Origin: Candidatus Woesearchaeota archaeon
GTDB taxonomy: Archaea; Nanobdellota; Nanobdellia; SCGC-AAA011-G17; UBA489
Assembly: GCA_964343875.1 (NCBI GenBank)
Contig: CAYFJW010000004.1
Span: forward strand, 18,395-82,394
DNA: 64,000 nucleotides
Direction: 5' to 3'
The notes beneath the pieces are model-generated. The model was given only the letters and a program-made list of their open reading frames with translations. It was not told the origin of the DNA and made no database searches. The stretch's first letter is position 1. Each line of letters starts with the position of its first letter. Below, piece after piece: positions 1 to 64,000 of this stretch. The position numbers and the translations under genes were made by a program.

Positions 1-541
1 CACGCTCTTCTAAATATGGTTTGAGGGCTTTAACGAAGCTTTTGGAAAGGATGATATTACGATCCTTCTTGCCCTTTCCTGCCCTTACTGTGCCCATGTT
101 CTCATCTAGATCTAAATCATTTACACGTAGTTTAACGGCTTCTGAAACTCTTAATCCTGAGGAGTATAGAAGCTCAATTAGAAGGCGGTGTTTAGGGTTT
201 TTGGCAGCTTCTAAGAGACTTTTTACTTCATCCATTGTAAGAACTGTAGGTAGTTTCTTTTCGATCTTAGGGGCTTTTATATCACCCATAATGTTTTTCT
301 TAAGAACGTCTTTGAAGTAGAACTTAATTGATGATAAGGCTAAGTTTATTGATGCGGGTTTTAGTTTTTTAGACGTCATTAAATGTGCAATGTACCTCTT
401 TAGATCTTGTTCTTTTATCTGTCTGGTGGGCTTTTGTGCGTAGTTTAGGAATTCTAAGTTTTGTCTAATGTAATTCTTAATTGTAACATCAGAATATCCT
501 CTAATTTTTAATTCCGTTTCTAAGTCTTCTAAGATCTTACA
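1..541 (-). CDS. Tyrosine recombinase (XerA/XerC-like integrase), N-terminal SAM-like domain and start of catalytic domain; 3' part lies beyond the window; no in-frame ATG at the 5' end
   Basis: Minus-strand translation gives LEDLETELKIRGYSDVTIKNYIRQNLEFLNYAQKP...LTMDEVKSLLEAAKNPKHRLLIELLYSSGLRVSEAVKLRVNDLDLDENMGTVRAGKGKKDRNIILSK. This contains the canonical G-x-R-x-x-E first catalytic Arg box and the gKGkK-R motif of phage-integrase-family recombinases. The ORF track misses it because it runs off the window edge and lacks an ATG. Confidence 0.75.
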
Positions 542-815
542 TCACCTTTTTGTTCGTATAATCTAAGAGAATAAATGTTTATATATTTATGGAGCGTGTA
601 AAGTAACTAGTGAATATTAGGAAGAGTCGAAGAGGAGGGGTGGAAAGGAAAGTTCATGATAGGCCGCTTCCTAGACTTCTTGATCCTTTTCATGCTAGAG
701 GGGTGTTTCCTATTAGGCGTGTGAGGGTTGATAGACCTTACTTCCCAAACAAACCAAAACCTGGGCCAGTTTATTTGGGGCCTGTTAGGAGAGGTAGATA
801 CGTGGGTGTTGCCTA

Positions 816-1532
816 GTGGGGCGTGTCCCCAAACCTGAAGTTCTTGATCAATTAGTAGAAATTAGCTTAGATGAGTTTAACAATGGGCACCACATTAAGG
901 ATCTGCCAGAGTTTAATGTTGCTTTTACAAGATATCCTTTTGAGAGAAAGCCAACTACTGCGAAAGATAGATTGAGCAAGGGCGTTGGTTTTAGAACAGG
1001 TGCTAAAAAGGATGCCTGGATGGAAAAGGCTGAGGCGTTTGCTAAGAGGAATCATAGATTTAGATATTGTGCTTTTGAGAGGACAGAAGATACAGTACTT
1101 AGATTCCGTCGGAAGACATCTGCGATTTCTAGGTTAATTATTGAATCCTACCTTGGTCTTGAACATGAGTATTCTCATCCTGATAAGTTAATAGTTGTAA
1201 TGGATGGCCCTGAATTTGGTAGGGGTGATGGAATGGGGGCAAGATCAAAAGCTGTTGTTGAAGAAAACTTGAGAGAGTATGGGTTGGAGAGCGAAGTCTT
1301 CTTTCGTGTTCGTGCTGACCAAGGTCAAAAACATCCAGCGGCATACATTGCAGATAGACTTGCATATCTGATTGCTGTTATGTATCGTGATAGTCTTCCT
1401 CGTTTGGAGTGGCCATTCCCAGAAAGAAGGGTGGATCTTAGTTTGCCACTTCCAGTTACTGCGGATGAACTAAGGTATATGGCCAGATTGTTAAAAAAGG
1501 GTTCTAGAGGCGGGTCTCACAGCTTTGAATAG
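816..1532 (+). CDS. Hypothetical protein; C-terminal half weakly resembles the DUF3800 / RNase-H-like pattern (IVVMDGPEF ... AAYIADRLAYLIA)
   Basis: 238-aa ORF with GC above the window average and no antisense competitor of comparable length. Motif resemblance is from memory only. Confidence 0.45.
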   Translation: MGRVPKPEVLDQLVEISLDEFNNGHHIKDLPEFNVAFTRYPFERKPTTAKDRLSKGVGFRTGAKKDAWMEKAEAFAKRNHRFRYCAFERTEDTVLRFRRKTSAISRLIIESYLGLEHEYSHPDKLIVVMDGPEFGRGDGMGARSKAVVEENLREYGLESEVFFRVRADQGQKHPAAYIADRLAYLIAVMYRDSLPRLEWPFPERRVDLSLPLPVTADELRYMARLLKKGSRGGSHSFE

Positions 1533-1591
1533 TGGATTCGTATAATATACATTATATGAAATTTTATAAACATTCAATTTATTAAATTCCT

Positions 1592-2224
1592 ATGATCCCA
1601 AGAGATTTAAGGCTGGTCCTAGTGGGAGTAATTAGCACCCTGGTCTTTCTTACTATTGCGCTCTCTCTCATTCTTTACTCTGAAATACTTCGGGAACACC
1701 AAGGAGTTGTAGCCTTTTTATCACTTCTCATATTGATCCTTGTATTCGTAGGAGATAAGTGGTGGGATCGTGAAAGGAGAAGAAAACAAAAGATAAATGC
1801 CTTATTGGCATTGTCAAGGCAGACGGACTATCTCAAGAGGAATCTTAAGTATGTAAAAGGGGCCATCCCTAAAAGGATAATGCCTGTCCATATACTTTCT
1901 TTGTATAACATTTCTTGGGAGCACTTTCCCATCTCTGTAGATGGTAAGAGCACTAGGGATTTGTATGAGCTTGCCACATTCATAGACGATAAGATACGTA
2001 CCCTAAATGAGAGGAGAGCAGAAATACTACAAATAGTACTTACTTACGACACAGTGGAAAGGAAAGAGGCGATGGTGGAAAAGTACTATAAATCTTTTGG
2101 GGAGGCCATAACTGAGGCGCTTGAAGGATTGGTAGATGGCTTAAATGCGATCACTACCATATTTTATAGGTGGGGCATTTACCCTTTAGATGGTTCAACA
2201 AGATTAACCAAATTATTGAAATAG
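1592..2224 (+). CDS. Membrane protein (2 N-terminal TM helices plus soluble domain), hypothetical
   Basis: 210-aa ORF with hydrophobic N-terminus (LVLVGVISTLVFLTIALSLILY, FLSLLILILVFVG). Confidence 0.45.
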   Translation: MIPRDLRLVLVGVISTLVFLTIALSLILYSEILREHQGVVAFLSLLILILVFVGDKWWDRERRRKQKINALLALSRQTDYLKRNLKYVKGAIPKRIMPVHILSLYNISWEHFPISVDGKSTRDLYELATFIDDKIRTLNERRAEILQIVLTYDTVERKEAMVEKYYKSFGEAITEALEGLVDGLNAITTIFYRWGIYPLDGSTRLTKLLK

Positions 2225-2225
2225 G

Positions 2226-3014
2226 GTGAAATTTTTTGATCTTGTTCAAAAAGCTTATTATCTTATCAAAAAGGATAAAACTATGGTATTGAAAGGTGAA
2301 GTTGTTGGCAGGCGGGATATTGAAGAAATTCGGCGACTATTTCTTGTTGCGTTTACAATTAGCATATTTATGCTAATGACTATCGAAAGATTTCTCAACC
2401 TTAAAATTGCAGAGGATATACTCACCCATACACCAAATGAGCTAACTCTGCGTTTTTCAATTGGAGTAGGTATCTATGTTTTTGCGTATCTCTTCTTTGG
2501 GGCCTGGAAGGAGCATCATAAGAACCTAGCCTCTTGCCTGATTTATTCGCTGAAGATAAACATTTTTCTTATGGGGGTTCTCATTCTTCATGCTGGTACG
2601 GTCTCAGTCTCTTACTTATGGGACACCTATTTGGGGTTGATAATTAATGGATGGATTGTTTTCCTAATCAACCATCAAGTTGTGTGGAATGGATTTCCTT
2701 TTCTAACATTCTTTTTTGCATCTTTGGGAGTGATATACGAGAATGTAAAAACATTTAAGCTTCTGGAAGAGGGTTTTTTTGTGTTTCAAATTAAAAAAAT
2801 AATTAAAAGAACATTCTCAAAACCAAGGATTAAAGCTAGTATTCATTTTAGTCTGGTTCTGGGTGTGACATTGTGGGCCACTACAGTCTATAGGGCTGCA
2901 GAGGGTAAACATTGGGCGTTTTATATAGGTGCATGGTTACTAATTGCATTTATCTTGTTAATTTTCGGTGGGTCTTTTTTAGACATTTTAGACAAAGAAA
3001 AAAAGTTCACATAA
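2226..3014 (+). CDS. Polytopic integral membrane protein, hypothetical
   Basis: 262-aa ORF starting 2 nt after the previous stop, with multiple hydrophobic segments. Confidence 0.45.
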   Translation: MKFFDLVQKAYYLIKKDKTMVLKGEVVGRRDIEEIRRLFLVAFTISIFMLMTIERFLNLKIAEDILTHTPNELTLRFSIGVGIYVFAYLFFGAWKEHHKNLASCLIYSLKINIFLMGVLILHAGTVSVSYLWDTYLGLIINGWIVFLINHQVVWNGFPFLTFFFASLGVIYENVKTFKLLEEGFFVFQIKKIIKRTFSKPRIKASIHFSLVLGVTLWATTVYRAAEGKHWAFYIGAWLLIAFILLIFGGSFLDILDKEKKFT

Positions 3015-3075
3015 CATATCTTAGGCGAAGTATAATCCGCCCTGCCAGTAGAGCCCCCAGCGAAGCCGAAAGAGA

Positions 3076-3204
3076 CTATTCAGGCACTTCCTGCCTAAAA
3101 CCGCACTTCTTGCAGTATCTGATGTGGAAGGAACCATCTGAGAATTTATGTTCTCCGTCGTGGAGTTTATCACCACATTCTGGACAATTTTCTTTGAATT
3201 TCAT
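3076..3204 (-). CDS. Small C4 zinc-ribbon protein (42 aa), not in the ORF track
   Basis: Minus-strand ORF MKFKENCPECGDKLHDGEHKFSDGSFHIRYCKKCGFRQEVPE with CPxCG...CKKCG. It overlaps the antisense + ORF 2912..3208, which looks spurious. Confidence 0.5.
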   Translation of the reverse strand: MKFKENCPECGDKLHDGEHKFSDGSFHIRYCKKCGFRQEVPE

Positions 3205-3241
3205 GTGAAAATTACTTGTTAGCAATGCTTAAAAGTTTTAG

Positions 3242-4180
3242 CTATGCTGCCTGGAATTTTGGACTCAAGAATCTTGCACTTTCAAGTATCCGTGGCATGT
3301 TTACTGGGGCAACTTCTTCTGGGTTCTTACCTGAAAGTTGTGCAAGGTCATTAAGCAATCTAACATATGCAGGTGTTACTTCAAAACCGCCCACAACTGG
3401 GGAGAACCTAGTATAATGTCCTGGTTCTTTAGCAGGCCTGTAAACTGCAGGGCATAATTGCGGCTTGTCCATTGTGAGAATTGAATCTACTCCTACGGGG
3501 ATAATGCCTCCCTCTTCACGTATTGCCTGATATTGTCTTGTACGCCTCATGTTTCTGTGTTCCATTTTTTGGTCTTGAATTCCAACGCCTCTGTATGTAA
3601 TGGCTTTTGCAAAATGAGCCTTAACTCTATCTACAAGCTCTCTCTTTTGCGACAAGAATAAATCTCTGTCTTCCAAATACCTTCCCCGTGCTTGGTTTTG
3701 AGCGACAGAGGTAAGAAATTCGTAGTTTTCGGAGTCGCTTAATGCATCAAAGTGGGCAACTGCTTGCCTGAATTCTGCTGTGTCGGGTGTTTGGAATCCT
3801 TGTAATACGTCAGATGTAAGTTGTTTTCTTTTGCTCCTTAGAGCGTCTGTAATTGCTCTATAGACTCTTGTAGCAGAGCTTCCGCTTACAACCTCATCAA
3901 TACCCATGAGATGAATTCCGTGGTCTTCATCAACCACCTCATCTAGAAAATTGCCCATCCAGTCCCTCATGACTAATTGGACTTGAGCAATACCGCTTGA
4001 TGCCGGCATATAGAAAACCTTCTGTGGATCAAAATCCTCACCAACGATGTGCATTGCATCTATGAAGGGTACAGAGCCCATCATGGGAGCTATAATTGCG
4101 TCTGGTGAGCTTTCATGGAATATCTCTGCGGCTTCTGCCATCCCTCGTTTAAAGTCCACTAGCGCTTCTCTAAAATTCAT
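3242..4180 (-). CDS. Hypothetical protein with an N-terminal phosphoribosyltransferase-type (PRTase) fold motif and a C-terminal domain of unknown function
   Basis: IHLMGIDEVVSGSSATRV matches the type-I PRTase PRPP-binding signature (four hydrophobics, D-D/E, two hydrophobics, S/T-G-x-S/T). Local GC is elevated relative to the window. Confidence 0.45.
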   Translation of the reverse strand: MNFREALVDFKRGMAEAAEIFHESSPDAIIAPMMGSVPFIDAMHIVGEDFDPQKVFYMPASSGIAQVQLVMRDWMGNFLDEVVDEDHGIHLMGIDEVVSGSSATRVYRAITDALRSKRKQLTSDVLQGFQTPDTAEFRQAVAHFDALSDSENYEFLTSVAQNQARGRYLEDRDLFLSQKRELVDRVKAHFAKAITYRGVGIQDQKMEHRNMRRTRQYQAIREEGGIIPVGVDSILTMDKPQLCPAVYRPAKEPGHYTRFSPVVGGFEVTPAYVRLLNDLAQLSGKNPEEVAPVNMPRILESARFLSPKFQAA

Positions 4181-4244
4181 GTTTCTGCGTGGAAAGTTGA
4201 TTATTTAAAACTTCCTATTTGTAATTACCTCAGAATGACAACAG

Positions 4245-4898
4245 TTATTTCTTCTTTGGTTCTGGCTCGGGCTCGGCCTCCTTTGGCTGTTTGACTTCGT
4301 TATCCTTGAAATAGGACTTTCCTTTCTCTGTAATGGCTATATAGGTCTGTTTGCCCTTTCTTAGCTTGTGGATGAATCCAGCATCTACGAGGATTCCAAT
4401 GTACTCAGAAACCGTGGATCTTACCTTGTCGTAGGATTTACCAGGGTAGAGGTCAGAAGCCAGCGTTTTTAGAGCAGTCCACTCTTGGCCGGACTCTCTT
4501 TGGAAGGCACCCAACCTAAAAAATATGGCTTTTTGTGTTTCAGTCAAGTCGTCCAAGGGGGTTCGTTCTATTCTCGGAGGTAATTTTTCGTTTTCATAGT
4601 CATAGTATGGTTTTTCTTTTGAGCTCTCTCGAGTTTTTGGCTGCTTTTGAAGGGAATTTTCCCTGTCTGCTAGGTAGGACATGACTTGGCCGATCTCCTC
4701 TATCCTGGATTCCATGTTTTTGAATCTGTCACTGTATTCTTCGTCCCTTGTTTTGAAAAAAGAAAGCCAATCACGGACTACTTTGATGTCCGACTTGATC
4801 CTTGTGAAGGAATGTTTCAAGTTTTCGGAGATTTGATTGACGTGATCGAGCGCTTTGTTAACTTCCGACCTCTTTTTTCCAAAGAACAAAAACCCCAT
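4245..4898 (-). CDS. Coiled-coil plus C-terminal winged-helix (MarR/TrmB-like) DNA-binding protein; paralog of 5516..6157
   Basis: C-terminal TETQKAIFFRLGAFQRESGQEWTALKTLASDLYPGKSYDKVRSTVSEYIGILVDAGFIHKL has a wHTH pattern. The N-terminal half is heptad-like and the tail is lysine-rich. Confidence 0.55.
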   Translation of the reverse strand: MGFLFFGKKRSEVNKALDHVNQISENLKHSFTRIKSDIKVVRDWLSFFKTRDEEYSDRFKNMESRIEEIGQVMSYLADRENSLQKQPKTRESSKEKPYYDYENEKLPPRIERTPLDDLTETQKAIFFRLGAFQRESGQEWTALKTLASDLYPGKSYDKVRSTVSEYIGILVDAGFIHKLRKGKQTYIAITEKGKSYFKDNEVKQPKEAEPEPEPKKK

Positions 4899-4902
4899 GC
4901 GA

Positions 4903-5110
4903 TTTAGACGTAGACGTTATTTATAAATGTAACTCATGTGTAGGAGACGTCCCTCTACATTCGTAGACGGGTGTAGACGTGTCGTAGACGGTTCGTAGAC
5001 GCGTTAATCGACGCTTTTTATAAAGAAAATGACCATTTACAGACGGGATCGACGCATTTTTGAAGGTTTTTCGAGAAATTCGAAAAGTGAGAAAAAGGTC
5101 ATCGACGCGT
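4903..5110. repeat. Iteron array: at least 6 direct copies of (C)GTAGACG followed by 3 copies of ATCGACGC, in the intergenic region between two paralogous wHTH genes
   Basis: tagacgtagacg (4905-4916); gtagacg at about 4963, 4973, 4984 and 4994; cctctac (inverted) at 4951; atcgacgc at about 5007, 5047 and 5101. Confidence 0.65.
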
Positions 5111-5515
5111 AAAAATTTTTGAAAAAAAGTTGAAAAAAGGCTAAATTCTTTCGGTTGAGGTTTTGTGAGGGTTAGAAGGGAGCCTGAGGAGGGATGAAAA
5201 AAGTAGAAAAAAGGTGCTGAAAGGTACGCTTATTTTGGAAAAGGGAGGAATAGGAAAGAGGGTGGTCAGGAATACCCTAGAATGGGAGAAGTGAGAAAGA
5301 AAAATAGGTATTGTTGGTGGACGGGGAGGAGCCGAGAAAGGTGCAGGATCTGCCCTATTTCCCATAAGTGAGAGCTAGTCATGAGAAGAGGGCTCCAAAA
5401 GTATCTATTTTAGGCGTTTTTGTGAGAAAATGATGCGTCGACGGAGGGTTTGAAGAGTGATTAACTCGGAAGAATACTGCTTTATTTCGAAAAAGTGAGA
5501 GATGAATTGAAAGAA

Positions 5516-6157
5516 CTACTCAAAAAGCGTAGTTTGATCAGTTGGATTCTCTCTGAGACGGATCAATTTATTGAGAAGGTTTAGGTCGTGAAAGTCTTCT
5601 TTTACCAAAAGTGAGGTTTTACGGTTGAAATGCCTCTCTTTCTTTAATGGGAGGCCTTTGGCCATTAGGCGGTTTGCAACGCCTCTAACGGTCGGTTCTG
5701 TTAGATTTAGGTGATTTGCAAGAAGTGAGTAGTTGACTTCTCCTTGCTTTTCTAGGTCTAAAATAGCCATGAACACCGAGAATTCCCTATCTGTGAGGGT
5801 TTTGAACTGTTTCTCAAAGTCCCTCTCTAGGGCCTGTAGGGTCTTTTTCGGAATGTTTTGTTGTCTTTCGTTGATGGTTGTTGACTGTTGATCGTTGACT
5901 GTTGATCGTTGATGATCGTTGATGACCCCTTTATTTCCAGTGGAGGCCTCTTTAAAGGAGGCTAAAATGGTCTTTATTTCTGTTATACCTTCTTTTAAAT
6001 CGTTTATTTTTAAATTAATCTCCTTAATCTCTGATTTATTGGATTTGGAGGTGCTTTCAAGGCTTCCTAGGCCTGTTTTTAAACTTGAAATGTCGTTTTT
6101 TACATTAGAGAAGGAATTCCTTATCTTTTCCTTAAAGGAGCTATCATCTTCTGCCAT
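5516..6157 (-). CDS. Coiled-coil plus winged-helix DNA-binding protein with an internal Q/N/D-rich tract; paralog of 4245..4898
   Basis: C-terminal REFSVFMAILDLEKQGEVNYSLLANHLNLTEPTVRGVANRLMAKG is a wHTH. The internal VINDHQRSTVNDQQSTTINERQQ tract is encoded by GTTGATCGTTGAC tandem repeats at 5870-5930. Confidence 0.55.
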   Translation of the reverse strand: MAEDDSSFKEKIRNSFSNVKNDISSLKTGLGSLESTSKSNKSEIKEINLKINDLKEGITEIKTILASFKEASTGNKGVINDHQRSTVNDQQSTTINERQQNIPKKTLQALERDFEKQFKTLTDREFSVFMAILDLEKQGEVNYSLLANHLNLTEPTVRGVANRLMAKGLPLKKERHFNRKTSLLVKEDFHDLNLLNKLIRLRENPTDQTTLFE

Positions 6158-6270
6158 TTTAGAGGGGATATTGGGGGCATTAGAATTATATAAGTCTTAC
6201 TTGTTGATCACTGTTGTTCATTGTTGATGATCGTTGATCATTGTTGACTAACCCCTTTATTTCCCATGGA
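5870..6270. repeat. GTTGAT(C/G)GTTGA(C/T) tandem repeats, with a degenerate second copy of the 5870-5945 segment at 6187-6270 in the intergenic space
   Basis: tgacccctttatttccagtgga (5925-5945) recurs as taacccctttatttcccatgga (6248-6270). The second copy encodes MGNKGVSQQ-stop, a truncated duplicate of the TGNKGVINDHQ segment of the 5516..6157 protein. Confidence 0.6.
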
Positions 6271-6784
6271 AATCCTTAGAAATCTTGTAGTAGAGCGCCA
6301 GGAAAGCCTCTTTTTGGGGTTTTAGGCCTACGGCGAGGAGTTTTTTAACTAGGTCTTGCCCAACGACCTTTTCTGTGCCTGTAGGAAGCTCGTAGCGCAC
6401 GATTTGGACAAGGGTTGGGCGGGATATGAATCCCTCATTTACCTGCAAACAGAGCTTCTGACCTGTTTCAATGCTTTTCACGACTAAATTGAATAGATTT
6501 ACCCTGATATCTCCACGGATGAATATATCTTTTTTGGCTTTAGCGAAGCCATTTGATAGGAGGAGCTCCTCTAGCATCGCTTTTATGGTTTGTTTGGCTG
6601 ACTGTTTGGGATTGTTTAGTGTTGATTGTTGATGATTGTTTAGTTCGATTACACGGCCTAGATAGGCTGAAACCTTTTGTTTAGGGTGCCTCTTGCTTCT
6701 TTTACGTCGTTTTGTAAGAACTAGGTATGCATATTTCCTTATACTTCCAGAAGTGTTTTTTCTTGTCTTAGTTCGTATATACAT
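6257..6784 (-). pseudogene. IS1634-family-like (IS4 superfamily) transposase N-terminal fragment, 175 aa, truncated at the duplication junction
   Basis: N-terminus MYIRTKTRKNTSGSIRKYAYLVLTKRRKRS...KQKVSAYLGRVIEL resembles the IS1634 transposase N-terminal pattern (MFxRxKxxKNGK.Y.YLVES.R...K..Q..LxxLGR). Full-length IS1634 transposases are about 450-550 aa, and there is no DDE domain here. Family resemblance is from memory. Confidence 0.4.
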
Positions 6785-6836
6785 ATGGTAGTGGGCACTA
6801 CAAAGAGATATATAAAATTAATGGAATTAAGAAGTG

Positions 6837-7289
6837 TTAGGATGCCTTTGGCTTGCCTTTTTCCGTAGCTTTTTCGGATTCCTTGGACTTTACTGCTATC
6901 CTTGGTAGGGATATGTGTGGTGGTAATCCTACTTGTTGTGATAATGAGAGTGCCATGACCCCGCATTTTGAGAAAATGTAATTTACTAATTGTCCAGAAA
7001 GTGAGGGATCAATCTTTGAGTGCTTGTCCCAATCCTCTAGGACCTTGTCTCTGGTTGCTTTGTCTGTTAGGAAGTGGATATGACCTATGATCTCTGTTTT
7101 GGCTACGTTTGGTAAGTAATCTACTTTGTATGAGAATTTGAATTTGAGTAGTGATTGGCCTGTTATTCCGTCAGGTGTTGGGTATTCTGCAATATCTAAG
7201 AACTTTATTCCGTTTTTTGCTTCTATCTTGCCTGTTATTTGGCCTGTCTTGTCTACGGATATTTTGTCCAGAGTAAAGTGAATTATCAT
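6837..7289 (-). CDS. Hypothetical protein
   Basis: 150-aa ORF with typical local codon usage; no recognisable motifs. Confidence 0.4.
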   Translation of the reverse strand: MIIHFTLDKISVDKTGQITGKIEAKNGIKFLDIAEYPTPDGITGQSLLKFKFSYKVDYLPNVAKTEIIGHIHFLTDKATRDKVLEDWDKHSKIDPSLSGQLVNYIFSKCGVMALSLSQQVGLPPHISLPRIAVKSKESEKATEKGKPKAS

Positions 7290-7324
7290 TGTGATGGGTT
7301 GATATTAGGGGATTATAAAACTTA

Positions 7325-9205
7325 CTATTTGGCTCTCTTAATCTTTCTTAGTAGGCTCTCGTGGCCCTTCCACTCGAGTGCCTCTTCGAGGATTGTTTCA
7401 AGTTTATCCGCTAGTATGATTTTTACCTTTCTTTTATTTTCTGGGCTTAGAAGGATATCATTGGCATTTGCTTTTGGTACAATTACTGTTTTGATTCCTG
7501 CCTGGATTGCAGCTTCAATCTTTTGTGTGACTCCTCCGACTGCTAGAACTTCACCTCTAACTGATAATGATCCTGTCATGGCTACATTTTGTTTTATTGG
7601 TACTTTCTTTAATGCTGAGATAATTGCTGTTGCTACTGCGATTGATGCTGAATCCCCTTCTACGCCACCGGACTCGGATGCAGTTTGTAGGAATTGGATA
7701 AAAATATCATATTTTTCTTTGATATCTTCTCCGAAGTATTTTAAGATGATTGCTGAAACATTTTGAACTGCTTCTTTTGCTATTTCTCCAAGCTTACCTG
7801 TTGCTATGAAGTCAGATCTCTTTCCACCAGGGGTAACTTCTGATTCAATTGGTAAAACTAAGCCGGAGAAGTATGAATCTGATCCCATTACTGCTAGTCC
7901 GTTTACTCGACCTACTCGAGATCCAGTTGTAACAATTACTTCGTATTTCTTTTTGTTTTCAATATACTTGTCTACTATTTGTTGTTCTAGTGTTCTTGCG
8001 AATTTCTTAGCGTTGATTACATGGATGGGTTGGACATATTTTGATTTTTGTTCAAGTGCTAAATCTCCTGCTGCCCTCACTAGGCCACCTAGCTCTCTTA
8101 ATCTAAGTGTGAGTTTCTTAGATGTTCCAGACCTTATTCTTGCTTCTTGGACTATTGTATCAACTGCTTCTTTTGTGAAGTGCGGGATTTTTTTATCTTT
8201 GTTAACTTCTTGTGCTACGAAGACTGCTAATTTGTATTGGTTTTCTGGAGTGTCATTCATTGAATGATTCATGTTTATTTCATAGCCATAACCTCTTATC
8301 CTGGATCTCAATGCCGGGTTCATTCTCTTTATTGTATCGGGGGTTCCAGCTGCTACTAAAATAAAGTCTGTTGGTGCTTCTTCTGAACGAACCATTGCAC
8401 CCGATGATCTTTCTGATTGCCCTGTTATTGGATATTTTCTTTCTTGCATGCATGTAAGTATCTCTTGTTGTGTTGCTGGGTCCATGTTGCCAACTTCATC
8501 TATGAATAATACTCCCTTGTTTGCTTTGTGTATCATCCCTGGAACTAGCCTTTCGTATGCTGGTGTTCCTAATCCTCCACTTTGTAATGGGTCGTGTAAT
8601 ACATCTCCTAAAAGTGCTCCTGCGTGACTTCCTGTTGCGTCAATGAAAGGTGCTTTTTCTTTTCTTGAATTGTCTATTAACATCTTAGGGACTTTTACTC
8701 CCTTTCTTGCTTTTTTATTTAAATTGAGGAATAAGATGAATATTGCTATGAACATCATGGATGAAATTAAGGATGCTGCCGCCATAATATCTCCATATTG
8801 TTTTCTAACCCACCATGGAGAGAATATTGATATTGCTATTAAGACATAGAAGAAGATCATTTGACCTTTGAATTGTTTTAAGGATTCTATTTTGAATTTG
8901 TTAACGTGTTTTGTTCCTTCTCCTCTTGGGAATGTTTTGATTATTGGATTGTGTTCATCTGATGGGTTGTCAAAGGATAAAACGTCATCTAATTCACTCT
9001 TGGGAATAAGTTCAGCCAGTGCTTGACCGGTCAAAGATTTACCTGTTCCAGGTTCTCCAATTAAAAGAACGTTTCTTCTTTGTTTTGCAGCTTTTCTTAT
9101 AATATCGACCGCTTCTTCTTGACCAACAATTTGGTTAACGGTAGATGAACTAGTCTCTATGTCTTTAGTTGTTTTAAACTTCTTAACAGATTTGGAACTA
9201 GCCAT
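7325..9205 (-). CDS. lonB: Archaeal membrane-bound ATP-dependent Lon protease (LonB)
   Basis: Walker [10 protein letters not shown]; a membrane-insertion segment with 2 TM helices inside the AAA+ module; C-terminal Lon proteolytic domain with catalytic Ser context ([19 protein letters not shown] ... [24 protein letters not shown]); 626 aa. Confidence 0.92.
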
Positions 9206-9231
9206 TTTCAGTTTAGTAATGGGTGAAAAAA

Positions 9232-9495
9232 TTAAAGTATGTCTTCTTCAGATACAACCACGAAGTCCCCAATTGCAATAACTGAAGAGTATGGAATAAG
9301 AAGGCTGTTATTCGGATCTCTTTCAAGGTCTAATGCTTCAGTGTAAGTTGTTGCGTTTTTTAGCACTATTTGCATTAGCTCGCCTGTTCTTACTTCAAAG
9401 CTTATGTTGCCAACCTCTCCAAATCTTTTGCCAGATTTAGTTACAACGGTTTTACCTAGAAGTTGTTTTGAGTAGTTTTTTTCTTCTTCTGCCAT
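9232..9495 (-). CDS. PRC-barrel domain protein, likely starting at the internal Met MAEEEKNY
   Basis: [36 protein letters not shown] fits the PRC-barrel pattern. The upstream 30 codons of the track ORF overlap the neighbouring gene. Confidence 0.5.
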
Positions 9496-9559
9496 TTTAC
9501 TTAATTTAACCCCATTTGGTATATAAATCTTTTTGTGTTTGTTTTTGTTTTTAAAGGCC

Positions 9560-10207
9560 TTAGACGTTTGATAAAACTGAATCAATAAATGGTTTAGGGA
9601 ATGCCGACAATAAGGAGATTGCCTTAATTTTGGGTGTTATTGTTACCCTTTTTTCCCTGTGTTCATTTAAAAAGATGGATAGTTTTGTTTTGTCTTGAAG
9701 GTTGTTTAGTATGGTCAGTATTGAAATTGTGAATGCTGAGTCAATATCTTCTTGGGATTCACTATTAAGGGATTCTAGGATTTCTTCTTTTGTGAAATTT
9801 ACTCCTTCGGTTATAGATATCTCTTCTGAGAGGAGATTTTCTAGTGATTGGTCTGAGAAGATGAATATTTTGAAGTATTGGTCTGTTAGGACTTCATTGT
9901 TGTTTGAGAAGTCTTCTTTTAGTGTGGATAGTTCTTCCTCTGAGTATGTGCTTGGTTTAGAGTCTAGGAAGTTGATGGACACTGCTGATTTGTAGGTGTT
10001 TTCCTTTTCATAGATAAATAAGGAGTTAGAGGTTTGTAATTGGCTTAGGCTTTTGGCGTCTGAAACAACCACTGCTACGATTATTAATGAAATTATAAAG
10101 AATATTACAAATGTTATGAAAATGGCCCTTGTTACGCTTTTTATTATGAAATAAGCGATCACAAATATGATTGCTGCTATAATTGGAATCAAATAAAAAA
10201 GAGCCAT
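9560..10207 (-). CDS. Membrane-anchored protein (2 N-terminal TM helices), hypothetical
   Basis: 215-aa ORF with hydrophobic N-terminus (LIPIIAAIIFVIAYFII, FITFVIFFIISLIIVAVVV). Confidence 0.45.
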   Translation of the reverse strand: MALFYLIPIIAAIIFVIAYFIIKSVTRAIFITFVIFFIISLIIVAVVVSDAKSLSQLQTSNSLFIYEKENTYKSAVSINFLDSKPSTYSEEELSTLKEDFSNNNEVLTDQYFKIFIFSDQSLENLLSEEISITEGVNFTKEEILESLNSESQEDIDSAFTISILTILNNLQDKTKLSIFLNEHREKRVTITPKIKAISLLSAFPKPFIDSVLSNV

Positions 10208-10610
10208 GGCTGTTTAAAAAAGAAGTAAGTTATAAATCTGTTGATAGAGTCACACCTTGATTTCTTATGGAATAAAAATTAAGAGAAAAAAGGTGTGGAT
10301 TAAGAGTAGAAAACGTAAAAGTAAAGAAGAAGGTCTGTATTTACTGTTTTTTGTATTTTATTATATTTTACTTATAAGATTAATTATTATATTATATTAT
10401 ATATTATAATATTTATTTTATTATTTATATTTTCTATTTATTATTTTATTTTTTGATTGTTGATGAGATTGGTGGTGATTAGGATGTTGATTGTTTCCGG
10501 GAATTTCTATTTTTGTTTATAAATAATATCTCCATTGGAAACTATGGTGTGAGAGTTTTATTTGGTATCACAGATATACTTAAATAAAATCTGCAGTTTT
10601 AGCAGGATTA
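10207..10610. promoter_or_regulatory. Candidate chromosomal replication origin (oriC): two inverted ORB-like boxes flanking an AT-rich unwinding element, immediately upstream of cdc6/orc1
   Basis: ORB-like tccattggaaactatggtgtgag at 10531-10553 (+). Its inverted partner tccataagaaatcaaggtgtgac is the reverse complement of 10247-10272. An AT-only tract lies at about 10370-10450. The core ctCCAtTGGAAAc matches the archaeal mini-ORB consensus TCCAGTGGAAAC with one mismatch. Confidence 0.6.
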
Positions 10611-11828
10611 ATGGTAGATGTTAAGAATTTTCTGAGAGATTATGCGAAAAAAGAGAGTTTATTCAAAAATAAGAAGGTTTTACAATCTAACTACACTCCT
10701 GCTAAGGTTCCATACAGAGAAGATCAAATCAATGTTCTTGCAGGTATTCTTGCACCTTCCTTGCGTATGGAGAGACCAAGTAATATTTTTCTTTATGGTA
10801 AGACTGGAACTGGTAAAACACTTGCGATCAAGCATGTTACTGATCAAATAAGCGATGTTGCTAAAGAAAGCAAACTTAATTTGAGAGTAATATATCTCAA
10901 TTGTAAGCTAAAGAGGATTGCTGATACAGAATACAGGTTAATTGCACAAATTTCAAGGGAATTAGGTCATGAGATACCTCCTACAGGGTTGCCTACTGAT
11001 GAAGTTTACAAAATATTCGTTAAAACTGTTGAAAAGGAAAAGATGCTACTCCTTTTAGTTTTGGATGAAATTGATGAGGTTGTAAAAAATACAGGAGATA
11101 AGATTTTGTATAATTTAACAAGATTGAATTCTGAATTGGAAAATAGTGAGATATCTATTGTTGGAATTAGTAATGATTTAATGTTTATTGATCAAGTTGA
11201 CCCGAGAGTGAAGAGTAGTTTAAGTGAGGAAGAACTTGTTTTTCCACCATACAATGCTATACAATTACAAAAAATATTGAAAGAAAGGTCAGATATATCT
11301 TTTGAGAAGAGTGTTATTGGTGAGGGCGTTATTGAGAAGTGTGCAGCTTATGCTGCTAAAGAGCATGGTGATGCTAGAAGGGCATTAGAGTTATTGAGGG
11401 TTGCTGGAGAGTTAGCTGAGCGAAATAACTCTGAAAAAATTGCAGTTAAGTTTATAGATCAGGCCGAGGAAAAAATTGAAAGAGACAGAGTTGTGGATAT
11501 TGTTTCTACACAACCTAAACAATTTAAAATAACACTGTATAGTATTTTACAGTTCTCAAATTTATGTTCAAAAAATGGAAATTCCCAAGACATATACACA
11601 GGTGATATCTACGAATTGTACAAAGAAAATTGCTTAAAATGCGGCACGAAACCCCTAACACAAAGACGAATTGGTGATATTATAGCAGAATTAGATATGT
11701 TAGGCATAATCAACGCTAGGGTGATAAGCAAAGGGAGGTATGGTAGGACGCGGAGGATTACGTTGGGAGTTCCTGAAAACATCACGAAGAAGATTAACGA
11801 TATGTTAAAGGAAGGACTTGGTTTATGA
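10611..11828 (+). CDS. cdc6: Orc1/Cdc6 replication initiator
   Basis: AAA+ Walker A LYGKTGTGKT, Walker B LLLVLDEIDE, sensor and C-terminal winged helix; 405 aa; placed beside the predicted origin. Confidence 0.92.
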   Translation: MVDVKNFLRDYAKKESLFKNKKVLQSNYTPAKVPYREDQINVLAGILAPSLRMERPSNIFLYGKTGTGKTLAIKHVTDQISDVAKESKLNLRVIYLNCKLKRIADTEYRLIAQISRELGHEIPPTGLPTDEVYKIFVKTVEKEKMLLLLVLDEIDEVVKNTGDKILYNLTRLNSELENSEISIVGISNDLMFIDQVDPRVKSSLSEEELVFPPYNAIQLQKILKERSDISFEKSVIGEGVIEKCAAYAAKEHGDARRALELLRVAGELAERNNSEKIAVKFIDQAEEKIERDRVVDIVSTQPKQFKITLYSILQFSNLCSKNGNSQDIYTGDIYELYKENCLKCGTKPLTQRRIGDIIAELDMLGIINARVISKGRYGRTRRITLGVPENITKKINDMLKEGLGL

Positions 11829-13495
11829 CACCAGAGATAAAAAAGGAAGTTTTAGAATCTTTTTTAGAAAAAGGTTTTTTATTAGCTCCGGATATTTTAG
11901 AGGAAGAGGGTTTTGATTCTGATTTTTTGAACTTAGTTGATACAAGGATATTGTCTAAGGACAAGCCGGTTGTTATTGGGTTGGATATTTACAAGGGTGT
12001 TTCTAGGAAAGGAGTTACTGGTATTAATTGGATTGAGTTTGAGAAAAGTAGGGTTTTGCATGAGAAGGGTAAGACCAACAGAGTTTATTCTTCTTTTTTA
12101 GAGTTAATATTTGACGAGCCCAAGGAAGAAACAGGGTTTACAATAATAAAAAAGGAAGAACCTGAAGAAAAAGTTGAGGAAGTTCAGGTTGAAGTTGAGA
12201 AGGGCCAAACTAATTTGTTGGATGCAGGCTATCCATTGAAGGTTGTTACTAGCTATGGTGATGAATCAAAGTTGAGAGAGGTTAAGGATTTTGTTAATCA
12301 TTACAAGAGTAGATATAATTTTTTGAGGAAGATTGTTGCTGGGAGGCAGGAGATGCAGAACGTAATTTCTATCAATCGTGTTTCACCTAAAGAGAGAGGG
12401 GAGAAGGTCGCTCTTATTGGTCTTGTGTATGATAAGAGGATCACTAAGAAAGGGAATACGATGATCACTCTTGAGGACACCACTGGCACAATCAGAGTTA
12501 TTTTTGATGCGAATAAGGCTAAAGGTGTTGAGTATTTATGTAATGATGAATTAATTGGTGTTGTTGGAACTGTTAATGAGAACTTTATGTATGCCACTGA
12601 TTTAATTTTTCCTGATATTCCAGAGAAAGTTGGAACAAAGACATATAATGAAGAGGTTTGTGCCGCCTTTATTTCTGATGTTCATGTTGGTAGTACGTGG
12701 TTTATTGAAGATAAGTTCTTGGAATTAATAGACTGGTTGAATGGTCAACATAAAGATCCCGAACTTGTTGAGCTAAGCAAAAAGGTGAAGTTCTTGTTTA
12801 TTACTGGAGATATGGTTGACGGTGTTGGTATTTATCCAAACCAAGATAAGGAACTAAATATCAAAAGTATAAGGGGGCAGTATGATAGGTGTGCTGAATT
12901 CATTGGGATGATTCGTGATGACATACAAGTTGTTATGTGTCCTGGCAACCACGATGCTAGGAGAATCGCTGAACCGCAACCACCCTTAGAGTTGTATGCT
13001 GAGTCATTACAAAAAATAAAGAATTTAACATTAGTTTCAAATCCAGCGATGGTTAATGTTTTGGCCAAAGATGGCTTTGAAGGTTTTGATATTTTGATGT
13101 ATCATGGGTACAGCTATGATTACTACGCTGCGAATATAGGGCCCGTAGCTCAGGATGGAGGGTATGATCGTGGTGATTTGATCATGAAGTTTTTGTTAAA
13201 GAAAAGACATCTTGCTCCTGTTCACACTTCTACATTATTTGTTCCCAATGGGAAGGATGACTATCTCGTTATTGATAAGGTTCCAGATATTTTTGTTTCT
13301 GGCCATATTCACAAGAGTTCTGTTTCGAAGTATAAAGGCGTTACAAATATAGTTGGTTCTTGTTGGCAGTATAAAACAGACTTTCAGGAAAAAGTAGGGC
13401 ACCATCCAGAGTATTGTAAGGTTCCTGTCTTTAACTTTGGCACTGGCAAAACAAGGGTTATAGATTTCGCACCAGAGGGAGAAAATGAAAATTAA
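11825..13495 (+). CDS. polB: DNA polymerase II (PolD) small subunit DP1
   Basis: OB-fold region followed by a calcineurin-like phosphoesterase domain (DVHVGS, GDMVDG, GNHD motifs); start overlaps the cdc6 stop (ATGA). Confidence 0.9.
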   Translation: MTPEIKKEVLESFLEKGFLLAPDILEEEGFDSDFLNLVDTRILSKDKPVVIGLDIYKGVSRKGVTGINWIEFEKSRVLHEKGKTNRVYSSFLELIFDEPKEETGFTIIKKEEPEEKVEEVQVEVEKGQTNLLDAGYPLKVVTSYGDESKLREVKDFVNHYKSRYNFLRKIVAGRQEMQNVISINRVSPKERGEKVALIGLVYDKRITKKGNTMITLEDTTGTIRVIFDANKAKGVEYLCNDELIGVVGTVNENFMYATDLIFPDIPEKVGTKTYNEEVCAAFISDVHVGSTWFIEDKFLELIDWLNGQHKDPELVELSKKVKFLFITGDMVDGVGIYPNQDKELNIKSIRGQYDRCAEFIGMIRDDIQVVMCPGNHDARRIAEPQPPLELYAESLQKIKNLTLVSNPAMVNVLAKDGFEGFDILMYHGYSYDYYAANIGPVAQDGGYDRGDLIMKFLLKKRHLAPVHTSTLFVPNGKDDYLVIDKVPDIFVSGHIHKSSVSKYKGVTNIVGSCWQYKTDFQEKVGHHPEYCKVPVFNFGTGKTRVIDFAPEGENEN

Positions 13496-16400
13496 TGAAG
13501 AAACCAAGAATTACTTTGAAGAAATAGATTCAGAAGTAAATGTAGCGCTTAATTTAGCTAACAAATGTAGGTTGGCAGGCCTTGATCCAGAGGATCATGT
13601 TGAGATTATGTTGGCAAAGAACATGGCAGAAAGAGTAGTTGGACTAATTAGTGTTGTTGCACCTGAGTTGAAAGAGTCCGGGATGGTTGATAGAATTAAA
13701 GAACTTGAGGAGAAGTATGGGATGCAGGATTGGCGGGTTGCATTGACTGTTGCTTTGGAGACGGCCCAGGAAAAGTTTGTGAAGTTTGAAGACAAGAAGA
13801 AAGCTATGGAAATAGGTTTAAGGGTTGGTATTGCGTATATTACTAACGGAGTTGTTTCTTCTCCTTTGGAAGGTTTTACTAAATTAGAGATTAAACAGAG
13901 AAGGGATGGGAAGGAGTATATTGCTTTGTTTTATTCTGGGCCAATGAGGAGTGCGGGCGGAACTGCAAGTAGCGTTTCTTTGTTAATTGGTGATTACATA
14001 AGACAAAACATGGGGTATGAACCTTATGATCCTGAAGAAGTTGAAGTAAAAAGACATTGTACTGAGTTAGCGGACTATCATGAAAGGATTACAAACTTAC
14101 AGTACTTTCCTTCTGTTGAGGAAATAAGTTTTTTAGTCAACCATATTCCTATTCAGATTGATGGTGATGCAAGTGAGAAGTTGGAAGTTAGTAATTATAA
14201 GGGTCTTGACAGAGTTGAAGCTGATAGGATAAGAAACGGTGTTTGTTTGGTTACTGGTGAGGGTATTGCTCAGAAAGCGCCAAAAGTTTGGAAACAACTT
14301 GCTAATTGGGGGAATGACTTTGGTTTGGATAATTGGAACTTCTTGAAAGACTTTGTGGACTTACAAAAAAAGATTAAAGCTAAACAAGTTGAAAAGAAAG
14401 ATGGGGAGGAGGAAGAGAAATTAAAACCAGATTATACCTTCATTAAAGATATTGTTGCTGGCAGGCCAGTGTTTAATCATCCTTTAGCTAAAGGAGGGTT
14501 TAGGCTTAGGTATGGTAGAACGAGGGTTTCAGGCTTCTCTGCCGATTCATTGCATCCTGCTACAATGGCTGTTTTGAAAGATTATATTGCTATTGGGACA
14601 CAGTTGAAAGTTGAACGGCCGGGCAAGAGTACAATTATTTCTGTTTGTGATGCAATTGAAGGACCAATTGTTAAATTAGAAGATGGTTCCGTTTGTAAGT
14701 TGGATTCTGTTGAGAAAGCTAATGCTGTTAAGGATAAGATCGATGAAATAATTTATTTAGGGGATATATTAATTTGTTATGGGGACTTTTTTAATAGAGG
14801 GCATGGTTTAGTTCCTGTTGGTTATTGTGAAGAGTGGTGGGCCCAGGAGCTACTTGAGCTTGCAGGGAAAAAAGGTAGTGGGTATTTTCCTGAGTTATTG
14901 GAGAAAGTTAAGAAAGATTATTTTTGTGATGTTTCACTGGAGGAAGCCTTTAGGTTGTCTGAAACTTTTGGTGTTGCATTACATCCTAAGTATACATATA
15001 ATTTTTGTGCGCTTACGATGGATGAATTAAAAGCTTTGAACGATTGGGTTTCTAAAGGGAGTTTTTTGGAGTCAAAGGTTGTTTTGCCGTATACCGGTGA
15101 TGATATTGCTAAAAGATCTTTGGAGTTGTTAGGTGTGCCTCACAAAGTTGTAAGTAATGAATATGTTGTTGTGTTTGGCGTTGATTCTAAGTTGTTGAAG
15201 TTTTATTTTGATAAAATTGATTTTGGCAAAGGAGACGTTCTAGAGGCCCTAAACAAGAAGTTCCCTATTGCGAATAAACTTGGTACAACTATTGGTGCAA
15301 GGATGGGCAGGCCTGAGAAAGCAAAGATGCGAAAGCTTACGGGGAGCCCACATGTTTTGTTTCCTGTTGGAGATGAAGGGGGGCGGTTGAGATCCTTTCA
15401 GTGTTCCGTTGATGTTGGGAAAGTTAATAATCAGTTTCCAATTTATTCTTGTGAATGTGGAAATGAGTCTGTTTATTCTACATGTGAGGTTTGCGGTAAG
15501 AAAACAAAGAAGAAGTACCTTTGTAAGAAATGTGGCATGACCGAAGTTAAGTGCCATCCTGAGATGATTACCGAGTATAAAACATGGGATCTGGATATTG
15601 GTAAATACTATAATAGTGCGATTAAACTTTCAAAGATTAATAGGAGCATGTTACCCGAACTTGTTAAGGGTGTTAGAGGAACAAGTAACAAGAATCATAT
15701 TCCTGAACATTTAGTTAAGGGGTTGTTAAGGGCCAAGCACAAAATCTATGTTAATAAAGATGGGACGACCCGTTATGATATGACCGAGATGCCGATTACA
15801 CACTTTAAGGCTAAAGAAATTGGAACAAGTGTCGGGCAGTTAAAGAAACTTGGTTATTTGAAGGATGCTTTTGGTAAGGACTTAGTTGATGATGATCAAG
15901 TTTTAGAGTTGAAGATACAGGACGTGATTATGCCTGCTTCTCAGGATGCAATGGATGAGGGCTCAGACCTTGTTTTTGAGAGGGTTGCACAATTCATTGA
16001 TGATTTGCTTGTTAATGTGTATGGTGAGAAAGAATTCTATAATGTTAAGGATAAGCAGGATTTAGTTGGACAGTTAGTTATTGCATTGGCCCCCCATATT
16101 AGTGCGGGTGCTGTTGGAAGAATAATTGGTTTTAGCAATACACAGGGAATCCTCGCACACCCTTATTTCCACAGCATGGTTAGGAGGGATTGCGATGGTG
16201 ATGAACTTTGTTGCATAATGTTAATGGATGCAATGTTAAACTTTTCAAGACAGTATTTGCCTGCACATAGGGGAAGCACACAGGATGCACCATTAGTTCT
16301 TACAAGTATTTTAACTCCTGCTGAAGTTGATGACATGGTTTTTGATATGGATGTTTCTTGGAAGTATCCTTTAGACCTGTATAGGGCTGCGATGAAGTAT

Positions 16401-16946
16401 GGAAAGCCGTGGGATATTAAGGTTGATCAACTTGGCGGAAGGTTGGGAACGGAGAAACAATATTATGATATGGGCTATACTCATGCAACTTCTGATCTAA
16501 ATGCTGCTGTTTCCTGTAGTGCGTATAAGATTTTGCCTACAATGGACGAGAAGGTTCAGGGGCAGATGGAAATTGCGAAGCAAGTTAGAGCTGTTGTTAC
16601 AGATGATGTTGCAAGGTTGGTTATTGAAAGACATTTTATTAGGGATATTAAGGGTAATCTGAGGAAGTTCAGTATGCAGCAGTTTAGATGCATTAAATGT
16701 AATGAGAAGTATCGTAGGCCTCCTATTGCGGGACACTGTACACACGGAAAGTGCTTTGGTAAGATTGTGTTTACGATTTCCCAGGGGAGTATTGTGAAGT
16801 ATTTGGAACCTAGTTTGAAATTAGCCGAACAGTTTAAGATTTCTTCTTATTTACAAGAGACATTGGATATAACTAAAATGCGAGTTGAAAGCATATTTGG
16901 TAAGACTCCGGAGAAGCAAGAGGGTCTTGTTAAATTTTTTAACTAA
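13485..16946 (+). CDS. polC: DNA polymerase II (PolD) large catalytic subunit DP2, no intein
   Basis: 1153 aa, overlaps the DP1 stop. Internal Cys clusters (CECGNESVYSTCEVCGKK...CKKCG) and the C-terminal Zn module CIKCNEKYRRPPIAGHCTHGKC are typical of DP2. Confidence 0.9.
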   Translation: MKINEETKNYFEEIDSEVNVALNLANKCRLAGLDPEDHVEIMLAKNMAERVVGLISVVAPELKESGMVDRIKELEEKYGMQDWRVALTVALETAQEKFVKFEDKKKAMEIGLRVGIAYITNGVVSSPLEGFTKLEIKQRRDGKEYIALFYSGPMRSAGGTASSVSLLIGDYIRQNMGYEPYDPEEVEVKRHCTELADYHERITNLQYFPSVEEISFLVNHIPIQIDGDASEKLEVSNYKGLDRVEADRIRNGVCLVTGEGIAQKAPKVWKQLANWGNDFGLDNWNFLKDFVDLQKKIKAKQVEKKDGEEEEKLKPDYTFIKDIVAGRPVFNHPLAKGGFRLRYGRTRVSGFSADSLHPATMAVLKDYIAIGTQLKVERPGKSTIISVCDAIEGPIVKLEDGSVCKLDSVEKANAVKDKIDEIIYLGDILICYGDFFNRGHGLVPVGYCEEWWAQELLELAGKKGSGYFPELLEKVKKDYFCDVSLEEAFRLSETFGVALHPKYTYNFCALTMDELKALNDWVSKGSFLESKVVLPYTGDDIAKRSLELLGVPHKVVSNEYVVVFGVDSKLLKFYFDKIDFGKGDVLEALNKKFPIANKLGTTIGARMGRPEKAKMRKLTGSPHVLFPVGDEGGRLRSFQCSVDVGKVNNQFPIYSCECGNESVYSTCEVCGKKTKKKYLCKKCGMTEVKCHPEMITEYKTWDLDIGKYYNSAIKLSKINRSMLPELVKGVRGTSNKNHIPEHLVKGLLRAKHKIYVNKDGTTRYDMTEMPITHFKAKEIGTSVGQLKKLGYLKDAFGKDLVDDDQVLELKIQDVIMPASQDAMDEGSDLVFERVAQFIDDLLVNVYGEKEFYNVKDKQDLVGQLVIALAPHISAGAVGRIIGFSNTQGILAHPYFHSMVRRDCDGDELCCIMLMDAMLNFSRQYLPAHRGSTQDAPLVLTSILTPAEVDDMVFDMDVSWKYPLDLYRAAMKYGKPWDIKVDQLGGRLGTEKQYYDMGYTHATSDLNAAVSCSAYKILPTMDEKVQGQMEIAKQVRAVVTDDVARLVIERHFIRDIKGNLRKFSMQQFRCIKCNEKYRRPPIAGHCTHGKCFGKIVFTISQGSIVKYLEPSLKLAEQFKISSYLQETLDITKMRVESIFGKTPEKQEGLVKFFN

Positions 16947-18099
16947 GCATTAGCTTAGCATAGAAGATTAATGTTGGGATCATTAAAGAACCCATTAACA
17001 CCGTTTTTGAAGTTTTTAATCTGTAAGGGAGGTAGCCTATTACGCTTGCGATAATCATAAAGATAAAACCAAGGACTCCTGAAAGAGCGAGCGTAATTGA
17101 AGAAATTAATACTATGGTTGCACGGCTTAGTTTCTTTGTACTTATGTTGTTTCTAAGTTTTACAAATGCTCTAGATAGTAGGATGCATGCAAGTGTGCAA
17201 GGAAATAAAACCATCAGTGAAACTGAGAATAGGTTAAATATTTCTGATAAGTTTGTGTAGCCCAGTTCTCTTATTACTGCGACTGCCCCGTTTCTAGACT
17301 TGTTTAATTCAATCAGCATTACGAGGCTGAAGAGAATGTTAACTGTGTTTAGGCAGCCAGTTAGTATGAGATAATCCCCCTTTGATTTGTTTTTTGTTAT
17401 TGTGGTTTGTATTGTGGCTGCCTGCGCAGGGCCTACGGATGGGAGGAAAGAGAAGAAGGATCCAAAGAATAAGGATTTTGTGATTGTGTTCAAGCTGTTT
17501 TTTGTTATTTCTGGTTCTGTTATTTTTTGTTGTGTTTTATTCTTTTCTGAGTTAATTAGTAATGCCGGGATTCCAAATAGCCCCGTGAAAATTGCTAGTA
17601 ATGGTTCATTTATTTGTGAGTTTAGTGCAACATACCCAATTATTCCAGATAAAATGAAGATTCCTGCTGCGATTAGTTTGTTTTTTTGGTGAAGTATTAG
17701 GAATATTGCAGTTAGTAAAAGGAATAAGGGAATTATTTTTTCGATTGTATAGTATGTTGGCTTGATTACCTTTAACATTAAGGGTATTAACGCTGAGATA
17801 AAAATTAGGGAGAGGACCGATCCGACTAGAGTTAGTAGAACTGCTTCATGTGCTTTTCCCTGTTGCGAATATTCCTGTGAAGGATGTAATGCTAGTGCTG
17901 ATTCTGGGTCAGGAGATGAAAGATGTATGGTCGGTATTGTGTTAAGGAATGTATGTGCGATGGCGGTTATGAAGATGATTGTTATGATTCCATTGAAGTT
18001 TACATTTGATAGAACAGTTGCAACTAGATTTGGATGTATGCCTGGAATGAGCCCGGTGAATGTCCCTAGCAGGATTCCGGCGAGCGTTTGGATTAACAT
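16939..18099 (-). CDS. TctA-like / DUF112 family integral membrane protein
   Basis: N-terminus ILLGTFTGLIPGIHPNLVATVL matches the TctA/DUF112 signature; about 10 TM helices; converges on the polC end. Confidence 0.5.
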   Translation of the reverse strand: MLIQTLAGILLGTFTGLIPGIHPNLVATVLSNVNFNGIITIIFITAIAHTFLNTIPTIHLSSPDPESALALHPSQEYSQQGKAHEAVLLTLVGSVLSLIFISALIPLMLKVIKPTYYTIEKIIPLFLLLTAIFLILHQKNKLIAAGIFILSGIIGYVALNSQINEPLLAIFTGLFGIPALLINSEKNKTQQKITEPEITKNSLNTITKSLFFGSFFSFLPSVGPAQAATIQTTITKNKSKGDYLILTGCLNTVNILFSLVMLIELNKSRNGAVAVIRELGYTNLSEIFNLFSVSLMVLFPCTLACILLSRAFVKLRNNISTKKLSRATIVLISSITLALSGVLGFIFMIIASVIGYLPYRLKTSKTVLMGSLMIPTLIFYAKLMLS

Positions 18100-18210
18100 T
18101 CTATGGTGTTGAAAACATCCTTTAAATCCTATTTTTGGATGTTTACGGCATATTTACGGCGTTTTTGATAGGAAGGCTTATAAATTAACAATCGTTAATC
18201 CTGATCTAAA

Positions 18211-18594
18211 ATGGAAAGCGACCTAAGAGTTATTCAACCTCAGGAGATTGAGGCGTGGTATGTTTTACCTCTGATTAGAAAGGAGTTAGCATTGGCAATG
18301 AAGTCAGAAGGGCTTGATCAAAAAAGTATTGCCAAGTTCCTTGGTGTTACTGCGGCGGCTGTTTCCCAATATGTGAATAATAAGAGAGGGAATGACTATT
18401 CTATTGATGATTCTTTGAAGTCTGACTTTATTGATTCTGCTAAAATAATTGCTAGAGATCCTAGTTTGATTTTTGCTGAAGTCCAGAAGCTATTGAAACT
18501 TCTTTGGAAGGAAGGGATTGTTTGTGAGATTCATAAATCTAAGAGCTGGCACCCAAAACATGAGAAGTGCGGCATTTGTTTTGAAAATGAGTAA
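18211..18594 (+). CDS. HTH DNA-binding protein with a C-terminal Cys cluster; candidate regulator of the downstream Fe-S assembly operon
   Basis: KSIAKFLGVTAAAVSQYVN resembles a sigma-70 region-4-like HTH (DUF134/UPF0251-like). C-terminal C-x16-C-x2-C. Overlaps the iscS start by 8 nt. Confidence 0.5.
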   Translation: MESDLRVIQPQEIEAWYVLPLIRKELALAMKSEGLDQKSIAKFLGVTAAAVSQYVNNKRGNDYSIDDSLKSDFIDSAKIIARDPSLIFAEVQKLLKLLWKEGIVCEIHKSKSWHPKHEKCGICFENE

Positions 18595-19753
18595 GGAAAT
18601 CTATTTGGATAATTCTGCTACAACCAGAATGGATATGGAAGTTAAGAAGGAGTTTGGCAAGTATTGTGTAGATGTTTATGGCAATCCTGGGAGTTTTCAT
18701 ACCGAAGGTTTGAAAGCTAAGCAAGCAGTTGCAAATGCACGTGAAAGAATTGCAAGGATATTGAATTGTAAAAGTTCTGAGATTGTTTTTACTTCGGGTG
18801 GAACTGAAAGTGTTAATTTAGCGATAAAGGGCTTGGCTAATGCGGGGAATAAGAAACAGATTATAACTACTAAAATTGAGCATCCTGCTGTTTTGGACAC
18901 TTGTGAGTTTTTGGAGAAGAAAGGGTTTGATGTGGTTTATCTGAACATTGATGAAGAAGGTGTTGTTGATATCGAACAATTAAAGAATGTTATTTCTGAG
19001 AGTACTTTGTTAGTTTCAATTATGTATGCTAATAACGAAATTGGAACTGTCCAAAACATTGCTGAGATTGGTAAGGTTTGCAAGGAACATAATGTTAAGT
19101 TTCATACTGATGCCTGCCAGGCTACAGGTTATTTGGATCTAGATGTTGCTAAGTTAAATGTTGATTTGATGACGTTGAATGGAAGTAAGGTTTATGGTCC
19201 TAAGGGCGTTGGTTTGTTGTATGTTAAATCTGGAACCGTGATTGAGCCGTTGATTCATGGAGGTGGGCAAGAGAATAATAAAAGATCTGGAACTGAGAAC
19301 GTCCCAGGAATAATGGCTTTTGCCAAGGCTTTAGAGATTAGCGAAGCTAAAAGAGATAAAGAAGTTGTTAGATTGACTAAGTTGAGGGATAAGCTGATTA
19401 GTGGTATCCTGAATACAATTCCTAAATCTAAGTTGAATGGTCATCCGTCGATGAGGCTGCCGAATAATGTGAATGTAAGTTTCTTAGACGTCGAAGGAGA
19501 GGCGATATTGCTTTATTTGGACTCTAAAGGAGTTTATGCATCTAGTGGTAGTGCCTGCACCTCTAAGACTCTTGATCCGTCCCATGTTGTAGTTGCTTTA
19601 GGTGTTCCTTATGAGTATGCTCATGGAAGTATTCGTTTTACACTGGGAAGGGAGACTACAGAAGGTGATGTGGATTATGTATTAGAAATATTACCGGAGA
19701 TTGTTTTTAAGTTGAGAAAAATATCGCCCTTTAATGTGGAGGTGAAGAAATGA
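18587..19753 (+). CDS. iscS: Cysteine desulfurase (IscS/NifS family), starting at MSKEIYLDNSATT
   Basis: Class-V aminotransferase fold with PLP-Lys context (TLNGSKVYGPKGVG) and active-site Cys loop (SSGSACTS). The first 23 codons of the track ORF are upstream read-through. Confidence 0.9.
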   Translation: MSKEIYLDNSATTRMDMEVKKEFGKYCVDVYGNPGSFHTEGLKAKQAVANARERIARILNCKSSEIVFTSGGTESVNLAIKGLANAGNKKQIITTKIEHPAVLDTCEFLEKKGFDVVYLNIDEEGVVDIEQLKNVISESTLLVSIMYANNEIGTVQNIAEIGKVCKEHNVKFHTDACQATGYLDLDVAKLNVDLMTLNGSKVYGPKGVGLLYVKSGTVIEPLIHGGGQENNKRSGTENVPGIMAFAKALEISEAKRDKEVVRLTKLRDKLISGILNTIPKSKLNGHPSMRLPNNVNVSFLDVEGEAILLYLDSKGVYASSGSACTSKTLDPSHVVVALGVPYEYAHGSIRFTLGRETTEGDVDYVLEILPEIVFKLRKISPFNVEVKK

Positions 19754-20403
19754 AGCTGGAAGTTATTGGAGCAGGGGTTAGTAAGGAGGGCAAGGATTGG
19801 TTTTATACAGAGAAAGTAAAAGATCATTTTTTCCATCCAAGGAATATCTTTAGAACTGTTGATGAGGTTAAAGATTTTAATGCTGATGGAGTTGGTTTGG
19901 TTGGGAGTCCTGCTTGCGGTGATGGAATGAAGATGTTTGTTAAGATTGAAGATGATAAAGTTAAGGATGTAAGGTGGCAAACTTATGGTTGTGGTACTGC
20001 GATTGCAAGTACTTCTGCGTTTAGTGTGATGTTATTGGAGAATGGTGGGTTGAAGATTGAAGAGGCTTTAAAGATTAAGCCTAAAGATATTGCTGATTAT
20101 TTGGGGGGCATCCCTCCTAGGAAGTTTCATTGTAGCGTTTTGGCTGATAAGGCTTTTAGGGAAGCAGTTAATGATTATTTTAAGAAGAGTGGACAAGAGG
20201 AGAGGGTTGTTGAAGGAAGTGCCAAGATTGTTGACAAAATATTAAAGATCACAGACCATGATATTGAGCATGCTGTTTTAGAAGGCGCGTTTGATTTTGA
20301 AGCCGTTCAAAAGAAAACTAAGGCTGGAATTCATGATAAAGAGTGTATTCCTGAAGTGAATAGGTTGATTAAAGTTTATAAAGAGAAGTATTTTGGAGAT
20401 TAA
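19750..20403 (+). CDS. iscU: IscU/NifU-type Fe-S scaffold with extended C-terminal domain
   Basis: GSPACGDGMKMFVKI, QTYGCGTAIASTSA and FHCSVLADKA are the three conserved IscU Cys motifs; start overlaps the iscS stop. Confidence 0.85.
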   Translation: MKLEVIGAGVSKEGKDWFYTEKVKDHFFHPRNIFRTVDEVKDFNADGVGLVGSPACGDGMKMFVKIEDDKVKDVRWQTYGCGTAIASTSAFSVMLLENGGLKIEEALKIKPKDIADYLGGIPPRKFHCSVLADKAFREAVNDYFKKSGQEERVVEGSAKIVDKILKITDHDIEHAVLEGAFDFEAVQKKTKAGIHDKECIPEVNRLIKVYKEKYFGD

Positions 20404-20986
20404 AATGGAGAAACTGGAGACTAAGAGAATTACAAAAGATATGACTATTGGTTCTATCTTGGAGTGTCATGCTGATAAGGCTATGAGGCTGTCTGAAATT
20501 ATGGCCGAAGCTGGATTGCATTGCGTTGGTTGTGGTGCTGCAACATTTGAAACACTTGAACAAGGCGTGATAGGCCACGGTTTTGATGAAGGTGTTTTAA
20601 ACAAACTTTTGGATAAGTTGAATGATGCTCTTGAAGAAAAAGAGATTGTTGTTGAAGAGGGGGAGCCTGTTGTTTTAACAGATGCGGCCATTGCTAAGGT
20701 TAAGGAAATAATGGCCAAGGAGAAGAAAGAGGGCTATGGTTTAAGGGTGGCCGTACTTGCTGGTGGTTGTGCAGGTTATTCATACGCCCTTAATTTGCAG
20801 GAGAGGCCTGAGAAAAGCGATGTTGCGTTTGAAGTTAAAGGTGTTAAGGTCTTTGTTGATAAGGAGAGCATCCATATCTTAAGTGGTACTGAAATTAATT
20901 ACATTGATTCTTTAGAAGAAAGTGGGTTTAAGTTCAGCAATCCTAATTCTAAGGGTAATTGTGGTTGCGGGAAGTCCTTTAATTGA
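20393..20986 (+). CDS. Fusion of a DUF1858 (redox-disulfide) domain with an A-type Fe-S carrier (IscA/SufA/HesB)
   Basis: N-terminal TIGSILECHADKAMRLSEIMAEAGLHCVGCG; C-terminal LRVAVLAGGCAGYSYALNL ... NPNSKGNCGCGKSF with the three A-type-carrier Cys. Confidence 0.7.
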   Translation: MEIKMEKLETKRITKDMTIGSILECHADKAMRLSEIMAEAGLHCVGCGAATFETLEQGVIGHGFDEGVLNKLLDKLNDALEEKEIVVEEGEPVVLTDAAIAKVKEIMAKEKKEGYGLRVAVLAGGCAGYSYALNLQERPEKSDVAFEVKGVKVFVDKESIHILSGTEINYIDSLEESGFKFSNPNSKGNCGCGKSFN

Positions 20987-21121
20987 GTCTTAAGATTGTG
21001 TAGCCTATAATTGAGCAGAGAATCGTTAATGCTAGCAGTCTTTTTTCTAAAATTAATAATTTCATGTTTAGTTTAAGTGAGGGTTATTCATATAGTTCTC
21101 TTTAGAAATGCCGGAATAATT

Positions 21122-21376
21122 TTAACAATATGTTACTTCTAGATCCCTGTCAACCCATCTGTAGTTTGTTAGTTTTGTTTCACAACAGTTTGTGAACGTT
21201 GTTGTCCTTGGTGTTGGAGATTGTGCGAATTCATAACACATACCTAGTTCTGCTGGTTTTTCTGGTTGTGTAGCCACAAGCCCAGTTGGGTTTGTAATCA
21301 TTTGTGCAGATAATAAAGTCGAAGCTAGAATAAATGTTACAGCTAGAACGAAATTCCTATCAGCTCTTATTTCCAT
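21122..21376 (-). CDS. Small secreted Cys-containing protein, hypothetical
   Basis: Signal-peptide-like N-terminus (FVLAVTFILASTLLSA); 84 aa. Confidence 0.35.
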   Translation of the reverse strand: MEIRADRNFVLAVTFILASTLLSAQMITNPTGLVATQPEKPAELGMCYEFAQSPTPRTTTFTNCCETKLTNYRWVDRDLEVTYC

Positions 21377-21414
21377 GGGATTTTTGTTGGGATTGGACTA
21401 TTTAAATGTTTCAT

Positions 21415-22089
21415 TTATTTGCTGTTTAAGCCAGCGTATTCGTCATTTATGACGTCAATGATCTTTTCAGCTTTTTTCTCGCCCATTTTGTTTATTTTCC
21501 TTAAATCAAGCTCTTTCGCCGTGAATAAGTGTCTTATACTTTTGAACTGTTTTAGGAGAGATTTTGCTAGTGTTGGTCCTACCCCTGGGAGTGATTCAAC
21601 AATGTATTCTTGTTGTTCTTTTATTGTTGGGGCCTTTCTTTTTGGAATTAGTGAATAATGTCTTGCTGGTTTTTCCATTCTTTTTGCAATTACTGAAAGC
21701 AATGATGCAGTGTCTTTTGATGTTTTTGTATGTATTGTTGGTATTTGGAAATCAATCGCAATTGATGCAAGCATTCCTCGGATTGCATTTGGGTGGAAAT
21801 TTCTTAGTGTGTAGATGTTTTTGTCACCTTCAATTATTAGTAATTGTTTTGTGAAGTTTCTTTTTAGTTCTAATAGTTGTCTTAGAATTCTTTTGTCCAT
21901 TATTGAGTTCAGGAAGTCAACTTGTGTTTTCTTTTCTATTCCTAGTGCATGAACATTTCCTTTGATGTCTTTTGTTTCAATTATGAAGTCGGCTACTTCT
22001 AGTTGCTTCATCTTTACATCAAAACCTTTCTTAGCTAGGTCTATGACTATTCCTGATTTCTTTTCCCTGTGATCAACTAGTATCTTCAT
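21415..22089 (-). CDS. XPF/Hef-type ERCC4 nuclease domain with C-terminal HhH2
   Basis: ILVDHREKKSG, LEVADFII, ERKtqvDfl-type segment GIEKKTQVDFLNSI, IIEGD, and HhH LPGVGPTLAKSLL. Overlaps the upstream helicase gene by 17 nt in another frame. Confidence 0.8.
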   Translation of the reverse strand: MKILVDHREKKSGIVIDLAKKGFDVKMKQLEVADFIIETKDIKGNVHALGIEKKTQVDFLNSIMDKRILRQLLELKRNFTKQLLIIEGDKNIYTLRNFHPNAIRGMLASIAIDFQIPTIHTKTSKDTASLLSVIAKRMEKPARHYSLIPKRKAPTIKEQQEYIVESLPGVGPTLAKSLLKQFKSIRHLFTAKELDLRKINKMGEKKAEKIIDVINDEYAGLNSK

Positions 22090-23572
22090 TTAAGTTCCTC
22101 TTCATGTAGTTTAGTAGGTTATGCATCTTAACTTCTTTTCTTTTTGCCGTCCAAAGCATTGCTTCATCTAGGGTTTTTTCAGCTATGAGGTTTATTATCT
22201 TTCCTGGCTTTATTCTCGCAACCCTTCCAGAACGCTGTATCTTCCTTATTTCGGAGGCTGTATGGTCATAGAATATTGCCAGGTCTAAAGAGCCTATTGA
22301 GATTCCTTCCTCTCCAATTGATGTGCAGATTAATGTGTTGAACTCGTTTTTGTTGAATTTATCTATTGTTGAGAGTTGATATTTTTGTGTTACTCCATTC
22401 TTTTGTCCAACCAATGTTGTTGGTTTTATTTTGTTTAGGTTAGATAGTTCTTTTTTTATTTCGTCTACTGTGGATCTGTAATTTGCAAAGACAATTACTT
22501 TTAGGTTGGGATTTGTGTTGTACTCTTGTTTTAATATTTCTAGTAATTTTTTGAACTTTGGATGTTGTTCTTTTGATTTGACTAATTCATCTGTTAGTTG
22601 GATGCTTTTTTCGACTAGTTTATTTTTAATTAGGTTTTTTGATGCCTTACTGCTTTCATTTTTTAGTTTATTGAAGTAATCACTTAATGCCTTTGGGGTT
22701 TGTGTTTCAATTAGGCCTATTGCGTGGTTTACCTTAATCATTTCCGCCACTTCTGAAACTCCACGATATGCGGCGAAATCTCCACTTTTGATTCTTTTTT
22801 GGAAGCTTTTTTGGTACATCAATAAGTCTGTTTTGTTAATTGCTGATGGGGGTTTTGTAAATCCATATTTTTTTAATCCCGCTGCCTTGGCCTTGTAGAA
22901 GGATCTAAGGTTGTTTTGAATCTTTTGAAATTTATCTGGAAGTTTGACTTTGATGTTTTCATTCTCTTTTGTTTGTAAGTGGTCTGATAGATCTTCATCT
23001 ACCTCTGTTCTGAGTTCTATGTTTTTTATGAATAAGTTTGAACACACTTCAGATACTTTCTCTTTTGTAGCTCCAGGTGATGCTGTTAATGCTAGTATTA
23101 ATTGATTTTTTGCCTGAGTATGATACTCTTTTGCTACAATTGTATTTGCAAACCTTTCTTTTGAGCGGTGACATTCATCGACTATTAAGAGAGAAGTGTC
23201 TTTTAGAGATATTCTTTTGTTTTTTAGATCAAATTGTATTGTTTGAGGTGTTGCTACGATTACTTGGGAGTTGTTGAATAATTCTTTTCTTGTTTTGGGT
23301 TTTATTGTTCCTGTTAGTAGTGTGACTTCTTCCTTTGGTATGTTTGTTGAATCTTTGATTTCTTTTGCTATTTGTGAAGACAATGGTTTTGTTGGAGAGA
23401 CAATTATGGCCTTACTTTTTGGGAACTTGTTCAGCCTTTCAACTAGGAGCATTATTGCAAGCTTGGTTTTTCCCGTTCCTGTCGGTAGGCAGACTAACGT
23501 GTTCTTGTTCCCTATTGAATTGTGGATGTTTTTTTGGTATTCTCTTGGTGTGAACTTCTCTATTCTGTACAT
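22073..23572 (-). CDS. hef: Hef-like SF2 helicase (helicase half of Hef)
   Basis: Walker A LVCLPTGTGKTKLA, DECH box (LIVDECHRS), C-terminal helicase motifs (TSIGEEGISIG, QRSGRVAR); 499 aa. Confidence 0.85.
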   Translation of the reverse strand: MYRIEKFTPREYQKNIHNSIGNKNTLVCLPTGTGKTKLAIMLLVERLNKFPKSKAIIVSPTKPLSSQIAKEIKDSTNIPKEEVTLLTGTIKPKTRKELFNNSQVIVATPQTIQFDLKNKRISLKDTSLLIVDECHRSKERFANTIVAKEYHTQAKNQLILALTASPGATKEKVSEVCSNLFIKNIELRTEVDEDLSDHLQTKENENIKVKLPDKFQKIQNNLRSFYKAKAAGLKKYGFTKPPSAINKTDLLMYQKSFQKRIKSGDFAAYRGVSEVAEMIKVNHAIGLIETQTPKALSDYFNKLKNESSKASKNLIKNKLVEKSIQLTDELVKSKEQHPKFKKLLEILKQEYNTNPNLKVIVFANYRSTVDEIKKELSNLNKIKPTTLVGQKNGVTQKYQLSTIDKFNKNEFNTLICTSIGEEGISIGSLDLAIFYDHTASEIRKIQRSGRVARIKPGKIINLIAEKTLDEAMLWTAKRKEVKMHNLLNYMKRNLNEDTS

Positions 23573-23612
23573 TTTGGCTAATCCTTAAAAACCCTCGTCT
23601 GTTGGAAGGAGT

Positions 23613-23888
23613 ATGATTGTTCAATTGTTTGGGATGTTGGATGTTTATATTGGTTTGTTGCTTGTTTTGGCTAATTTTGGTGTGTCTGGCCCTTTTGTGA
23701 TGATAGCTATTGTTTTACTCCTTATTAAATCTCTCGTGTTTTTTGGTGGGATGTTGAGCTTTTTGGACATTTTTGGGGGGCTGATGCTTTTGGCTATGTT
23801 ACTTGTAGGGATATCGGTCTATCCATTAGTTCTCTGGTTGTTTGTGTTGTGGTTCTTGCAGAAAGGGCTCTTCAGTTTCTTGCATTAA
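23613..23888 (+). CDS. Small membrane protein (3 TM helices), hypothetical
   Basis: Sits in an intergenic gap with no overlap; strongly hydrophobic 91-aa ORF. Confidence 0.35.
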   Translation: MIVQLFGMLDVYIGLLLVLANFGVSGPFVMIAIVLLLIKSLVFFGGMLSFLDIFGGLMLLAMLLVGISVYPLVLWLFVLWFLQKGLFSFLH

Positions 23889-24638
23889 CTATTTCTCTTT
23901 TTTAACGTACACAAGAATGTAATATGCTATCATCATTATTAGTGATAGAAGGACTCCAAGGAGAATCGAACCCCCGAAGGTTAGCGCTTTTGATAGATAA
24001 AATGAAAGTATTATTGCTGCTAGTGAGAAAATGTATAGTGCTGGCGTGCCCATGAAGACCCATGTACCATTTAGTCTTGAAAGTGGTAGCATTGTGGAGA
24101 AAGCAATTGAGAAGGGGATTATTGAAATGATTGCAAGGTTTGAGTTGATATTGGTTATGAAGATTGCGATTATTGTTAATGTTATTGGGCCCATTAACGA
24201 GATCAGTGCTAGTTCTCTATCTGTTGGTTTTTCAAACTTCTTTCCCGCTCGTCCTGTTTTTGAACCGGTGTATTCTGGGCAGAGTATTGCAGAGAAGAAT
24301 AATTTACCTAGGCTTAATACAGAAATTAAGACTGGAAATATGGCCCAGGCAGGAAACCCTTTTCCCCAAAATCTCGTAGACCTTGTGATCCCATATCTCT
24401 TTATATGCCAGAGTGAAAACTTTGTTGATATCCCTTTTCCAGCAGAGTAAGATTTTGTGATCTTTACGAAGATCATTATGAATATCAAAGACATTACAAA
24501 TTGGAGAATAAAGTTCTTTATCCAGAAAAAGAGGTTAAAGACGGACGAACCATCATCAAAACCGAAGACAATGGCGAGAATAAAAGCAGCAATAACTATT
24601 GCTTTAAGTTCTTGCCAGTTTGTTTTTTCATTGGCCAT
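23889..24638 (-). CDS. Polytopic membrane protein, hypothetical
   Basis: 249 aa with about 7 hydrophobic segments. Confidence 0.45.
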   Translation of the reverse strand: MANEKTNWQELKAIVIAAFILAIVFGFDDGSSVFNLFFWIKNFILQFVMSLIFIMIFVKITKSYSAGKGISTKFSLWHIKRYGITRSTRFWGKGFPAWAIFPVLISVLSLGKLFFSAILCPEYTGSKTGRAGKKFEKPTDRELALISLMGPITLTIIAIFITNINSNLAIISIIPFSIAFSTMLPLSRLNGTWVFMGTPALYIFSLAAIILSFYLSKALTFGGSILLGVLLSLIMMIAYYILVYVKKEK

Positions 24639-25303
24639 TTTTGTTTTTTCAGTAAGTTTGTTATTCCACTGATATGTCCAGCCCCAACAACCGCGACCAC
24701 TTTATTATTATCTCTTGCAATTTTATATAAGCCTTTTGACATGTGTATGTCTCTGTTTATTATTAGTATCTTGTATAATGAAGGGTAAAAGACCTTCAAT
24801 TGTTGTGAGAGTTCGATTATCTTGTCTTCTGAGGGAACTTTTGAAATGTCAAATCCTCTGTGTTTCTTTTTTATGAATAAAACTTTTAGAAACTCCTTTG
24901 CGAATCTTATTTTTTCTTTCCATGTTATGTTCTTTGATATTTCTTTTAGTGTTGATTTAATGTCTTTGTCAATTAGTGCTATAGGGATGTTTTCTTTTTT
25001 TGCAATCTTTGCTGCTTGTTTCATTTCTGCTCCGGGGGACGATCTAGTTATCTTACTTATTTTTTTCTCAAGCCATGCTCCGAGTAGGCCGAAGATGTAA
25101 CCTTTAATTCCAATTTGTCTTATTGCTTTTATGACCGAGCCTTTTTTCCTTTTGTGGACGATTGTAAGGAACCTGTCTCTGTCTAGTTCGACTGCAACCA
25201 CATTTGGCTTCTCTTTTAAGATGGTATTTTTAACATCGGCTAGGCTGTCTTTTGACACATGAGAGGTGCCAACAAATACGATATTTTTAAATTGCTTTAT
25301 CAT
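24596..25303 (-). CDS. TraB/PrgY/GumN-family protein
   Basis: NIVFVGTSHVSKDS ... VVAVELDRDR ... KVVAVVGAGHISGI match TraB-family signatures. Confidence 0.7.
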   Translation of the reverse strand: MIKQFKNIVFVGTSHVSKDSLADVKNTILKEKPNVVAVELDRDRFLTIVHKRKKGSVIKAIRQIGIKGYIFGLLGAWLEKKISKITRSSPGAEMKQAAKIAKKENIPIALIDKDIKSTLKEISKNITWKEKIRFAKEFLKVLFIKKKHRGFDISKVPSEDKIIELSQQLKVFYPSLYKILIINRDIHMSKGLYKIARDNNKVVAVVGAGHISGITNLLKKQKWPMKKQTGKNLKQ

Positions 25304-25371
25304 ATGGGTAAATAATACGGAAACTTTTATAAAGATTGGGCTATCAATTAGCTTGTTTTGGAGGATTACAA

Positions 25372-25677
25372 ATGCTTAAGCTAAAAAAGATGACTTCGGT
25401 GTATGACATGAAAGTATTTACTGATTCTGGTGATTATTTTGGCGATGTGGAAGAAGCAATTGTCACCATGACTAAGATTTTTGGTTGGAGAATAAGAGCA
25501 ACTAGAAATTCATCGCTTTCCAAGGTTCTTGGTGGAGCAAAAGGCGTTATAGTTCCTCACAGATTAGTTAAGGCTGTGGGAGATATTATGGTAATAAGTA
25601 AAACAGCAATTCCAGAATATGGAGAGGTTGGCGAGGGCGAACCTGTTGCTGAGGAAAGTATGCAAGAAGGAGCTTAG
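25372..25677 (+). CDS. PRC-barrel domain protein, likely starting at MLKLKK
   Basis: KKMTSVYDMKVFTDSGDYFGDVEEAIV ... GVIVPHRLVKAVGDIMVI fits the PRC-barrel fold. Confidence 0.5.
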   Translation: MLKLKKMTSVYDMKVFTDSGDYFGDVEEAIVTMTKIFGWRIRATRNSSLSKVLGGAKGVIVPHRLVKAVGDIMVISKTAIPEYGEVGEGEPVAEESMQEGA

Positions 25678-25702
25678 TTCCAAAAAAAGATGAGGTGATT
25701 AG

Positions 25703-26242
25703 TTGGTTTCTCCACTATACGGTTCGATAGAGTTTATGAAATCCTTTGGGATTTTTGATATAGTTTTACCTTTCTTATTAGTTTTTACAGTTATATTTGG
25801 TATCCTTGAAAAGACGAAAGTTTTTGGGAAGGAAGGGGATAGTTCTAGAAAAAACCTTAATGCGATGGTTGCTTTTACTATTGCGTTCTTTGTTGTTGCT
25901 GCGACGCAGATAGTTGCGTTGATGCAGACTGCCTTACCTTATATGATGTTTTTGTTAATACTGATAATTATGTTTATGATCTTGTTTGGTTCTACAATTG
26001 GGGAGGGTGAGTTGAACCTTTGGGAACAGTTTACTAGTAAGAAAACAAAAGGGATATTCGCTTTTGGAATCTTCATTGCGATAATTGCTATTGTCCTTGG
26101 GGCGATGGGGATGCTTGAGAGCTTGATAGATTGGTTGTTTTTGCATGTTACAGGTCCTGTGCTTTCTACAGTGATTCTATTATTGATTGTTGGGATCTTT
26201 ATGTGGATTGTTGTTGGTGGCAAGGACGAGAAAAAGGAATAA
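25703..26242 (+). CDS. Paralogous 4-TM membrane protein, first of three tandem copies
   Basis: Shared N-terminal pattern FGIFDIVLPFLLVFTVIFGILEKTKVFG with the next two genes. Confidence 0.5.
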   Translation: MVSPLYGSIEFMKSFGIFDIVLPFLLVFTVIFGILEKTKVFGKEGDSSRKNLNAMVAFTIAFFVVAATQIVALMQTALPYMMFLLILIIMFMILFGSTIGEGELNLWEQFTSKKTKGIFAFGIFIAIIAIVLGAMGMLESLIDWLFLHVTGPVLSTVILLLIVGIFMWIVVGGKDEKKE

Positions 26243-26307
26243 TTATTCTATGCAAAAAGTATTAAAAGGGATTAGTCCTTGGAATATTGTTATGAGGTGT
26301 GGACTGA

Positions 26308-26865
26308 ATGGATTTTTATGAGCTCCTGGGGAACTTTGATCAAATAGGTGGTTTTGATCTGTTGTTACCCTTTATTCTTGTGTTTACTTTGGTGTTTGCA
26401 GTCCTGCAGAAGATTAATCTGTTTGGGAGTGGCAAGAAGAATATCAACATGATTGTTTCTTTGGTAGTTGCGATCTTCTTTTTGAACAATACTTACTTGA
26501 TATTCATACTTCAGAAGTTCTTGCCTAATGTGTCAATTATATTAATAGTGTTCTTGATGTTCTTGTTATTGATTGGTGTCTTCGGTGGTGAGACGGATTT
26601 CAAAGAGGGAATGCTTGGATGGGCATTTATAGTTTCACTAATTGCGATTGGTTTTGCATTGTTTTCAGATATGTTTAATCCTATGTCCAGCCAAGGCGGA
26701 GGAATATCTGCGTGGTGGTATGAACTCATTGGACCTGGAAACACTGGGATGGTTTGGGCATTGTTCTTTTTAGTGATATTTATATTCTTTATTACGAGGG
26801 ATCCTAATCCTGAAAAGGGATTTGGTCATTACATAGAACAGTTAGGGAAGAAGATTAAGAAGTAA
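26308..26865 (+). CDS. Paralogous 4-TM membrane protein, second of three tandem copies
   Basis: GGFDLLLPFILVFTLVFAVLQKINLFG parallels the first copy. Confidence 0.5.
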   Translation: MDFYELLGNFDQIGGFDLLLPFILVFTLVFAVLQKINLFGSGKKNINMIVSLVVAIFFLNNTYLIFILQKFLPNVSIILIVFLMFLLLIGVFGGETDFKEGMLGWAFIVSLIAIGFALFSDMFNPMSSQGGGISAWWYELIGPGNTGMVWALFFLVIFIFFITRDPNPEKGFGHYIEQLGKKIKK

Positions 26866-26866
26866 G

Positions 26867-27382
26867 ATGGCAACAATATTAGAAGCAAGCGGGTTGGGAA
26901 GTATCGTTAGTATGATCCTTGTGTTCTTGTTTGTTTTTGTGGTTGTTTTTGCACTGTTGAAAAAAGCTAAGTTTTTCGGTGGCGATGGATTTGATGCAAT
27001 TATTGCGTTTGTGTTTGCTACATTTACTATAATGGTTCCCGAGACTCAGGTTGTTGTTGGGAATTTCTTACCTTGGTTCTTCATATTCTTTTTGTTAGCG
27101 TTAGTTATATTCATGTTCTTTATGTTCATGGGTGTTAAAGGGGAGACTATTGGAGGCCTTGCTAAAGAGCCGTTTATACAAGTGATTGCTATCGGAGCTA
27201 TTATTGCATTGTTCTTTATTTCGATGACAAAGGCATTTGGACCTTTCTTGTTGGTTGATCCTAGTGCTACTGGATTTTGGGCAACCACTAAAAGATTTAT
27301 ATTTACTAGGCATTTCCTGGGCGTTGTAGTGCTGTTCTTTGTTGGTGCTTACTCTATTACCTTTTTGTCGGGTAATGATTAA
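26867..27382 (+). CDS. Paralogous 4-TM membrane protein, third of three tandem copies
   Basis: GSIVSMILVFLFVFVVVFALLKKAKFFG parallels the first two copies; starts 2 nt after the previous stop. Confidence 0.5.
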   Translation: MATILEASGLGSIVSMILVFLFVFVVVFALLKKAKFFGGDGFDAIIAFVFATFTIMVPETQVVVGNFLPWFFIFFLLALVIFMFFMFMGVKGETIGGLAKEPFIQVIAIGAIIALFFISMTKAFGPFLLVDPSATGFWATTKRFIFTRHFLGVVVLFFVGAYSITFLSGND

Positions 27383-28078
27383 TTATTTTTTAAGATCTTT
27401 TAGAATCTTCTCTAGTTCCTTTACGTTGTTTGTTAAAGGATTGATTATGTTTGAGAGTAGTTTGCCTAGCGCCTTTATTTCTACTCCTACATCTGTTACT
27501 GATTCATCATATTCTCTTACTTTTCCAATAACTGAGTTTTGAAGGTTTTCAAATCTGTTTTCAACTCTCATTACTTCCTGTTTGATTGCATCAATGTCGT
27601 TTGAAATTTTATCTTTCCATGAAAGGATGTCTCCGAATTCTTCCGTCATCTTCTGCCATTTTTCATGGATAATTGATTCTGCAATTTCTTCAATGTCTTC
27701 AGTTGTTGCACCCAGATTTGATGAAGGATAATTAAATGATTCTTGTTCTGGCCAAGCTTGTGGTTGGTAACTTTCTTGCATTGGTTCCATTTGCGGTTCT
27801 TGTATTGCTGGTTCTGATGGTGCGGGTGGTTCGGGGGTCGTTGGTTCATTGCCTTCTGAATACAGAACTGAAGGTTCCATTTTACCTGGTGATTCAGTTG
27901 GTGGTTGTGCTACTGGCTCTGCTGTAGGGCTTGCTTGTGATTTGTTAAGCGCTTCAGAAATTTGTTGGAAAGAATAACCTTCTCCTTGAAGGGTTTGGAT
28001 TATCTCTGTATTTGATTTTCCACTGCCTTGGAGCTCGTGTACTTTATTTATTGGCGTATCTTCTGGCAATCTCATCAA
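27383..28078 (-). CDS. Hypothetical protein: N-terminal HTH-like segment, Pro/Glu-rich linker, C-terminal coiled coil
   Basis: 231 aa with a PTAEPVAQPPTESP...TTPEPPAPSEP low-complexity linker and a heptad-rich C-terminus. Lies divergent from the pilus ATPase gene. Confidence 0.5.
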   Translation of the reverse strand: MMRLPEDTPINKVHELQGSGKSNTEIIQTLQGEGYSFQQISEALNKSQASPTAEPVAQPPTESPGKMEPSVLYSEGNEPTTPEPPAPSEPAIQEPQMEPMQESYQPQAWPEQESFNYPSSNLGATTEDIEEIAESIIHEKWQKMTEEFGDILSWKDKISNDIDAIKQEVMRVENRFENLQNSVIGKVREYDESVTDVGVEIKALGKLLSNIINPLTNNVKELEKILKDLKK

Positions 28079-28091
28079 CCTCTTTCATAAT

Positions 28092-28469
28092 TTACTCGTT
28101 TATTTCAGATTTAAACCTTTCTAATCTCTTTTCTAGTTGTTCATCTGTTACTAATTCAATAACATTAAGCATATCCATATATTTCTCTAGTACTTTGATT
28201 TGATCTTTCTTTGCAAAAATGCTCATTTCCTTGACTAAATCTCTTACAACGTCTTGTGTGTTTTGTGTTCCTAGCCTTGCTTTCTTTGTTTCAAGGGAGA
28301 TGTCTCTTATTTCTTTCATTAATTTTTTGTATTCTTCAATCATGTTTTGATTGATTACGAGAAGTCTTTCTGTTAAGATATTGTATTTGTTTTCAAGAGC
28401 CCTTATTCGTCCGTTAAGGTCTGCGATTATGTGGCTCGGGTCTGTTTGATTGAATTGTGGGCCTGGCAC
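28092..28469 (-). CDS. Coiled-coil protein, hypothetical
   Basis: 125 aa, heptad-rich (ALENKYNILTERLLVINQNMIEEYKKLMKEI...). Confidence 0.45.
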   Translation of the reverse strand: MPGPQFNQTDPSHIIADLNGRIRALENKYNILTERLLVINQNMIEEYKKLMKEIRDISLETKKARLGTQNTQDVVRDLVKEMSIFAKKDQIKVLEKYMDMLNVIELVTDEQLEKRLERFKSEINE

Positions 28470-28575
28470 TTTCCTCTTTTTACCTCTTGGTGGTCTTAGG
28501 TGGCGGCTTATTTAAATACTTTGTTAGATTTTTGAGGGGAGCAATTTATATAAATTTGACAGTTAGAACTAATGT

Positions 28576-30858
28576 ATGGCTTTTCAAAAAGAGGGAGTTT
28601 ATCAGGTAATTAGGGAGGGGAAGGAAGAAGTTTTGAAGGTTAATGCGGCTGCTTGGTCATATACTCCTTCCGTTGAAGATGTTCCCAATGTAATGGCTGA
28701 TGTCATCGATATGTTGGTTGCTTCTCCAGGCATAAAGAGGATTATATTCAATCAGAGAAAGAAATTTGTTTATTCTTATGACCAAACACAAATGTTGTTA
28801 GAGGTTGCAGGAATTTATGCACATTTGATAAAAGGTAAAAGAGTGTTAAGTATTTCTCAATGGGGTTTTGATGAAGTTAGTTCTAGGTTCTATGGCGATA
28901 AGATTAGTGAGATTCAACATTTAGTTATGGGTTTGTTAAGAAGCGATCCTCTTGGTGCTTTCGTTGAGACTAAAAGAATTTTGAGAGAGGAGAAAATATT
29001 ATTGCAAAGAGACAAGGATGAAAGGATTGCCAAAGCGAGAACAAATTATATTTCTTTGTTGACTGATATGGTTGAGTTGTTGAAGAAAACCCGTTTGGTT
29101 CAAGTTGTTAAAGATAGGCTTGATGGTTTTCATTTAGGGGATAGGAGTTTGTATCGTGATATCTTTCGGGCAACAGTTACACCCGACTTTATGTATACTC
29201 GTTTGAGAGCGAATCCTCCATTGGATGGTGAGGAATTAGATTATTATTCAAACGGAAGTAATGAAATTACAATATTTAGAATGCCGAATGATATTAAGAC
29301 GTATTATCATGCTGTTCCAATCGAGTTTAAGTTAAGGGAAGATGAGTATGAATTATTGGATCTAGCAAAGAGTGTTTTAGCAGGGCATAAACCCCGAAAT
29401 GAGGAGTTTTTAGACCCTGGGAGGATGAGGACTACGTTCTACAATATTGGAAGAGATTTGTTGGATGAGCTTGCGAAGAACAAGGGTTATGATATCCCTT
29501 ATGAAAGAATTTGTGAACTTGCAAAGATTTTGGTTAGGTATACTGTTGGATTTGGGTTAATTGAGGTGTTGCTGTCGGATAAGAAAGTTCAGGATGTTAC
29601 AATTAATAGCCCTATTGGAAAGTCTCCAATATTTTTAGTTCATCAAGATTACGGAGAGTGTTTTACAAATATATTGCCTAGTTTTGATGATGCAGAAAGT
29701 TGGGCAACAAAGTTTAGGTTAATTAGTGGAAGGCCATTGGATGAAGCGAATTCTGTTTTGGATACGGAGTTAGCAATTCCCGGTGCAAGAAGTAGAGTTG
29801 CAATTATGACTAGGCCGTTGAGTCCGCAAGGTTTGGCTTTCGCTATGAGAAGACATAGAGATAGGCCTTGGACATTACCCTTATTTGTTAATAATAGAAT
29901 GATTAGTCCGCTTGGTGCGGGGTTAATTAGTTTCTTAATTGATGGTGCAAGAACAATGCTTGTTGCTGGAACAAGAAGTAGTGGTAAAACAAGTTTACTT
30001 GGGAGCTTTTTAGTTGAAATAATGAGGAAGTATAGGGTGATTACAGTTGAAGATACATTAGAATTGCCTGTTGAATACATGCGTAAGTTAGGGTACAATA
30101 TTCAAAATATGAAGGTTAGGTCTGCATTGACTAAGGGTGGCTCTGAGCTTGGCGCTGATGATGGGATCAGGACTAGTCTAAGGCTTGGGGACAGTAGTTT
30201 GATTATTGGAGAGGTTAGGAGTTTGGAGGCTAAGGCTCTTTATGAGGCTATGAGGACTGGTGCTTTAGCTAATGTTGTTGCAGGCACAATTCACGGTGCA
30301 AGTCCGTACGGTGTTTATGATAGAGTTGTTAATGATTTAGAAGTTCCTAAGACAAGTTTTAAGGCAACCGATGTGATTGTTGTTGCGAATCCTGTTAAGA
30401 CTGCAGATGGTTTGAGTAGTTGGAAGAGAGTTTTACAATTAACAGAAGTTAGAAAACATTGGCAAGATGACCCTTTAACCGAAAGAGGTTTTGTTGATTT
30501 AATGAGGTATGATACTAAGAAAGATGAGTTAGTTCCAACTGCAGACTTGTTGAATGGTGAAAGTGAAGTTGTTAAGGCTGTTGCAGGGAGTGTTAGGGAA
30601 TGGGTTGGAAATTGGGACGCTGTTTGGGAAAACATAATGTTAAGAGCGAAGATAAAACAAACCTTAGTTGAATATGCAAACAAAACGGGGAACAGGGAAA
30701 TTTTAGAATCTAACTTTGTTGTGGCATCTAATGATATGTTTCATCGTTTGATTGAACAAGTTAGAGGGGAAGTTGGAGCAATAGATTCTAATCGTGTATT
30801 TTATGAGTGGGACGATTGGGTTAGAAAATCAATAAAAAGCACTAAGAAAAAAATTTAG
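28576..30858 (+). CDS. Type IV pilus / archaellum-type secretion ATPase (FlaI/PilB/VirB11 superfamily) with a long N-terminal extension, 760 aa
   Basis: GFGLIEVLLSDKKVQDVTINS, Walker A-region LVAGTRSSGKTSLLG, Walker B / Asp box SLIIGEVRSLEA, His box AGTIHGASP. Confidence 0.85.
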   Translation: MAFQKEGVYQVIREGKEEVLKVNAAAWSYTPSVEDVPNVMADVIDMLVASPGIKRIIFNQRKKFVYSYDQTQMLLEVAGIYAHLIKGKRVLSISQWGFDEVSSRFYGDKISEIQHLVMGLLRSDPLGAFVETKRILREEKILLQRDKDERIAKARTNYISLLTDMVELLKKTRLVQVVKDRLDGFHLGDRSLYRDIFRATVTPDFMYTRLRANPPLDGEELDYYSNGSNEITIFRMPNDIKTYYHAVPIEFKLREDEYELLDLAKSVLAGHKPRNEEFLDPGRMRTTFYNIGRDLLDELAKNKGYDIPYERICELAKILVRYTVGFGLIEVLLSDKKVQDVTINSPIGKSPIFLVHQDYGECFTNILPSFDDAESWATKFRLISGRPLDEANSVLDTELAIPGARSRVAIMTRPLSPQGLAFAMRRHRDRPWTLPLFVNNRMISPLGAGLISFLIDGARTMLVAGTRSSGKTSLLGSFLVEIMRKYRVITVEDTLELPVEYMRKLGYNIQNMKVRSALTKGGSELGADDGIRTSLRLGDSSLIIGEVRSLEAKALYEAMRTGALANVVAGTIHGASPYGVYDRVVNDLEVPKTSFKATDVIVVANPVKTADGLSSWKRVLQLTEVRKHWQDDPLTERGFVDLMRYDTKKDELVPTADLLNGESEVVKAVAGSVREWVGNWDAVWENIMLRAKIKQTLVEYANKTGNREILESNFVVASNDMFHRLIEQVRGEVGAIDSNRVFYEWDDWVRKSIKSTKKKI

Positions 30859-30861
30859 CAG

Positions 30862-33009
30862 GTGAAATTAATGCCTAAGAAAACTGATGACATAATTAGG
30901 GAGTATGAGAAGAAGCTTGAGGATGAGTATGGTCCTGGCTATGTTGAAGCTTTTGAGCCAGATTTGGTGAATAAAGAATATGAATTGTTTCGTTCTGAAG
31001 TTTTAGAGAGGAAGGTTACCAATTACGAGAAGTGGTGTTATGCTGCTGAAAAAATAATAAAGATTTCTCCATCTAAGAGGGACTTGCCGGAGTTAAAGAA
31101 GAGTATTGAAATTGCCCATTTGAATGTTACCCCTGAAGCTGCTGCTAGTTTTGGAGCTTTGGTTGCTTTTGGGTTGATACTTTTTGGTGTTTTGGTTATG
31201 GGGATAACTTATGCTTTTGGGAGTATTAGTTTTTTCTTTCCAATATTCTTGATTATTGCTGGTGCCTTGGCGATAAAACCTCTTAGCAATATTCCAATTT
31301 ATTTGGCCAATCGTTGGAGATTGGAAGCAAGTAATCAGATGGTTCTTTGTATTCTGTACATTGTTATGTACATGAGACATACAAGTAATTTAGAACATGC
31401 GGTTAAGTTTGCCGCAGGGCATATTGGGCCACCATTGAGTTTAGATTTTAAGAAAGTGTTCTGGGATATTCAAACTGAGAAGTATTTTAGTATTAAGGAA
31501 AGTTTGGACAAATATCTTGAGAACTGGAGAGATTATAATTTAGAATTTGTTGAATCTTTCCATTTAATTGAGGGTAGCCTGTATGAACCAAATGAGTCTA
31601 GAAGGGTTATGTTGTTAGAGAAAGCGTTGGAAGTTATGCTTGAAGGGACTTATAACAAGATGTTGCATTATGCACACAATTTGAAAGGACCCATTACATT
31701 GCTTTACATGCTTGGTGTGATATTGCCCATTTTGGGTTTGGTTATTTTTCCGTTGATTGGAAGTTTTATGGGTGGCGCTGTTAAGTGGTATCATTTGGGA
31801 ATGTTGTACAATGTTATTTTGCCGATTGTGTTGGTTATTATGGGGAGTAATATGCTTGCTAAGAGACCTACGGGTTATGGTGAGAGTGAACTGTTGAAAA
31901 GTAATCCCGAGTTTAAAGTTTATGAACAATGGGTTGTTAATGATAAGGTTGTTCCTGTAAGCCCGAAGGCTGCCAGTATACTGGTTGGCGGCGTGATTGT
32001 TTTAGTTGGTTTAATGCCTTTGTTGATACACTTAATTAATCCTGGTTATGAAATGTCTCTTGGTGCACTTGGTCCATTTTTAGATTACAAAGGCGAGAGT
32101 GGGCCATATGGTGTTGGCGCATTAATCATGGGGATGCTAATTCCTTTAGGAATTGCAATTGGTGTTTCAATGTATTACGGGATTAAGACCAATCGTTTAA
32201 TTAAGATAAAGAAAAAGGTTGATAATCTTGAAGAAGAGTTTAGTGGTGCTGTTTTTCAATTAGGGAATAGGATTGGTGATGGCATTCCTGCAGAAGTAGC
32301 CTTTGGTGAGGTTGCGAGGACAATGAGCGGGACTCCAACGGGGAACTTTTTTAGCACTGTTGATAGAAACATACGTAAGTTGGGTCATGGGATGAGCAAG
32401 GCTGTTTTTGATTCAAGAGTTGGCGCGATATTATTGTTTCCTAGTAATCTGATTCATAGCACTATGAAGGTTTTGGTTGAAAGTGCGAGAAAAGGTCCGA
32501 AGGTTGTTAGTGCAAGTTTGATTACCATCAGTAAGTATGTTGATAGAATAAAACAAGTTAATGAAAGGTTGAAAGATTTACTTGCAGATGTTTTGAGTAG
32601 TATGGTTAGTCAGATTAACTTTTTGACACCTTTGATTGCAGGTATTGTTGTGGGTGTTGGTAGCATGGTTACAACTATCATTGGTAAGCTCGGTTCCGCA
32701 TTTGATACTGTAGGGGGTGTTGGGGCAGAGGTTCCTTCAAATTTGGGTGCGCTTGCGAGCATAATGAATATAAAAGATGCAATTCCAGGTTACTTCTTCC
32801 AGTTGGTTGTTGGTTTGTATGTGTTAGAGATTACGATAGTATTGACAATACTAAGCACCAGCATTGAGAGAGGGATGGATAAAACTACTACGAGGCACAG
32901 GATTGGTAAGAATGTTAAGAAGAGCATGTTGCTGTATATGGTAGTTGCTTTGATTGGAGTGGTGTTGTTTAATTTGTTGGCAAATGCTGTTAGCTTCGCC
33001 CCATCATAG
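30862..33009 (+). CDS. FlaJ/TadC/PilC-like polytopic membrane platform protein
   Basis: 715 aa with more than 8 TM helices; positioned immediately after the ATPase as in archaeal type IV pilus and archaellum loci. Confidence 0.7.
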   Translation: MKLMPKKTDDIIREYEKKLEDEYGPGYVEAFEPDLVNKEYELFRSEVLERKVTNYEKWCYAAEKIIKISPSKRDLPELKKSIEIAHLNVTPEAAASFGALVAFGLILFGVLVMGITYAFGSISFFFPIFLIIAGALAIKPLSNIPIYLANRWRLEASNQMVLCILYIVMYMRHTSNLEHAVKFAAGHIGPPLSLDFKKVFWDIQTEKYFSIKESLDKYLENWRDYNLEFVESFHLIEGSLYEPNESRRVMLLEKALEVMLEGTYNKMLHYAHNLKGPITLLYMLGVILPILGLVIFPLIGSFMGGAVKWYHLGMLYNVILPIVLVIMGSNMLAKRPTGYGESELLKSNPEFKVYEQWVVNDKVVPVSPKAASILVGGVIVLVGLMPLLIHLINPGYEMSLGALGPFLDYKGESGPYGVGALIMGMLIPLGIAIGVSMYYGIKTNRLIKIKKKVDNLEEEFSGAVFQLGNRIGDGIPAEVAFGEVARTMSGTPTGNFFSTVDRNIRKLGHGMSKAVFDSRVGAILLFPSNLIHSTMKVLVESARKGPKVVSASLITISKYVDRIKQVNERLKDLLADVLSSMVSQINFLTPLIAGIVVGVGSMVTTIIGKLGSAFDTVGGVGAEVPSNLGALASIMNIKDAIPGYFFQLVVGLYVLEITIVLTILSTSIERGMDKTTTRHRIGKNVKKSMLLYMVVALIGVVLFNLLANAVSFAPS

Positions 33010-33069
33010 GGATTAGGAGTATTTAAATAAGTGAAAACGATTATAAAGGATTGAATCTGGTGTTTTAAG

Positions 33070-35472
33070 ATGGTAAAAGGGGTAAAGGACTTTATTTTGA
33101 ATGGAAGGACTCGTTTTGTCTTTTTGTTTTCTTTGGTTTCTTTGTTTGTTTTAAAGAGTGTTAATGCAGTGGTGTATTTAGGGCAGACTTATACTGGTTG
33201 GAGCGCTTTTGGCTATGGATTCAATGATTTGCAGAGTTTTTATTATGCTTATCCAGGCTGGATTGATTTTGTAGTGTTGTTTGCGTTGTTTTATTCTGCT
33301 GCGCTTGGTGTGTTTGGTAAGAAGTTTGAGGAGAATAATGCTGGAAAGGGATTGGCAGTTGCAATTGGTCTGGTTCTGTCTTTAAGTGTTGCTTTGTTTG
33401 AAGCTGCGCAAGGAATCTATATGTGGCAATGGGGTGCGCCACTTGTAGTTGTTGGTTTATTAGTTGCGGTGTTCTTTGGAGTGTATCATTTATCTAGGAA
33501 AATGAGGCTTGCAGGATTAACTGCATTTTTGTTGGCTGCGGTTATTACTTATTTGGTTTGGTTGGCAATTACTACTTGGACTGGCATGGGTCAAATGACT
33601 TTCATTAGTTTTACAATGGGTAATATTGATTTAGGTAATTGGTTGTTCTGGGTTTTAGTTGTTATTGGTTTGATTGCTTTGTTTGCATTGTTAAAGTCTT
33701 TGTTTTCTGGTGATGATTTCGGTGGCCGAGGACGACGTGGTCCTAGAGGTCCTCGTGGGGGTCCTGGACAGCCAGGTAGGACTGGAAGAAGTGGTAGGCG
33801 TGGCGGTAGAGGAGATCCTGGAGATAAGGGTCCGCATGGTCCAACTGGTGCTGAAGGGATAGTCGGTCCACCTGGCGATCCCGGAGGAAGAGGTCCGTCT
33901 CCTGTACCTGGTGTTCCTGGTGGAGGAACTACTCCTGGTGAACCCGGACAATTGGCGTTGCCTCCTGGTCCTGTTATGAAGGTGCTTGGTCCTGGTGAAC
34001 CCTGGAAAACACAAAAAGTTGATCCAGTTAGAATTAGAAGATTGGGCCAGATTTACAACAAGATAAGATCGCTTATAGGTAGGAATTCAAAATTGACATT
34101 ACAGTTAATCTCAGTTCTTCATGAATTGAAGAAGGGTGTTACTGATGAACCTTCCCTAGCAACTTCAGAAGGAAAGGTACAAAGAAGGATTGACAAATTA
34201 ATAAAAGAACTTACTTTGTTTAATAGGACATTGTTATCTAAGACTATAGACCTTGATGGTATTGAAAACATGCGTGCTTATTTTAAGGGCATATTGCTTG
34301 AAATGAATAAAATTATGAGAGAGCTTAGTGCAGTTTCTTCTCTTAAAGATTATATCAGGAGAGCTAACAGGATTGCACTTACTATTTGGGAAACGGACAT
34401 TAAGCAATTAAGTAAGGCTGTTCGTGTTCTTAAATCTGGGAGTAGAGAATATTTGGGGAATAATGTAGGTAAATTAACGATGCTCCAATTTGTACAAGTT
34501 TTAGTTGTTTGGAAAAAGAATTCTGGCCGGATTGTTAGAGGGGTTACTGATGGGCCTGGGGATGAGGGCGAGGTTCAAGGACATGATGTTGTCGCATTTT
34601 CTAAGGATATTTACAGGAAAATTGCTCTTGGTTGTCATACAGACAAAACTAGAGGGTACGACGAAGGAACAAGGGCAAGATTAAGAGCTATATTTGAAAG
34701 GGCAGTTCAAGCATATAAGGAAGGAGATCACCAGGAGTTAGTTAGACTTAGAGATGAGATGATTAGCATAATTGGCGATACTAAAAGTGGGGAAGGACCG
34801 AAGGCCTTAAAATCTGGGACAAGTATTGAGGCATTGGAAGATATTCTTTCTGTTCCAATTGCAATTCCAAGATCAAGAAGAGGGATCTTTGTAACAAAGA
34901 AAAAGATAAGGGAGCTTAATGTTCCCCAGTTTGCTTCTTATGTTTTGTTTTCATCAACATCTAATAGATTAAGTGATGCATATAAACTTAGGGAACAAGT
35001 GACTTCGGTGATTCCAAATGCCTTTACACAATTGACTGAAATGAGGAGACTTTTAGATAGGGCAAATTATTATGTTAAAAATTCTAGGAATTATCGAGCT
35101 TTCGTTGAACAATATGAGGAGTTGATGGCTCTTAAACCTAAGATTGATCAGTTGGCTAATGGTATGAAGGCCAATCGGTTGAATTCTGCTGCCAAAAGAG
35201 CATATACAAATCTTATTGAGAGTACTGAGTTTAATAGAGCCTTTTTGAAGAAGTTTGGACAGAGGGCAACAACCGGAGGTTGGGAGGTTGTATTTTCTGA
35301 TCCAAAGAAGGTTGCATTTATCCTAGAGTATCCTAGGAAAGATGGTGGCCAAAAGTTATTGTGGAGATATTTTAATTTATCATACGATGCATTGATTTCA
35401 CTGGATGCAATGCTGAATAAGTTGAAAGATGGTCCTGTTAGACAAATAAAGAAGGATTGGAGTAATCCATGA
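33070..35472 (+). CDS. Membrane protein with 20 consecutive collagen-like G-X-Y triplets and a long alpha-helical C-terminal domain
   Basis: About 5 N-terminal TM helices, then GGR GRR GPR GPR GGP GQP GRT GRS GRR GGR GDP GDK GPH GPT GAE GIV GPP GDP GGR GPS (aa about 216-275). The encoding DNA at about 33715-33900 is a strongly GC-rich island. Confidence 0.7.
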   Translation: MVKGVKDFILNGRTRFVFLFSLVSLFVLKSVNAVVYLGQTYTGWSAFGYGFNDLQSFYYAYPGWIDFVVLFALFYSAALGVFGKKFEENNAGKGLAVAIGLVLSLSVALFEAAQGIYMWQWGAPLVVVGLLVAVFFGVYHLSRKMRLAGLTAFLLAAVITYLVWLAITTWTGMGQMTFISFTMGNIDLGNWLFWVLVVIGLIALFALLKSLFSGDDFGGRGRRGPRGPRGGPGQPGRTGRSGRRGGRGDPGDKGPHGPTGAEGIVGPPGDPGGRGPSPVPGVPGGGTTPGEPGQLALPPGPVMKVLGPGEPWKTQKVDPVRIRRLGQIYNKIRSLIGRNSKLTLQLISVLHELKKGVTDEPSLATSEGKVQRRIDKLIKELTLFNRTLLSKTIDLDGIENMRAYFKGILLEMNKIMRELSAVSSLKDYIRRANRIALTIWETDIKQLSKAVRVLKSGSREYLGNNVGKLTMLQFVQVLVVWKKNSGRIVRGVTDGPGDEGEVQGHDVVAFSKDIYRKIALGCHTDKTRGYDEGTRARLRAIFERAVQAYKEGDHQELVRLRDEMISIIGDTKSGEGPKALKSGTSIEALEDILSVPIAIPRSRRGIFVTKKKIRELNVPQFASYVLFSSTSNRLSDAYKLREQVTSVIPNAFTQLTEMRRLLDRANYYVKNSRNYRAFVEQYEELMALKPKIDQLANGMKANRLNSAAKRAYTNLIESTEFNRAFLKKFGQRATTGGWEVVFSDPKKVAFILEYPRKDGGQKLLWRYFNLSYDALISLDAMLNKLKDGPVRQIKKDWSNP

Positions 35473-35509
35473 GGAAATATTTAAATAGATTTAAGATGGT
35501 GATAAGAAG

Positions 35510-35932
35510 ATGGCAGAATTATTAATACTTCCGGCAATTTATTTGGGAGTAGTTATTGGGCTATATGAGGCAATTCTGATGCATAGGGATGTGAGTGTTC
35601 CTGCGCATAGATTTGGCCATATGATTCATGCTTTAATATTTGCATTGGTTGCAGTTTTTGCAACAATGAATGTTGACTTTGTATTTTCTGTAATTCCTGC
35701 ATTAGCTAATATCAAGTTTGTTGGAAACCCTTTAGTGTTTAGGATTGGAATTGGTATTATTGCTATGTTTAAAATACATGCAATTAGTGCGGCTGCTCCT
35801 GGAATGGCTGGTGGCAGTGTTGGTTTGAAGGAGAAGTGGAGTCATAGTTTTATTATCGGGGCGTTGATTGTTGCGGCACCTTACATATGGCCTTTTATTG
35901 AGCCAGCTGTAGGGTTCTTGCCAGGAATTTAA
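35510..35932 (+). CDS. Membrane protein, hypothetical
   Basis: 140-aa hydrophobic ORF. Confidence 0.4.
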   Translation: MAELLILPAIYLGVVIGLYEAILMHRDVSVPAHRFGHMIHALIFALVAVFATMNVDFVFSVIPALANIKFVGNPLVFRIGIGIIAMFKIHAISAAAPGMAGGSVGLKEKWSHSFIIGALIVAAPYIWPFIEPAVGFLPGI

Positions 35933-35933
35933 A

Positions 35934-36185
35934 ATGTTTGAACTTTTGAGTGTGGCTTCTTATTTACCATTTTTATTAGTGCCTACTGTGTTGATAATTG
36001 TAATGTTGTGGGAACTGATTTGGAAGGGATTTGCTCTCTGGAGATCTGCGAAGAATGGGCAGAAATATTGGTTCATTGCAGTTTTAATAATAAACTCTGT
36101 AGGAATATTGCCAATTATTTACTTGGCTTTCTTTTCTGGAAGAAAACCTAATAAAAGGACTGGTAAGAAAGTTAAAAGAAAGTAG
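35934..36185 (+). CDS. Small membrane protein of the PLD-nuclease N-terminal (PLDc_N) type
   Basis: LIWKGFALWRSAKNGQKYWFIAVLIINSVGILPIIYLAFF fits the PLDc_N small-membrane-domain pattern. Confidence 0.45.
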   Translation: MFELLSVASYLPFLLVPTVLIIVMLWELIWKGFALWRSAKNGQKYWFIAVLIINSVGILPIIYLAFFSGRKPNKRTGKKVKRK

Positions 36186-36734
36186 TTATTTCTTTTTATC
36201 GTGTGCGTGATGTTTTCCTGTTGTTCTTTCAAAGTATGGGAGTATTTTAACAAACCTTGGAATTCTTGAAATTGGTCTGATAAATCGCATTGCAAACCTT
36301 GATCTTGATACTTTTCCTAGTTTTTCTGCTTCACTTACAATCCTTGCTGTTTCTTTTTCAACAGCGGTTACTTCTTTTATTCCAATACCTGCGTGTAGTG
36401 CTGATTGACTCTCTTGCAATGTGTCAGAGAACCTGAATAGTAAATATGCTTCTTCTGCCGCTCTTAGGAATAAGTAAAAGGGAAATACTGCAATTATGTC
36501 AAGCCAGTAACTTCTTATGAATGTTTTTACCTTTCTTACTCTTATGAACTTGAATATAAGGTCTATTACAAAAAGGGATATTATTGTGATGTCTGCAATT
36601 TCTATCCAATGCTCGTAAGCGTGTGCGATATCTTTGAAGAAGAAAGTGATTATGATCACAACTAAGAGAGCTAGTAATGCGTATGGAATTAATTTGTCAA
36701 CTAAGTGCTCTAGCTTGTGAAACCCCTTTTTCAT
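36186..36734 (-). CDS. Voltage-sensor-domain-like membrane protein without a pore domain
   Basis: S3-like YWLDIIAVFPFYLFL and S4-like SRSRFAMRFIRPISRIPRFVKIL with basic residues at roughly every third position; the ORF ends 20 aa after S4. Confidence 0.5.
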   Translation of the reverse strand: MKKGFHKLEHLVDKLIPYALLALLVVIIITFFFKDIAHAYEHWIEIADITIISLFVIDLIFKFIRVRKVKTFIRSYWLDIIAVFPFYLFLRAAEEAYLLFRFSDTLQESQSALHAGIGIKEVTAVEKETARIVSEAEKLGKVSRSRFAMRFIRPISRIPRFVKILPYFERTTGKHHAHDKKK

Positions 36735-36913
36735 GTAGTTATGGCACTTTTTCTTTATTTAAATTTAACTTGGAAAGGCTTAAATATTTTGTTAGGGGTT
36801 AGTGGGTTATGAGAGGGGAGCTTGGTCTTAGGCAATTAGTGATTTTGATATTGGTTATGTTGTTAGGTTTTATTTTAGCTACGATTATAAATAATATGAT
36901 CGGTGGTCTTTAG

Positions 36914-38071
36914 ATGGTGGTCTTGACTAAACTTAAAAAAAAAGGAGATTTAAGACATAGTACTTTAATATTACTTATTCTTGCTGGGGTGGGACTAATC
37001 ATTTACTCTTTCTTTTTTGCAGATGTTAAAGAGATTATTGAGACGACTACAGAAGATGAGGTTTGCAGAACGAGTGCTGCTTTAAAGACTAAAACAAAGG
37101 GACCAGTGGGCACGGAATCTCCAGTTAGCTTAAAGTGTGCTATTAATGACTTTAAATCAGATGCTAAATCAAAAGAGGAAGTCAAGTTAGAAATTGCTAA
37201 AGAGATGTATCGTTGTTGGTATAAATATGGGGAGGGCCAGTTAGATTTTTATGATAGTTGGGATTTTGGTGTAAGTGACACTCATTGTTTAATCTGTTCA
37301 AGAATTAAGTTTGATGAAGATGTTGAAGAAATAACCTTTGGAGAATTTGGTGCTTATTTGAACTCTCCATTGCCAGGAAGGGAAGAAACTTTTGCGGAAT
37401 ATTTTACAAAAACACCTCACGCTAAGATACAAATAGGGCCCAAACCTGGAGAGGGTACAACTGCAAGTTCTTTGATGGAGCTAGATAAAGGAACATATGT
37501 TGTTTTTAGAGTGAACAAGCATAATGAAGATAACCAGGCGATTGCTTCTTTGTTTACAAGCGAAGAAGCGGATTTATCTTATACTGCTTCCGGTGTGCTT
37601 GCTGCAGAAGGCGCGGTTTATCAGGGTGCTAGAAGTTATGCATTGGGTGGTGAGGTTATTGGTGGTTTCCAAGATGCGAGTGGAAATTTGTTTTTTTCAC
37701 ATGCGGATGATGCTGGCAAATATTTTGTGAGGGATGCTTCTGGAAAGTTTGTATCTGGTTTTGGATCGACAAAGTTCAATTCTATTGCTGAAATGAATAG
37801 TTTTGCAGTTGGTAAAAATCTGAAGGTTGTTTCAAAAAGCTCTGCTAGGACATTGCTCCGGAAAACTGCTAATCTTGGTGAGAAAGCTGCAATAGGTGTT
37901 GCTTCAAAAGTAGTTGGAAAGAAGGTTGCGGGAAAGCTTATCCCTGTTGCCGGATGGGCGTTGGCAGTTTATGATGCAGTTAGTGCAATAGCGTGGGCAG
38001 ATGAGCTTCACCCAGCGGTTGTGCTTTATGGGGTAAATGATATAAATGCTGCCTGTGATACATTAGCATGA
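36914..38071 (+). CDS. Secreted or membrane-anchored protein, hypothetical
   Basis: N-terminal TM/signal anchor LILLILAGVGLIIYSFFF; 385 aa; Gly/Ala-rich C-terminus. Confidence 0.45.
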   Translation: MVVLTKLKKKGDLRHSTLILLILAGVGLIIYSFFFADVKEIIETTTEDEVCRTSAALKTKTKGPVGTESPVSLKCAINDFKSDAKSKEEVKLEIAKEMYRCWYKYGEGQLDFYDSWDFGVSDTHCLICSRIKFDEDVEEITFGEFGAYLNSPLPGREETFAEYFTKTPHAKIQIGPKPGEGTTASSLMELDKGTYVVFRVNKHNEDNQAIASLFTSEEADLSYTASGVLAAEGAVYQGARSYALGGEVIGGFQDASGNLFFSHADDAGKYFVRDASGKFVSGFGSTKFNSIAEMNSFAVGKNLKVVSKSSARTLLRKTANLGEKAAIGVASKVVGKKVAGKLIPVAGWALAVYDAVSAIAWADELHPAVVLYGVNDINAACDTLA

Positions 38072-38080
38072 GGTTTTTAT

Positions 38081-38215
38081 ATGGAAGTTGGTGAGTTAGC
38101 AGGAATTTTAATTTTTATTACAGTACTGGTAATTTTAATTTTTTTATTAACTGGTGCAGGAGATAAAATGTTTAGTTTAACTGATAGGCTTAGGGAGTTG
38201 TTGATTTTTAGATGA
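38081..38215 (+). CDS. Small hydrophobic protein (44 aa), not in the ORF track
   Basis: MEVGELAGILIFITVLVILIFLLTGAGDKMFSLTDRLRELLIFR; sits in the gap before the pilin genes. Confidence 0.3.
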   Translation: MEVGELAGILIFITVLVILIFLLTGAGDKMFSLTDRLRELLIFR

Positions 38216-38355
38216 TGCTTGGGAAAAAAGGAATGGATCTCATGGTCGGAAGGCTGGTTAAAATATTGATTGTTATCCTTGTTTTAGTTGTTATTTTTTA
38301 TTTTTTAAAAAGGGTTTCTGATGCGGGAAACCTCTTTTTAGGGATGTTTGACTAG
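38212..38355 (+). CDS. Short pilin-like protein (47 aa) with the MxLGKKG class-III-signal-like N-terminus, not in the ORF track
   Basis: MMLGKKGMDLMVGRLVKILIVILVLVVIFYF. Its first 22 nt (atgatgcttgggaaaaaaggaatgg) are nearly identical to the start of the next gene at 38392. Confidence 0.4.
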   Translation: MMLGKKGMDLMVGRLVKILIVILVLVVIFYFLKRVSDAGNLFLGMFD

Positions 38356-38391
38356 CATAATGTTTAAAAGGATAAGAGTTGTTATTTTCGG

Positions 38392-40101
38392 ATGGTGCTT
38401 GGGAAAAAAGGAGTGAGTCTTCCTATAAATCTGATAATTATTATAATTATTGGACTTTTTGTTTTTGGGGCAGCTTATTTTGGTTTTATTAAACCTTCAC
38501 AAGAAGGAAGTAGCGTATTTGGAGATCAGCTTGATGCGTTTAAGGATAAAAAATTTAGCTTAATGGATTTTGATACGCTAACAAAAGAAGAAAAACAAAA
38601 AATTGCAGAGGATAGTCCTCGGTCTATTGTAGAAAATACACTAAACTCTATTGATGGTTTAATTCCTGGAGACTGTAATAGGGCTAAGAAGATTGCGGAG
38701 TTACTGAGGAATGAGAAAAAAGTATCTGGCTTTGATAAAGATTTTGAACTTACGGTTGCTGATATTGAGATACTGGATGATCTGATCCAAAAAGCTGATG
38801 GTTGTATCAAACAAGGAGGGGTTGATTCTATTGATGCACAAATTAGAAATATCAATGGTTTAATTAAATCTGGAGAGGACGGGTTAGGGTCTTGCAGTAG
38901 TGCAAAGTTAATTTCTGAAGGTCTTCTGAGTAGCGGGGTTCAGAGAAGTGATGGGGCGGTCGTAATGCCAGACCAATCTCAAGAACTCCAGATTAAAGCT
39001 GCAATTGAAAGGGCAGACCTTTGTATCGAGGTTTATGAGGTGCCTTTGAGAGAAGAAAAAGAAGAAATAAGGAAGGCAAATGATAACCTAATAGCTGAAA
39101 AAGAATGGTATGGTGTGTTGTTGAAGGATTATGATGCCGCCCTTAAAAGATTTAAACTAGATGTTCCAAGAGTCTTTGATTTTGAGAGTGAGTGTAGTAA
39201 TGAGAATAAAAACCAGTGGGAACTGTTATCTGGAAGGACACAAGATACTAGGACTAAGGTTGTAGGAGAGGAGGGTGATTATTCTGGTTTAGATAGGAAG
39301 GAAAAAGAAATTATATTCTCTCTTGACGATCAAGCAGATTATTTTAATTTTGTTTGTAAGATGCGGGATGGAGATTGTAAGAGGTCTTATTATTCTCCCT
39401 CTAAATTTTTTGAGTTTTCTGATGTAGATTTACCTAGGGAATTGAAATCTGAAGAAATATATGCTGTGTACAAATTAGAAGAATCTCAATGTTATAAGGG
39501 TAAAAAAGATTTTGTTAATTCATGGAAAAGTTTTGAAGATGTTAAAGAATCTGATAAAGATCAAAGCTTGTATACTGCCTTTTTTAGTGATTATATTTCA
39601 ATGTTGAATGTGGATATTTTAGATTATAGCTTTGCTATGATGAACAGCATGAAATATGTTGAGGAGAAAATCACAAGTTATGGTGGGAATGATGATGAAG
39701 AACTTGCGGCATTTAGGAATGATAATATTATTGGTTGCCCATGGGACTTTTCCGATTATGATGAGAATATCAATAGCAATCCTGAGCATTGTAGTAGCTT
39801 TAACTATGCTGTTGTGAGCAAGTTTTTGGGTCCCTATGGATTGGATATATTGGATGACTCTCTTAGTGGGTCTGAACAGTTGTTGTTAGCTGTTGAAGAG
39901 GGATGGATACTTGATCCCGTATTATGTTATTGGAGAACTTCGGGGGACAATACTTGTAATTCTTGTAAGTATGGTTCTTATCAGGGGAAGTTAAATAGCT
40001 GTGGAGAATATTTAGAACAGAGTACTTGTGAATTGAATTCTTGTGGTCAGAATGCTCCAGGTGGTTGTAGGTGGACTGGTTCGAAGTGTATTGAGAGTTA
40101 G
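38392..40101 (+). CDS. Large pilin-like / surface protein with class-III signal peptide and Cys-rich C-terminus (candidate adhesin)
   Basis: MVLGKKG|VSLPINLIIIIIIGLFVFG N-terminus; 569 aa; more than 20 Cys, concentrated C-terminally. Confidence 0.55.
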   Translation: MVLGKKGVSLPINLIIIIIIGLFVFGAAYFGFIKPSQEGSSVFGDQLDAFKDKKFSLMDFDTLTKEEKQKIAEDSPRSIVENTLNSIDGLIPGDCNRAKKIAELLRNEKKVSGFDKDFELTVADIEILDDLIQKADGCIKQGGVDSIDAQIRNINGLIKSGEDGLGSCSSAKLISEGLLSSGVQRSDGAVVMPDQSQELQIKAAIERADLCIEVYEVPLREEKEEIRKANDNLIAEKEWYGVLLKDYDAALKRFKLDVPRVFDFESECSNENKNQWELLSGRTQDTRTKVVGEEGDYSGLDRKEKEIIFSLDDQADYFNFVCKMRDGDCKRSYYSPSKFFEFSDVDLPRELKSEEIYAVYKLEESQCYKGKKDFVNSWKSFEDVKESDKDQSLYTAFFSDYISMLNVDILDYSFAMMNSMKYVEEKITSYGGNDDEELAAFRNDNIIGCPWDFSDYDENINSNPEHCSSFNYAVVSKFLGPYGLDILDDSLSGSEQLLLAVEEGWILDPVLCYWRTSGDNTCNSCKYGSYQGKLNSCGEYLEQSTCELNSCGQNAPGGCRWTGSKCIES

Positions 40102-40138
40102 AAACTTTTAAATACATCAAAAAATGTGGAGATAACAG

Positions 40139-40558
40139 ATGAGAAGAATTGGTGTTTTGGGAAGGTATTTTAAGGATAAGAGGGGTGTAGAACTTACTCT
40201 TAATACAGTTATAATTGCTATTCTTGTTGTGCTTGTTCTTATTGTTCTTATTGGATTTTTCCTTGGAGGGACTGGGAAAGCTAAATCACAGATACAAGAT
40301 CTTTTTGGTTCAAGTACTAGTGCTTCTTCGGTGAGTATTGCGATTGAACAGTGCAAGATCTATTGTGATCAAGTTAAGGATTCTGGTATGACTGCTGAAC
40401 AGGCTAAAACATCTCTTTATTGTACGAAAAGTTTTAAATTAGACACTAATGGGGATGGTGTGGCAGATTTAGAGGGCGGATCGGATAGTAAGGAGATAGA
40501 TTACAAATGTAGTGGTCCTCCTTTGTCCGTTGTGTGTAATCCGGTCGTAACTTGTTAA
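40139..40558 (+). CDS. Type IV pilin-like protein (class-III signal peptide)
   Basis: FKDKRG|VELTLNTVIIAILVVLVLIVLIGFF; Cys-containing C-terminal domain. Confidence 0.55.
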   Translation: MRRIGVLGRYFKDKRGVELTLNTVIIAILVVLVLIVLIGFFLGGTGKAKSQIQDLFGSSTSASSVSIAIEQCKIYCDQVKDSGMTAEQAKTSLYCTKSFKLDTNGDGVADLEGGSDSKEIDYKCSGPPLSVVCNPVVTC

Positions 40559-40613
40559 ATAATAAATGGGGTTTGCTCAATAAGTTTATAAGTGTGTGAG
40601 CTGTCTTTGTGAG

Positions 40614-41129
40614 ATGTTTAATGGCAAGAGGGGACAGTCCATAGGAATGTTTGAATCTATTCCTGGTATCCTTCTTGGGGCTATAATTACTATTGCAATT
40701 GTGGGTGTCATTGCAGCTTTTTGGACTCTGTTTTTCAATACAGGAGGGATTGATTCTACAACGAGGAATACTTTTGATTTGGTTGTTAATGATATTTTAG
40801 ATATGCAGGGTTTAGATGAGCCATCTAGAAATGTTAATATTCAGTTTGAAGATGAGTACACATTGGTTGCGTTTAGTAAGGATTCATGGAGTGTTGGGGC
40901 ATGTAGGGGTCTCGAAATTGTTAGGCCCTTAAAAAGCTGTGAGGGGGCCTGTATCTGTATTTGCATGAATGAGCAAGGAGAAAATATGTGCAATGTAAAG
41001 AATGTAATCTGTAGGGATTTTGATAACATTGATTTGGATTTTGAAGGAGAATGTAATCTAATTGATGGAACTGGTGAGCCACAAAGTATTCAGCTTAGAC
41101 AAACAAACAACAAGTTCAACATCACTTGA
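40614..41129 (+). CDS. Type IV pilin-like protein, likely starting at MFNGKRG
   Basis: NGKRG|QSIGMFESIPGILLGAIITIAIVGVIAAF. Confidence 0.5.
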   Translation: MFNGKRGQSIGMFESIPGILLGAIITIAIVGVIAAFWTLFFNTGGIDSTTRNTFDLVVNDILDMQGLDEPSRNVNIQFEDEYTLVAFSKDSWSVGACRGLEIVRPLKSCEGACICICMNEQGENMCNVKNVICRDFDNIDLDFEGECNLIDGTGEPQSIQLRQTNNKFNIT

Positions 41130-41170
41130 TTTATCAAAAACCATTTAAGGTTAAAGTCTATCTTTTTGGT

Positions 41171-41560
41171 ATGAATAAAAAAGGGACTTCGTTATGGTAT
41201 ATCTGGCTCGTTCATTTTTTCTTGGTAGTGGTTATATTTTTAACACTCTATGGTAAGGTTGTAGCAAGTAAGGATGATACGGGTTATAACTTAGATTTTT
41301 ACGCAAAAGATATAGCTTATGGGGTTGAAGGAATGTTGTGGGCAGATGGAGATATTTCTTATGTATACCCACTCAAAGAGAAATATGATATCCAAATTAA
41401 TAATGATATTGGGCTTGTTTTTGTGAAAAAGGGTATGGCTCAGGAAAGTTATCCTTTTAGGGTGCGACCTGGATTCTTGGTGAAGGTTGAACCTTCTTTT
41501 TTGGATGGAGAATTAGAGAATCCTTATTTGATTAGTAAGGTGGAGAGTGAAGTCACATGA
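41171..41560 (+). CDS. Pilin-like protein, likely starting at MNKKG
   Basis: MNKKG|TSLWYIWLVHFFLVVVIFL. Confidence 0.45.
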   Translation: MNKKGTSLWYIWLVHFFLVVVIFLTLYGKVVASKDDTGYNLDFYAKDIAYGVEGMLWADGDISYVYPLKEKYDIQINNDIGLVFVKKGMAQESYPFRVRPGFLVKVEPSFLDGELENPYLISKVESEVT

Positions 41561-41970
41561 GTTTTATGACTACAATGATGATGATTAAAGCGATTGCAGC
41601 TGTGATCATAGTTACTGTTTCTTCTTTTGTTTTTGTGGCTATCCTTGGCAGTCATTTAGGGAGAGAAGTCTATACAGAGGATATTGAATTTTCTTTGGCA
41701 AAAGAGCACGTAGTTAATGTTTTTACAGAGGATGGTGTGACTACAAAAAAAAGTTGGGATGAGTTTGAGATGATGGAAGATCCTAGGTTTGCCATGAAGG
41801 TGGAACTTGGGGAAGAGAGTTATATTTCTAATTCTCGGCTTTATGAATATGGAGGTCTTTGTTCAATTGATGGGGCCTTTATTATGTGTAGTCCGGAATT
41901 CAATGACTTCTATTTGGTTGATGGTGATTTAGAAAGCGCAAAGCTTAGTGTGGTGATTGAAATTGGATAA
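41557..41970 (+). CDS. Pilin-like / membrane-anchored small protein
   Basis: N-terminal hydrophobic helix IKAIAAVIIVTVSSFVFVAIL; start overlaps the previous stop. Confidence 0.4.
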   Translation: MSFMTTMMMIKAIAAVIIVTVSSFVFVAILGSHLGREVYTEDIEFSLAKEHVVNVFTEDGVTTKKSWDEFEMMEDPRFAMKVELGEESYISNSRLYEYGGLCSIDGAFIMCSPEFNDFYLVDGDLESAKLSVVIEIG

Positions 41971-42439
41971 GAAGGGTCTGTTTGGAATATCTGAAACATT
42001 TGCAATATTCTTGTTAGTAATTGCTTTTGTTGGCTTTTGGCTTGCTTTTGAGATCGCAGATAGTTTTGGCTCTGGAGATGGGGAGTTGGTTTCATATGAA
42101 ATTGAGGAATCTAAAGAGTATGGCCTGGTGTTTTTAAAAACACCTTTAGAAATTGATGGTATTAAGATGACTTTTGCAGATTTAATTGTTGAAAGTGTGG
42201 AAAGTAAAGATTATGAACTACTTGAAGAATCTTTGGATGAACAATTTGATGAGTCTGAGATTTATTGGTTGGTCTTAGTTCATGATTCTGAGGGTAATCT
42301 GGTTAAAAAATTAACAAGATCTGGATGGTCTTCTAAGGGCGGGCAGAGGGAAAATATTCAGGAAATTAGGGTTCCTGGTTATAATGAAGATGAATTGAGA
42401 ATAAGTCTAAGATTAACTGGGGGAGAGAGGCTAGTTTAG
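41957..42439 (+). CDS. Pilin-like protein (class-III signal peptide)
   Basis: LDKKG|LFGISETFAIFLLVIAFVGFWL. Confidence 0.5.
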   Translation: MKLDKKGLFGISETFAIFLLVIAFVGFWLAFEIADSFGSGDGELVSYEIEESKEYGLVFLKTPLEIDGIKMTFADLIVESVESKDYELLEESLDEQFDESEIYWLVLVHDSEGNLVKKLTRSGWSSKGGQRENIQEIRVPGYNEDELRISLRLTGGERLV

Positions 42440-43261
42440 ATGGCATTGAATTGTTTGAAATCAAAGAAAGGACTTCTTATTGAAGGGACTGCAATAGTAA
42501 TCGTATTTCTCTTAAGTACAGCTATGGTTTATTTGTTGTGGGATAATACTGAGAGTCATGAAGAATTAAAGATTGGACAGATGTTGTTGGATGTTTATAG
42601 GGTAGAGGAAAAAGTAGAGGAATTTGAATACTTTTTTGTGAAAAGTGGCGAATATTCCTTGTTAAATGGACTGAAAAATAATATCAATGTTGGTCTGCTT
42701 GATGGTACTAAATGTAGTGTTCTATATGACTTGGAAAAGGGTGAAGAATGTTATATTGAGAATTTAATTGATGTTTTTGGAGAGAATGTTGCTGAAAAAA
42801 CGAGTGAGCATTTCATAGAAGAATTTGATAATAGTGTGTATGGTTTGAATTTTAAAAAAGTGAGATTTAAAACCCAAAAAGTGAATAAGGAATTAATTTT
42901 AAATATTAAAAGTGATGAGAAAATTGATTTTGGTAGGGATGCTGAGAGAAAAATGGTGTATAATGTTTCAATAGACTTTAATACTAAACTAGAATTTGCT
43001 TTTGATGAGTATCTTAAGATGATTACACCATTAAAAAATAATTTAGCTTGTTTGGAAAGTCTGAGTGATATAAACTCTGAGGGTTCAGCAGTGAGTAATT
43101 GCCTGAATGCCTACCCAGAATTTTCGAATTTAAAGAAAGAAGGAGGGATCTTATCGTTTGATTATACTGTTAAAGGTGTTTTATTTGAAAAGAAATTAAC
43201 TGGGCCTTTTAGATTGGATATTGAGGGGTTCAGGAGGGCTACGATGGCCAGTATCGCCTAA
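42440..43261 (+). CDS. Pilin-like protein (class-III signal peptide), 273 aa
   Basis: KSKKG|LLIEGTAIVIVFLLSTAMVYL. Confidence 0.5.
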   Translation: MALNCLKSKKGLLIEGTAIVIVFLLSTAMVYLLWDNTESHEELKIGQMLLDVYRVEEKVEEFEYFFVKSGEYSLLNGLKNNINVGLLDGTKCSVLYDLEKGEECYIENLIDVFGENVAEKTSEHFIEEFDNSVYGLNFKKVRFKTQKVNKELILNIKSDEKIDFGRDAERKMVYNVSIDFNTKLEFAFDEYLKMITPLKNNLACLESLSDINSEGSAVSNCLNAYPEFSNLKKEGGILSFDYTVKGVLFEKKLTGPFRLDIEGFRRATMASIA

Positions 43262-43318
43262 GCTTTTAATACATTCATGCTGGATAACAACAATCTATAA
43301 AAAGAGACTTCTCGTTTT

Positions 43319-44335
43319 TTGGTTAAAATGATGGGCCTAAGTCTTGATGAAATTGTTTCTCAAATTAAAGAAAAGAAGGGCTTGTCTGAAGAAGAGATTA
43401 AATTAAAGATTTCTCAGAAAAGAGACAAGTTAAGTGGTTTAGTTAGCGAAGAAGGTGCCGCCCATATTATTGCTAATGAGCTTGGAATTGATTTAATGGA
43501 ATCTATTCGTAAACATGGTTTGAAGATAATTAAGTTAAAGCCTGGGATGAGAGTGGGTGTTACAGGGAAGGTTGTTAAGAATTATGAAGTTAGAACTTTC
43601 ACAAGAAATGAAAGAACTGGAAAGGTTGGAAGTTTTTTGATTGGTGATGACTCGGGGTTAATTAGGATTGTTTTATGGGACGATAATCATATTGCTAAAA
43701 TGGAAAATGGTGAGATAAAACCGGATGCAATTATTAAGATTGAAAATGGAACTGTTAAGGAGAATAATGGTTACAAGGAAATGCATCTTGGCAACTTTAG
43801 CCAAATAGAAGTTAATCCCGAAGGTGTTGGAGATATACAGGTTGTACAAAGAAACAATTCTGCTGTTGATATGGGTGAATCTGAAGTTAAGATATCTAAG
43901 TTAAGTGATGCTAATACTGGGGACAATGTTACGGTGTATGGAACGGTTGTTCAATTGTTTGAACCAAGGTCTTATGATGGTTGTTCTGAATGTGCTAAGA
44001 AGGTTGTTGATGGGAAGTGTGGTGCACATCCAACTGCTACAGTGAAAAAGATTCCAATATTGAATTTTTTCTTAGATGATGGCAATGCTGGAATGCGGGC
44101 TGTTGCATTTAGAGATGCTGCGGCGAAGATGTTAGATTTAGATGAGGCGGGTATGGATGGTTTGATTGGAAATGCAGCTGCTTTTGAAGACATCAAAGTT
44201 AAGACGCTTGGGGCACAGAAGGTTTTGAGCGGCAGGGTTACTTCTAATGAAATGTATGACCGGAATGAATTTATGGTTAGAAACGTTCATGAGATGGAAA
44301 CTAAGGATGTTTTGTCTAAGGTGTTAAATCAATAA
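43319..44335 (+). CDS. RPA-like ssDNA-binding protein: N-terminal helical domain, OB fold, C-terminal zinc ribbon
   Basis: OB-fold segment VGVTGKVVKNYEVRTFTRNERTGKVGSFLIGDDSGLIRIVLWDD followed by CSECAKKVVDGKCGAHP. Confidence 0.5.
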   Translation: MVKMMGLSLDEIVSQIKEKKGLSEEEIKLKISQKRDKLSGLVSEEGAAHIIANELGIDLMESIRKHGLKIIKLKPGMRVGVTGKVVKNYEVRTFTRNERTGKVGSFLIGDDSGLIRIVLWDDNHIAKMENGEIKPDAIIKIENGTVKENNGYKEMHLGNFSQIEVNPEGVGDIQVVQRNNSAVDMGESEVKISKLSDANTGDNVTVYGTVVQLFEPRSYDGCSECAKKVVDGKCGAHPTATVKKIPILNFFLDDGNAGMRAVAFRDAAAKMLDLDEAGMDGLIGNAAAFEDIKVKTLGAQKVLSGRVTSNEMYDRNEFMVRNVHEMETKDVLSKVLNQ

Positions 44336-44365
44336 TTTTTTAAGTTAGGAGGTGTTTTAGGGAGT

Positions 44366-44761
44366 ATGGTAAAGGGAAGGGGAAGGAAGACAAAGGTTAG
44401 CGTCAAGAAGGGTAATGATTTTTTATCGATATTTATTTTAGTTGTGTTGTTGTTTATCTTTGCTAGTTTGCGTTTTGGCGGTTTTTTGACTGGGAGTGCT
44501 GTTTCTGATGTTCAACTTAGTGTTTCTGATGTTCAACTTAGAAATGAGGTTTGGAAGGTTGATTCTTGCAGTGTTCAATCGGCAGAAGATATGGCGTTAG
44601 AGCTTAAGTGGAACTATGGTTGTAGCGTTAATTATTGTCGTGAAGCGGCTTATGGGTTGGATTTGCCATTGGGCAATATTGCCGATTTAAACTGTGTTAC
44701 TAGTGATCAGAGAGCTAAGTGGGAAGGCCACTGTAATGATATCTTTGAGGCTATATGCTGA
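44366..44761 (+). CDS. Small pilin-like, Cys-rich secreted protein
   Basis: VKKG|NDFLSIFILVVLLFIFASL N-terminus; contains an 18-bp perfect tandem repeat (gtttctgatgttcaactta x2 at about 44499-44540) encoding SVSDVQL x2. Confidence 0.4.
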   Translation: MVKGRGRKTKVSVKKGNDFLSIFILVVLLFIFASLRFGGFLTGSAVSDVQLSVSDVQLRNEVWKVDSCSVQSAEDMALELKWNYGCSVNYCREAAYGLDLPLGNIADLNCVTSDQRAKWEGHCNDIFEAIC

Positions 44762-44897
44762 GATTTAGGCATTTACTGCACTTACTTTCTAGCACATATT
44801 TCTTTAAAAAATCCAGAGATTTAACGGTGTTGGCTCGAAAGAGCATATAAAATTAAAACCTTATGGGGCTTTTGCTAAGCAAGAGTAGGAGAATAAA

Positions 44898-45191
44898 ATG
44901 AAAAAAAACGAAAAAAGTTCTATGGACGCTGTTCCAAATAGGCCATTCAAAGAATGGAAAGCAGGTAATCTTAAGGTTGCTCTGTGGAAAAATAAGAAAG
45001 ACATGGAAGACGGTTCTGAGATCGAATTCAAGACAGTTAGTTTGACTAGAAGTTATAGGAAGACTGGTGAAGATATATGGAGACATGATGTGATTAATTT
45101 ACGTAGGAATGATCTTCAGAAAGCAATATTAGTTTTGCAGAAAGCACAAGAAGACTTGTTGTTGTTTGATGCAGGAAAAGATGATGAGTGA
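44898..45191 (+). CDS. Hypothetical small protein co-oriented upstream of radA
   Basis: 97-aa ORF ending 8 nt before radA. Confidence 0.35.
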   Translation: MKKNEKSSMDAVPNRPFKEWKAGNLKVALWKNKKDMEDGSEIEFKTVSLTRSYRKTGEDIWRHDVINLRRNDLQKAILVLQKAQEDLLLFDAGKDDE

Positions 45192-45198
45192 GGTGTGA

Positions 45199-46158
45199 TT
45201 GATGAGCAAGAAAGAGATTAAAGTTACAGATTTGCCTGGAGTTGGTGCAGCTACTGCTGAGAAATTGGCGGAGGCTGGCTTTGACTCTTTAATGGCCTTG
45301 GCAATTGCTAGTCCTGCAAAAGTTGTTGAGATTGCTGGCGTTGGGGAGGCACCTGCTAGGAAGATCATTAATGCTGCTCGGAATTCGTTGGACATGGGCT
45401 TTGAGAGTGGATTAGACTTATTGGATAAAAGACAGAGTGTTATTAAGATAAGCACTGGGTCTAAGAATGTTGATGAAATGCTTGGCGGTGGGATCGAATC
45501 CGGCGCAATAACAGAATGTTATGGTGCTTATGGTTCAGGTAAGACAAGTATTGCGCATCAATTAGCCGTTAATGTTCAATTGCCTAAGGATCAAGGTGGT
45601 GCCGAAGGTGTTGCTGTTTGGATTGATACTGAAGGGACATTGAGACCTGAGTATTTGAAACCGATTGCATCTGCTAAAGGAATGGATGCTGATGAGGCTC
45701 TTAAAAATTTTAGAGGTGTAAGAGCATTTAATTCCGACCACCAAATGTTGTTAGCTGAAAAAGTTGAAGACCTGATTAAGAAAGATGGTTTGCCAATTAG
45801 GTTAATTATAGTTGATAGTTTAATGGGACATTTTAGAAGTGAGTTTGCTGGACGTGGTACTTTGGCGGATAGGCAGCAGAAGTTGAATAAACATTTGCAC
45901 GCACTTTTGAAGATTGCAACACAGCACAATATTGCAGTGTATATTACTAACCAAGTAATGGCTAAGCCGGATACTTTCTTTGGTGATCCAACTGAGGCTA
46001 TTGGTGGGCATGTTGTTGCACACACAAGTACTGTTAGAGTTTATCTTAGGAGAGGTAAGAAAGGAACTAGAGTTGCTAAGTTGGTTGATGCACCTGCATT
46101 ACCTGATGGTGAGGCTGCATTTATGGTGACTAATGAAGGGATAAAGGACGTTGCTTAA
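45199..46158 (+). CDS. radA: RadA recombinase
   Basis: N-terminal HhH (LPGVGAATAEKLAEAGF), Walker A GAYGSGKTS, and the rest of the RecA/Rad51 core; 319 aa. Confidence 0.92.
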   Translation: MMSKKEIKVTDLPGVGAATAEKLAEAGFDSLMALAIASPAKVVEIAGVGEAPARKIINAARNSLDMGFESGLDLLDKRQSVIKISTGSKNVDEMLGGGIESGAITECYGAYGSGKTSIAHQLAVNVQLPKDQGGAEGVAVWIDTEGTLRPEYLKPIASAKGMDADEALKNFRGVRAFNSDHQMLLAEKVEDLIKKDGLPIRLIIVDSLMGHFRSEFAGRGTLADRQQKLNKHLHALLKIATQHNIAVYITNQVMAKPDTFFGDPTEAIGGHVVAHTSTVRVYLRRGKKGTRVAKLVDAPALPDGEAAFMVTNEGIKDVA

Positions 46159-46184
46159 CGTCCTCCTCCCGAAAAGCTTATATC

Positions 46185-46910
46185 TTGCGTTTTTTTGTTG
46201 AAATTATGACCCTAAAGAAGGTGGATTTCAATGAAGAATGGTATAATTGCCTAACTTCGAAGTCCGATGAGAAGGACGTGTTGATTAGCAAGTTTAAGGA
46301 TATTGTTGGGGGAGGAAAGCATAAATCTTGTCTTGAGATAGGTCTTGGGACAACAGCTCATTTTTCAGATAGCATTTCTAATCTCTTTGAGGATTACGCT
46401 ATAGTGGAGAAGGAAGATGTAAAAGTTGATCTCCCAGATAATGTTAGATTGATTAATTCTGATTGGGAAGAACTAGAACTTGACAGAAAATATGATGTTA
46501 TTCTTGCGTCGCATGTGATATACTACTTTAAGGACAAAGAGAAGGCAATACAGAAGATGTTTGATTCTTTGAATCCAGAAGGAATAGTTGTGTTTGTGGT
46601 TAACGGGAAAGATGCAGATTATGGTGTCTTAAAACTTAAATTTTCTGAATTGATTAATGAAGAATATCATTTCACCTATGACGTTCTTAGGGAAATCTTG
46701 GAAGGAAAGAAAATTGAGGAATTTTCTGTGCCTTCTACTGTTGGCTTTAAGAATGCAGAAGATTTATTCAACACTCTAAAGATTTCTTTTGATATGTATC
46801 CTGAAGAATATTTGTCGCTGAAGAAAGAAATGTGTTCTTTTTTTAAAGATAATTTTAAAAATAAGGTTATCTTTAATCAAAAAATTATTGTTTGTAAGAA
46901 GGATCTTTAG
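46185..46910 (+). CDS. Class I SAM-dependent methyltransferase-like protein
   Basis: Motif I-like SCLEIGLGTTAHF and post-I acidic residue; DVILASHVIYYF. Confidence 0.55.
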   Translation: MRFFVEIMTLKKVDFNEEWYNCLTSKSDEKDVLISKFKDIVGGGKHKSCLEIGLGTTAHFSDSISNLFEDYAIVEKEDVKVDLPDNVRLINSDWEELELDRKYDVILASHVIYYFKDKEKAIQKMFDSLNPEGIVVFVVNGKDADYGVLKLKFSELINEEYHFTYDVLREILEGKKIEEFSVPSTVGFKNAEDLFNTLKISFDMYPEEYLSLKKEMCSFFKDNFKNKVIFNQKIIVCKKDL

Positions 46911-46992
46911 GAAGAACTAGTCGAATTATTGGCCCAACTTTAGGAAATGCCTTTGCCAGAATATCTTTATTGACTTAGTTAAACAAGATAAG

Positions 46993-47064
46993 TAGGCGAG
47001 CGGAGAATTGAACTCCGGTCTTAGTCTCCGCAGAACCACGTACTATCCACTATACTACTCGCCT
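46993..47064 (-). tRNA. tRNA-Arg (anticodon GCG)
   Basis: Minus-strand sequence AGGCGAG-TA-GTAT-AGTGGATA-GTAC-G-TGGTT-CTGCGGA-GACTA-AGAC-CGGAG-TTCAATT-CTCCG-CTCGCCT-A folds into a cloverleaf. It has a 7-bp all-Watson-Crick acceptor stem, a D-loop with GG, U33, anticodon GCG, purine 37, a 5-bp T stem with TTCAATT loop, and a 4-nt variable loop. CCA is not encoded. Confidence 0.75.
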
Positions 47065-48151
47065 TTTTCATTTTTCTAATTTTAGCTGTATTCTTGGACC
47101 CAATCTCTTTGATCCATTTTTTTAACATTGTTGGACCATTCAACGTAATGGTGTACTTATAAACTGTGGGGATGTATCCAAGCTTTCTGAACATGCTGTG
47201 TAGCTGATCTATTAATCTTTTAGATTTTATTGTTATTGAAATTACTGGGTACCTCCTGTCCCTAAGGTAGATGCATCCATCTGTATCAAAGAGACCTCTG
47301 ATGAAGTGGAAGTAAATCTTTCTATTCCTTGTATCTAGTACTTTCTTAGGAATTTTTAGCTTTCCAACTTTTTTTCCTGTGGGAAGTTCTAGTTCCTTGT
47401 TCTTGAATTCACAAAGTGCCTTTGAATATATCTCAAATCCACATACACTATTGAGATGCATTAATCTTAAGTCTAAATTGTATAATTTTTTGTATAATCT
47501 TAGCAGGTGGCTTGTGAAATATTCTTTTTCCGTTTTGTTACATTTAACAGAAAAATAATTTTTTGTAGATAAGCATCCATCTCCCATGTGCACTCCTATT
47601 TCCTCGGCTAGTTCTTTTGACATAACCTCTGGAAGTGTCAGCTTTTTACATTTATCATGTTTACTAAAGCTTATTTTCTCTGAATTGAAGAAAACTTTCT
47701 CATTTGTGAAATAATTTTTGTTAGACTTTTCTAACTCTTTGGACTCTAACTCCCTCTTTTTTATTTTTCCTTGGACGGTCATTTTTATTAGGGCCTTTCC
47801 ATGCCTTTTCCATATCGTGTTTTTAACACATTTTGCTTTTTGCCTCATCAAATTTGAGTAGGCTTCTTCTCCAAGCTTTTTCCTTTGACATTGAGCAGAT
47901 CTTTTTCCACCAATCTTTCCTCCTTCTATGGCTCCCCAATTATTATCTTTTTTATCTAATATCTCACTTGGCTTTATTTCTGAAAGAATCAAGAAATCTG
48001 GGATATATCGATTTTCGTATCTATATCCCTTGAGTGTTTTGAAGTTAATTTTTAGCTTTTCTGCTAATTCTTTTAATGTTTTTGCGTTGTTTTTCTTCTT
48101 TAAAATACGGAAGAGCTTTTCTTTAGACTGTAGAGATATTAGAACTCTCAT
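47021..48151 (-). CDS. Free-standing double-motif LAGLIDADG homing-endonuclease-like protein
   Basis: Two LAGLIDADG motifs about 100 aa apart (IGVHMGDGCLS and IRGLFDTDGCIYL); basic N-terminal region; 376 aa. The last 14 codons overlap the 5' half of the tRNA-Arg on the same strand. Confidence 0.75.
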   Translation of the reverse strand: MRVLISLQSKEKLFRILKKKNNAKTLKELAEKLKINFKTLKGYRYENRYIPDFLILSEIKPSEILDKKDNNWGAIEGGKIGGKRSAQCQRKKLGEEAYSNLMRQKAKCVKNTIWKRHGKALIKMTVQGKIKKRELESKELEKSNKNYFTNEKVFFNSEKISFSKHDKCKKLTLPEVMSKELAEEIGVHMGDGCLSTKNYFSVKCNKTEKEYFTSHLLRLYKKLYNLDLRLMHLNSVCGFEIYSKALCEFKNKELELPTGKKVGKLKIPKKVLDTRNRKIYFHFIRGLFDTDGCIYLRDRRYPVISITIKSKRLIDQLHSMFRKLGYIPTVYKYTITLNGPTMLKKWIKEIGSKNTAKIRKMKKASSIVDSTWFCGD

Positions 48152-48246
48152 TTTGGTTCTCGAATGAATGTTTATTTGTTTAAATATTTTATCCAGACTA
48201 AACCGTAAGTATTTTCATTTTATACTGATTTAAACTTTGCATAAAA

Positions 48247-48936
48247 CTAATTCTCTCTTCGTGCAAGGTCAGTGTTTGGTAAGTTCTTCTCTTTTTGAAT
48301 AATAAAAATGTGGCCAGGATGAGACTCTCCATTTATTGTTGTAAAATCTGGATTTTCATAGTGCAAAATGGAAGAATTGTGACTTTCTATAAGGTCTTCC
48401 ATTTCTTTTTTGCTAAAATTGTGTGTTCTAAACCTTTCCGTTCCATCTTTGTTTTTAACAATTACTGTGCCATACTCCTTGGTTGTTTTTTTGTGTTCCA
48501 TATATCTAGCAGAATTATCCGTTTGTCCAAATTCTGATATGTGTAAAATTCCATTTGCTTTAAGAACCCTAAAAATTTCATCCATAACCCTCCTTCTTTC
48601 GTCAGGAGCCATACAAGCTAAAACAGCCTGCGAAATAATAACATCAAAAAAACTATCTTCAAAATTTAAGTTCTTTGCATTTTGAACCGAAAAATTAACA
48701 TCCTTGAGTTCTTTATTTTTTTGAGCCTCTTTAATTGCACTCTTATTTATGTCAATGCCATAAGCTTTACAATTTTTTTCTTTTAAAATATTGCATAATC
48801 TCCCATATCCACAACCCAAATCTAAAACAACCTTATCTGCTTCAATGTGATCAAATAGTTTCTTTGAAAAACTAGAAGTGGCTGGCACGTTCTTACCTTC
48901 AATTTTTTCCCATTTTTCGAAACTCACCTCATTCAC
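48247..48936 (-). CDS. Class I SAM-dependent methyltransferase
   Basis: Motif I VLDLGCGYGRL, acidic motif II YGIDIN, motif IV FDVIISQAVL. Confidence 0.7.
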   Translation of the reverse strand: MNEVSFEKWEKIEGKNVPATSSFSKKLFDHIEADKVVLDLGCGYGRLCNILKEKNCKAYGIDINKSAIKEAQKNKELKDVNFSVQNAKNLNFEDSFFDVIISQAVLACMAPDERRRVMDEIFRVLKANGILHISEFGQTDNSARYMEHKKTTKEYGTVIVKNKDGTERFRTHNFSKKEMEDLIESHNSSILHYENPDFTTINGESHPGHIFIIQKEKNLPNTDLARREN

Positions 48937-49034
48937 CCTGTATCCAATATTTTTATAATTTGCTTTTTGTGCAAAAAAGCCTTTTCTGGAGGTTTAGTAA
49001 GTTTTATAAATCCATTTCAGGGTTTTTTGGTAAG

Positions 49035-49211
49035 ATGGACAAGAAATCAAATAAGTGCGCTAGTACAGGCGTAGACATTACTAATGACAAGGGAAGCGTC
49101 ATTTTTGATTGCCCTGGATGTGGTAAACAGAAGGTAATAAGGTCTTATAATGCTAGACAGACATCTGCTCAGTATGTTTGTGGAGAATGCGGATTCATAG
49201 GTCCCAATTAG
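49035..49211 (+). CDS. Small C4 zinc-ribbon protein (58 aa), starting at MDKKSNKC
   Basis: CPGCGKQ ... CGECGF. Confidence 0.45.
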   Translation: MDKKSNKCASTGVDITNDKGSVIFDCPGCGKQKVIRSYNARQTSAQYVCGECGFIGPN

Positions 49212-49219
49212 GTATTAAA

Positions 49220-49498
49220 ATGGCTAAGGTAATTGTTACGTTTAAAGTTATGCCTGAAAGTTTAGAGGTTGATCTAAACGAGGTTAAAGAACTTCTTAAG
49301 AAGCAAATTACTGATTTTGATGGGATTATTAATGGTGAGATGACTGAAGAGCCGGTTGCTTTTGGTTTGAAAGCTGTTATGGTTAAGTTTGCTTATGATG
49401 AGTCTAAGGGAACAACTGATGATCTGGAAGATAAGTTGACTAGCGAAGAGATAGTTCAGAGTGTTGAAGTTGTAAGTGTTGGAAGGGCAATGGGATAA
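49220..49498 (+). CDS. ef1b: Translation elongation factor aEF-1 beta
   Basis: MAKVIVTFKVMPESLEVDLNEVKELLKKQI ... VAFGLKAV matches the archaeal EF-1beta pattern; about 92 aa. Confidence 0.8.
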   Translation: MAKVIVTFKVMPESLEVDLNEVKELLKKQITDFDGIINGEMTEEPVAFGLKAVMVKFAYDESKGTTDDLEDKLTSEEIVQSVEVVSVGRAMG

Positions 49499-49527
49499 TT
49501 TTTATATCTTGATCGTATTGTTTTAAC

Positions 49528-50049
49528 ATGGCAGAAGAGAAGAAGTGTATTTTTTGTGGAATTGCTGATGGGTCTATGCAGAGTGCAAAGATCTATGAAG
49601 ATGATTTAGTTGTTTGTGTTTTAGATATTTTTCCTGCTTCAAAAGGTCATGTTTTAGTTATTCCTAAGAAGCATATTGCTATTAGTGCGCAGTTGGACGA
49701 TAATTTGTCTGCGCATTTGTTTAATGTTGGGAACAAAATGTCTGCATTATTGTTTGAAGCGATGAAGGCACAAGGGACTAATTTGTTGATTGCAAATGGT
49801 GATGTTGCTGGGCAGAAGGTTGATCATTTGGTTTTACACGTTATTCCCAGGTATCCAGAAGATGGTGTTAATATTTCTTGGAATGCCGAACAGATTAAAG
49901 AAGATGAATTGAAGGATACTTTTGAGAAGATTACTTCTATGACTCAAGGTAAACGAGAAGTAAGGGAAGAACCAAAAGAGGAACCTAAGAAAGAGGTTGT
50001 TGAAGAGATAGAAGAAGAGACTTTTGATGAGGAAGAGAGGATTCCTTAG
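49528..50049 (+). CDS. HIT-family (histidine triad) hydrolase with acidic C-terminal tail
   Basis: HVLVIPKKHI and histidine triad DHLVLHVIPR. Confidence 0.8.
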   Translation: MAEEKKCIFCGIADGSMQSAKIYEDDLVVCVLDIFPASKGHVLVIPKKHIAISAQLDDNLSAHLFNVGNKMSALLFEAMKAQGTNLLIANGDVAGQKVDHLVLHVIPRYPEDGVNISWNAEQIKEDELKDTFEKITSMTQGKREVREEPKEEPKKEVVEEIEEETFDEEERIP

Positions 50050-50924
50050 ATAACTGGAAGGAATAGGGCCCCCCCAACGATTAATGTTACTATCGTGCCT
50101 ATTAGGAAAGGGGGTACGAAGGGAATGCCTTCCTTGACTAGGACTTGTTTTATGTTTGCTTTTTTTAGTAGCGATATTTCTTTTTTGTTTATCCCGTAGG
50201 GGTTGACTTTGTAGATTAGTTTTTTATTTTTGTAAACATCTTTTTGTACCCAGTCTCCCACTGTTAGTTTGTTGACTGGAGTTTCTTTGTACATGCATGC
50301 CAGTTCTGTGCTCTTTAGTGCGGTTATCAAGTAAGGAGCTATTAATAATATTAATGAAAGCGTCCCTATTAATAATCCTGCACTTGCAGGGAATATTGTG
50401 AAGGATGAAATGAACAATAGTGTCGCAATAATTAACATGCCTATTTTAATTCCAATTGTTTTATATGAGTTGTTTAGTTTTTTGAATTCTTTTTTGAATG
50501 CAACCTTGTTTTTTAGTGAAAGGTGTAGGGCAAAGAATATTCCATATATTGCCCCAATTATTAAGATGTTCAATAGTAAAATTGCTGGAAATGGAATTAT
50601 TGAAGTTTCTGCTAAGTAAGCTGGTCTTATTGCGAATGCAGAACCCAGTGCAGTTATTAGTTTTGTATCCCCTCCGCCCCACTGTCTAGTGTAGTACATT
50701 ATGTTTCCAAATATGAAGAATATTGCAAAGAAGATTAATGTTTGGACTATATAGGTTGAATCTTTTAATAGGATGGACTCTACCCCTCTGGTTGCGATCA
50801 CGAAGAAGAGTAAGCTATAGCTTAGCCAATCTGGGATTTCTCTTGTTCTTAAGTCTGAGAATGAGGCGATAGTTAGGATAACTAATGTGGCTGCTGTGAT
50901 CAGGATATCGAATAATACGATCAT
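50046..50924 (-). CDS. A24-family prepilin / preflagellin peptidase (PibD/FlaK/EppA-like)
   Basis: Catalytic Asp boxes SFSDLRTREIPDWL and RQWGGGDTKLITALG; polytopic; 292 aa. Confidence 0.8.
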   Translation of the reverse strand: MIVLFDILITAATLVILTIASFSDLRTREIPDWLSYSLLFFVIATRGVESILLKDSTYIVQTLIFFAIFFIFGNIMYYTRQWGGGDTKLITALGSAFAIRPAYLAETSIIPFPAILLLNILIIGAIYGIFFALHLSLKNKVAFKKEFKKLNNSYKTIGIKIGMLIIATLLFISSFTIFPASAGLLIGTLSLILLIAPYLITALKSTELACMYKETPVNKLTVGDWVQKDVYKNKKLIYKVNPYGINKKEISLLKKANIKQVLVKEGIPFVPPFLIGTIVTLIVGGALFLPVI

Positions 50925-50976
50925 TGCTTTATAAGCATCCGAATAGGTTTATAAACTTTTTAGATTTTTTTAGAGA

Positions 50977-52041
50977 GTGGTTTCTATCGTTGGGGCTGGA
51001 CCAGTGGGGAATTATTTAGCTAGTAAGCTTTCTTCTAATGGGTTGAAGGTTGATATTTATGAGGAGCATGCTAGGGTAGGAGTTCCTATTGCTTGTACGG
51101 GAATATTGACTTCTTACTTGTCTGATTTTGTAAAGGTTAGTGAAGATTACTTAGTGAATAAGATCGATAGAACTGATGTTTATTCTCCGGACGGTAATTC
51201 GGTGAGTATCAAATTGAAGAGGAATTTCATAGTTGATAGAACTTTGTTTGATGCTCATTTTGCCGAAGTTGCTGAGTCTAATGGCGCTAAATTGCATACA
51301 GGGTGTAAATTAGTTTCTCTGAATAAAAATGTAATGAAATTTAAGAATGGTCAGAGTGTTAAGAGCGATGTTATTGTTGGTGCGGATGGTCCGAATAGTG
51401 TTGTTGCGAGAAGTAGTGGTATCTTTGGTGATAGGAAATTCGTTGTTGGGCATCAGGCCAGAGTTAAGTTGAAAGAGAAAGTTGATCCTAACGTGGTTGA
51501 ATTCTTTTTAGACGAAGGGAATTATATTGGGTGGCTAGTCCCTGAAGATGATAAGGTTGTTAGGCTGGGTGTTGCTTCGCATGTAGGGACAGATAATTAT
51601 TTTAATAATCTTTTGAAGAAAAGGGACGGAAAAGTTTTGGGTTGGCAGAGCGGAGTTATTCCAGTTTATAGTCCAAAATTAAAAATTGAGAATGATAATG
51701 TATTTTTGGTTGGTGATGCTGCGACACAAGTTAAGGCTACGACTTATGGAGGAATTATTCCTGGGATGAATGCTGCAAATGTTTTGAGTGATGTCATTTT
51801 AGATGGCGGAAGTTATACCAAGGGTGTTAAGAAGACAATTGGTAGGTCTTTGAAGACACATCTACTTATTAGGAAATTAATGAATAAGTTTTCTAAGAGA
51901 GATTTTAATGAATTGGTTAAAATGTGTAATAAAAAATCTGTTAAGGATTTAATTTATGAACATGATCGAGAGTATCCTAAGAAGTTGTTACTTTCTATGT
52001 TGTTAAAAGAACCAAGATTTTTGAAATTTATTCGCTTGTAG
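50977..52041 (+). CDS. Geranylgeranyl reductase family FAD-dependent oxidoreductase
   Basis: N-terminal FAD-binding motif IVGAGPVGNYLA ... DIYEEH and GADGPNSVV. Confidence 0.7.
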   Translation: MVSIVGAGPVGNYLASKLSSNGLKVDIYEEHARVGVPIACTGILTSYLSDFVKVSEDYLVNKIDRTDVYSPDGNSVSIKLKRNFIVDRTLFDAHFAEVAESNGAKLHTGCKLVSLNKNVMKFKNGQSVKSDVIVGADGPNSVVARSSGIFGDRKFVVGHQARVKLKEKVDPNVVEFFLDEGNYIGWLVPEDDKVVRLGVASHVGTDNYFNNLLKKRDGKVLGWQSGVIPVYSPKLKIENDNVFLVGDAATQVKATTYGGIIPGMNAANVLSDVILDGGSYTKGVKKTIGRSLKTHLLIRKLMNKFSKRDFNELVKMCNKKSVKDLIYEHDREYPKKLLLSMLLKEPRFLKFIRL

Positions 52042-52426
52042 TTCTAATAGCATCTCTTATTTCTGGCATGTCTTCTAGTCTATCATTTCTTCTTCTGTTT
52101 CTTAGCGCTAATGCGCCTGCGCCGAGTAATGCCCCTGTTGCTACACCCGCGCCGACAGGTAGCCATGGAAATCTATTTTCATCTACAGTTCTTTCTTGTG
52201 CTGGTTGAACTGGTGCAAAATGATATCTTGTGTTGCTTTCAGAAGGACCATCTAATTTTATATGACAAGCTCCGTAGAATGCTGTTACTGCTAAAGTTGC
52301 TAGGGCAATTCTTTTTCCTAGGTTGGGGGAAATTGCATTTAGTCCATTATATGTTCCAACTGTAGCTCCCTTGATTAGCCTTCCCACGTCTTTTACAAGA
52401 CAATAATCTTCTTGTGTGTTTGTCAT
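52028..52426 (-). CDS. Hypothetical protein with C-terminal Gly/Ala-rich TM segment followed by basic residues
   Basis: 132 aa; local GC is clearly above the window average; LPVGAGVATGALLGAGALALRNRRRN. Confidence 0.3.
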   Translation of the reverse strand: MTNTQEDYCLVKDVGRLIKGATVGTYNGLNAISPNLGKRIALATLAVTAFYGACHIKLDGPSESNTRYHFAPVQPAQERTVDENRFPWLPVGAGVATGALLGAGALALRNRRRNDRLEDMPEIRDAIRTTSE

Positions 52427-52558
52427 TTTGTTAAAATCACTAATTTTGAGGGGGGATTGATGTTTATAAGCTTTACTCTTTTTGTCACTTTGAAGTAGTT
52501 ATTGATCTAGCTTCTTAGGTCTAAAAATGTTTAAATATGTTGTAGGGGCTCTAATTTT

Positions 52559-53071
52559 ATGCTTAATGGTGATTTGGGGACTTTAGTTCAAGATTATCAT
52601 TTTGAAAAGATTCCTGGGACTAGAGGGCACGAACGGAGTTTATTTGGTCCGGTTATGCCGGAGGAAGGGGATGAAGTTTTGGTTCCTGAGAACGAAGGGA
52701 TTGTGGGTTCACTAGAGCGCTTTTATTGTCATGATTACTCTGGTATGCTTCCTTTTTCTGGGATATTACATGATTTAGGTGGAGTTGCATTGGCACTTTT
52801 TGCAGGGGCCTCTAGACGTGTTGGGGCTTTGCCTGCTCTTGCCTTGGCTACAGGCGTTGCTTTTGTTCCTGAAGCTGTAAACTGGTCTTATGGTCATCTT
52901 GAAAGTAGCCAGGTTCCTCTCCAGGCCGGAATGGATGTTGGGAAAGTTGCACTCGGATATTTTGCAGGAAGATTTATTGGCGCTAGAAGAAATGAGACGT
53001 GTGTTGGCGATGTGATTAATTATGAAACTCGTTCGAGAGGATGGAAGCCTAAATGGTGGCCCAAAGGTTGA
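52559..53071 (+). CDS. Hypothetical protein (Ala/Gly-rich), elevated GC
   Basis: 170-aa ORF divergent from 52028..52426; GC content unlike neighbouring genes. Confidence 0.3.
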   Translation: MLNGDLGTLVQDYHFEKIPGTRGHERSLFGPVMPEEGDEVLVPENEGIVGSLERFYCHDYSGMLPFSGILHDLGGVALALFAGASRRVGALPALALATGVAFVPEAVNWSYGHLESSQVPLQAGMDVGKVALGYFAGRFIGARRNETCVGDVINYETRSRGWKPKWWPKG

Positions 53072-53118
53072 TTCAGCAAGATTTAAATATGCAGGAGAAC
53101 GGTTAATACGTAATTGAG

Positions 53119-54345
53119 GTGTTTAATATAACTAATAATTATAATTTTTCTAGGAGAAATAAAAAAGGAGCGGTGCCTGGTGCAGCTTATTTGGTAATGA
53201 TGATTGCCTTGTTTTTAGTTTTGTATGTTGTTATGTTGCCAGAAGGTGAAAAATTAGAGATTATGGGTGAAGATGGGGGTGTTTATCCGGGACAAGGAGT
53301 GCCTTTGGAGAATGGGAAACTTTTAGAGCCTTCTTCTTTGTTGTTGAGCGATAGTCCAGGATTGATGAAACCATTTTTGTATGATGTTACTCAGAGAAAT
53401 CTTGCTAGTGTTAACTTATTTTCCATTGAGGAACAAGACTATGAGTCTATTGCAAATAATCTACATTTAGAAAGTAGTGTGTTTAAGAGCGACCAGGTTG
53501 ACTTTGTTTTCACTGTTAATGATTTAGGTAATTTAAGAGACATTAAGTTGTTGTTCTTTGTTATTGAAGGTGAAGGTGAACTTGTTGTTAAACTAAACGG
53601 TGCTAAAATATTAACTGGCGAAGTTACAAATGAGATGTTGCCTTTAGTGTTGCCTAGATCGATGATTGGTGATGTGAATACATTAACATTTGAAGTTAAG
53701 AGTCCGAGTCTATTCCAGTTCGTTTCATCTAATGAGTATACCTTGAAAGATGTTGTGTTGGTTAAGAATTACTTAGTTCAGAATAATTATGAGGCAAGAC
53801 AATTTGTGTTATCTGGGTCTGAATTAGCCGATATTAATCATATGTCATTATTGTATCGTTTGAATTGCATGACTGTTAATGAGAATGGAAGGATCAGGAT
53901 AATGTTAAATGGGAGAATTGTTCATGATGCTTTGGCAGTTTGTGATGCTGGGGTAACTCAAGTTGATTTTAGTTTAGCTGACTTGATTGAAGGAAGGAAT
54001 GTTCTAGAATTTTCAGTGGATGCGGGACAGTACGTGCTGGAGAATCCGGTTGTTGAGATAGATTATACTCAGCAGGATTACTATAGGTATTACTTTATTA
54101 TGGAGCCTCCGGATGTGTTTGAGCTTGTGAATGGAGCAGATGTAGTTCTAAAGGCGCGATTTACTAATGATGAATATATTAAAGCAGGTACATTTTTTGT
54201 GAATGGGTATCCTGTTGATTTTGATACTAATAGGGATGAGTTCGTAACTAATCTGAATGGACTAGTTTATGAGGGCCAGAATGTAATAACCATTGTGCCA
54301 GACACTACATTTGAGATGGTGACTCTTGATGTCTTCCTTGCTTAG
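53119..54345 (+). CDS. Large pilin-like / surface protein with class-III signal-peptide-like N-terminus
   Basis: RRNKKG|AVPGAAYLVMMIALFLVLYVV; 408 aa. Confidence 0.45.
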   Translation: MFNITNNYNFSRRNKKGAVPGAAYLVMMIALFLVLYVVMLPEGEKLEIMGEDGGVYPGQGVPLENGKLLEPSSLLLSDSPGLMKPFLYDVTQRNLASVNLFSIEEQDYESIANNLHLESSVFKSDQVDFVFTVNDLGNLRDIKLLFFVIEGEGELVVKLNGAKILTGEVTNEMLPLVLPRSMIGDVNTLTFEVKSPSLFQFVSSNEYTLKDVVLVKNYLVQNNYEARQFVLSGSELADINHMSLLYRLNCMTVNENGRIRIMLNGRIVHDALAVCDAGVTQVDFSLADLIEGRNVLEFSVDAGQYVLENPVVEIDYTQQDYYRYYFIMEPPDVFELVNGADVVLKARFTNDEYIKAGTFFVNGYPVDFDTNRDEFVTNLNGLVYEGQNVITIVPDTTFEMVTLDVFLA

Positions 54346-54360
54346 TATGTTTTTTGAGGT

Positions 54361-55878
54361 GTGATGTTGGCAGAAAATACTGGAAGTGAAAATGCAGGCT
54401 CTTCACGAATGAGGAGGGCTTCAGAAAGAGTTAAGGCTGGGGCTAGAAAGGTTAAATCTGGCACTGATAGGTTTAACCAGTTTTCTGATGAGAAGGTTAA
54501 TTGGCAGGAGCTAATGAAATTTGCACTTGCAATTCTTGGGTTTTGGGTTGCTGCACAGTTTTTACAAGGATCTTTTTTACTTTGGATTGTTTGGTCGGCC
54601 TTAGGTTTGTTTTTGTTGTTTCAGGTTTTGAAATTTATTCCTGTTCCGTTATTTATTAAGAATCTTGTTAAGTTTATTGTGGTGTTTGGAATAATTGTAA
54701 TTGGTGTTATGTTTATTGTTTCAGGTTTTAGAACTGGTGGTTGGAAGGATTTATTGATTGGTGTTGAAGAAACTGGTGCCGAGAAAGCAGTTGGAACTTC
54801 CTTAGCAAAACTGTGGGGTAATATTATACACCCTGAAAGGATATATGAGGAGTATAGGGATTTTGATAAGGTGGATGTTTCAGAAGAGAGTGTTAAGAAG
54901 GGAATAGAATTCTTTGACCTTAGGACGAGGAGACCGTGGTTTGAGGAAGAAGATGAAATAACACTTTATGGTTCAGCAAGAATAACAGCACTGCCTGATA
55001 GCGATACGAAGGTTGCATTTAATTGTAATATTAATGATACCGATATTGAAAGCAAGGATTATGATCCCAAAGGGAAGTTAACCTTAAGGGGAATTGAAGG
55101 AAATTCAATAAATGTTTATGCTGGCCACGATGAAGTTGTTAGTTTTGAATGTAAGCTTAATGGAATCCCCTTGAATTTAAGTGAGAAGGCGAGGAAAGAT
55201 AAAGAAGAAGATTCAAGAACTTACACTTCTTTGGTTGAAGGAATTTATTATGATTTTACAACTACAACTGTGTTAAATATTTATAATGTGAAGAAAGAGG
55301 AGTATGATTTGTTAACTGATGCTGAAAATTTGATTCCTAATAAAAATTTAAATGGCAGGGTTTCAAGTGAATGTATAGAGGGCTGTGGGCTTACAACAGT
55401 TCCATTAACAACGGATCAATTAATACAAACCGAAATTGGTTCTAATTTATTGGGGATTGCTTTGAAGAAGGATGCTGATTGGTACGGGGAAATTGATAGC
55501 GTTTCAAAGATTGATGTTAGAATGCCCGACAACTTCCAATTAATTGCGTGCGATCATTTTGGAGGCGATAGTATTTTGGATGATAGTGATCCTTACCTGG
55601 CTGTGTTAAACCAAGATTTGAGGGACAAGGAATATGGAAGCGCACGGGACTTTTCATTTTATTGTGATTATAATATTGTGAGGCCAAGGGTATTCTTGGG
55701 GCCAAGTGAAATATCAGTTGATACCACTTATAACTACAAGGTTGAAGGGAAGAAAGCAGTTAAGATTATTGAGAAAAAGATAATAAGCACAGGAAATAAC
55801 GATAATATAGCTGATCCTGGGGCTGGAAGTGGCTCTAGTGGTGAAGGGGAAGGAGATACGAGGTATTATTATGCGTAA
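54361..55878 (+). CDS. Membrane-anchored large extracytoplasmic protein, hypothetical
   Basis: Basic N-terminus, then 3 TM helices, then a 380-aa hydrophilic domain. Confidence 0.45.
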   Translation: MMLAENTGSENAGSSRMRRASERVKAGARKVKSGTDRFNQFSDEKVNWQELMKFALAILGFWVAAQFLQGSFLLWIVWSALGLFLLFQVLKFIPVPLFIKNLVKFIVVFGIIVIGVMFIVSGFRTGGWKDLLIGVEETGAEKAVGTSLAKLWGNIIHPERIYEEYRDFDKVDVSEESVKKGIEFFDLRTRRPWFEEEDEITLYGSARITALPDSDTKVAFNCNINDTDIESKDYDPKGKLTLRGIEGNSINVYAGHDEVVSFECKLNGIPLNLSEKARKDKEEDSRTYTSLVEGIYYDFTTTTVLNIYNVKKEEYDLLTDAENLIPNKNLNGRVSSECIEGCGLTTVPLTTDQLIQTEIGSNLLGIALKKDADWYGEIDSVSKIDVRMPDNFQLIACDHFGGDSILDDSDPYLAVLNQDLRDKEYGSARDFSFYCDYNIVRPRVFLGPSEISVDTTYNYKVEGKKAVKIIEKKIISTGNNDNIADPGAGSGSSGEGEGDTRYYYA

Positions 55879-56878
55879 GATTGTTTTTTTGCTTTTAGCT
55901 GTATTGTTCTTAGCAGGGTGTTCTACAATGCCTACTTCTGTTAATAACCCCTTTTCATTTGGAAGTGGTTCTGAAGAGGGTGCTGGATTAGAGCAGGAAA
56001 ATATCCAATTTAGTGGTCCTCAAAAAGGAGTAGTTGTAAGTTTTAGGAAAGGGATACCAAGCGACCCTATTAATGGTCGGTTTGGTGTTATTGTTGATGT
56101 TGCAAATTATATGGATGAATTTGCTTCAGTTAAGTTGGATGTTTGGGATTCAACACCGTTAACTGGGTTTAATTCTATTAAGGATTCTCTAAAAGATGTT
56201 GGATCTGCGACGTTTGATGATCAAGGGAGGTTTTTTGAACCAGGGATTTTAACTACAGACCTGGGTAAATTTGAATATGTTGGCGTGAGAGATGGATCTG
56301 ATACACAATTTTTTGCGAGAGTTAGATATCCAGGTCATACTGATGCAGAAGTTACCTTTTGTGTAACTGATGTCTTTGGGGAAAGTTCAACCAACTGTCC
56401 TGTAAGTCAATCTTTGTCTGGAGGAGGTCTTGGTGAAGGAAATTCAAGGGCGCCTGTTACTGTTAGAAGCGTGAAAAAAACACATGGTGGCGGAGGTGGA
56501 TCTGCTGTACTTAATTTGGATATTCAAATAAGCGATGTTGGAAGGGGGAAAACTATTGATTTGTTTGATGAAGATCCTAAAAAGAATATTGTTGAATTTA
56601 ATATAATTCCTTTGGAAGGATTTTCTGATAGCATTCGATGTAGTTCAAAGGACGCAGTTGATCAGGCAGGAAGGCATGATTCTGGTGCAACAAATTTACC
56701 AATGCAAATACAGCTTGACAAGGGAAGTTCTGCTAATGTACTTTGTAGTGCGGAAGTTAGTGTTGATTCTGCTATAAAGAATGTTAGAGCTAGGATCAGT
56801 TTGGATTATCAATATGAATATCAGACACAAACTAGCAAAATTGATGTTGCTAGTGGTGTTTCAAGGGCGAGGTCATGA
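55871..56878 (+). CDS. Lipoprotein (lipobox LFLAGC), likely starting at MRKIVFLLL
   Basis: MRKIVFLLLAVLFLAGC|STMP. Confidence 0.5.
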   Translation: MRKIVFLLLAVLFLAGCSTMPTSVNNPFSFGSGSEEGAGLEQENIQFSGPQKGVVVSFRKGIPSDPINGRFGVIVDVANYMDEFASVKLDVWDSTPLTGFNSIKDSLKDVGSATFDDQGRFFEPGILTTDLGKFEYVGVRDGSDTQFFARVRYPGHTDAEVTFCVTDVFGESSTNCPVSQSLSGGGLGEGNSRAPVTVRSVKKTHGGGGGSAVLNLDIQISDVGRGKTIDLFDEDPKKNIVEFNIIPLEGFSDSIRCSSKDAVDQAGRHDSGATNLPMQIQLDKGSSANVLCSAEVSVDSAIKNVRARISLDYQYEYQTQTSKIDVASGVSRARS

Positions 56879-56917
56879 GGGTTAGTTTTTTAAAGAACAC
56901 AACACTCAGGAAATGAG

Positions 56918-57871
56918 ATGAGGATGAACAAAAGAGGGAATGTTTTGGTTTTATTCTTCTTAGTTGGTGCTTTGTTTTTGGCCGGATGTCAAGGAACAAC
57001 TGAAGATGCACCTTTAGAGGGGCCCTATGTTGGTGGAACTCAAGGATTACAATTTGCATTTCAAGAGGGAGAACCGCCTTTATCAGTTTTAGATGATAAT
57101 CAAGAATCATTCTTCTTTACACTAGTCGTTAGGAATCTAGGAGAGTATACTGTTCCAGAGGGAAGAGCAATTGCTTCACTTAGCGGTGTAGATGCGAATG
57201 CATTTGGAATGGGTTCTTTGGATACTAAGAATATAGTGGAGATTCATAGTATGTCTCCTGATCAAGGATTTGTAATTGAAGGTGCGGAAGAGTTACTAGA
57301 GTTTGAGGAAGCAAGTTATGTTAATGATGTTGCAACAACATTTAATATTCCAATAAGGGCGGACCTTTGTTATGATTACCATACCGAAGCATTGACTGCC
57401 CCCTGTTTGAAGCAGAATGTTGTGAAGCAATCAATTGGTGATGTTTGTGAGACAAATAATCCTGCATTGCAATTGTCTAATTCAGGTGGGCCAATACAGG
57501 TAAGTGGCATGAGGCAGAAAGCAATTGGTTCAAGTAAGGTTCAGTTTACATTTACGATTGAGAACGTTGCAGATGGAATAGTTTACTTACCAGATACATT
57601 TACTGATTCCTGTAGGGGCGAAGAAAAAAATAAGGATATGGTTAAAGTGTCTTTGAGAAATCCACAGGGCAACTTCGTTGCAGAGTGTACAGCTTTAGGA
57701 AAGAGTGATAGCGGTCAGATAAGGTTGGTCAATAAGAGGAAGGAATTAACTTGTACTGTAGATACTAGTGGCTTGCAGGAAGTTAGTTATCAAGATATCT
57801 TATTTGTTGATGTGGACTATATGTACAGGGAAGCAATAACCACTAACTTGAAAGTTGAGAATGCTATTTGA
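56918..57871 (+). CDS. Lipoprotein (lipobox LFLAGC), tandem to the previous one
   Basis: MRMNKRGNVLVLFFLVGALFLAGC|QGT. Confidence 0.5.
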   Translation: MRMNKRGNVLVLFFLVGALFLAGCQGTTEDAPLEGPYVGGTQGLQFAFQEGEPPLSVLDDNQESFFFTLVVRNLGEYTVPEGRAIASLSGVDANAFGMGSLDTKNIVEIHSMSPDQGFVIEGAEELLEFEEASYVNDVATTFNIPIRADLCYDYHTEALTAPCLKQNVVKQSIGDVCETNNPALQLSNSGGPIQVSGMRQKAIGSSKVQFTFTIENVADGIVYLPDTFTDSCRGEEKNKDMVKVSLRNPQGNFVAECTALGKSDSGQIRLVNKRKELTCTVDTSGLQEVSYQDILFVDVDYMYREAITTNLKVENAI

Positions 57872-57905
57872 TTAAATTTATATAGATATTTTCTTTGTTT
57901 GTTTT

Positions 57906-58466
57906 ATGGGTTTAGACGTGTTAAAGGAAGAGTATTCTAAATGTACTAAGTGTCCTGAGCTAGTCAACTACAGGTCTCAAGTTGTGTTTGGTTCTAGGCA
58001 TTTGAATAAGTGTCCTGTTATGATAATTGGTGAGGCTCCAGGAAGGGTGGAGGATGAGAAAGGCGAACCTTTTGTCGGGAGAAGTGGGCAGATTCTTAAT
58101 CAGTTTTTGGAAGAAATTGGGTTAACTAGGGATGATGTCTTTATTACGAATACGATATTATGTAGGCCTCCAGAAAATAGGAATCCAAAAAGCGACGAAT
58201 TAGTTAATTGTAGGGGCAGATTAGATAGGACAATTGAATTATTGGATCCAAAAGTGATTATTACACTTGGTAATTTTGCAACTAAGTATTTATTGGAGAC
58301 TAAGGAGGGAATTACTAAGGTTCGCGGGAAGGTCTATGAGAAGAATGGAAGGAATATTGTTCCGATGGCACATCCGGCTGTTGTGTTGTATAATGGTGGC
58401 TCTGAGACGATTATGACTCAGTTTAGGAATGATTTTGGGGTTGTGAGGGGTCTTTTGAGGGATTGA
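57906..58466 (+). CDS. udg: Uracil-DNA glycosylase, family 4 (Fe-S containing)
   Basis: CTKCPELV, IGEAPGRVEDEKGEPFVGRSGQIL, ILCRPP, HPA motifs. Confidence 0.85.
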   Translation: MGLDVLKEEYSKCTKCPELVNYRSQVVFGSRHLNKCPVMIIGEAPGRVEDEKGEPFVGRSGQILNQFLEEIGLTRDDVFITNTILCRPPENRNPKSDELVNCRGRLDRTIELLDPKVIITLGNFATKYLLETKEGITKVRGKVYEKNGRNIVPMAHPAVVLYNGGSETIMTQFRNDFGVVRGLLRD

Positions 58467-58519
58467 AGGAAAACTTTATATATTCTTGAATGTGTATTTT
58501 ACCATCTTATGGTGGTAAA

Positions 58520-59125
58520 ATGAAGAATTCAAAATTATGTACACTGGCGATTTTAACAGCTTTATTTGTATTAACTTTTAGTGCTGTTGCTGAAGCAAGT
58601 TATTTTACTGATTTTTATGGTCCTAGAGAAACTTTCTATAGGGGCGAAGATAGCCACGATAGATATTCAAATTCATTTAGTAACTATGGTTATTCTAACC
58701 GTGCTCTGACAGATTCTCGTTTAGGTAGCTCTTTTGATTCTGTTGCAAATGGGTATGCTAATAGTAATTATGGTCAATTTAATCAAAATGGCTACGTTGC
58801 TATGAGTGATGGTTATTCTTTTACAAAAAAGCCATGTAGTACAAGAACAGTCCGTGCTAATTTTGTTGGAAGATATGGAGATTATGGGATAGTTGAGAGA
58901 GTTTGTGATGGGATCTCTGGAGACTTTTACAAGGCTAATGATTATCGAAATAATGTGAATAATAGAGTCGGATATAACCAATATGATTATGGTTCTAATG
59001 TTCACCAAAATAACCAAAGAAATAATTATGATTTGAGGGAGAACTCAAACACAGGTTACAGGAATAGTGGCTATACTTACGGCCAAGAAACATCCTTTGG
59101 TGTTGGCACAAGAATTATTTTCTAA
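58520..59125 (+). CDS. Secreted low-complexity N/Y/G/S-rich protein
   Basis: Signal peptide MKNSKLCTLAILTALFVLTFSAVAEA; body rich in NY, GY, SN repeats. Confidence 0.45.
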   Translation: MKNSKLCTLAILTALFVLTFSAVAEASYFTDFYGPRETFYRGEDSHDRYSNSFSNYGYSNRALTDSRLGSSFDSVANGYANSNYGQFNQNGYVAMSDGYSFTKKPCSTRTVRANFVGRYGDYGIVERVCDGISGDFYKANDYRNNVNNRVGYNQYDYGSNVHQNNQRNNYDLRENSNTGYRNSGYTYGQETSFGVGTRIIF

Positions 59126-59919
59126 CCTATATGGTACATATAGTTAGGTACTTCTTCTACTTGTTTCGGTTTGCTTTTTGCTTCTTGTTTCTTTTTTGAT
59201 TTCTTTATTTTTACTTTCCCTTCTTGTGGAATTACGACTTCAGCCTCTAGTTCTTTGTCTATCTTTTTCTCATTTAAGTTTAAGTTTAGTTTTTTATTAA
59301 GATGCTTTACTACTTTCCTTGCTTCATTTAGCCCGATGTAACCAGGATTTTCAAAAGTTTCAACTAGCATTGTAATTGCAGGTATTCTTTTTCTTCCTGC
59401 GAGTCCTGGAAGTAGGCCTGTAACTCCCACTATTGGGCCTATGAATTCGTGTAATTGTTTTTCTGTCTTTCTACCGTGTGCGTATTTTTTCAACATGTCT
59501 TTGTTATTTGCTGTGAAGTACATGCTAGGATCGTCCGGTACTTCTTGTAAGGCTATCCCTCCAAGAGTTATGATTTCTTTTCCCTTTGTCTTTTCAAACG
59601 CTTCAATTAGGGTGTTACAGAATGAATGACATGAGTTCTCTGTTGTTGGTTGAACATCCCCTGATAGTAAAAGAATGTTTCTTCCCTTAATTTTGGCAGA
59701 GTAGATCTCTATGCTGGGTAGTTCGATTAGGTTGCTTTCGTTGACGAATACGTAATGTGGCATTTCATTTGATCGCATTTCGTATAGTTTCTTAGCATTG
59801 AGAGCGTCAATTAAGTATTCGACTGCAATCTTCCCAACGTTTCCAACGCCCGGGAGCCCTTCTATTAAGATTGGGTTCTTTGCAATATTCTTTGTTGTTT
59901 TATTAATTGTCCAACTCAT
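59122..59919 (-). CDS. PAC2-family proteasome-assembly-chaperone-like protein, probably starting at MSWTINK
   Basis: ILIEGLPGVGNVGKIAVEYL matches the PAC2 family signature. The upstream 11 codons of the track ORF overlap the nop10 frame. Confidence 0.65.
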   Translation of the reverse strand: MSWTINKTTKNIAKNPILIEGLPGVGNVGKIAVEYLIDALNAKKLYEMRSNEMPHYVFVNESNLIELPSIEIYSAKIKGRNILLLSGDVQPTTENSCHSFCNTLIEAFEKTKGKEIITLGGIALQEVPDDPSMYFTANNKDMLKKYAHGRKTEKQLHEFIGPIVGVTGLLPGLAGRKRIPAITMLVETFENPGYIGLNEARKVVKHLNKKLNLNLNEKKIDKELEAEVVIPQEGKVKIKKSKKKQEAKSKPKQVEEVPNYMYHIG

Positions 59920-60073
59920 TTTGTTTTTTTGCAATTCTCCTATATTTCCCATATTTATCTTCTGGACTAAATTTTGCAGGTTTTGGAGTTATTGTTTTAG
60001 AATTACACTCGTTACATTCCTTTTCCAATGTATATCCGTTGCAATCTTTACATTGCAGAATTTCTGTTTTCAT
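59903..60073 (-). CDS. nop10: H/ACA ribonucleoprotein subunit Nop10 (56 aa), absent from the ORF track
   Basis: MKTEILQCKDCNGYTLEKECNECNSKTITPKPAKFSPEDKYGKYRRIAKK with Zn-ribbon CxxC...CxxC and the conserved FSPEDKY(G)KYR motif. Confidence 0.8.
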   Translation of the reverse strand: MKTEILQCKDCNGYTLEKECNECNSKTITPKPAKFSPEDKYGKYRRIAKKQNELDN

Positions 60074-60867
60074 TTCTTTGGTTTGTGGACTTCAAAATGG
60101 CCTTTTTCTTTTTCTATCTCTGTTTTTATTGTTTCTAATATTTCTTCTGTTTGGCTTTCTAGTTCTTTTGGTTCTGATGCTGTGATTGTGATGTTGTACT
60201 TTGGTGCCGAAATGTAGTTAATTTTTACATTATATTCCTTCTTTTTTGCTAGTTCCATTGCCTTCTTTAATGTTTTCTTTATGGATTCAATTCCATCGCT
60301 TGTTGGGCAGGATAATTCTAAGTCCCTTATGTTCTTTATTTCTTTTGGTTTTAGTCTTATTTTTATTGTTTCTTCTAAAAGGTTACTAATTTTTTTGTCT
60401 AGCCCCATCTCTTCTAAGACATTAATTTCTCCTTCTGCCACTTCTTGGAATGCCTGACCTATTGTTTCATAGTCTTTGGATAATTTTGATTTAATGTCTC
60501 TGTGGATTTTTTGTGGGTCAAGTTTAAGTTGTTTGGAAATTGATTCAATTATCTTTTTACATTTGTCTTCTAATTTGATTTCTTTTAGTTTGTTTAGTTT
60601 TTGTCCTGTTGTAACCCTTCTCAATGATAGATCTAGGTTCCCGTATCTCTCATTTCTTCTTAGGACCTTGCAAATAATCTTTTTTCCTTCCTTAACGAAG
60701 TCTCTTATGGTTCTAATTCTTCCAGGAGAGATTTCAGAAATATGGATGATTCCTTCTTTATGTTCGTATTCTTCTAGTTCTACAAAAACTGTTGTTCTTT
60801 GGATTTTTTTAACTATGCAGACGACGATTTCTCCCTCTTCTGGGAATCCTTTTTTCTTTTGCTGCAT
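60070..60867 (-). CDS. eif2a: Translation initiation factor 2 alpha subunit (aIF2 alpha)
   Basis: N-terminal S1 domain (PEEGEIVVCIVKKIQRTTVFVELEEY...GIIHISEIS), helical and C-terminal alpha-beta domains; 265 aa. Confidence 0.88.
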   Translation of the reverse strand: MQQKKKGFPEEGEIVVCIVKKIQRTTVFVELEEYEHKEGIIHISEISPGRIRTIRDFVKEGKKIICKVLRRNERYGNLDLSLRRVTTGQKLNKLKEIKLEDKCKKIIESISKQLKLDPQKIHRDIKSKLSKDYETIGQAFQEVAEGEINVLEEMGLDKKISNLLEETIKIRLKPKEIKNIRDLELSCPTSDGIESIKKTLKKAMELAKKKEYNVKINYISAPKYNITITASEPKELESQTEEILETIKTEIEKEKGHFEVHKPKK

Positions 60868-61055
60868 TAGCTTAGTACCTCGAGAATTCTAGCCTTAATT
60901 ACTCCCTTGCCTCCACTTGGGTCTGCAAGTTCTTTTCCACAGACAGTGCAAATTACTTTAGAAGCAGGCTTTCCAAAAATTACTTGGTTGTTCTTACATT
61001 TTGAACATGAAACCTTGATGAACTTGCTCTTTGGCTCTCTGATTAAATCTTTCAT
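60867..61055 (-). CDS. rps27e: Ribosomal protein S27e, starting at MKDLIREPKSKFIKV
   Basis: C4 zinc finger VSCSKCKNNQVIFGKPASKVICTVCGKEL. Confidence 0.85.
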   Translation of the reverse strand: MKDLIREPKSKFIKVSCSKCKNNQVIFGKPASKVICTVCGKELADPSGGKGVIKARILEVLS

Positions 61056-61142
61056 TTTAGTGGTATTTTTCGATTTTTGTTTATAAATCTTCTCTTTTGA
61101 TTTTACGTAATGTTTATATATTTCTCTCTTTATAAATAAAAT

Positions 61143-61376
61143 ATGGGTAGGGTGAAGATAAAGAAGAGGGGTCCATCTAAGGTGCATGGTATCTTAGATA
61201 TTATAGCCGTTCTATTAGGGATACTTCTTGTTTTGATCTTGGCTTTTTCTGGCGGTTCATTGAAATACTGGAAGTATAATACATTTAATGGTCTTTATGG
61301 GCCCGTTGCGCCTTTGGTTTTAGTATTCTTTATAATAATACTAATTGTAATTTATTTGAGGTTTAATGAGAACTAA
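61143..61376 (+). CDS. Small membrane protein, hypothetical
   Basis: 77 aa with 2 TM helices in the gap between ribosomal genes. Confidence 0.3.
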   Translation: MGRVKIKKRGPSKVHGILDIIAVLLGILLVLILAFSGGSLKYWKYNTFNGLYGPVAPLVLVFFIIILIVIYLRFNEN

Positions 61377-61693
61377 GTTTTATCTTCTATTGCTAGTTTT
61401 TTAGCCCTGGTGCCAGAGGATTTTACTTGGGTTTTCTTGCAAGTCTTGCAAGTCAATCTGAAGTCTGATTTTTTTGATGTTTTTGCTCCAATTCTCTTCC
61501 ATGCAGAGATAGCTTTTCTTGAGAATTTTCCATGATTCCCAAATCCTGCTTTTGCGGAACCTCTTCTTGTAAGTCTTGCCATAGAACCTTTTTTTAGTGT
61601 TCCCCTGTCTCTCTTTTTAGCAAGAGCTACGGTGTGTTCCGTCTGGGCTTTACATTTTGGACAAAATGTTTTCTTACTTTTTGGAGTTTTCAA
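61373..61693 (-). CDS. rpl44e: Ribosomal protein L44e
   Basis: KTFCPKCKAQTEHTV ... CKTCKK zinc ribbon with a lysine-rich body. Confidence 0.85.
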   Translation of the reverse strand: MKTPKSKKTFCPKCKAQTEHTVALAKKRDRGTLKKGSMARLTRRGSAKAGFGNHGKFSRKAISAWKRIGAKTSKKSDFRLTCKTCKKTQVKSSGTRAKKLAIEDKT

Positions 61694-62315
61694 TTTCTAT
61701 TTCCTCTGCTCTTTTTCTTGTGATTAAGAGTTCGGCAGTTTTCTTTGGCAAAAAGGACATATCTTCTTGTTCGAATGGCCCGTAAATGTTCAAGTCATCA
61801 GCAACGAATTTGGGTACTGAGTGCAAGAATCTCACCATTCTGCCGTTTTCTGATTCGTTTTGTTCTGTTTTTATATCTTTTGGTGTTACTTCTTTTTCTT
61901 TAATTGCTACCTTTTTGCTCTTTAGGATGTTATGTAGTATTCCTTCCCTGTAGTTGTCTAGGAGTGCTAAGACTTCGGAGTATAGTCTTTTTTCTTCTGG
62001 GAGCATATTCACTCCAGATTCTTTGATATTGGCTCTTGACGAGAGCATTGCTAGATTTACAATTTTATTTTCCCTTTTTTCATAGAATTCTTTTATTATT
62101 TTTTTTGCATTTTCTAGTTGCAATTGTGTTTTTTTGGAATCTGAGGAGAATATCGAGTCTGAGGATTGCTCTGTTTTGAGGACTGCCTTTTTTTCTTCTA
62201 AGTATTGGGTTGTTTGACTGAAGAAGTCTTCATCTAGCTTTTGCAGTTCTGGATTGATCTTCTCCTTCCTGAGTAGCTCAAAGAGCGTTTCGAATGTTAA
62301 CATTAAATCCCCCAC
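61674..62315 (-). CDS. GINS-subunit-like protein (Gins51/Gins15 family), low confidence
   Basis: N-terminal LFELLRKEKINPELQKLDEDFFSQTTQYLEE resembles the GINS A-domain start. C-terminal VRFLHSVPKFVADDLNIYGPFEQEDMSFLPKKTAELL resembles the B domain. Confidence 0.4.
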   Translation of the reverse strand: MGDLMLTFETLFELLRKEKINPELQKLDEDFFSQTTQYLEEKKAVLKTEQSSDSIFSSDSKKTQLQLENAKKIIKEFYEKRENKIVNLAMLSSRANIKESGVNMLPEEKRLYSEVLALLDNYREGILHNILKSKKVAIKEKEVTPKDIKTEQNESENGRMVRFLHSVPKFVADDLNIYGPFEQEDMSFLPKKTAELLITRKRAEEIEIENSKK

Positions 62316-62389
62316 CGTAATCTATGAGGGAGGCTTATTAAATTTTATGGCTAGGAAAGCTTATAACCTCCTTTTAAAGGGATTTAGTT

Positions 62390-63334
62390 ATGAAGATCAA
62401 AGTAGTAGAAGAGGACTTTAGGGTTGAAGAGGTAGCTTCTTTTGATTTTAAGAAGTTTGATGAAATTGAAGGTCAAGTCTATGGTTGTTTTTTGCTTGAG
62501 AAGAAAAGAAGGAATACTCCAGAGGTAATCTCTGAAGTTGCTAGACGTCTAAGGATTAAGATGAGGTCTATTGGTTTTGGCGGAAACAAAGATGGGATGG
62601 CCGTTACAAAACAATTTATTTCTATTCCTTTAGATTCTGAAGATGTTTCTAGCGTTACTAATCTTGAGATTGATGGGGTTTCTTTGAAATTTGTTGGATG
62701 GTTAGAGGATAGAATTACACTTGGTAGTTTGATTGGGAATAAATTTGAAATTGTTGTGAGGGGACTTGAAAACGAAAAGGAAATTAAGGTTGATAAGGTG
62801 AAGAATTTTTTTGGAGAACAGAGATTTGGAAGTAATAACGTTGATGTTGGAAGGGCTTTGGTGTTAAATAATTTTGAAGAGGCTTGTAGACTACTTAAAT
62901 TAGATGTAACTGATAGGAATTTTGTGAATGCTCTTAGGGAGATAGATGCGAGGCAGTTGAGATTTTACGTTAGTGCCTACCAGTCATGGTTGTGGAATAA
63001 AGTTGCTGAAAAAGTTGAGGATGTTGAGGAAATTGAGCTACTTGGTTTTTTAACAGAGTTTGATAATGGGGTTATTTCTGAGCTATATGAAGAAATATTG
63101 CTGAAAGAAGGTGTTGTGAAAGAGAAATTTATGATTAAACAGTTGAAAGAAGCGAGTTTGGAAGGTTCTAAGAGGGGCTTGTTCATGGACGTTAAGGGGT
63201 TTTCTTATTCTTGGGGTGAGGACGAACTTTTGGATGGAAAGAAAAAATGTAAATTGCTTTTTGAGCTGGATAAGGGCTGTTATGCAACTGTCGTGGTGGA
63301 TTTTATTTTTGGTCCTTCTTGGAAAAGTATTTAA
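62390..63334 (+). CDS. truD: tRNA pseudouridine synthase TruD/Pus7 family
   Basis: Catalytic-Asp box IGFGGNKDGMAVTKQF and the NFFGEQRFG motif. Confidence 0.78.
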   Translation: MKIKVVEEDFRVEEVASFDFKKFDEIEGQVYGCFLLEKKRRNTPEVISEVARRLRIKMRSIGFGGNKDGMAVTKQFISIPLDSEDVSSVTNLEIDGVSLKFVGWLEDRITLGSLIGNKFEIVVRGLENEKEIKVDKVKNFFGEQRFGSNNVDVGRALVLNNFEEACRLLKLDVTDRNFVNALREIDARQLRFYVSAYQSWLWNKVAEKVEDVEEIELLGFLTEFDNGVISELYEEILLKEGVVKEKFMIKQLKEASLEGSKRGLFMDVKGFSYSWGEDELLDGKKKCKLLFELDKGCYATVVVDFIFGPSWKSI

Positions 63335-63357
63335 GCTATAGTGTTTAGTTTTTTATA

Positions 63358-64000
63358 TGAGGGGTGTGGATAGAGAGCGGAAGATGCTCCATGAGCACGA
63401 GATAGTTTTATCTTCATTTATGTTTGCATTTCTTGTTATAGGTATGTTTGTTTGGGGATTTGATGCTAGTGCATTGGATTACTCTGTGAATGGTGTTACA
63501 TTAGCGGATGGAACTTCTTTTAATGTTGTAGCGGAAAATGGTGTTGAAGAAACTGTTGACATTATTTTAGCTAATCCTTTAGAAGACAATCTTGATGGTC
63601 TTGCTATTGTTGTTTTGGAAATTGATTCGGCATGTGAAGTGTTAAGTGAAGAGGTTCTTGTTGAGGCTTCATCCGTTTGCGATACCTTTGGTTATGAATT
63701 TTTAGATGGTTCTGTTGTCTACCCTGGCGAATCTATTAGGATTAGGCTGATGTTCATTTCTGAAAACACTGTTAGTTCTGAAAGCGTCTTTAATGTGATT
63801 ACTACTGACGGAATTAAAACATTTACAGTTAAATTTGATTCCTCAGTTGATGGTGGTTTAGCGGAAGGGGATTTGTTTGATAATCCTTTACTTAATCTGT
63901 TAAAGGGTGCACTTGGTATAGATGGAGGGGCATCTGTTGAAGGTCTCTTAGATCCTATAACTTATGTAGATAGTATGACTAATTTGGGACTTACTCTACA
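63358..64000 (+). CDS. Secreted or membrane-anchored protein, partial at the window end
   Basis: Open frame from MRGVDRERKMLHEHEIVLSSFMFAFLVIGMFVWG to the window edge. Confidence 0.4.

Follow-up and report, generated by a model that had tools for sequence, protein, structure and literature searches.

A LAGLIDADG endonuclease gene fused to tRNA-Arg(GCG) in an archaeal genome, a candidate selfish cassette nested within a second tRNA-Arg gene in its DPANN relatives

Self-splicing introns and inteins are considered the shelter that allows homing endonuclease genes to survive inside essential genes. Free-standing homing endonuclease genes of organelles enter the ends of protein genes and bring with them a duplicate of the displaced segment, as at fungal mitochondrial atp6 and rps3. 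In WhiA of Gram-positive bacteria, the catalytic acidic residues of the LAGLIDADG scaffold have been lost and a helix-turn-helix (HTH) module lies at the C-terminus. Archaeal rRNA introns harbour LAGLIDADG genes (PMC6125680). In phage T4, the free-standing GIY-YIG homing endonuclease SegB is encoded within a tRNA gene cluster, its recognition site takes in a conserved tRNA motif (the T-psi-C stem-loop), and its homing spreads the endonuclease gene and neighbouring tRNA genes together (PMC2330249).

Here we analyse the window, a 64-kb stretch of archaeal DNA in which a LAGLIDADG ORF runs into a tRNA-Arg(GCG) gene, together with related loci of DPANN archaea (designated by L numbers). The encoded protein resembles I-Tsp061I and I-DmoI in its monomeric double-motif fold (Foldseek TM-score ~0.7 to this type, normalised to the target), in the acidic residue that ends each motif and in its archaeal host. 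Those two enzymes are encoded inside bulge-helix-bulge introns of rRNA genes and are spliced out at the RNA level, whereas the window gene appears to have its own promoter, encodes an extra N-terminal domain of 170 residues and is fused to a complete tRNA. By sequence profile, the closest proteins are the LAGLIDADG domains of inteins (the VMA inteins of Thermococcus litoralis and Pyrococcus, and PI-PfuI; E = 4e-11), and partial NCBIfam matches of the ORF are also to intein-encoded LAGLIDADG. An intein was nevertheless rejected, as the ORF has no Intein_splicing or Hint match and no host extein, and starts at its own ATG behind a likely promoter of its own. The gene also lies outside any recognisable self-splicing intron, in line with the preliminary description: Rfam returned no intron family, group I and group II included, at E <= 1 in 44000-51000 and none at gathering score over the whole window, and no RNA family besides the tRNA was found in either.

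The remaining systems resemble the window family in part. SegB is likewise a free-standing endonuclease gene among tRNA genes, but it belongs to another nuclease family, has a phage host, and shows neither an ORF/tRNA overlap nor a bracketing disrupted tRNA gene. In the organellar atp6 and rps3 cases, a carried replacement rather than splicing makes the insertion harmless and a remnant of the original stays; their hosts are protein-coding and the fusions are in frame, whereas in the window family a whole tRNA would have been replaced and both old ends flank the unit. Elements that enter tRNA genes through a tyrosine integrase share the tRNA gene target, the carried tRNA sequence that keeps function and the partial copies at the borders. 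Their borders, however, are direct repeats of one tRNA end, while the window-family unit has no integrase and consists of a complete second gene flanked by the 5' and 3' halves of one gene. WhiA shares the combination of a LAGLIDADG scaffold with an HTH module, but the window family has kept both Asp residues without exception and has its HTH-like module at the N-terminus.

The ORF, its protein and the tRNA at its end

The ORF has a double-motif LAGLIDADG core at residues ~170-360, preceded at residues ~1-145 by an N-terminal HTH-like module and a three-helix region, and matches Pfam LAGLIDADG_3 with E = 2.8e-11. The catalytic residues D191 and D291 are exactly 100 residues apart, where the preliminary description had put the two motifs about 100 apart. 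In an alignment of 42 homologues spanning 33-61% identity, D191, G192, D291 and G292 are invariant, as are H188 and G190 in the first motif and G286, D289 and T290 in the second. An AlphaFold2 model (pLDDT 92) has the expected alpha-beta-beta-alpha-beta-beta-alpha order of elements, and its LAGLIDADG helices stop at residues 191 and 291, both with Asp-Gly. Foldseek matched the model to the endonuclease domain of the TliVMA intein, I-Tsp061I, PI-PfuI and I-DmoI, with probability 1.00 for the last three; among proteins of solved structure, its nearest relatives are homing endonucleases of archaeal inteins and introns. The protein has the double-domain core and the acidic residue at the end of each motif helix that characterise LAGLIDADG homing endonucleases, and judged from its sequence it is an active-looking enzyme. 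The active site is also intact in the orthologues, where the preliminary description had allowed for a conserved host gene with a diverged, inactive fold. Weak HTH matches occur at the N-terminus of several family members, and weak matches to Pfam LAGLIDADG_WhiA in three of the 42. The ORF is under purifying selection (dN/dS 0.14-0.25 in pairs with dS <1), and intact full-length copies are present across several DPANN orders.

Table 1 Features of the locus in the window and the evidence noted for them.
Feature	Position	Strand	Evidence	Remarks
RadA gene	45199-46158			Near the ORF/tRNA unit
SAM methyltransferase gene	46185-46910	+		Neighbour on the tRNA side
Spacer 3' of the tRNA	46911-46991	-		Site of piece C in relatives
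Inner tRNA-Arg(GCG)	46992-47064	-	ARAGORN	Complete, without intron, without encoded CCA
ORF/tRNA overlap	47021-47064	-	ORF and tRNA calls	44 nt, same strand
LAGLIDADG endonuclease ORF	47021-48151	-		ATG start, 376 aa, TAA stop at 47021-47023
Second motif, IRGLFDTDGCI	47270-47302	-		Residues 284-294, catalytic D291
First motif, GVHMGDGCLS	47567-47596	-		Residues 186-195, catalytic D191
TATA2, TATA-like box ATATTTAAAC	48178-48187	-		27 nt before the ATG
Decayed piece A, GGTTTAGTCTGGATAAAA	48187-48204	-	Local alignment	D-arm-like remnant of the outer tRNA-Arg 5' part
P1, TATA-like box AAGTTTAAAT	48228-48237	-		Now upstream of the ORF
SAM methyltransferase gene	48247-48936	-		Neighbour upstream of the ORF

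The tRNA, which is the sole tRNA within the window, was accepted both by ARAGORN and by the Rfam tRNA model (RF00005), the latter placing it at 46993-47064 with 57.9 bits (gathering score 29, E = 7e-11) in a full-length match to model positions 1-71. It folds into a normal cloverleaf with D-loop AGTGGATAG and a first pair A1-U72. These calls bear out the tRNA, its boundaries and the 44-nt same-strand overlap of the preliminary description, and both flanking genes are indeed assigned as SAM methyltransferases. Positions 1-44 of the tRNA encode the last 13 sense codons and the stop of the ORF, the stop being positions 42-44. Every Arg(GCG)-family relative examined likewise has its ORF stop within the tRNA, at a depth of 16-97 nt, and all three reading frames are represented; because the overlap is kept in the family while its frame and length vary, the ORF tail is not selected as protein.

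The ORF stays open until it is inside the tRNA, which leaves no room for a terminator between the two, and every ORF transcript must enter the tRNA. The co-transcribed unit suggested by the preliminary description is in this sense structurally forced for the ORF transcript, and tRNA processing may, as also suggested there, define the mRNA 3' end. TATA2 probably serves as promoter for an ORF mRNA that is leaderless or nearly so. The equivalent box in relatives sits 22-23 nt ahead of the start codon, a spacing that matches the 21-24 nt between TATA box and tRNA position +1 at unlinked tRNAs of these genomes. A further TATA-like element, TTCAAATA, lies 24-27 nt 5' of the inner tRNA in 13 of 20 family units, where it is built from conserved Gly-Ser-Asn-Asn codons of the ORF and probably also drives the tRNA directly in most relatives. 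Its counterpart in the window is only TCCAAGAA, with five of eight positions matching, and expression of the window tRNA probably relies on transcripts that start at the ORF promoter, read through into it and are then processed at the 5' end. In the Ile and Arg-TCG subfamilies, a canonical tRNA promoter overlaps the end of the ORF. The idea that the ORF simply occupies a tRNA 5' leader removed by RNase P was rejected as insufficient, because relatives have, past the inner tRNA, the corresponding 3' half of a second one (see below); it is also weakened by the canonical tRNA promoters of these two subfamilies.

The linkage of ORF and tRNA extends across the family. Among related DPANN loci in GTDB, at least 52 of 80 have a same-strand tRNA at or inside the 3' end of the ORF, counted when the tRNA starts between 106 nt before and 120 nt after the ORF stop; 40 of the 52 are strict ARAGORN calls, Rfam adds two further loci, and the chance expectation is ~0.005 per locus, or ~0.4 over the 80. 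The identity of the linked tRNA follows the ORF subfamily (Arg-GCG, His, Arg-CCT, Arg-TCG, Ile and others), and several paralogous tRNA-linked subfamilies can share one contig. GTDB species representatives contain at least 396 loci, and the relatives are all metagenome assemblies. A virus-borne element was rejected, as IMG/VR contains no member of this ORF family, only distant LAGLIDADG relatives with 21-44% identity over the core. No earlier description of tRNA-linked LAGLIDADG genes in archaea was found in the searchable literature, and the candidate cassettes form a widespread and apparently undescribed group in DPANN archaea.

Remnants of a second tRNA-Arg gene around the unit

In the Arg(GCG) family, the unit of promoter, ORF and complete inner tRNA is bracketed by both ends of a second, outer tRNA-Arg gene. 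Its 5' flank consists of the promoter, acceptor 5' strand and D-arm of the outer tRNA, and its 3' flank of the T-arm and acceptor 3' strand; the anticodon arm is absent from the outer gene. Reading downstream, the order is promoter, GCCCCyA-TA-GTTy-AAyGGATAG-AAA (piece A), and a TATA box that precedes the start codon by 22-23 nt; then, 10 to 25 nt past the inner tRNA, CGAGGTTCAAWTCCTCG-TGGGGGC-A (piece C), followed by a T-run. The description of the gene as free-standing in the preliminary description therefore stands insofar as neither intron nor intein encloses it, but not in full, as in relatives the ORF and its tRNA lie inside a disrupted second tRNA-Arg gene.

The outer pieces match intact, ORF-free tRNA-Arg(GCG) genes such as those at L136 and L145 (GCCCCTG...CAGGGGC; the L136-type gene reads GCCCCTGTAGTATAGTGGATAGTACGCAACCCTGCGGAGGTTGTAACCCGGATTCAAATTCCGGCAGGGGCA). 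The acceptor strands of the outer tRNA (GCCCCyR / yRGGGGC) are not complementary to those of the inner tRNA (AGGCGAG / CTCGCCT), and they match each other within a locus at 6.8 of 7 pairs as against 5.95 of 7 across loci, counted by script on strands delimited by hand. The same-locus total was reached in none of 20000 permutations, and double changes occur at pairs 6-67 and 7-66. The limits of pieces A and C were set partly by eye, with an ambiguous register in L004; an automated search for them was noisy in register and MAFFT misaligned the short strands. Piece C has a truncated T-arm in L143, L150 and L152, and is absent from L149, L135, L007, L001 and the window. The same left junction, with a tRNA D-arm directly followed by a TATA box, recurs in the Arg-CCT, Arg-TCG and His subfamilies, and piece C is present in L040 and L043. 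The Ile-linked subfamily has no remnants, so that the tRNA-linked subfamilies may not all share a single mechanism.

The conservation of piece A far exceeds that of neutral DNA, and function rather than repeated refreshment by homing is a possible cause. Between L003 and L143, where dS is 0.8, piece A and TATA2 together differ at one of 37 nt, and this single difference has a compensating change in piece C.

In the window itself, a decayed trace of the outer 5' half spans 48187-48237. For the D-arm-like remnant within it, the score of local alignment to the joined piece A and TATA2 was equalled by 0 (L151) and 4 (L152) of 2000 shuffles. P1 is presumed to be the original promoter of the disrupted outer tRNA gene; the homologous box in L143 is the orthologue of the promoter that directly drives the tRNA at the ORF-free locus L142. 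The spacer at 46911-46991 has no recognisable piece C and no convincing complement, and a nucleotide alignment of the window unit with L001, which has other neighbours, found no homology in the flanks that could be used. The window copy is best read as an old resident, its 5' remnant decayed and its 3' remnant gone while the ORF stays intact.

The relatives display several presence/absence states at a fixed site. L142, which is syntenic (same RadA neighbour) and has an identical tRNA with an orthologous promoter 22 nt upstream, lacks both ORF and remnants. The pairs L132/L138 and L133/L141 retain only the last 66 nt of the ORF, together with the tRNA and piece C, and L135, L139 and L143 are full copies with the same tRNA. 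The tRNA at L142 is of the inner rather than the outer type, which speaks against a simple never-invaded site and calls for an ORF-less repair event or a selected deletion. Synteny of ORF, tRNA and RadA recurs among the relatives. The ORF tree disagrees with that of the neighbouring RadA: the window and L001 are 80% identical in RadA and 50% in the ORF, while the window and L151 are 60.5% identical in RadA and 59% in the ORF. These incongruent identities, like the fresh-looking remnants that match each other, would be indirect evidence of transfer by homing.

Readings of the nested arrangement

We consider it probable, judging from sequence comparisons, that ORF and tRNA form a selfish homing-endonuclease cassette, one that interrupts a tRNA gene of the host and supplies another in its stead. 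Of the three readings in the preliminary description, the evidence favours that of an element that targeted the tRNA locus, with the difference that the inner tRNA-Arg(GCG) is better seen as the cargo of the element than as its target. In the cassette, a LAGLIDADG gene under a promoter of its own would run at the 3' end into a complete tRNA-Arg(GCG) carried as cargo. The cassette would have taken the place of the anticodon arm in a resident tRNA-Arg(GCG) gene, with the D-arm on one side and the T-arm on the other, leaving the resident promoter and 5' part upstream and the 3' part and terminator downstream. The supplied working copy of the tRNA would make the insertion harmless without RNA or protein splicing. 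In cassette-free genomes, the endonuclease would cut intact tRNA-Arg genes of the resident type, and the break would be repaired from the cassette-bearing copy, with the tRNA remnants and flanking DNA as homology arms, such that the ORF and cargo tRNA are copied into the recipient.

Several observations count against this scheme, besides the inner-type tRNA of L142, the strong conservation of piece A and the remnant-free Ile-linked subfamily described above. (i) The inner tRNA has the anticodon loop of the presumed target, which goes against the cassette model and leaves the immunity of the cassette allele without an explanation. (ii) The 25-nt remnants, also counting against the model, would be short homology arms between diverged genomes. 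(iii) Intact ORFs beside decayed remnants, as in the window and L001, are not predicted by a classical cycle of invasion, decay and loss and fit a benefit at the level of the host.

A domesticated endonuclease, also among the earlier proposals, is an unlikely alternative. The gene would then be a vertically inherited host gene with a cellular role tied to the tRNA-Arg locus, possibly the upkeep or regulation of tRNA genes through site-specific DNA binding or cleavage, or possibly defence against elements that integrate at tRNA-Arg, and the nested tRNA halves would be the fossil of an ancient insertion. Vertical inheritance would account for full-length ORFs over several DPANN orders, the low dN/dS and the recurrent synteny with RadA, yet the ORF and RadA trees conflict, and the gene is dispensable, given one syntenic ORF-free locus and two lineages in which the ORF has been deleted; these states weaken the domestication proposal. 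A precedent for a host role is WhiA, a LAGLIDADG transcription factor with an HTH that is among the Foldseek matches, and the N-terminal HTH-like domain of the present family is conserved; unlike WhiA, however, the family has kept its catalytic Asp residues invariant. The intact ORF of the window and L001, despite decayed remnants, would also fit domestication, against which stand the fresh, mutually matching remnants at many loci and the paralogous subfamilies, each tied to its own tRNA, which look like target-specialised selfish lineages.

The outer halves could also have a function of their own. We think it improbable that they are a working, tRNA-like acceptor/T-arm module in which the anticodon arm has been replaced by a 1.2-kb endonuclease mRNA plus cargo tRNA; transcription would run from the resident tRNA promoter to the resident terminator, and the halves would then pair. 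More doubtful still is a functional outer clamp, in which the 5' and 3' halves of the transcript pair into an acceptor/T-arm 'top half', mRNA and inner tRNA stand in for the anticodon arm, and tRNA-processing enzymes trim or protect the ends or the helix directs processing or circularisation. What is missing from the outer tRNA is approximately the anticodon stem-loop, P1 keeps the canonical distance to the base at which piece A starts, and piece C is followed by a T-run, so that a promoter and a terminator bracket the whole unit. The clamp would further explain why cognate acceptor strands remain complementary through compensatory double changes and why the one change in piece A plus TATA2 between L003 and L143 is compensated in piece C, but homing would also produce such complementarity and apparent covariation, provided that every event renews the remnants from an intact tRNA of the recipient. 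The truncated or missing piece C at the loci named above also argues against it. A clamp is compatible with a mobile cassette and inapplicable to the decayed copy in the window.

That the unit is a spliced element (a bulge-helix-bulge intron, a group I intron or a split tRNA, with outer and inner pieces joined) is very improbable and largely refuted by the sequence. tRNA introns occur in DPANN archaea, Nanoarchaeum has split tRNAs, and the inner tRNAs of L149-L152 contain short canonical introns. Archaeal rRNA introns, moreover, bear LAGLIDADG genes (PMC6125680). Against these parallels, the inner tRNA is complete and self-consistent, outer and inner acceptor strands are not complementary, an anticodon arm is missing from the outer gene, Rfam gives no group I or group II intron match, and the ORF has its own correctly spaced candidate promoter. 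An archaeal bulge-helix-bulge tRNA intron was rejected on the missing anticodon arm and the unpaired acceptors, and a split tRNA of the Nanoarchaeum type on the AT-rich TATA box directly after piece A, the absence of a complementary extension and, again, the missing anticodon arm.

Meaning for homing endonucleases and DPANN tRNA genes

One consequence is practical and concerns annotation: gene callers run these ORFs through tRNA genes, so that many proteins in the databases end in residues translated from a tRNA. If the cassette model is true, it would account for many DPANN proteins labelled 'LAGLIDADG family homing endonuclease' or 'hypothetical protein', and the family would be a natural set of endonucleases with tRNA-gene specificities. 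Should the outer halves be a working module, the unit would parallel in nature the engineered 'tRNA scaffold', a selfish gene borrowing the processing and stability of a tRNA. On this broader and improbable reading, the hundreds of tRNA-linked LAGLIDADG genes in DPANN archaea would amount to a third general way in which homing endonuclease genes settle in essential genes without harm, the other two being introns and inteins. The cassette model itself would describe a new safe-harbour strategy for selfish genes, namely to break a tRNA gene and bring a spare. The tRNA genes of the tiny DPANN genomes would then be battlegrounds of mobile elements, which would bear on the frequent interruption or splitting of archaeal tRNA genes.

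An endonuclease gene ending inside tRNA-Arg(GCG)

The LAGLIDADG ORF of the window runs into a tRNA-Arg(GCG) gene on the same strand: its TAA stop codon (47021–47023) occupies tRNA positions 42–44, so that 44 nt are common to both. ARAGORN and Rfam agree in accepting the tRNA, the latter through a full-length match at 46993–47064 (57.9 bits against a gathering score of 29). It is the single ARAGORN tRNA call in the whole 64-kb window, in which no other Rfam family reached its gathering score. SAM methyltransferase genes flank the ORF on either side, with RadA slightly farther out. The preliminary description had recognized the ORF, its two motifs, the tRNA, the overlap and the methyltransferase neighbours, all details that the ORF call, ARAGORN, Rfam and Pfam bear out. 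It had also placed the ORF outside any intron or intein, and indeed Pfam and NCBIfam find no splicing domain in the product and Rfam finds no intron family in the window. The genome is AT-rich, and the gene content of the window includes RadA, EF-1-beta, a ribosomal protein of the aS21 family (Pfam PF07754) and a type IV prepilin-like peptidase.

Features of the window and of selected relative loci (L-numbers)
Sequence	Feature	Position	Strand	Detail
Window	LAGLIDADG ORF	47021–48151	minus	376 aa, ATG start
Window	First LAGLIDADG motif	aa 186–195 of ORF	minus	
Window	Second LAGLIDADG motif	aa 284–294 of ORF	minus	
Window	tRNA-Arg(GCG)	46992–47064	minus	ARAGORN
Window	P1	48228–48237	minus	AAGTTTAAAT
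Window	D-arm-like remnant	48187–48204	minus	GGTTTAGTCTGGATAAAA
Window	TATA2	48178–48187	minus	ATATTTAAAC
Window	RadA	45199–46158		no insert
L149	Inner tRNA-Arg(GCG)	2591–2676		with intron
L150	Inner tRNA-Arg(GCG)	1299–1384		with intron
L151	Inner tRNA-Arg(GCG)	~2600–2686		with intron
L152	Inner tRNA-Arg(GCG)	2591–2674		with intron
L011	tRNA-Arg(GCG)-like sequence	~7150–7220		...GGCTTGCGGAGCC...CCGGGTTCAAATCCCGGCGGGAGCG
L005	Split RadA	7566–8963		insert ~0.4 kb
L007	Split RadA	5480–7945		insert ~1.5 kb
L142	Split RadA	1800–4229		insert ~1.5 kb
L143	Split RadA	4808–7261		insert ~1.5 kb
L152	Split RadA	3328–4119		

Pfam assigns the ORF to LAGLIDADG_3, and its NCBIfam matches are confined to the endonuclease portions of intein-containing proteins. 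An AlphaFold2 model (pLDDT 92; input, a 42-sequence alignment) has three parts: an N-terminal helix-turn-helix-like module (strand 2–5; helices 7–20, 26–33 and 37–45), a middle region of three long helices (residues 72–143), and a canonical double LAGLIDADG core whose signature helices terminate at residues 191 and 291. Helix-turn-helix matches to the N-terminal region are weak and sub-threshold in several family members. Foldseek neighbours of the core are the Thermococcus litoralis VMA intein endonuclease domain, intron-encoded I-Tsp061I, PI-PfuI and I-DmoI, and a sequence-profile search retrieves the same intein endonuclease domains. D191/G192 and D291/G292 are invariant in the alignment, the homologues being 33–61% identical to the window protein. 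Its fold and active-site residues make the enzyme a member of the LAGLIDADG family, and the protein looks like an active endonuclease. The ORF is under purifying selection (dN/dS 0.14–0.25 in unsaturated pairs).

Linkage to tRNA genes across relatives

In the protein database, 219 homologues were found; most are of 370–390 aa, and their sources are Woesearchaeota, Pacearchaeota, Aenigmatarchaeota and Nanoarchaeota. Many end in ...ASSxVDxxxPCG, which is tRNA-Arg(GCG) translated over its 5' half and anticodon loop. Other models (P0008, P0020, P0038 and P0062 among them) read across the entire tRNA gene to end in translated T-arms (GSNP, GSIPRSLV, GSTPSTPIS); these deposited C-termini are annotation artefacts.

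A pattern scan of GTDB species representatives gave at least 599 matched stretches, at least 396 of which encode a relative. Among the best 80 of these, 52 have a same-strand tRNA whose first base lies between 106 nt upstream and 120 nt downstream of the ORF stop (40 strict ARAGORN calls, 12 in intron mode only), and in 32 of the 80 the stop codon lies inside the tRNA; background tRNA density predicts ~0.005 such linkages per locus. Rfam supplies additional linked loci (L010 and L028). Within the same 80, the identity of the linked tRNA tracks the ORF subfamily: Arg(GCG) for full-length relatives, His(GTG) for the next closest group, and Arg(CCT), Arg(TCG), Ile(GAT), Thr(TGT), Gly(TCC) and others for more distant groups. 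Some contigs carry two tRNA-linked LAGLIDADG genes. Overlap is found in every case in the Arg(GCG) family, and since its length (16–97 nt) and frame vary, the tRNA-encoded tail is a by-product and not a selected peptide.

At six His-linked loci (L015, L017, L018, L024, L026 and L027) an ORF with an N-terminal KGMRDF/RGMRD-type motif starts directly 3' of tRNA-His; judged by eye it looks like histidyl-tRNA synthetase, which would give the order LAGLIDADG gene, tRNA-His, hisS. L023 (JAFCCB010000014.1), labelled Candidatus Dojkabacteria, a CPR bacterium, has tRNA-His downstream of an archaeal-type LAGLIDADG gene, as in DPANN loci, which suggests a mis-binned contig or cross-domain transfer. In L149–L152, the closest ORF relatives of the window, the inner tRNA (the complete one overlapped by the ORF) has an intron of ~12–13 nt directly 3' of the anticodon, ttcttaagtagta between CTGCGG and AGG, unlike the intron-free tRNA of the window. 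ARAGORN misses or miscalls three of these four. In L011, neither ARAGORN nor the Rfam gathering search reports the tRNA-Arg(GCG)-like stretch situated between the end of the ORF and tRNA-Leu(CAG). The numbers of tRNA genes counted for these genomes are too low.

The gene order ORF–tRNA–RadA is recurrent, as expected for an element always at one fixed site. Of the main loci compared, L001 has the RadA nearest to the window's, 80% identical at an ORF identity of 50%; for L151 the values are 60.5% and 59%. This incongruence points to horizontal ORF exchange or strongly uneven rates. In several relatives a large insert divides the adjacent RadA, which tblastn recovers as two segments (see table). 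The product called in this region of L152 has Intein_splicing and LAGLIDADG_3 domains, placing an intein-borne LAGLIDADG endonuclease 1–2 kb or less from the tRNA-linked one.

Halves of a second tRNA gene and three allelic states

The unit is nested between two halves of an outer tRNA-Arg gene. The order upstream of the start codon is fixed across family members: P1 (a canonical archaeal TATA box), piece A and TATA2, a second TATA-like box. Piece A (GCCCCyA-TA-GTTy-AAyGGATAG-AAA), ~24 nt after P1, comprises an acceptor 5' strand and D-arm. TATA2 directly abuts it, 22–23 nt from the start codon, which is the TATA-to-first-base spacing seen at ordinary tRNA genes of the same genomes. Piece C (CGAGGTTCAAWTCCTCG-TGGGGGC-A, then a T-run), 10–25 nt downstream of the inner tRNA, comprises the T-arm, acceptor 3' strand, discriminator base and terminator. 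Unlinked tRNA genes of L011–L079 have a strong TTTAWATA box ending 21–24 nt before position +1, so that transcription would begin at, or only a few bases from, the mature 5' end; such DPANN spacing is reminiscent of Nanoarchaeum equitans, with its leaderless tRNAs and no RNase P.

Within a locus, piece A and piece C have complementary acceptor strands: GCCCCTA/TAGGGGC in L003, GCCCCCA/TGGGGGC in L143 and GCCCCTG/CAGGGGC in L150 and L152, with G-U intermediates at other loci. Cognate pieces pair at 6.8 of 7 positions versus 5.95 of 7 across loci, the observed total being reached in 0 of 20,000 permutations. They are unable to pair with the inner acceptor strands (AGGCGAG/CTCGCCT), and no sequence like an anticodon arm separates piece A from TATA2, or the inner tRNA from piece C. 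The outer pieces closely resemble intact ORF-free tRNA-Arg(GCG) genes such as L136 and L145 (GCCCCTGTAGTATAGTGGATAG...CAGGGGCA). The left junction, a D-arm directly followed by a TATA box, recurs in the Arg(CCT), Arg(TCG) and His subfamilies, with matching 3' pieces in L040 and L043; the Ile-linked subfamily has promoters only and no remnants. Beyond its Arg(CCT)-type 3' remnant, L040 has a second remnant of the Arg(GCG) outer type (ATCTCGTGGGGGCA), ~80–100 nt after tRNA-Arg(CCT) (7053), which suggests leftovers of more than one cassette side by side.

In the window, likeness to piece A plus TATA2 is at a level reached by 0 of 2000 shuffles for L151 and 4 of 2000 for L152. In piece A the acceptor portion is decayed, and 46911–46991 contains nothing recognizable as piece C, so the window holds an old copy; the flanks of L001 are similarly decayed.

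A metagenome scan with the tRNA-Arg(GCG) pattern gave 14 loci, several with identical inner tRNAs and different upstream sequence, in three allelic states. The full ORF is present in L135, L139 and L143. In L132/L138 and L133/L141 its last 66 nt are kept with the tRNA and piece C, a deletion of ~1.1 kb having taken P1, piece A and codons 1 to ~344 with it. L142 is without the ORF, piece A and piece C. L142 and L143 are syntenic, with RadA downstream in both; their promoter-containing upstream flanks are 77.5% identical over 227 aligned columns, the L142 tRNA promoter is orthologous to L143 P1, which there precedes piece A, and L143 has ~1158 bp extra. The preliminary description had proposed looking for an empty site in relatives; L142 is an ORF-free syntenic locus, but has an inner-type, not outer-type, tRNA, and so is not a simple naive site.

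L132 and L133 differ at 1 of the 45 nt adjoining the tRNA and at 5 of the 25 nt before that. The conserved stretch includes TTCAAATA, the Ser-Asn-Asn codons of a conserved Gly-Ser-Asn-Asn motif; 13 of 20 family units have this element 24–27 nt upstream of the tRNA. It is probably the inner tRNA promoter, embedded within the ORF; the window counterpart, TCCAAGAA, is a poor match.

A cassette that may replace the gene it disrupts

On balance we favour the view that the unit is a homing-endonuclease cassette that interrupts a resident tRNA-Arg(GCG) gene and brings along a functional replacement tRNA, with substitution in place of splicing. Cleavage at a target site in the resident gene would let the cassette break that gene while supplying a working copy of the same tRNA; the two ends would stay as flanks and act, with any genomic homology, as homology arms in homing. 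Each homing event would reset the remnants from an intact recipient gene, which would explain why they look fresh and mutually matched at many loci. In the window, the ORF transcript would necessarily reach into the tRNA; should processing release the tRNA 5' end from it, the leftover mRNA would be stop-less, and full-length protein would come from unprocessed transcripts only.

Several observations are difficult for the cassette and keep two rivals alive: (i) L142 has the inner-type rather than the outer-type tRNA. (ii) The inner tRNA would have to escape cleavage. (iii) Piece A is conserved far above neutral: L003 and L143, at dS 0.8, differ in it at one of 37 nt, a change itself compensated in piece C. 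(iv) The window ORF is intact despite decayed remnants. A domesticated gene with a host role is nonetheless unlikely, since alleles without the ORF show its dispensability and there are many paralogues, each specific to some tRNA. That the outer pieces form a functional tRNA-like clamp around the transcript is more doubtful still, because piece C is shortened or absent at many loci and the idea is inapplicable to the window copy. Intron, intein and split-tRNA readings fail their defining tests (no splicing domain, no Rfam intron, unpaired outer and inner strands, a missing anticodon arm).

Such a cassette has functional analogues. Organellar endonuclease genes carry a duplicate of the gene end displaced by their insertion, and integrase elements restore the tRNA genes they target. 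Likewise, phage T4 SegB, a GIY-YIG endonuclease within a tRNA gene cluster, spreads neighbouring tRNA genes, and its site contains the T-psi-C motif (PMC2330249). The genomic lifestyle differs from that of intron- and intein-borne archaeal LAGLIDADG members; in one survey, those in archaeal group I introns occurred in rRNA genes only (PMC6125680). Searches of the openly available literature gave no description of tRNA-linked or tRNA-nested archaeal LAGLIDADG genes; the arrangement is apparently undescribed, the enzyme family itself being already known. With ORF and tRNA so tightly fused, complete deletion of the endonuclease gene would usually take the tRNA promoter too, a constraint illustrated by the deletion derivatives that retain exactly the stretch with the probable promoter.
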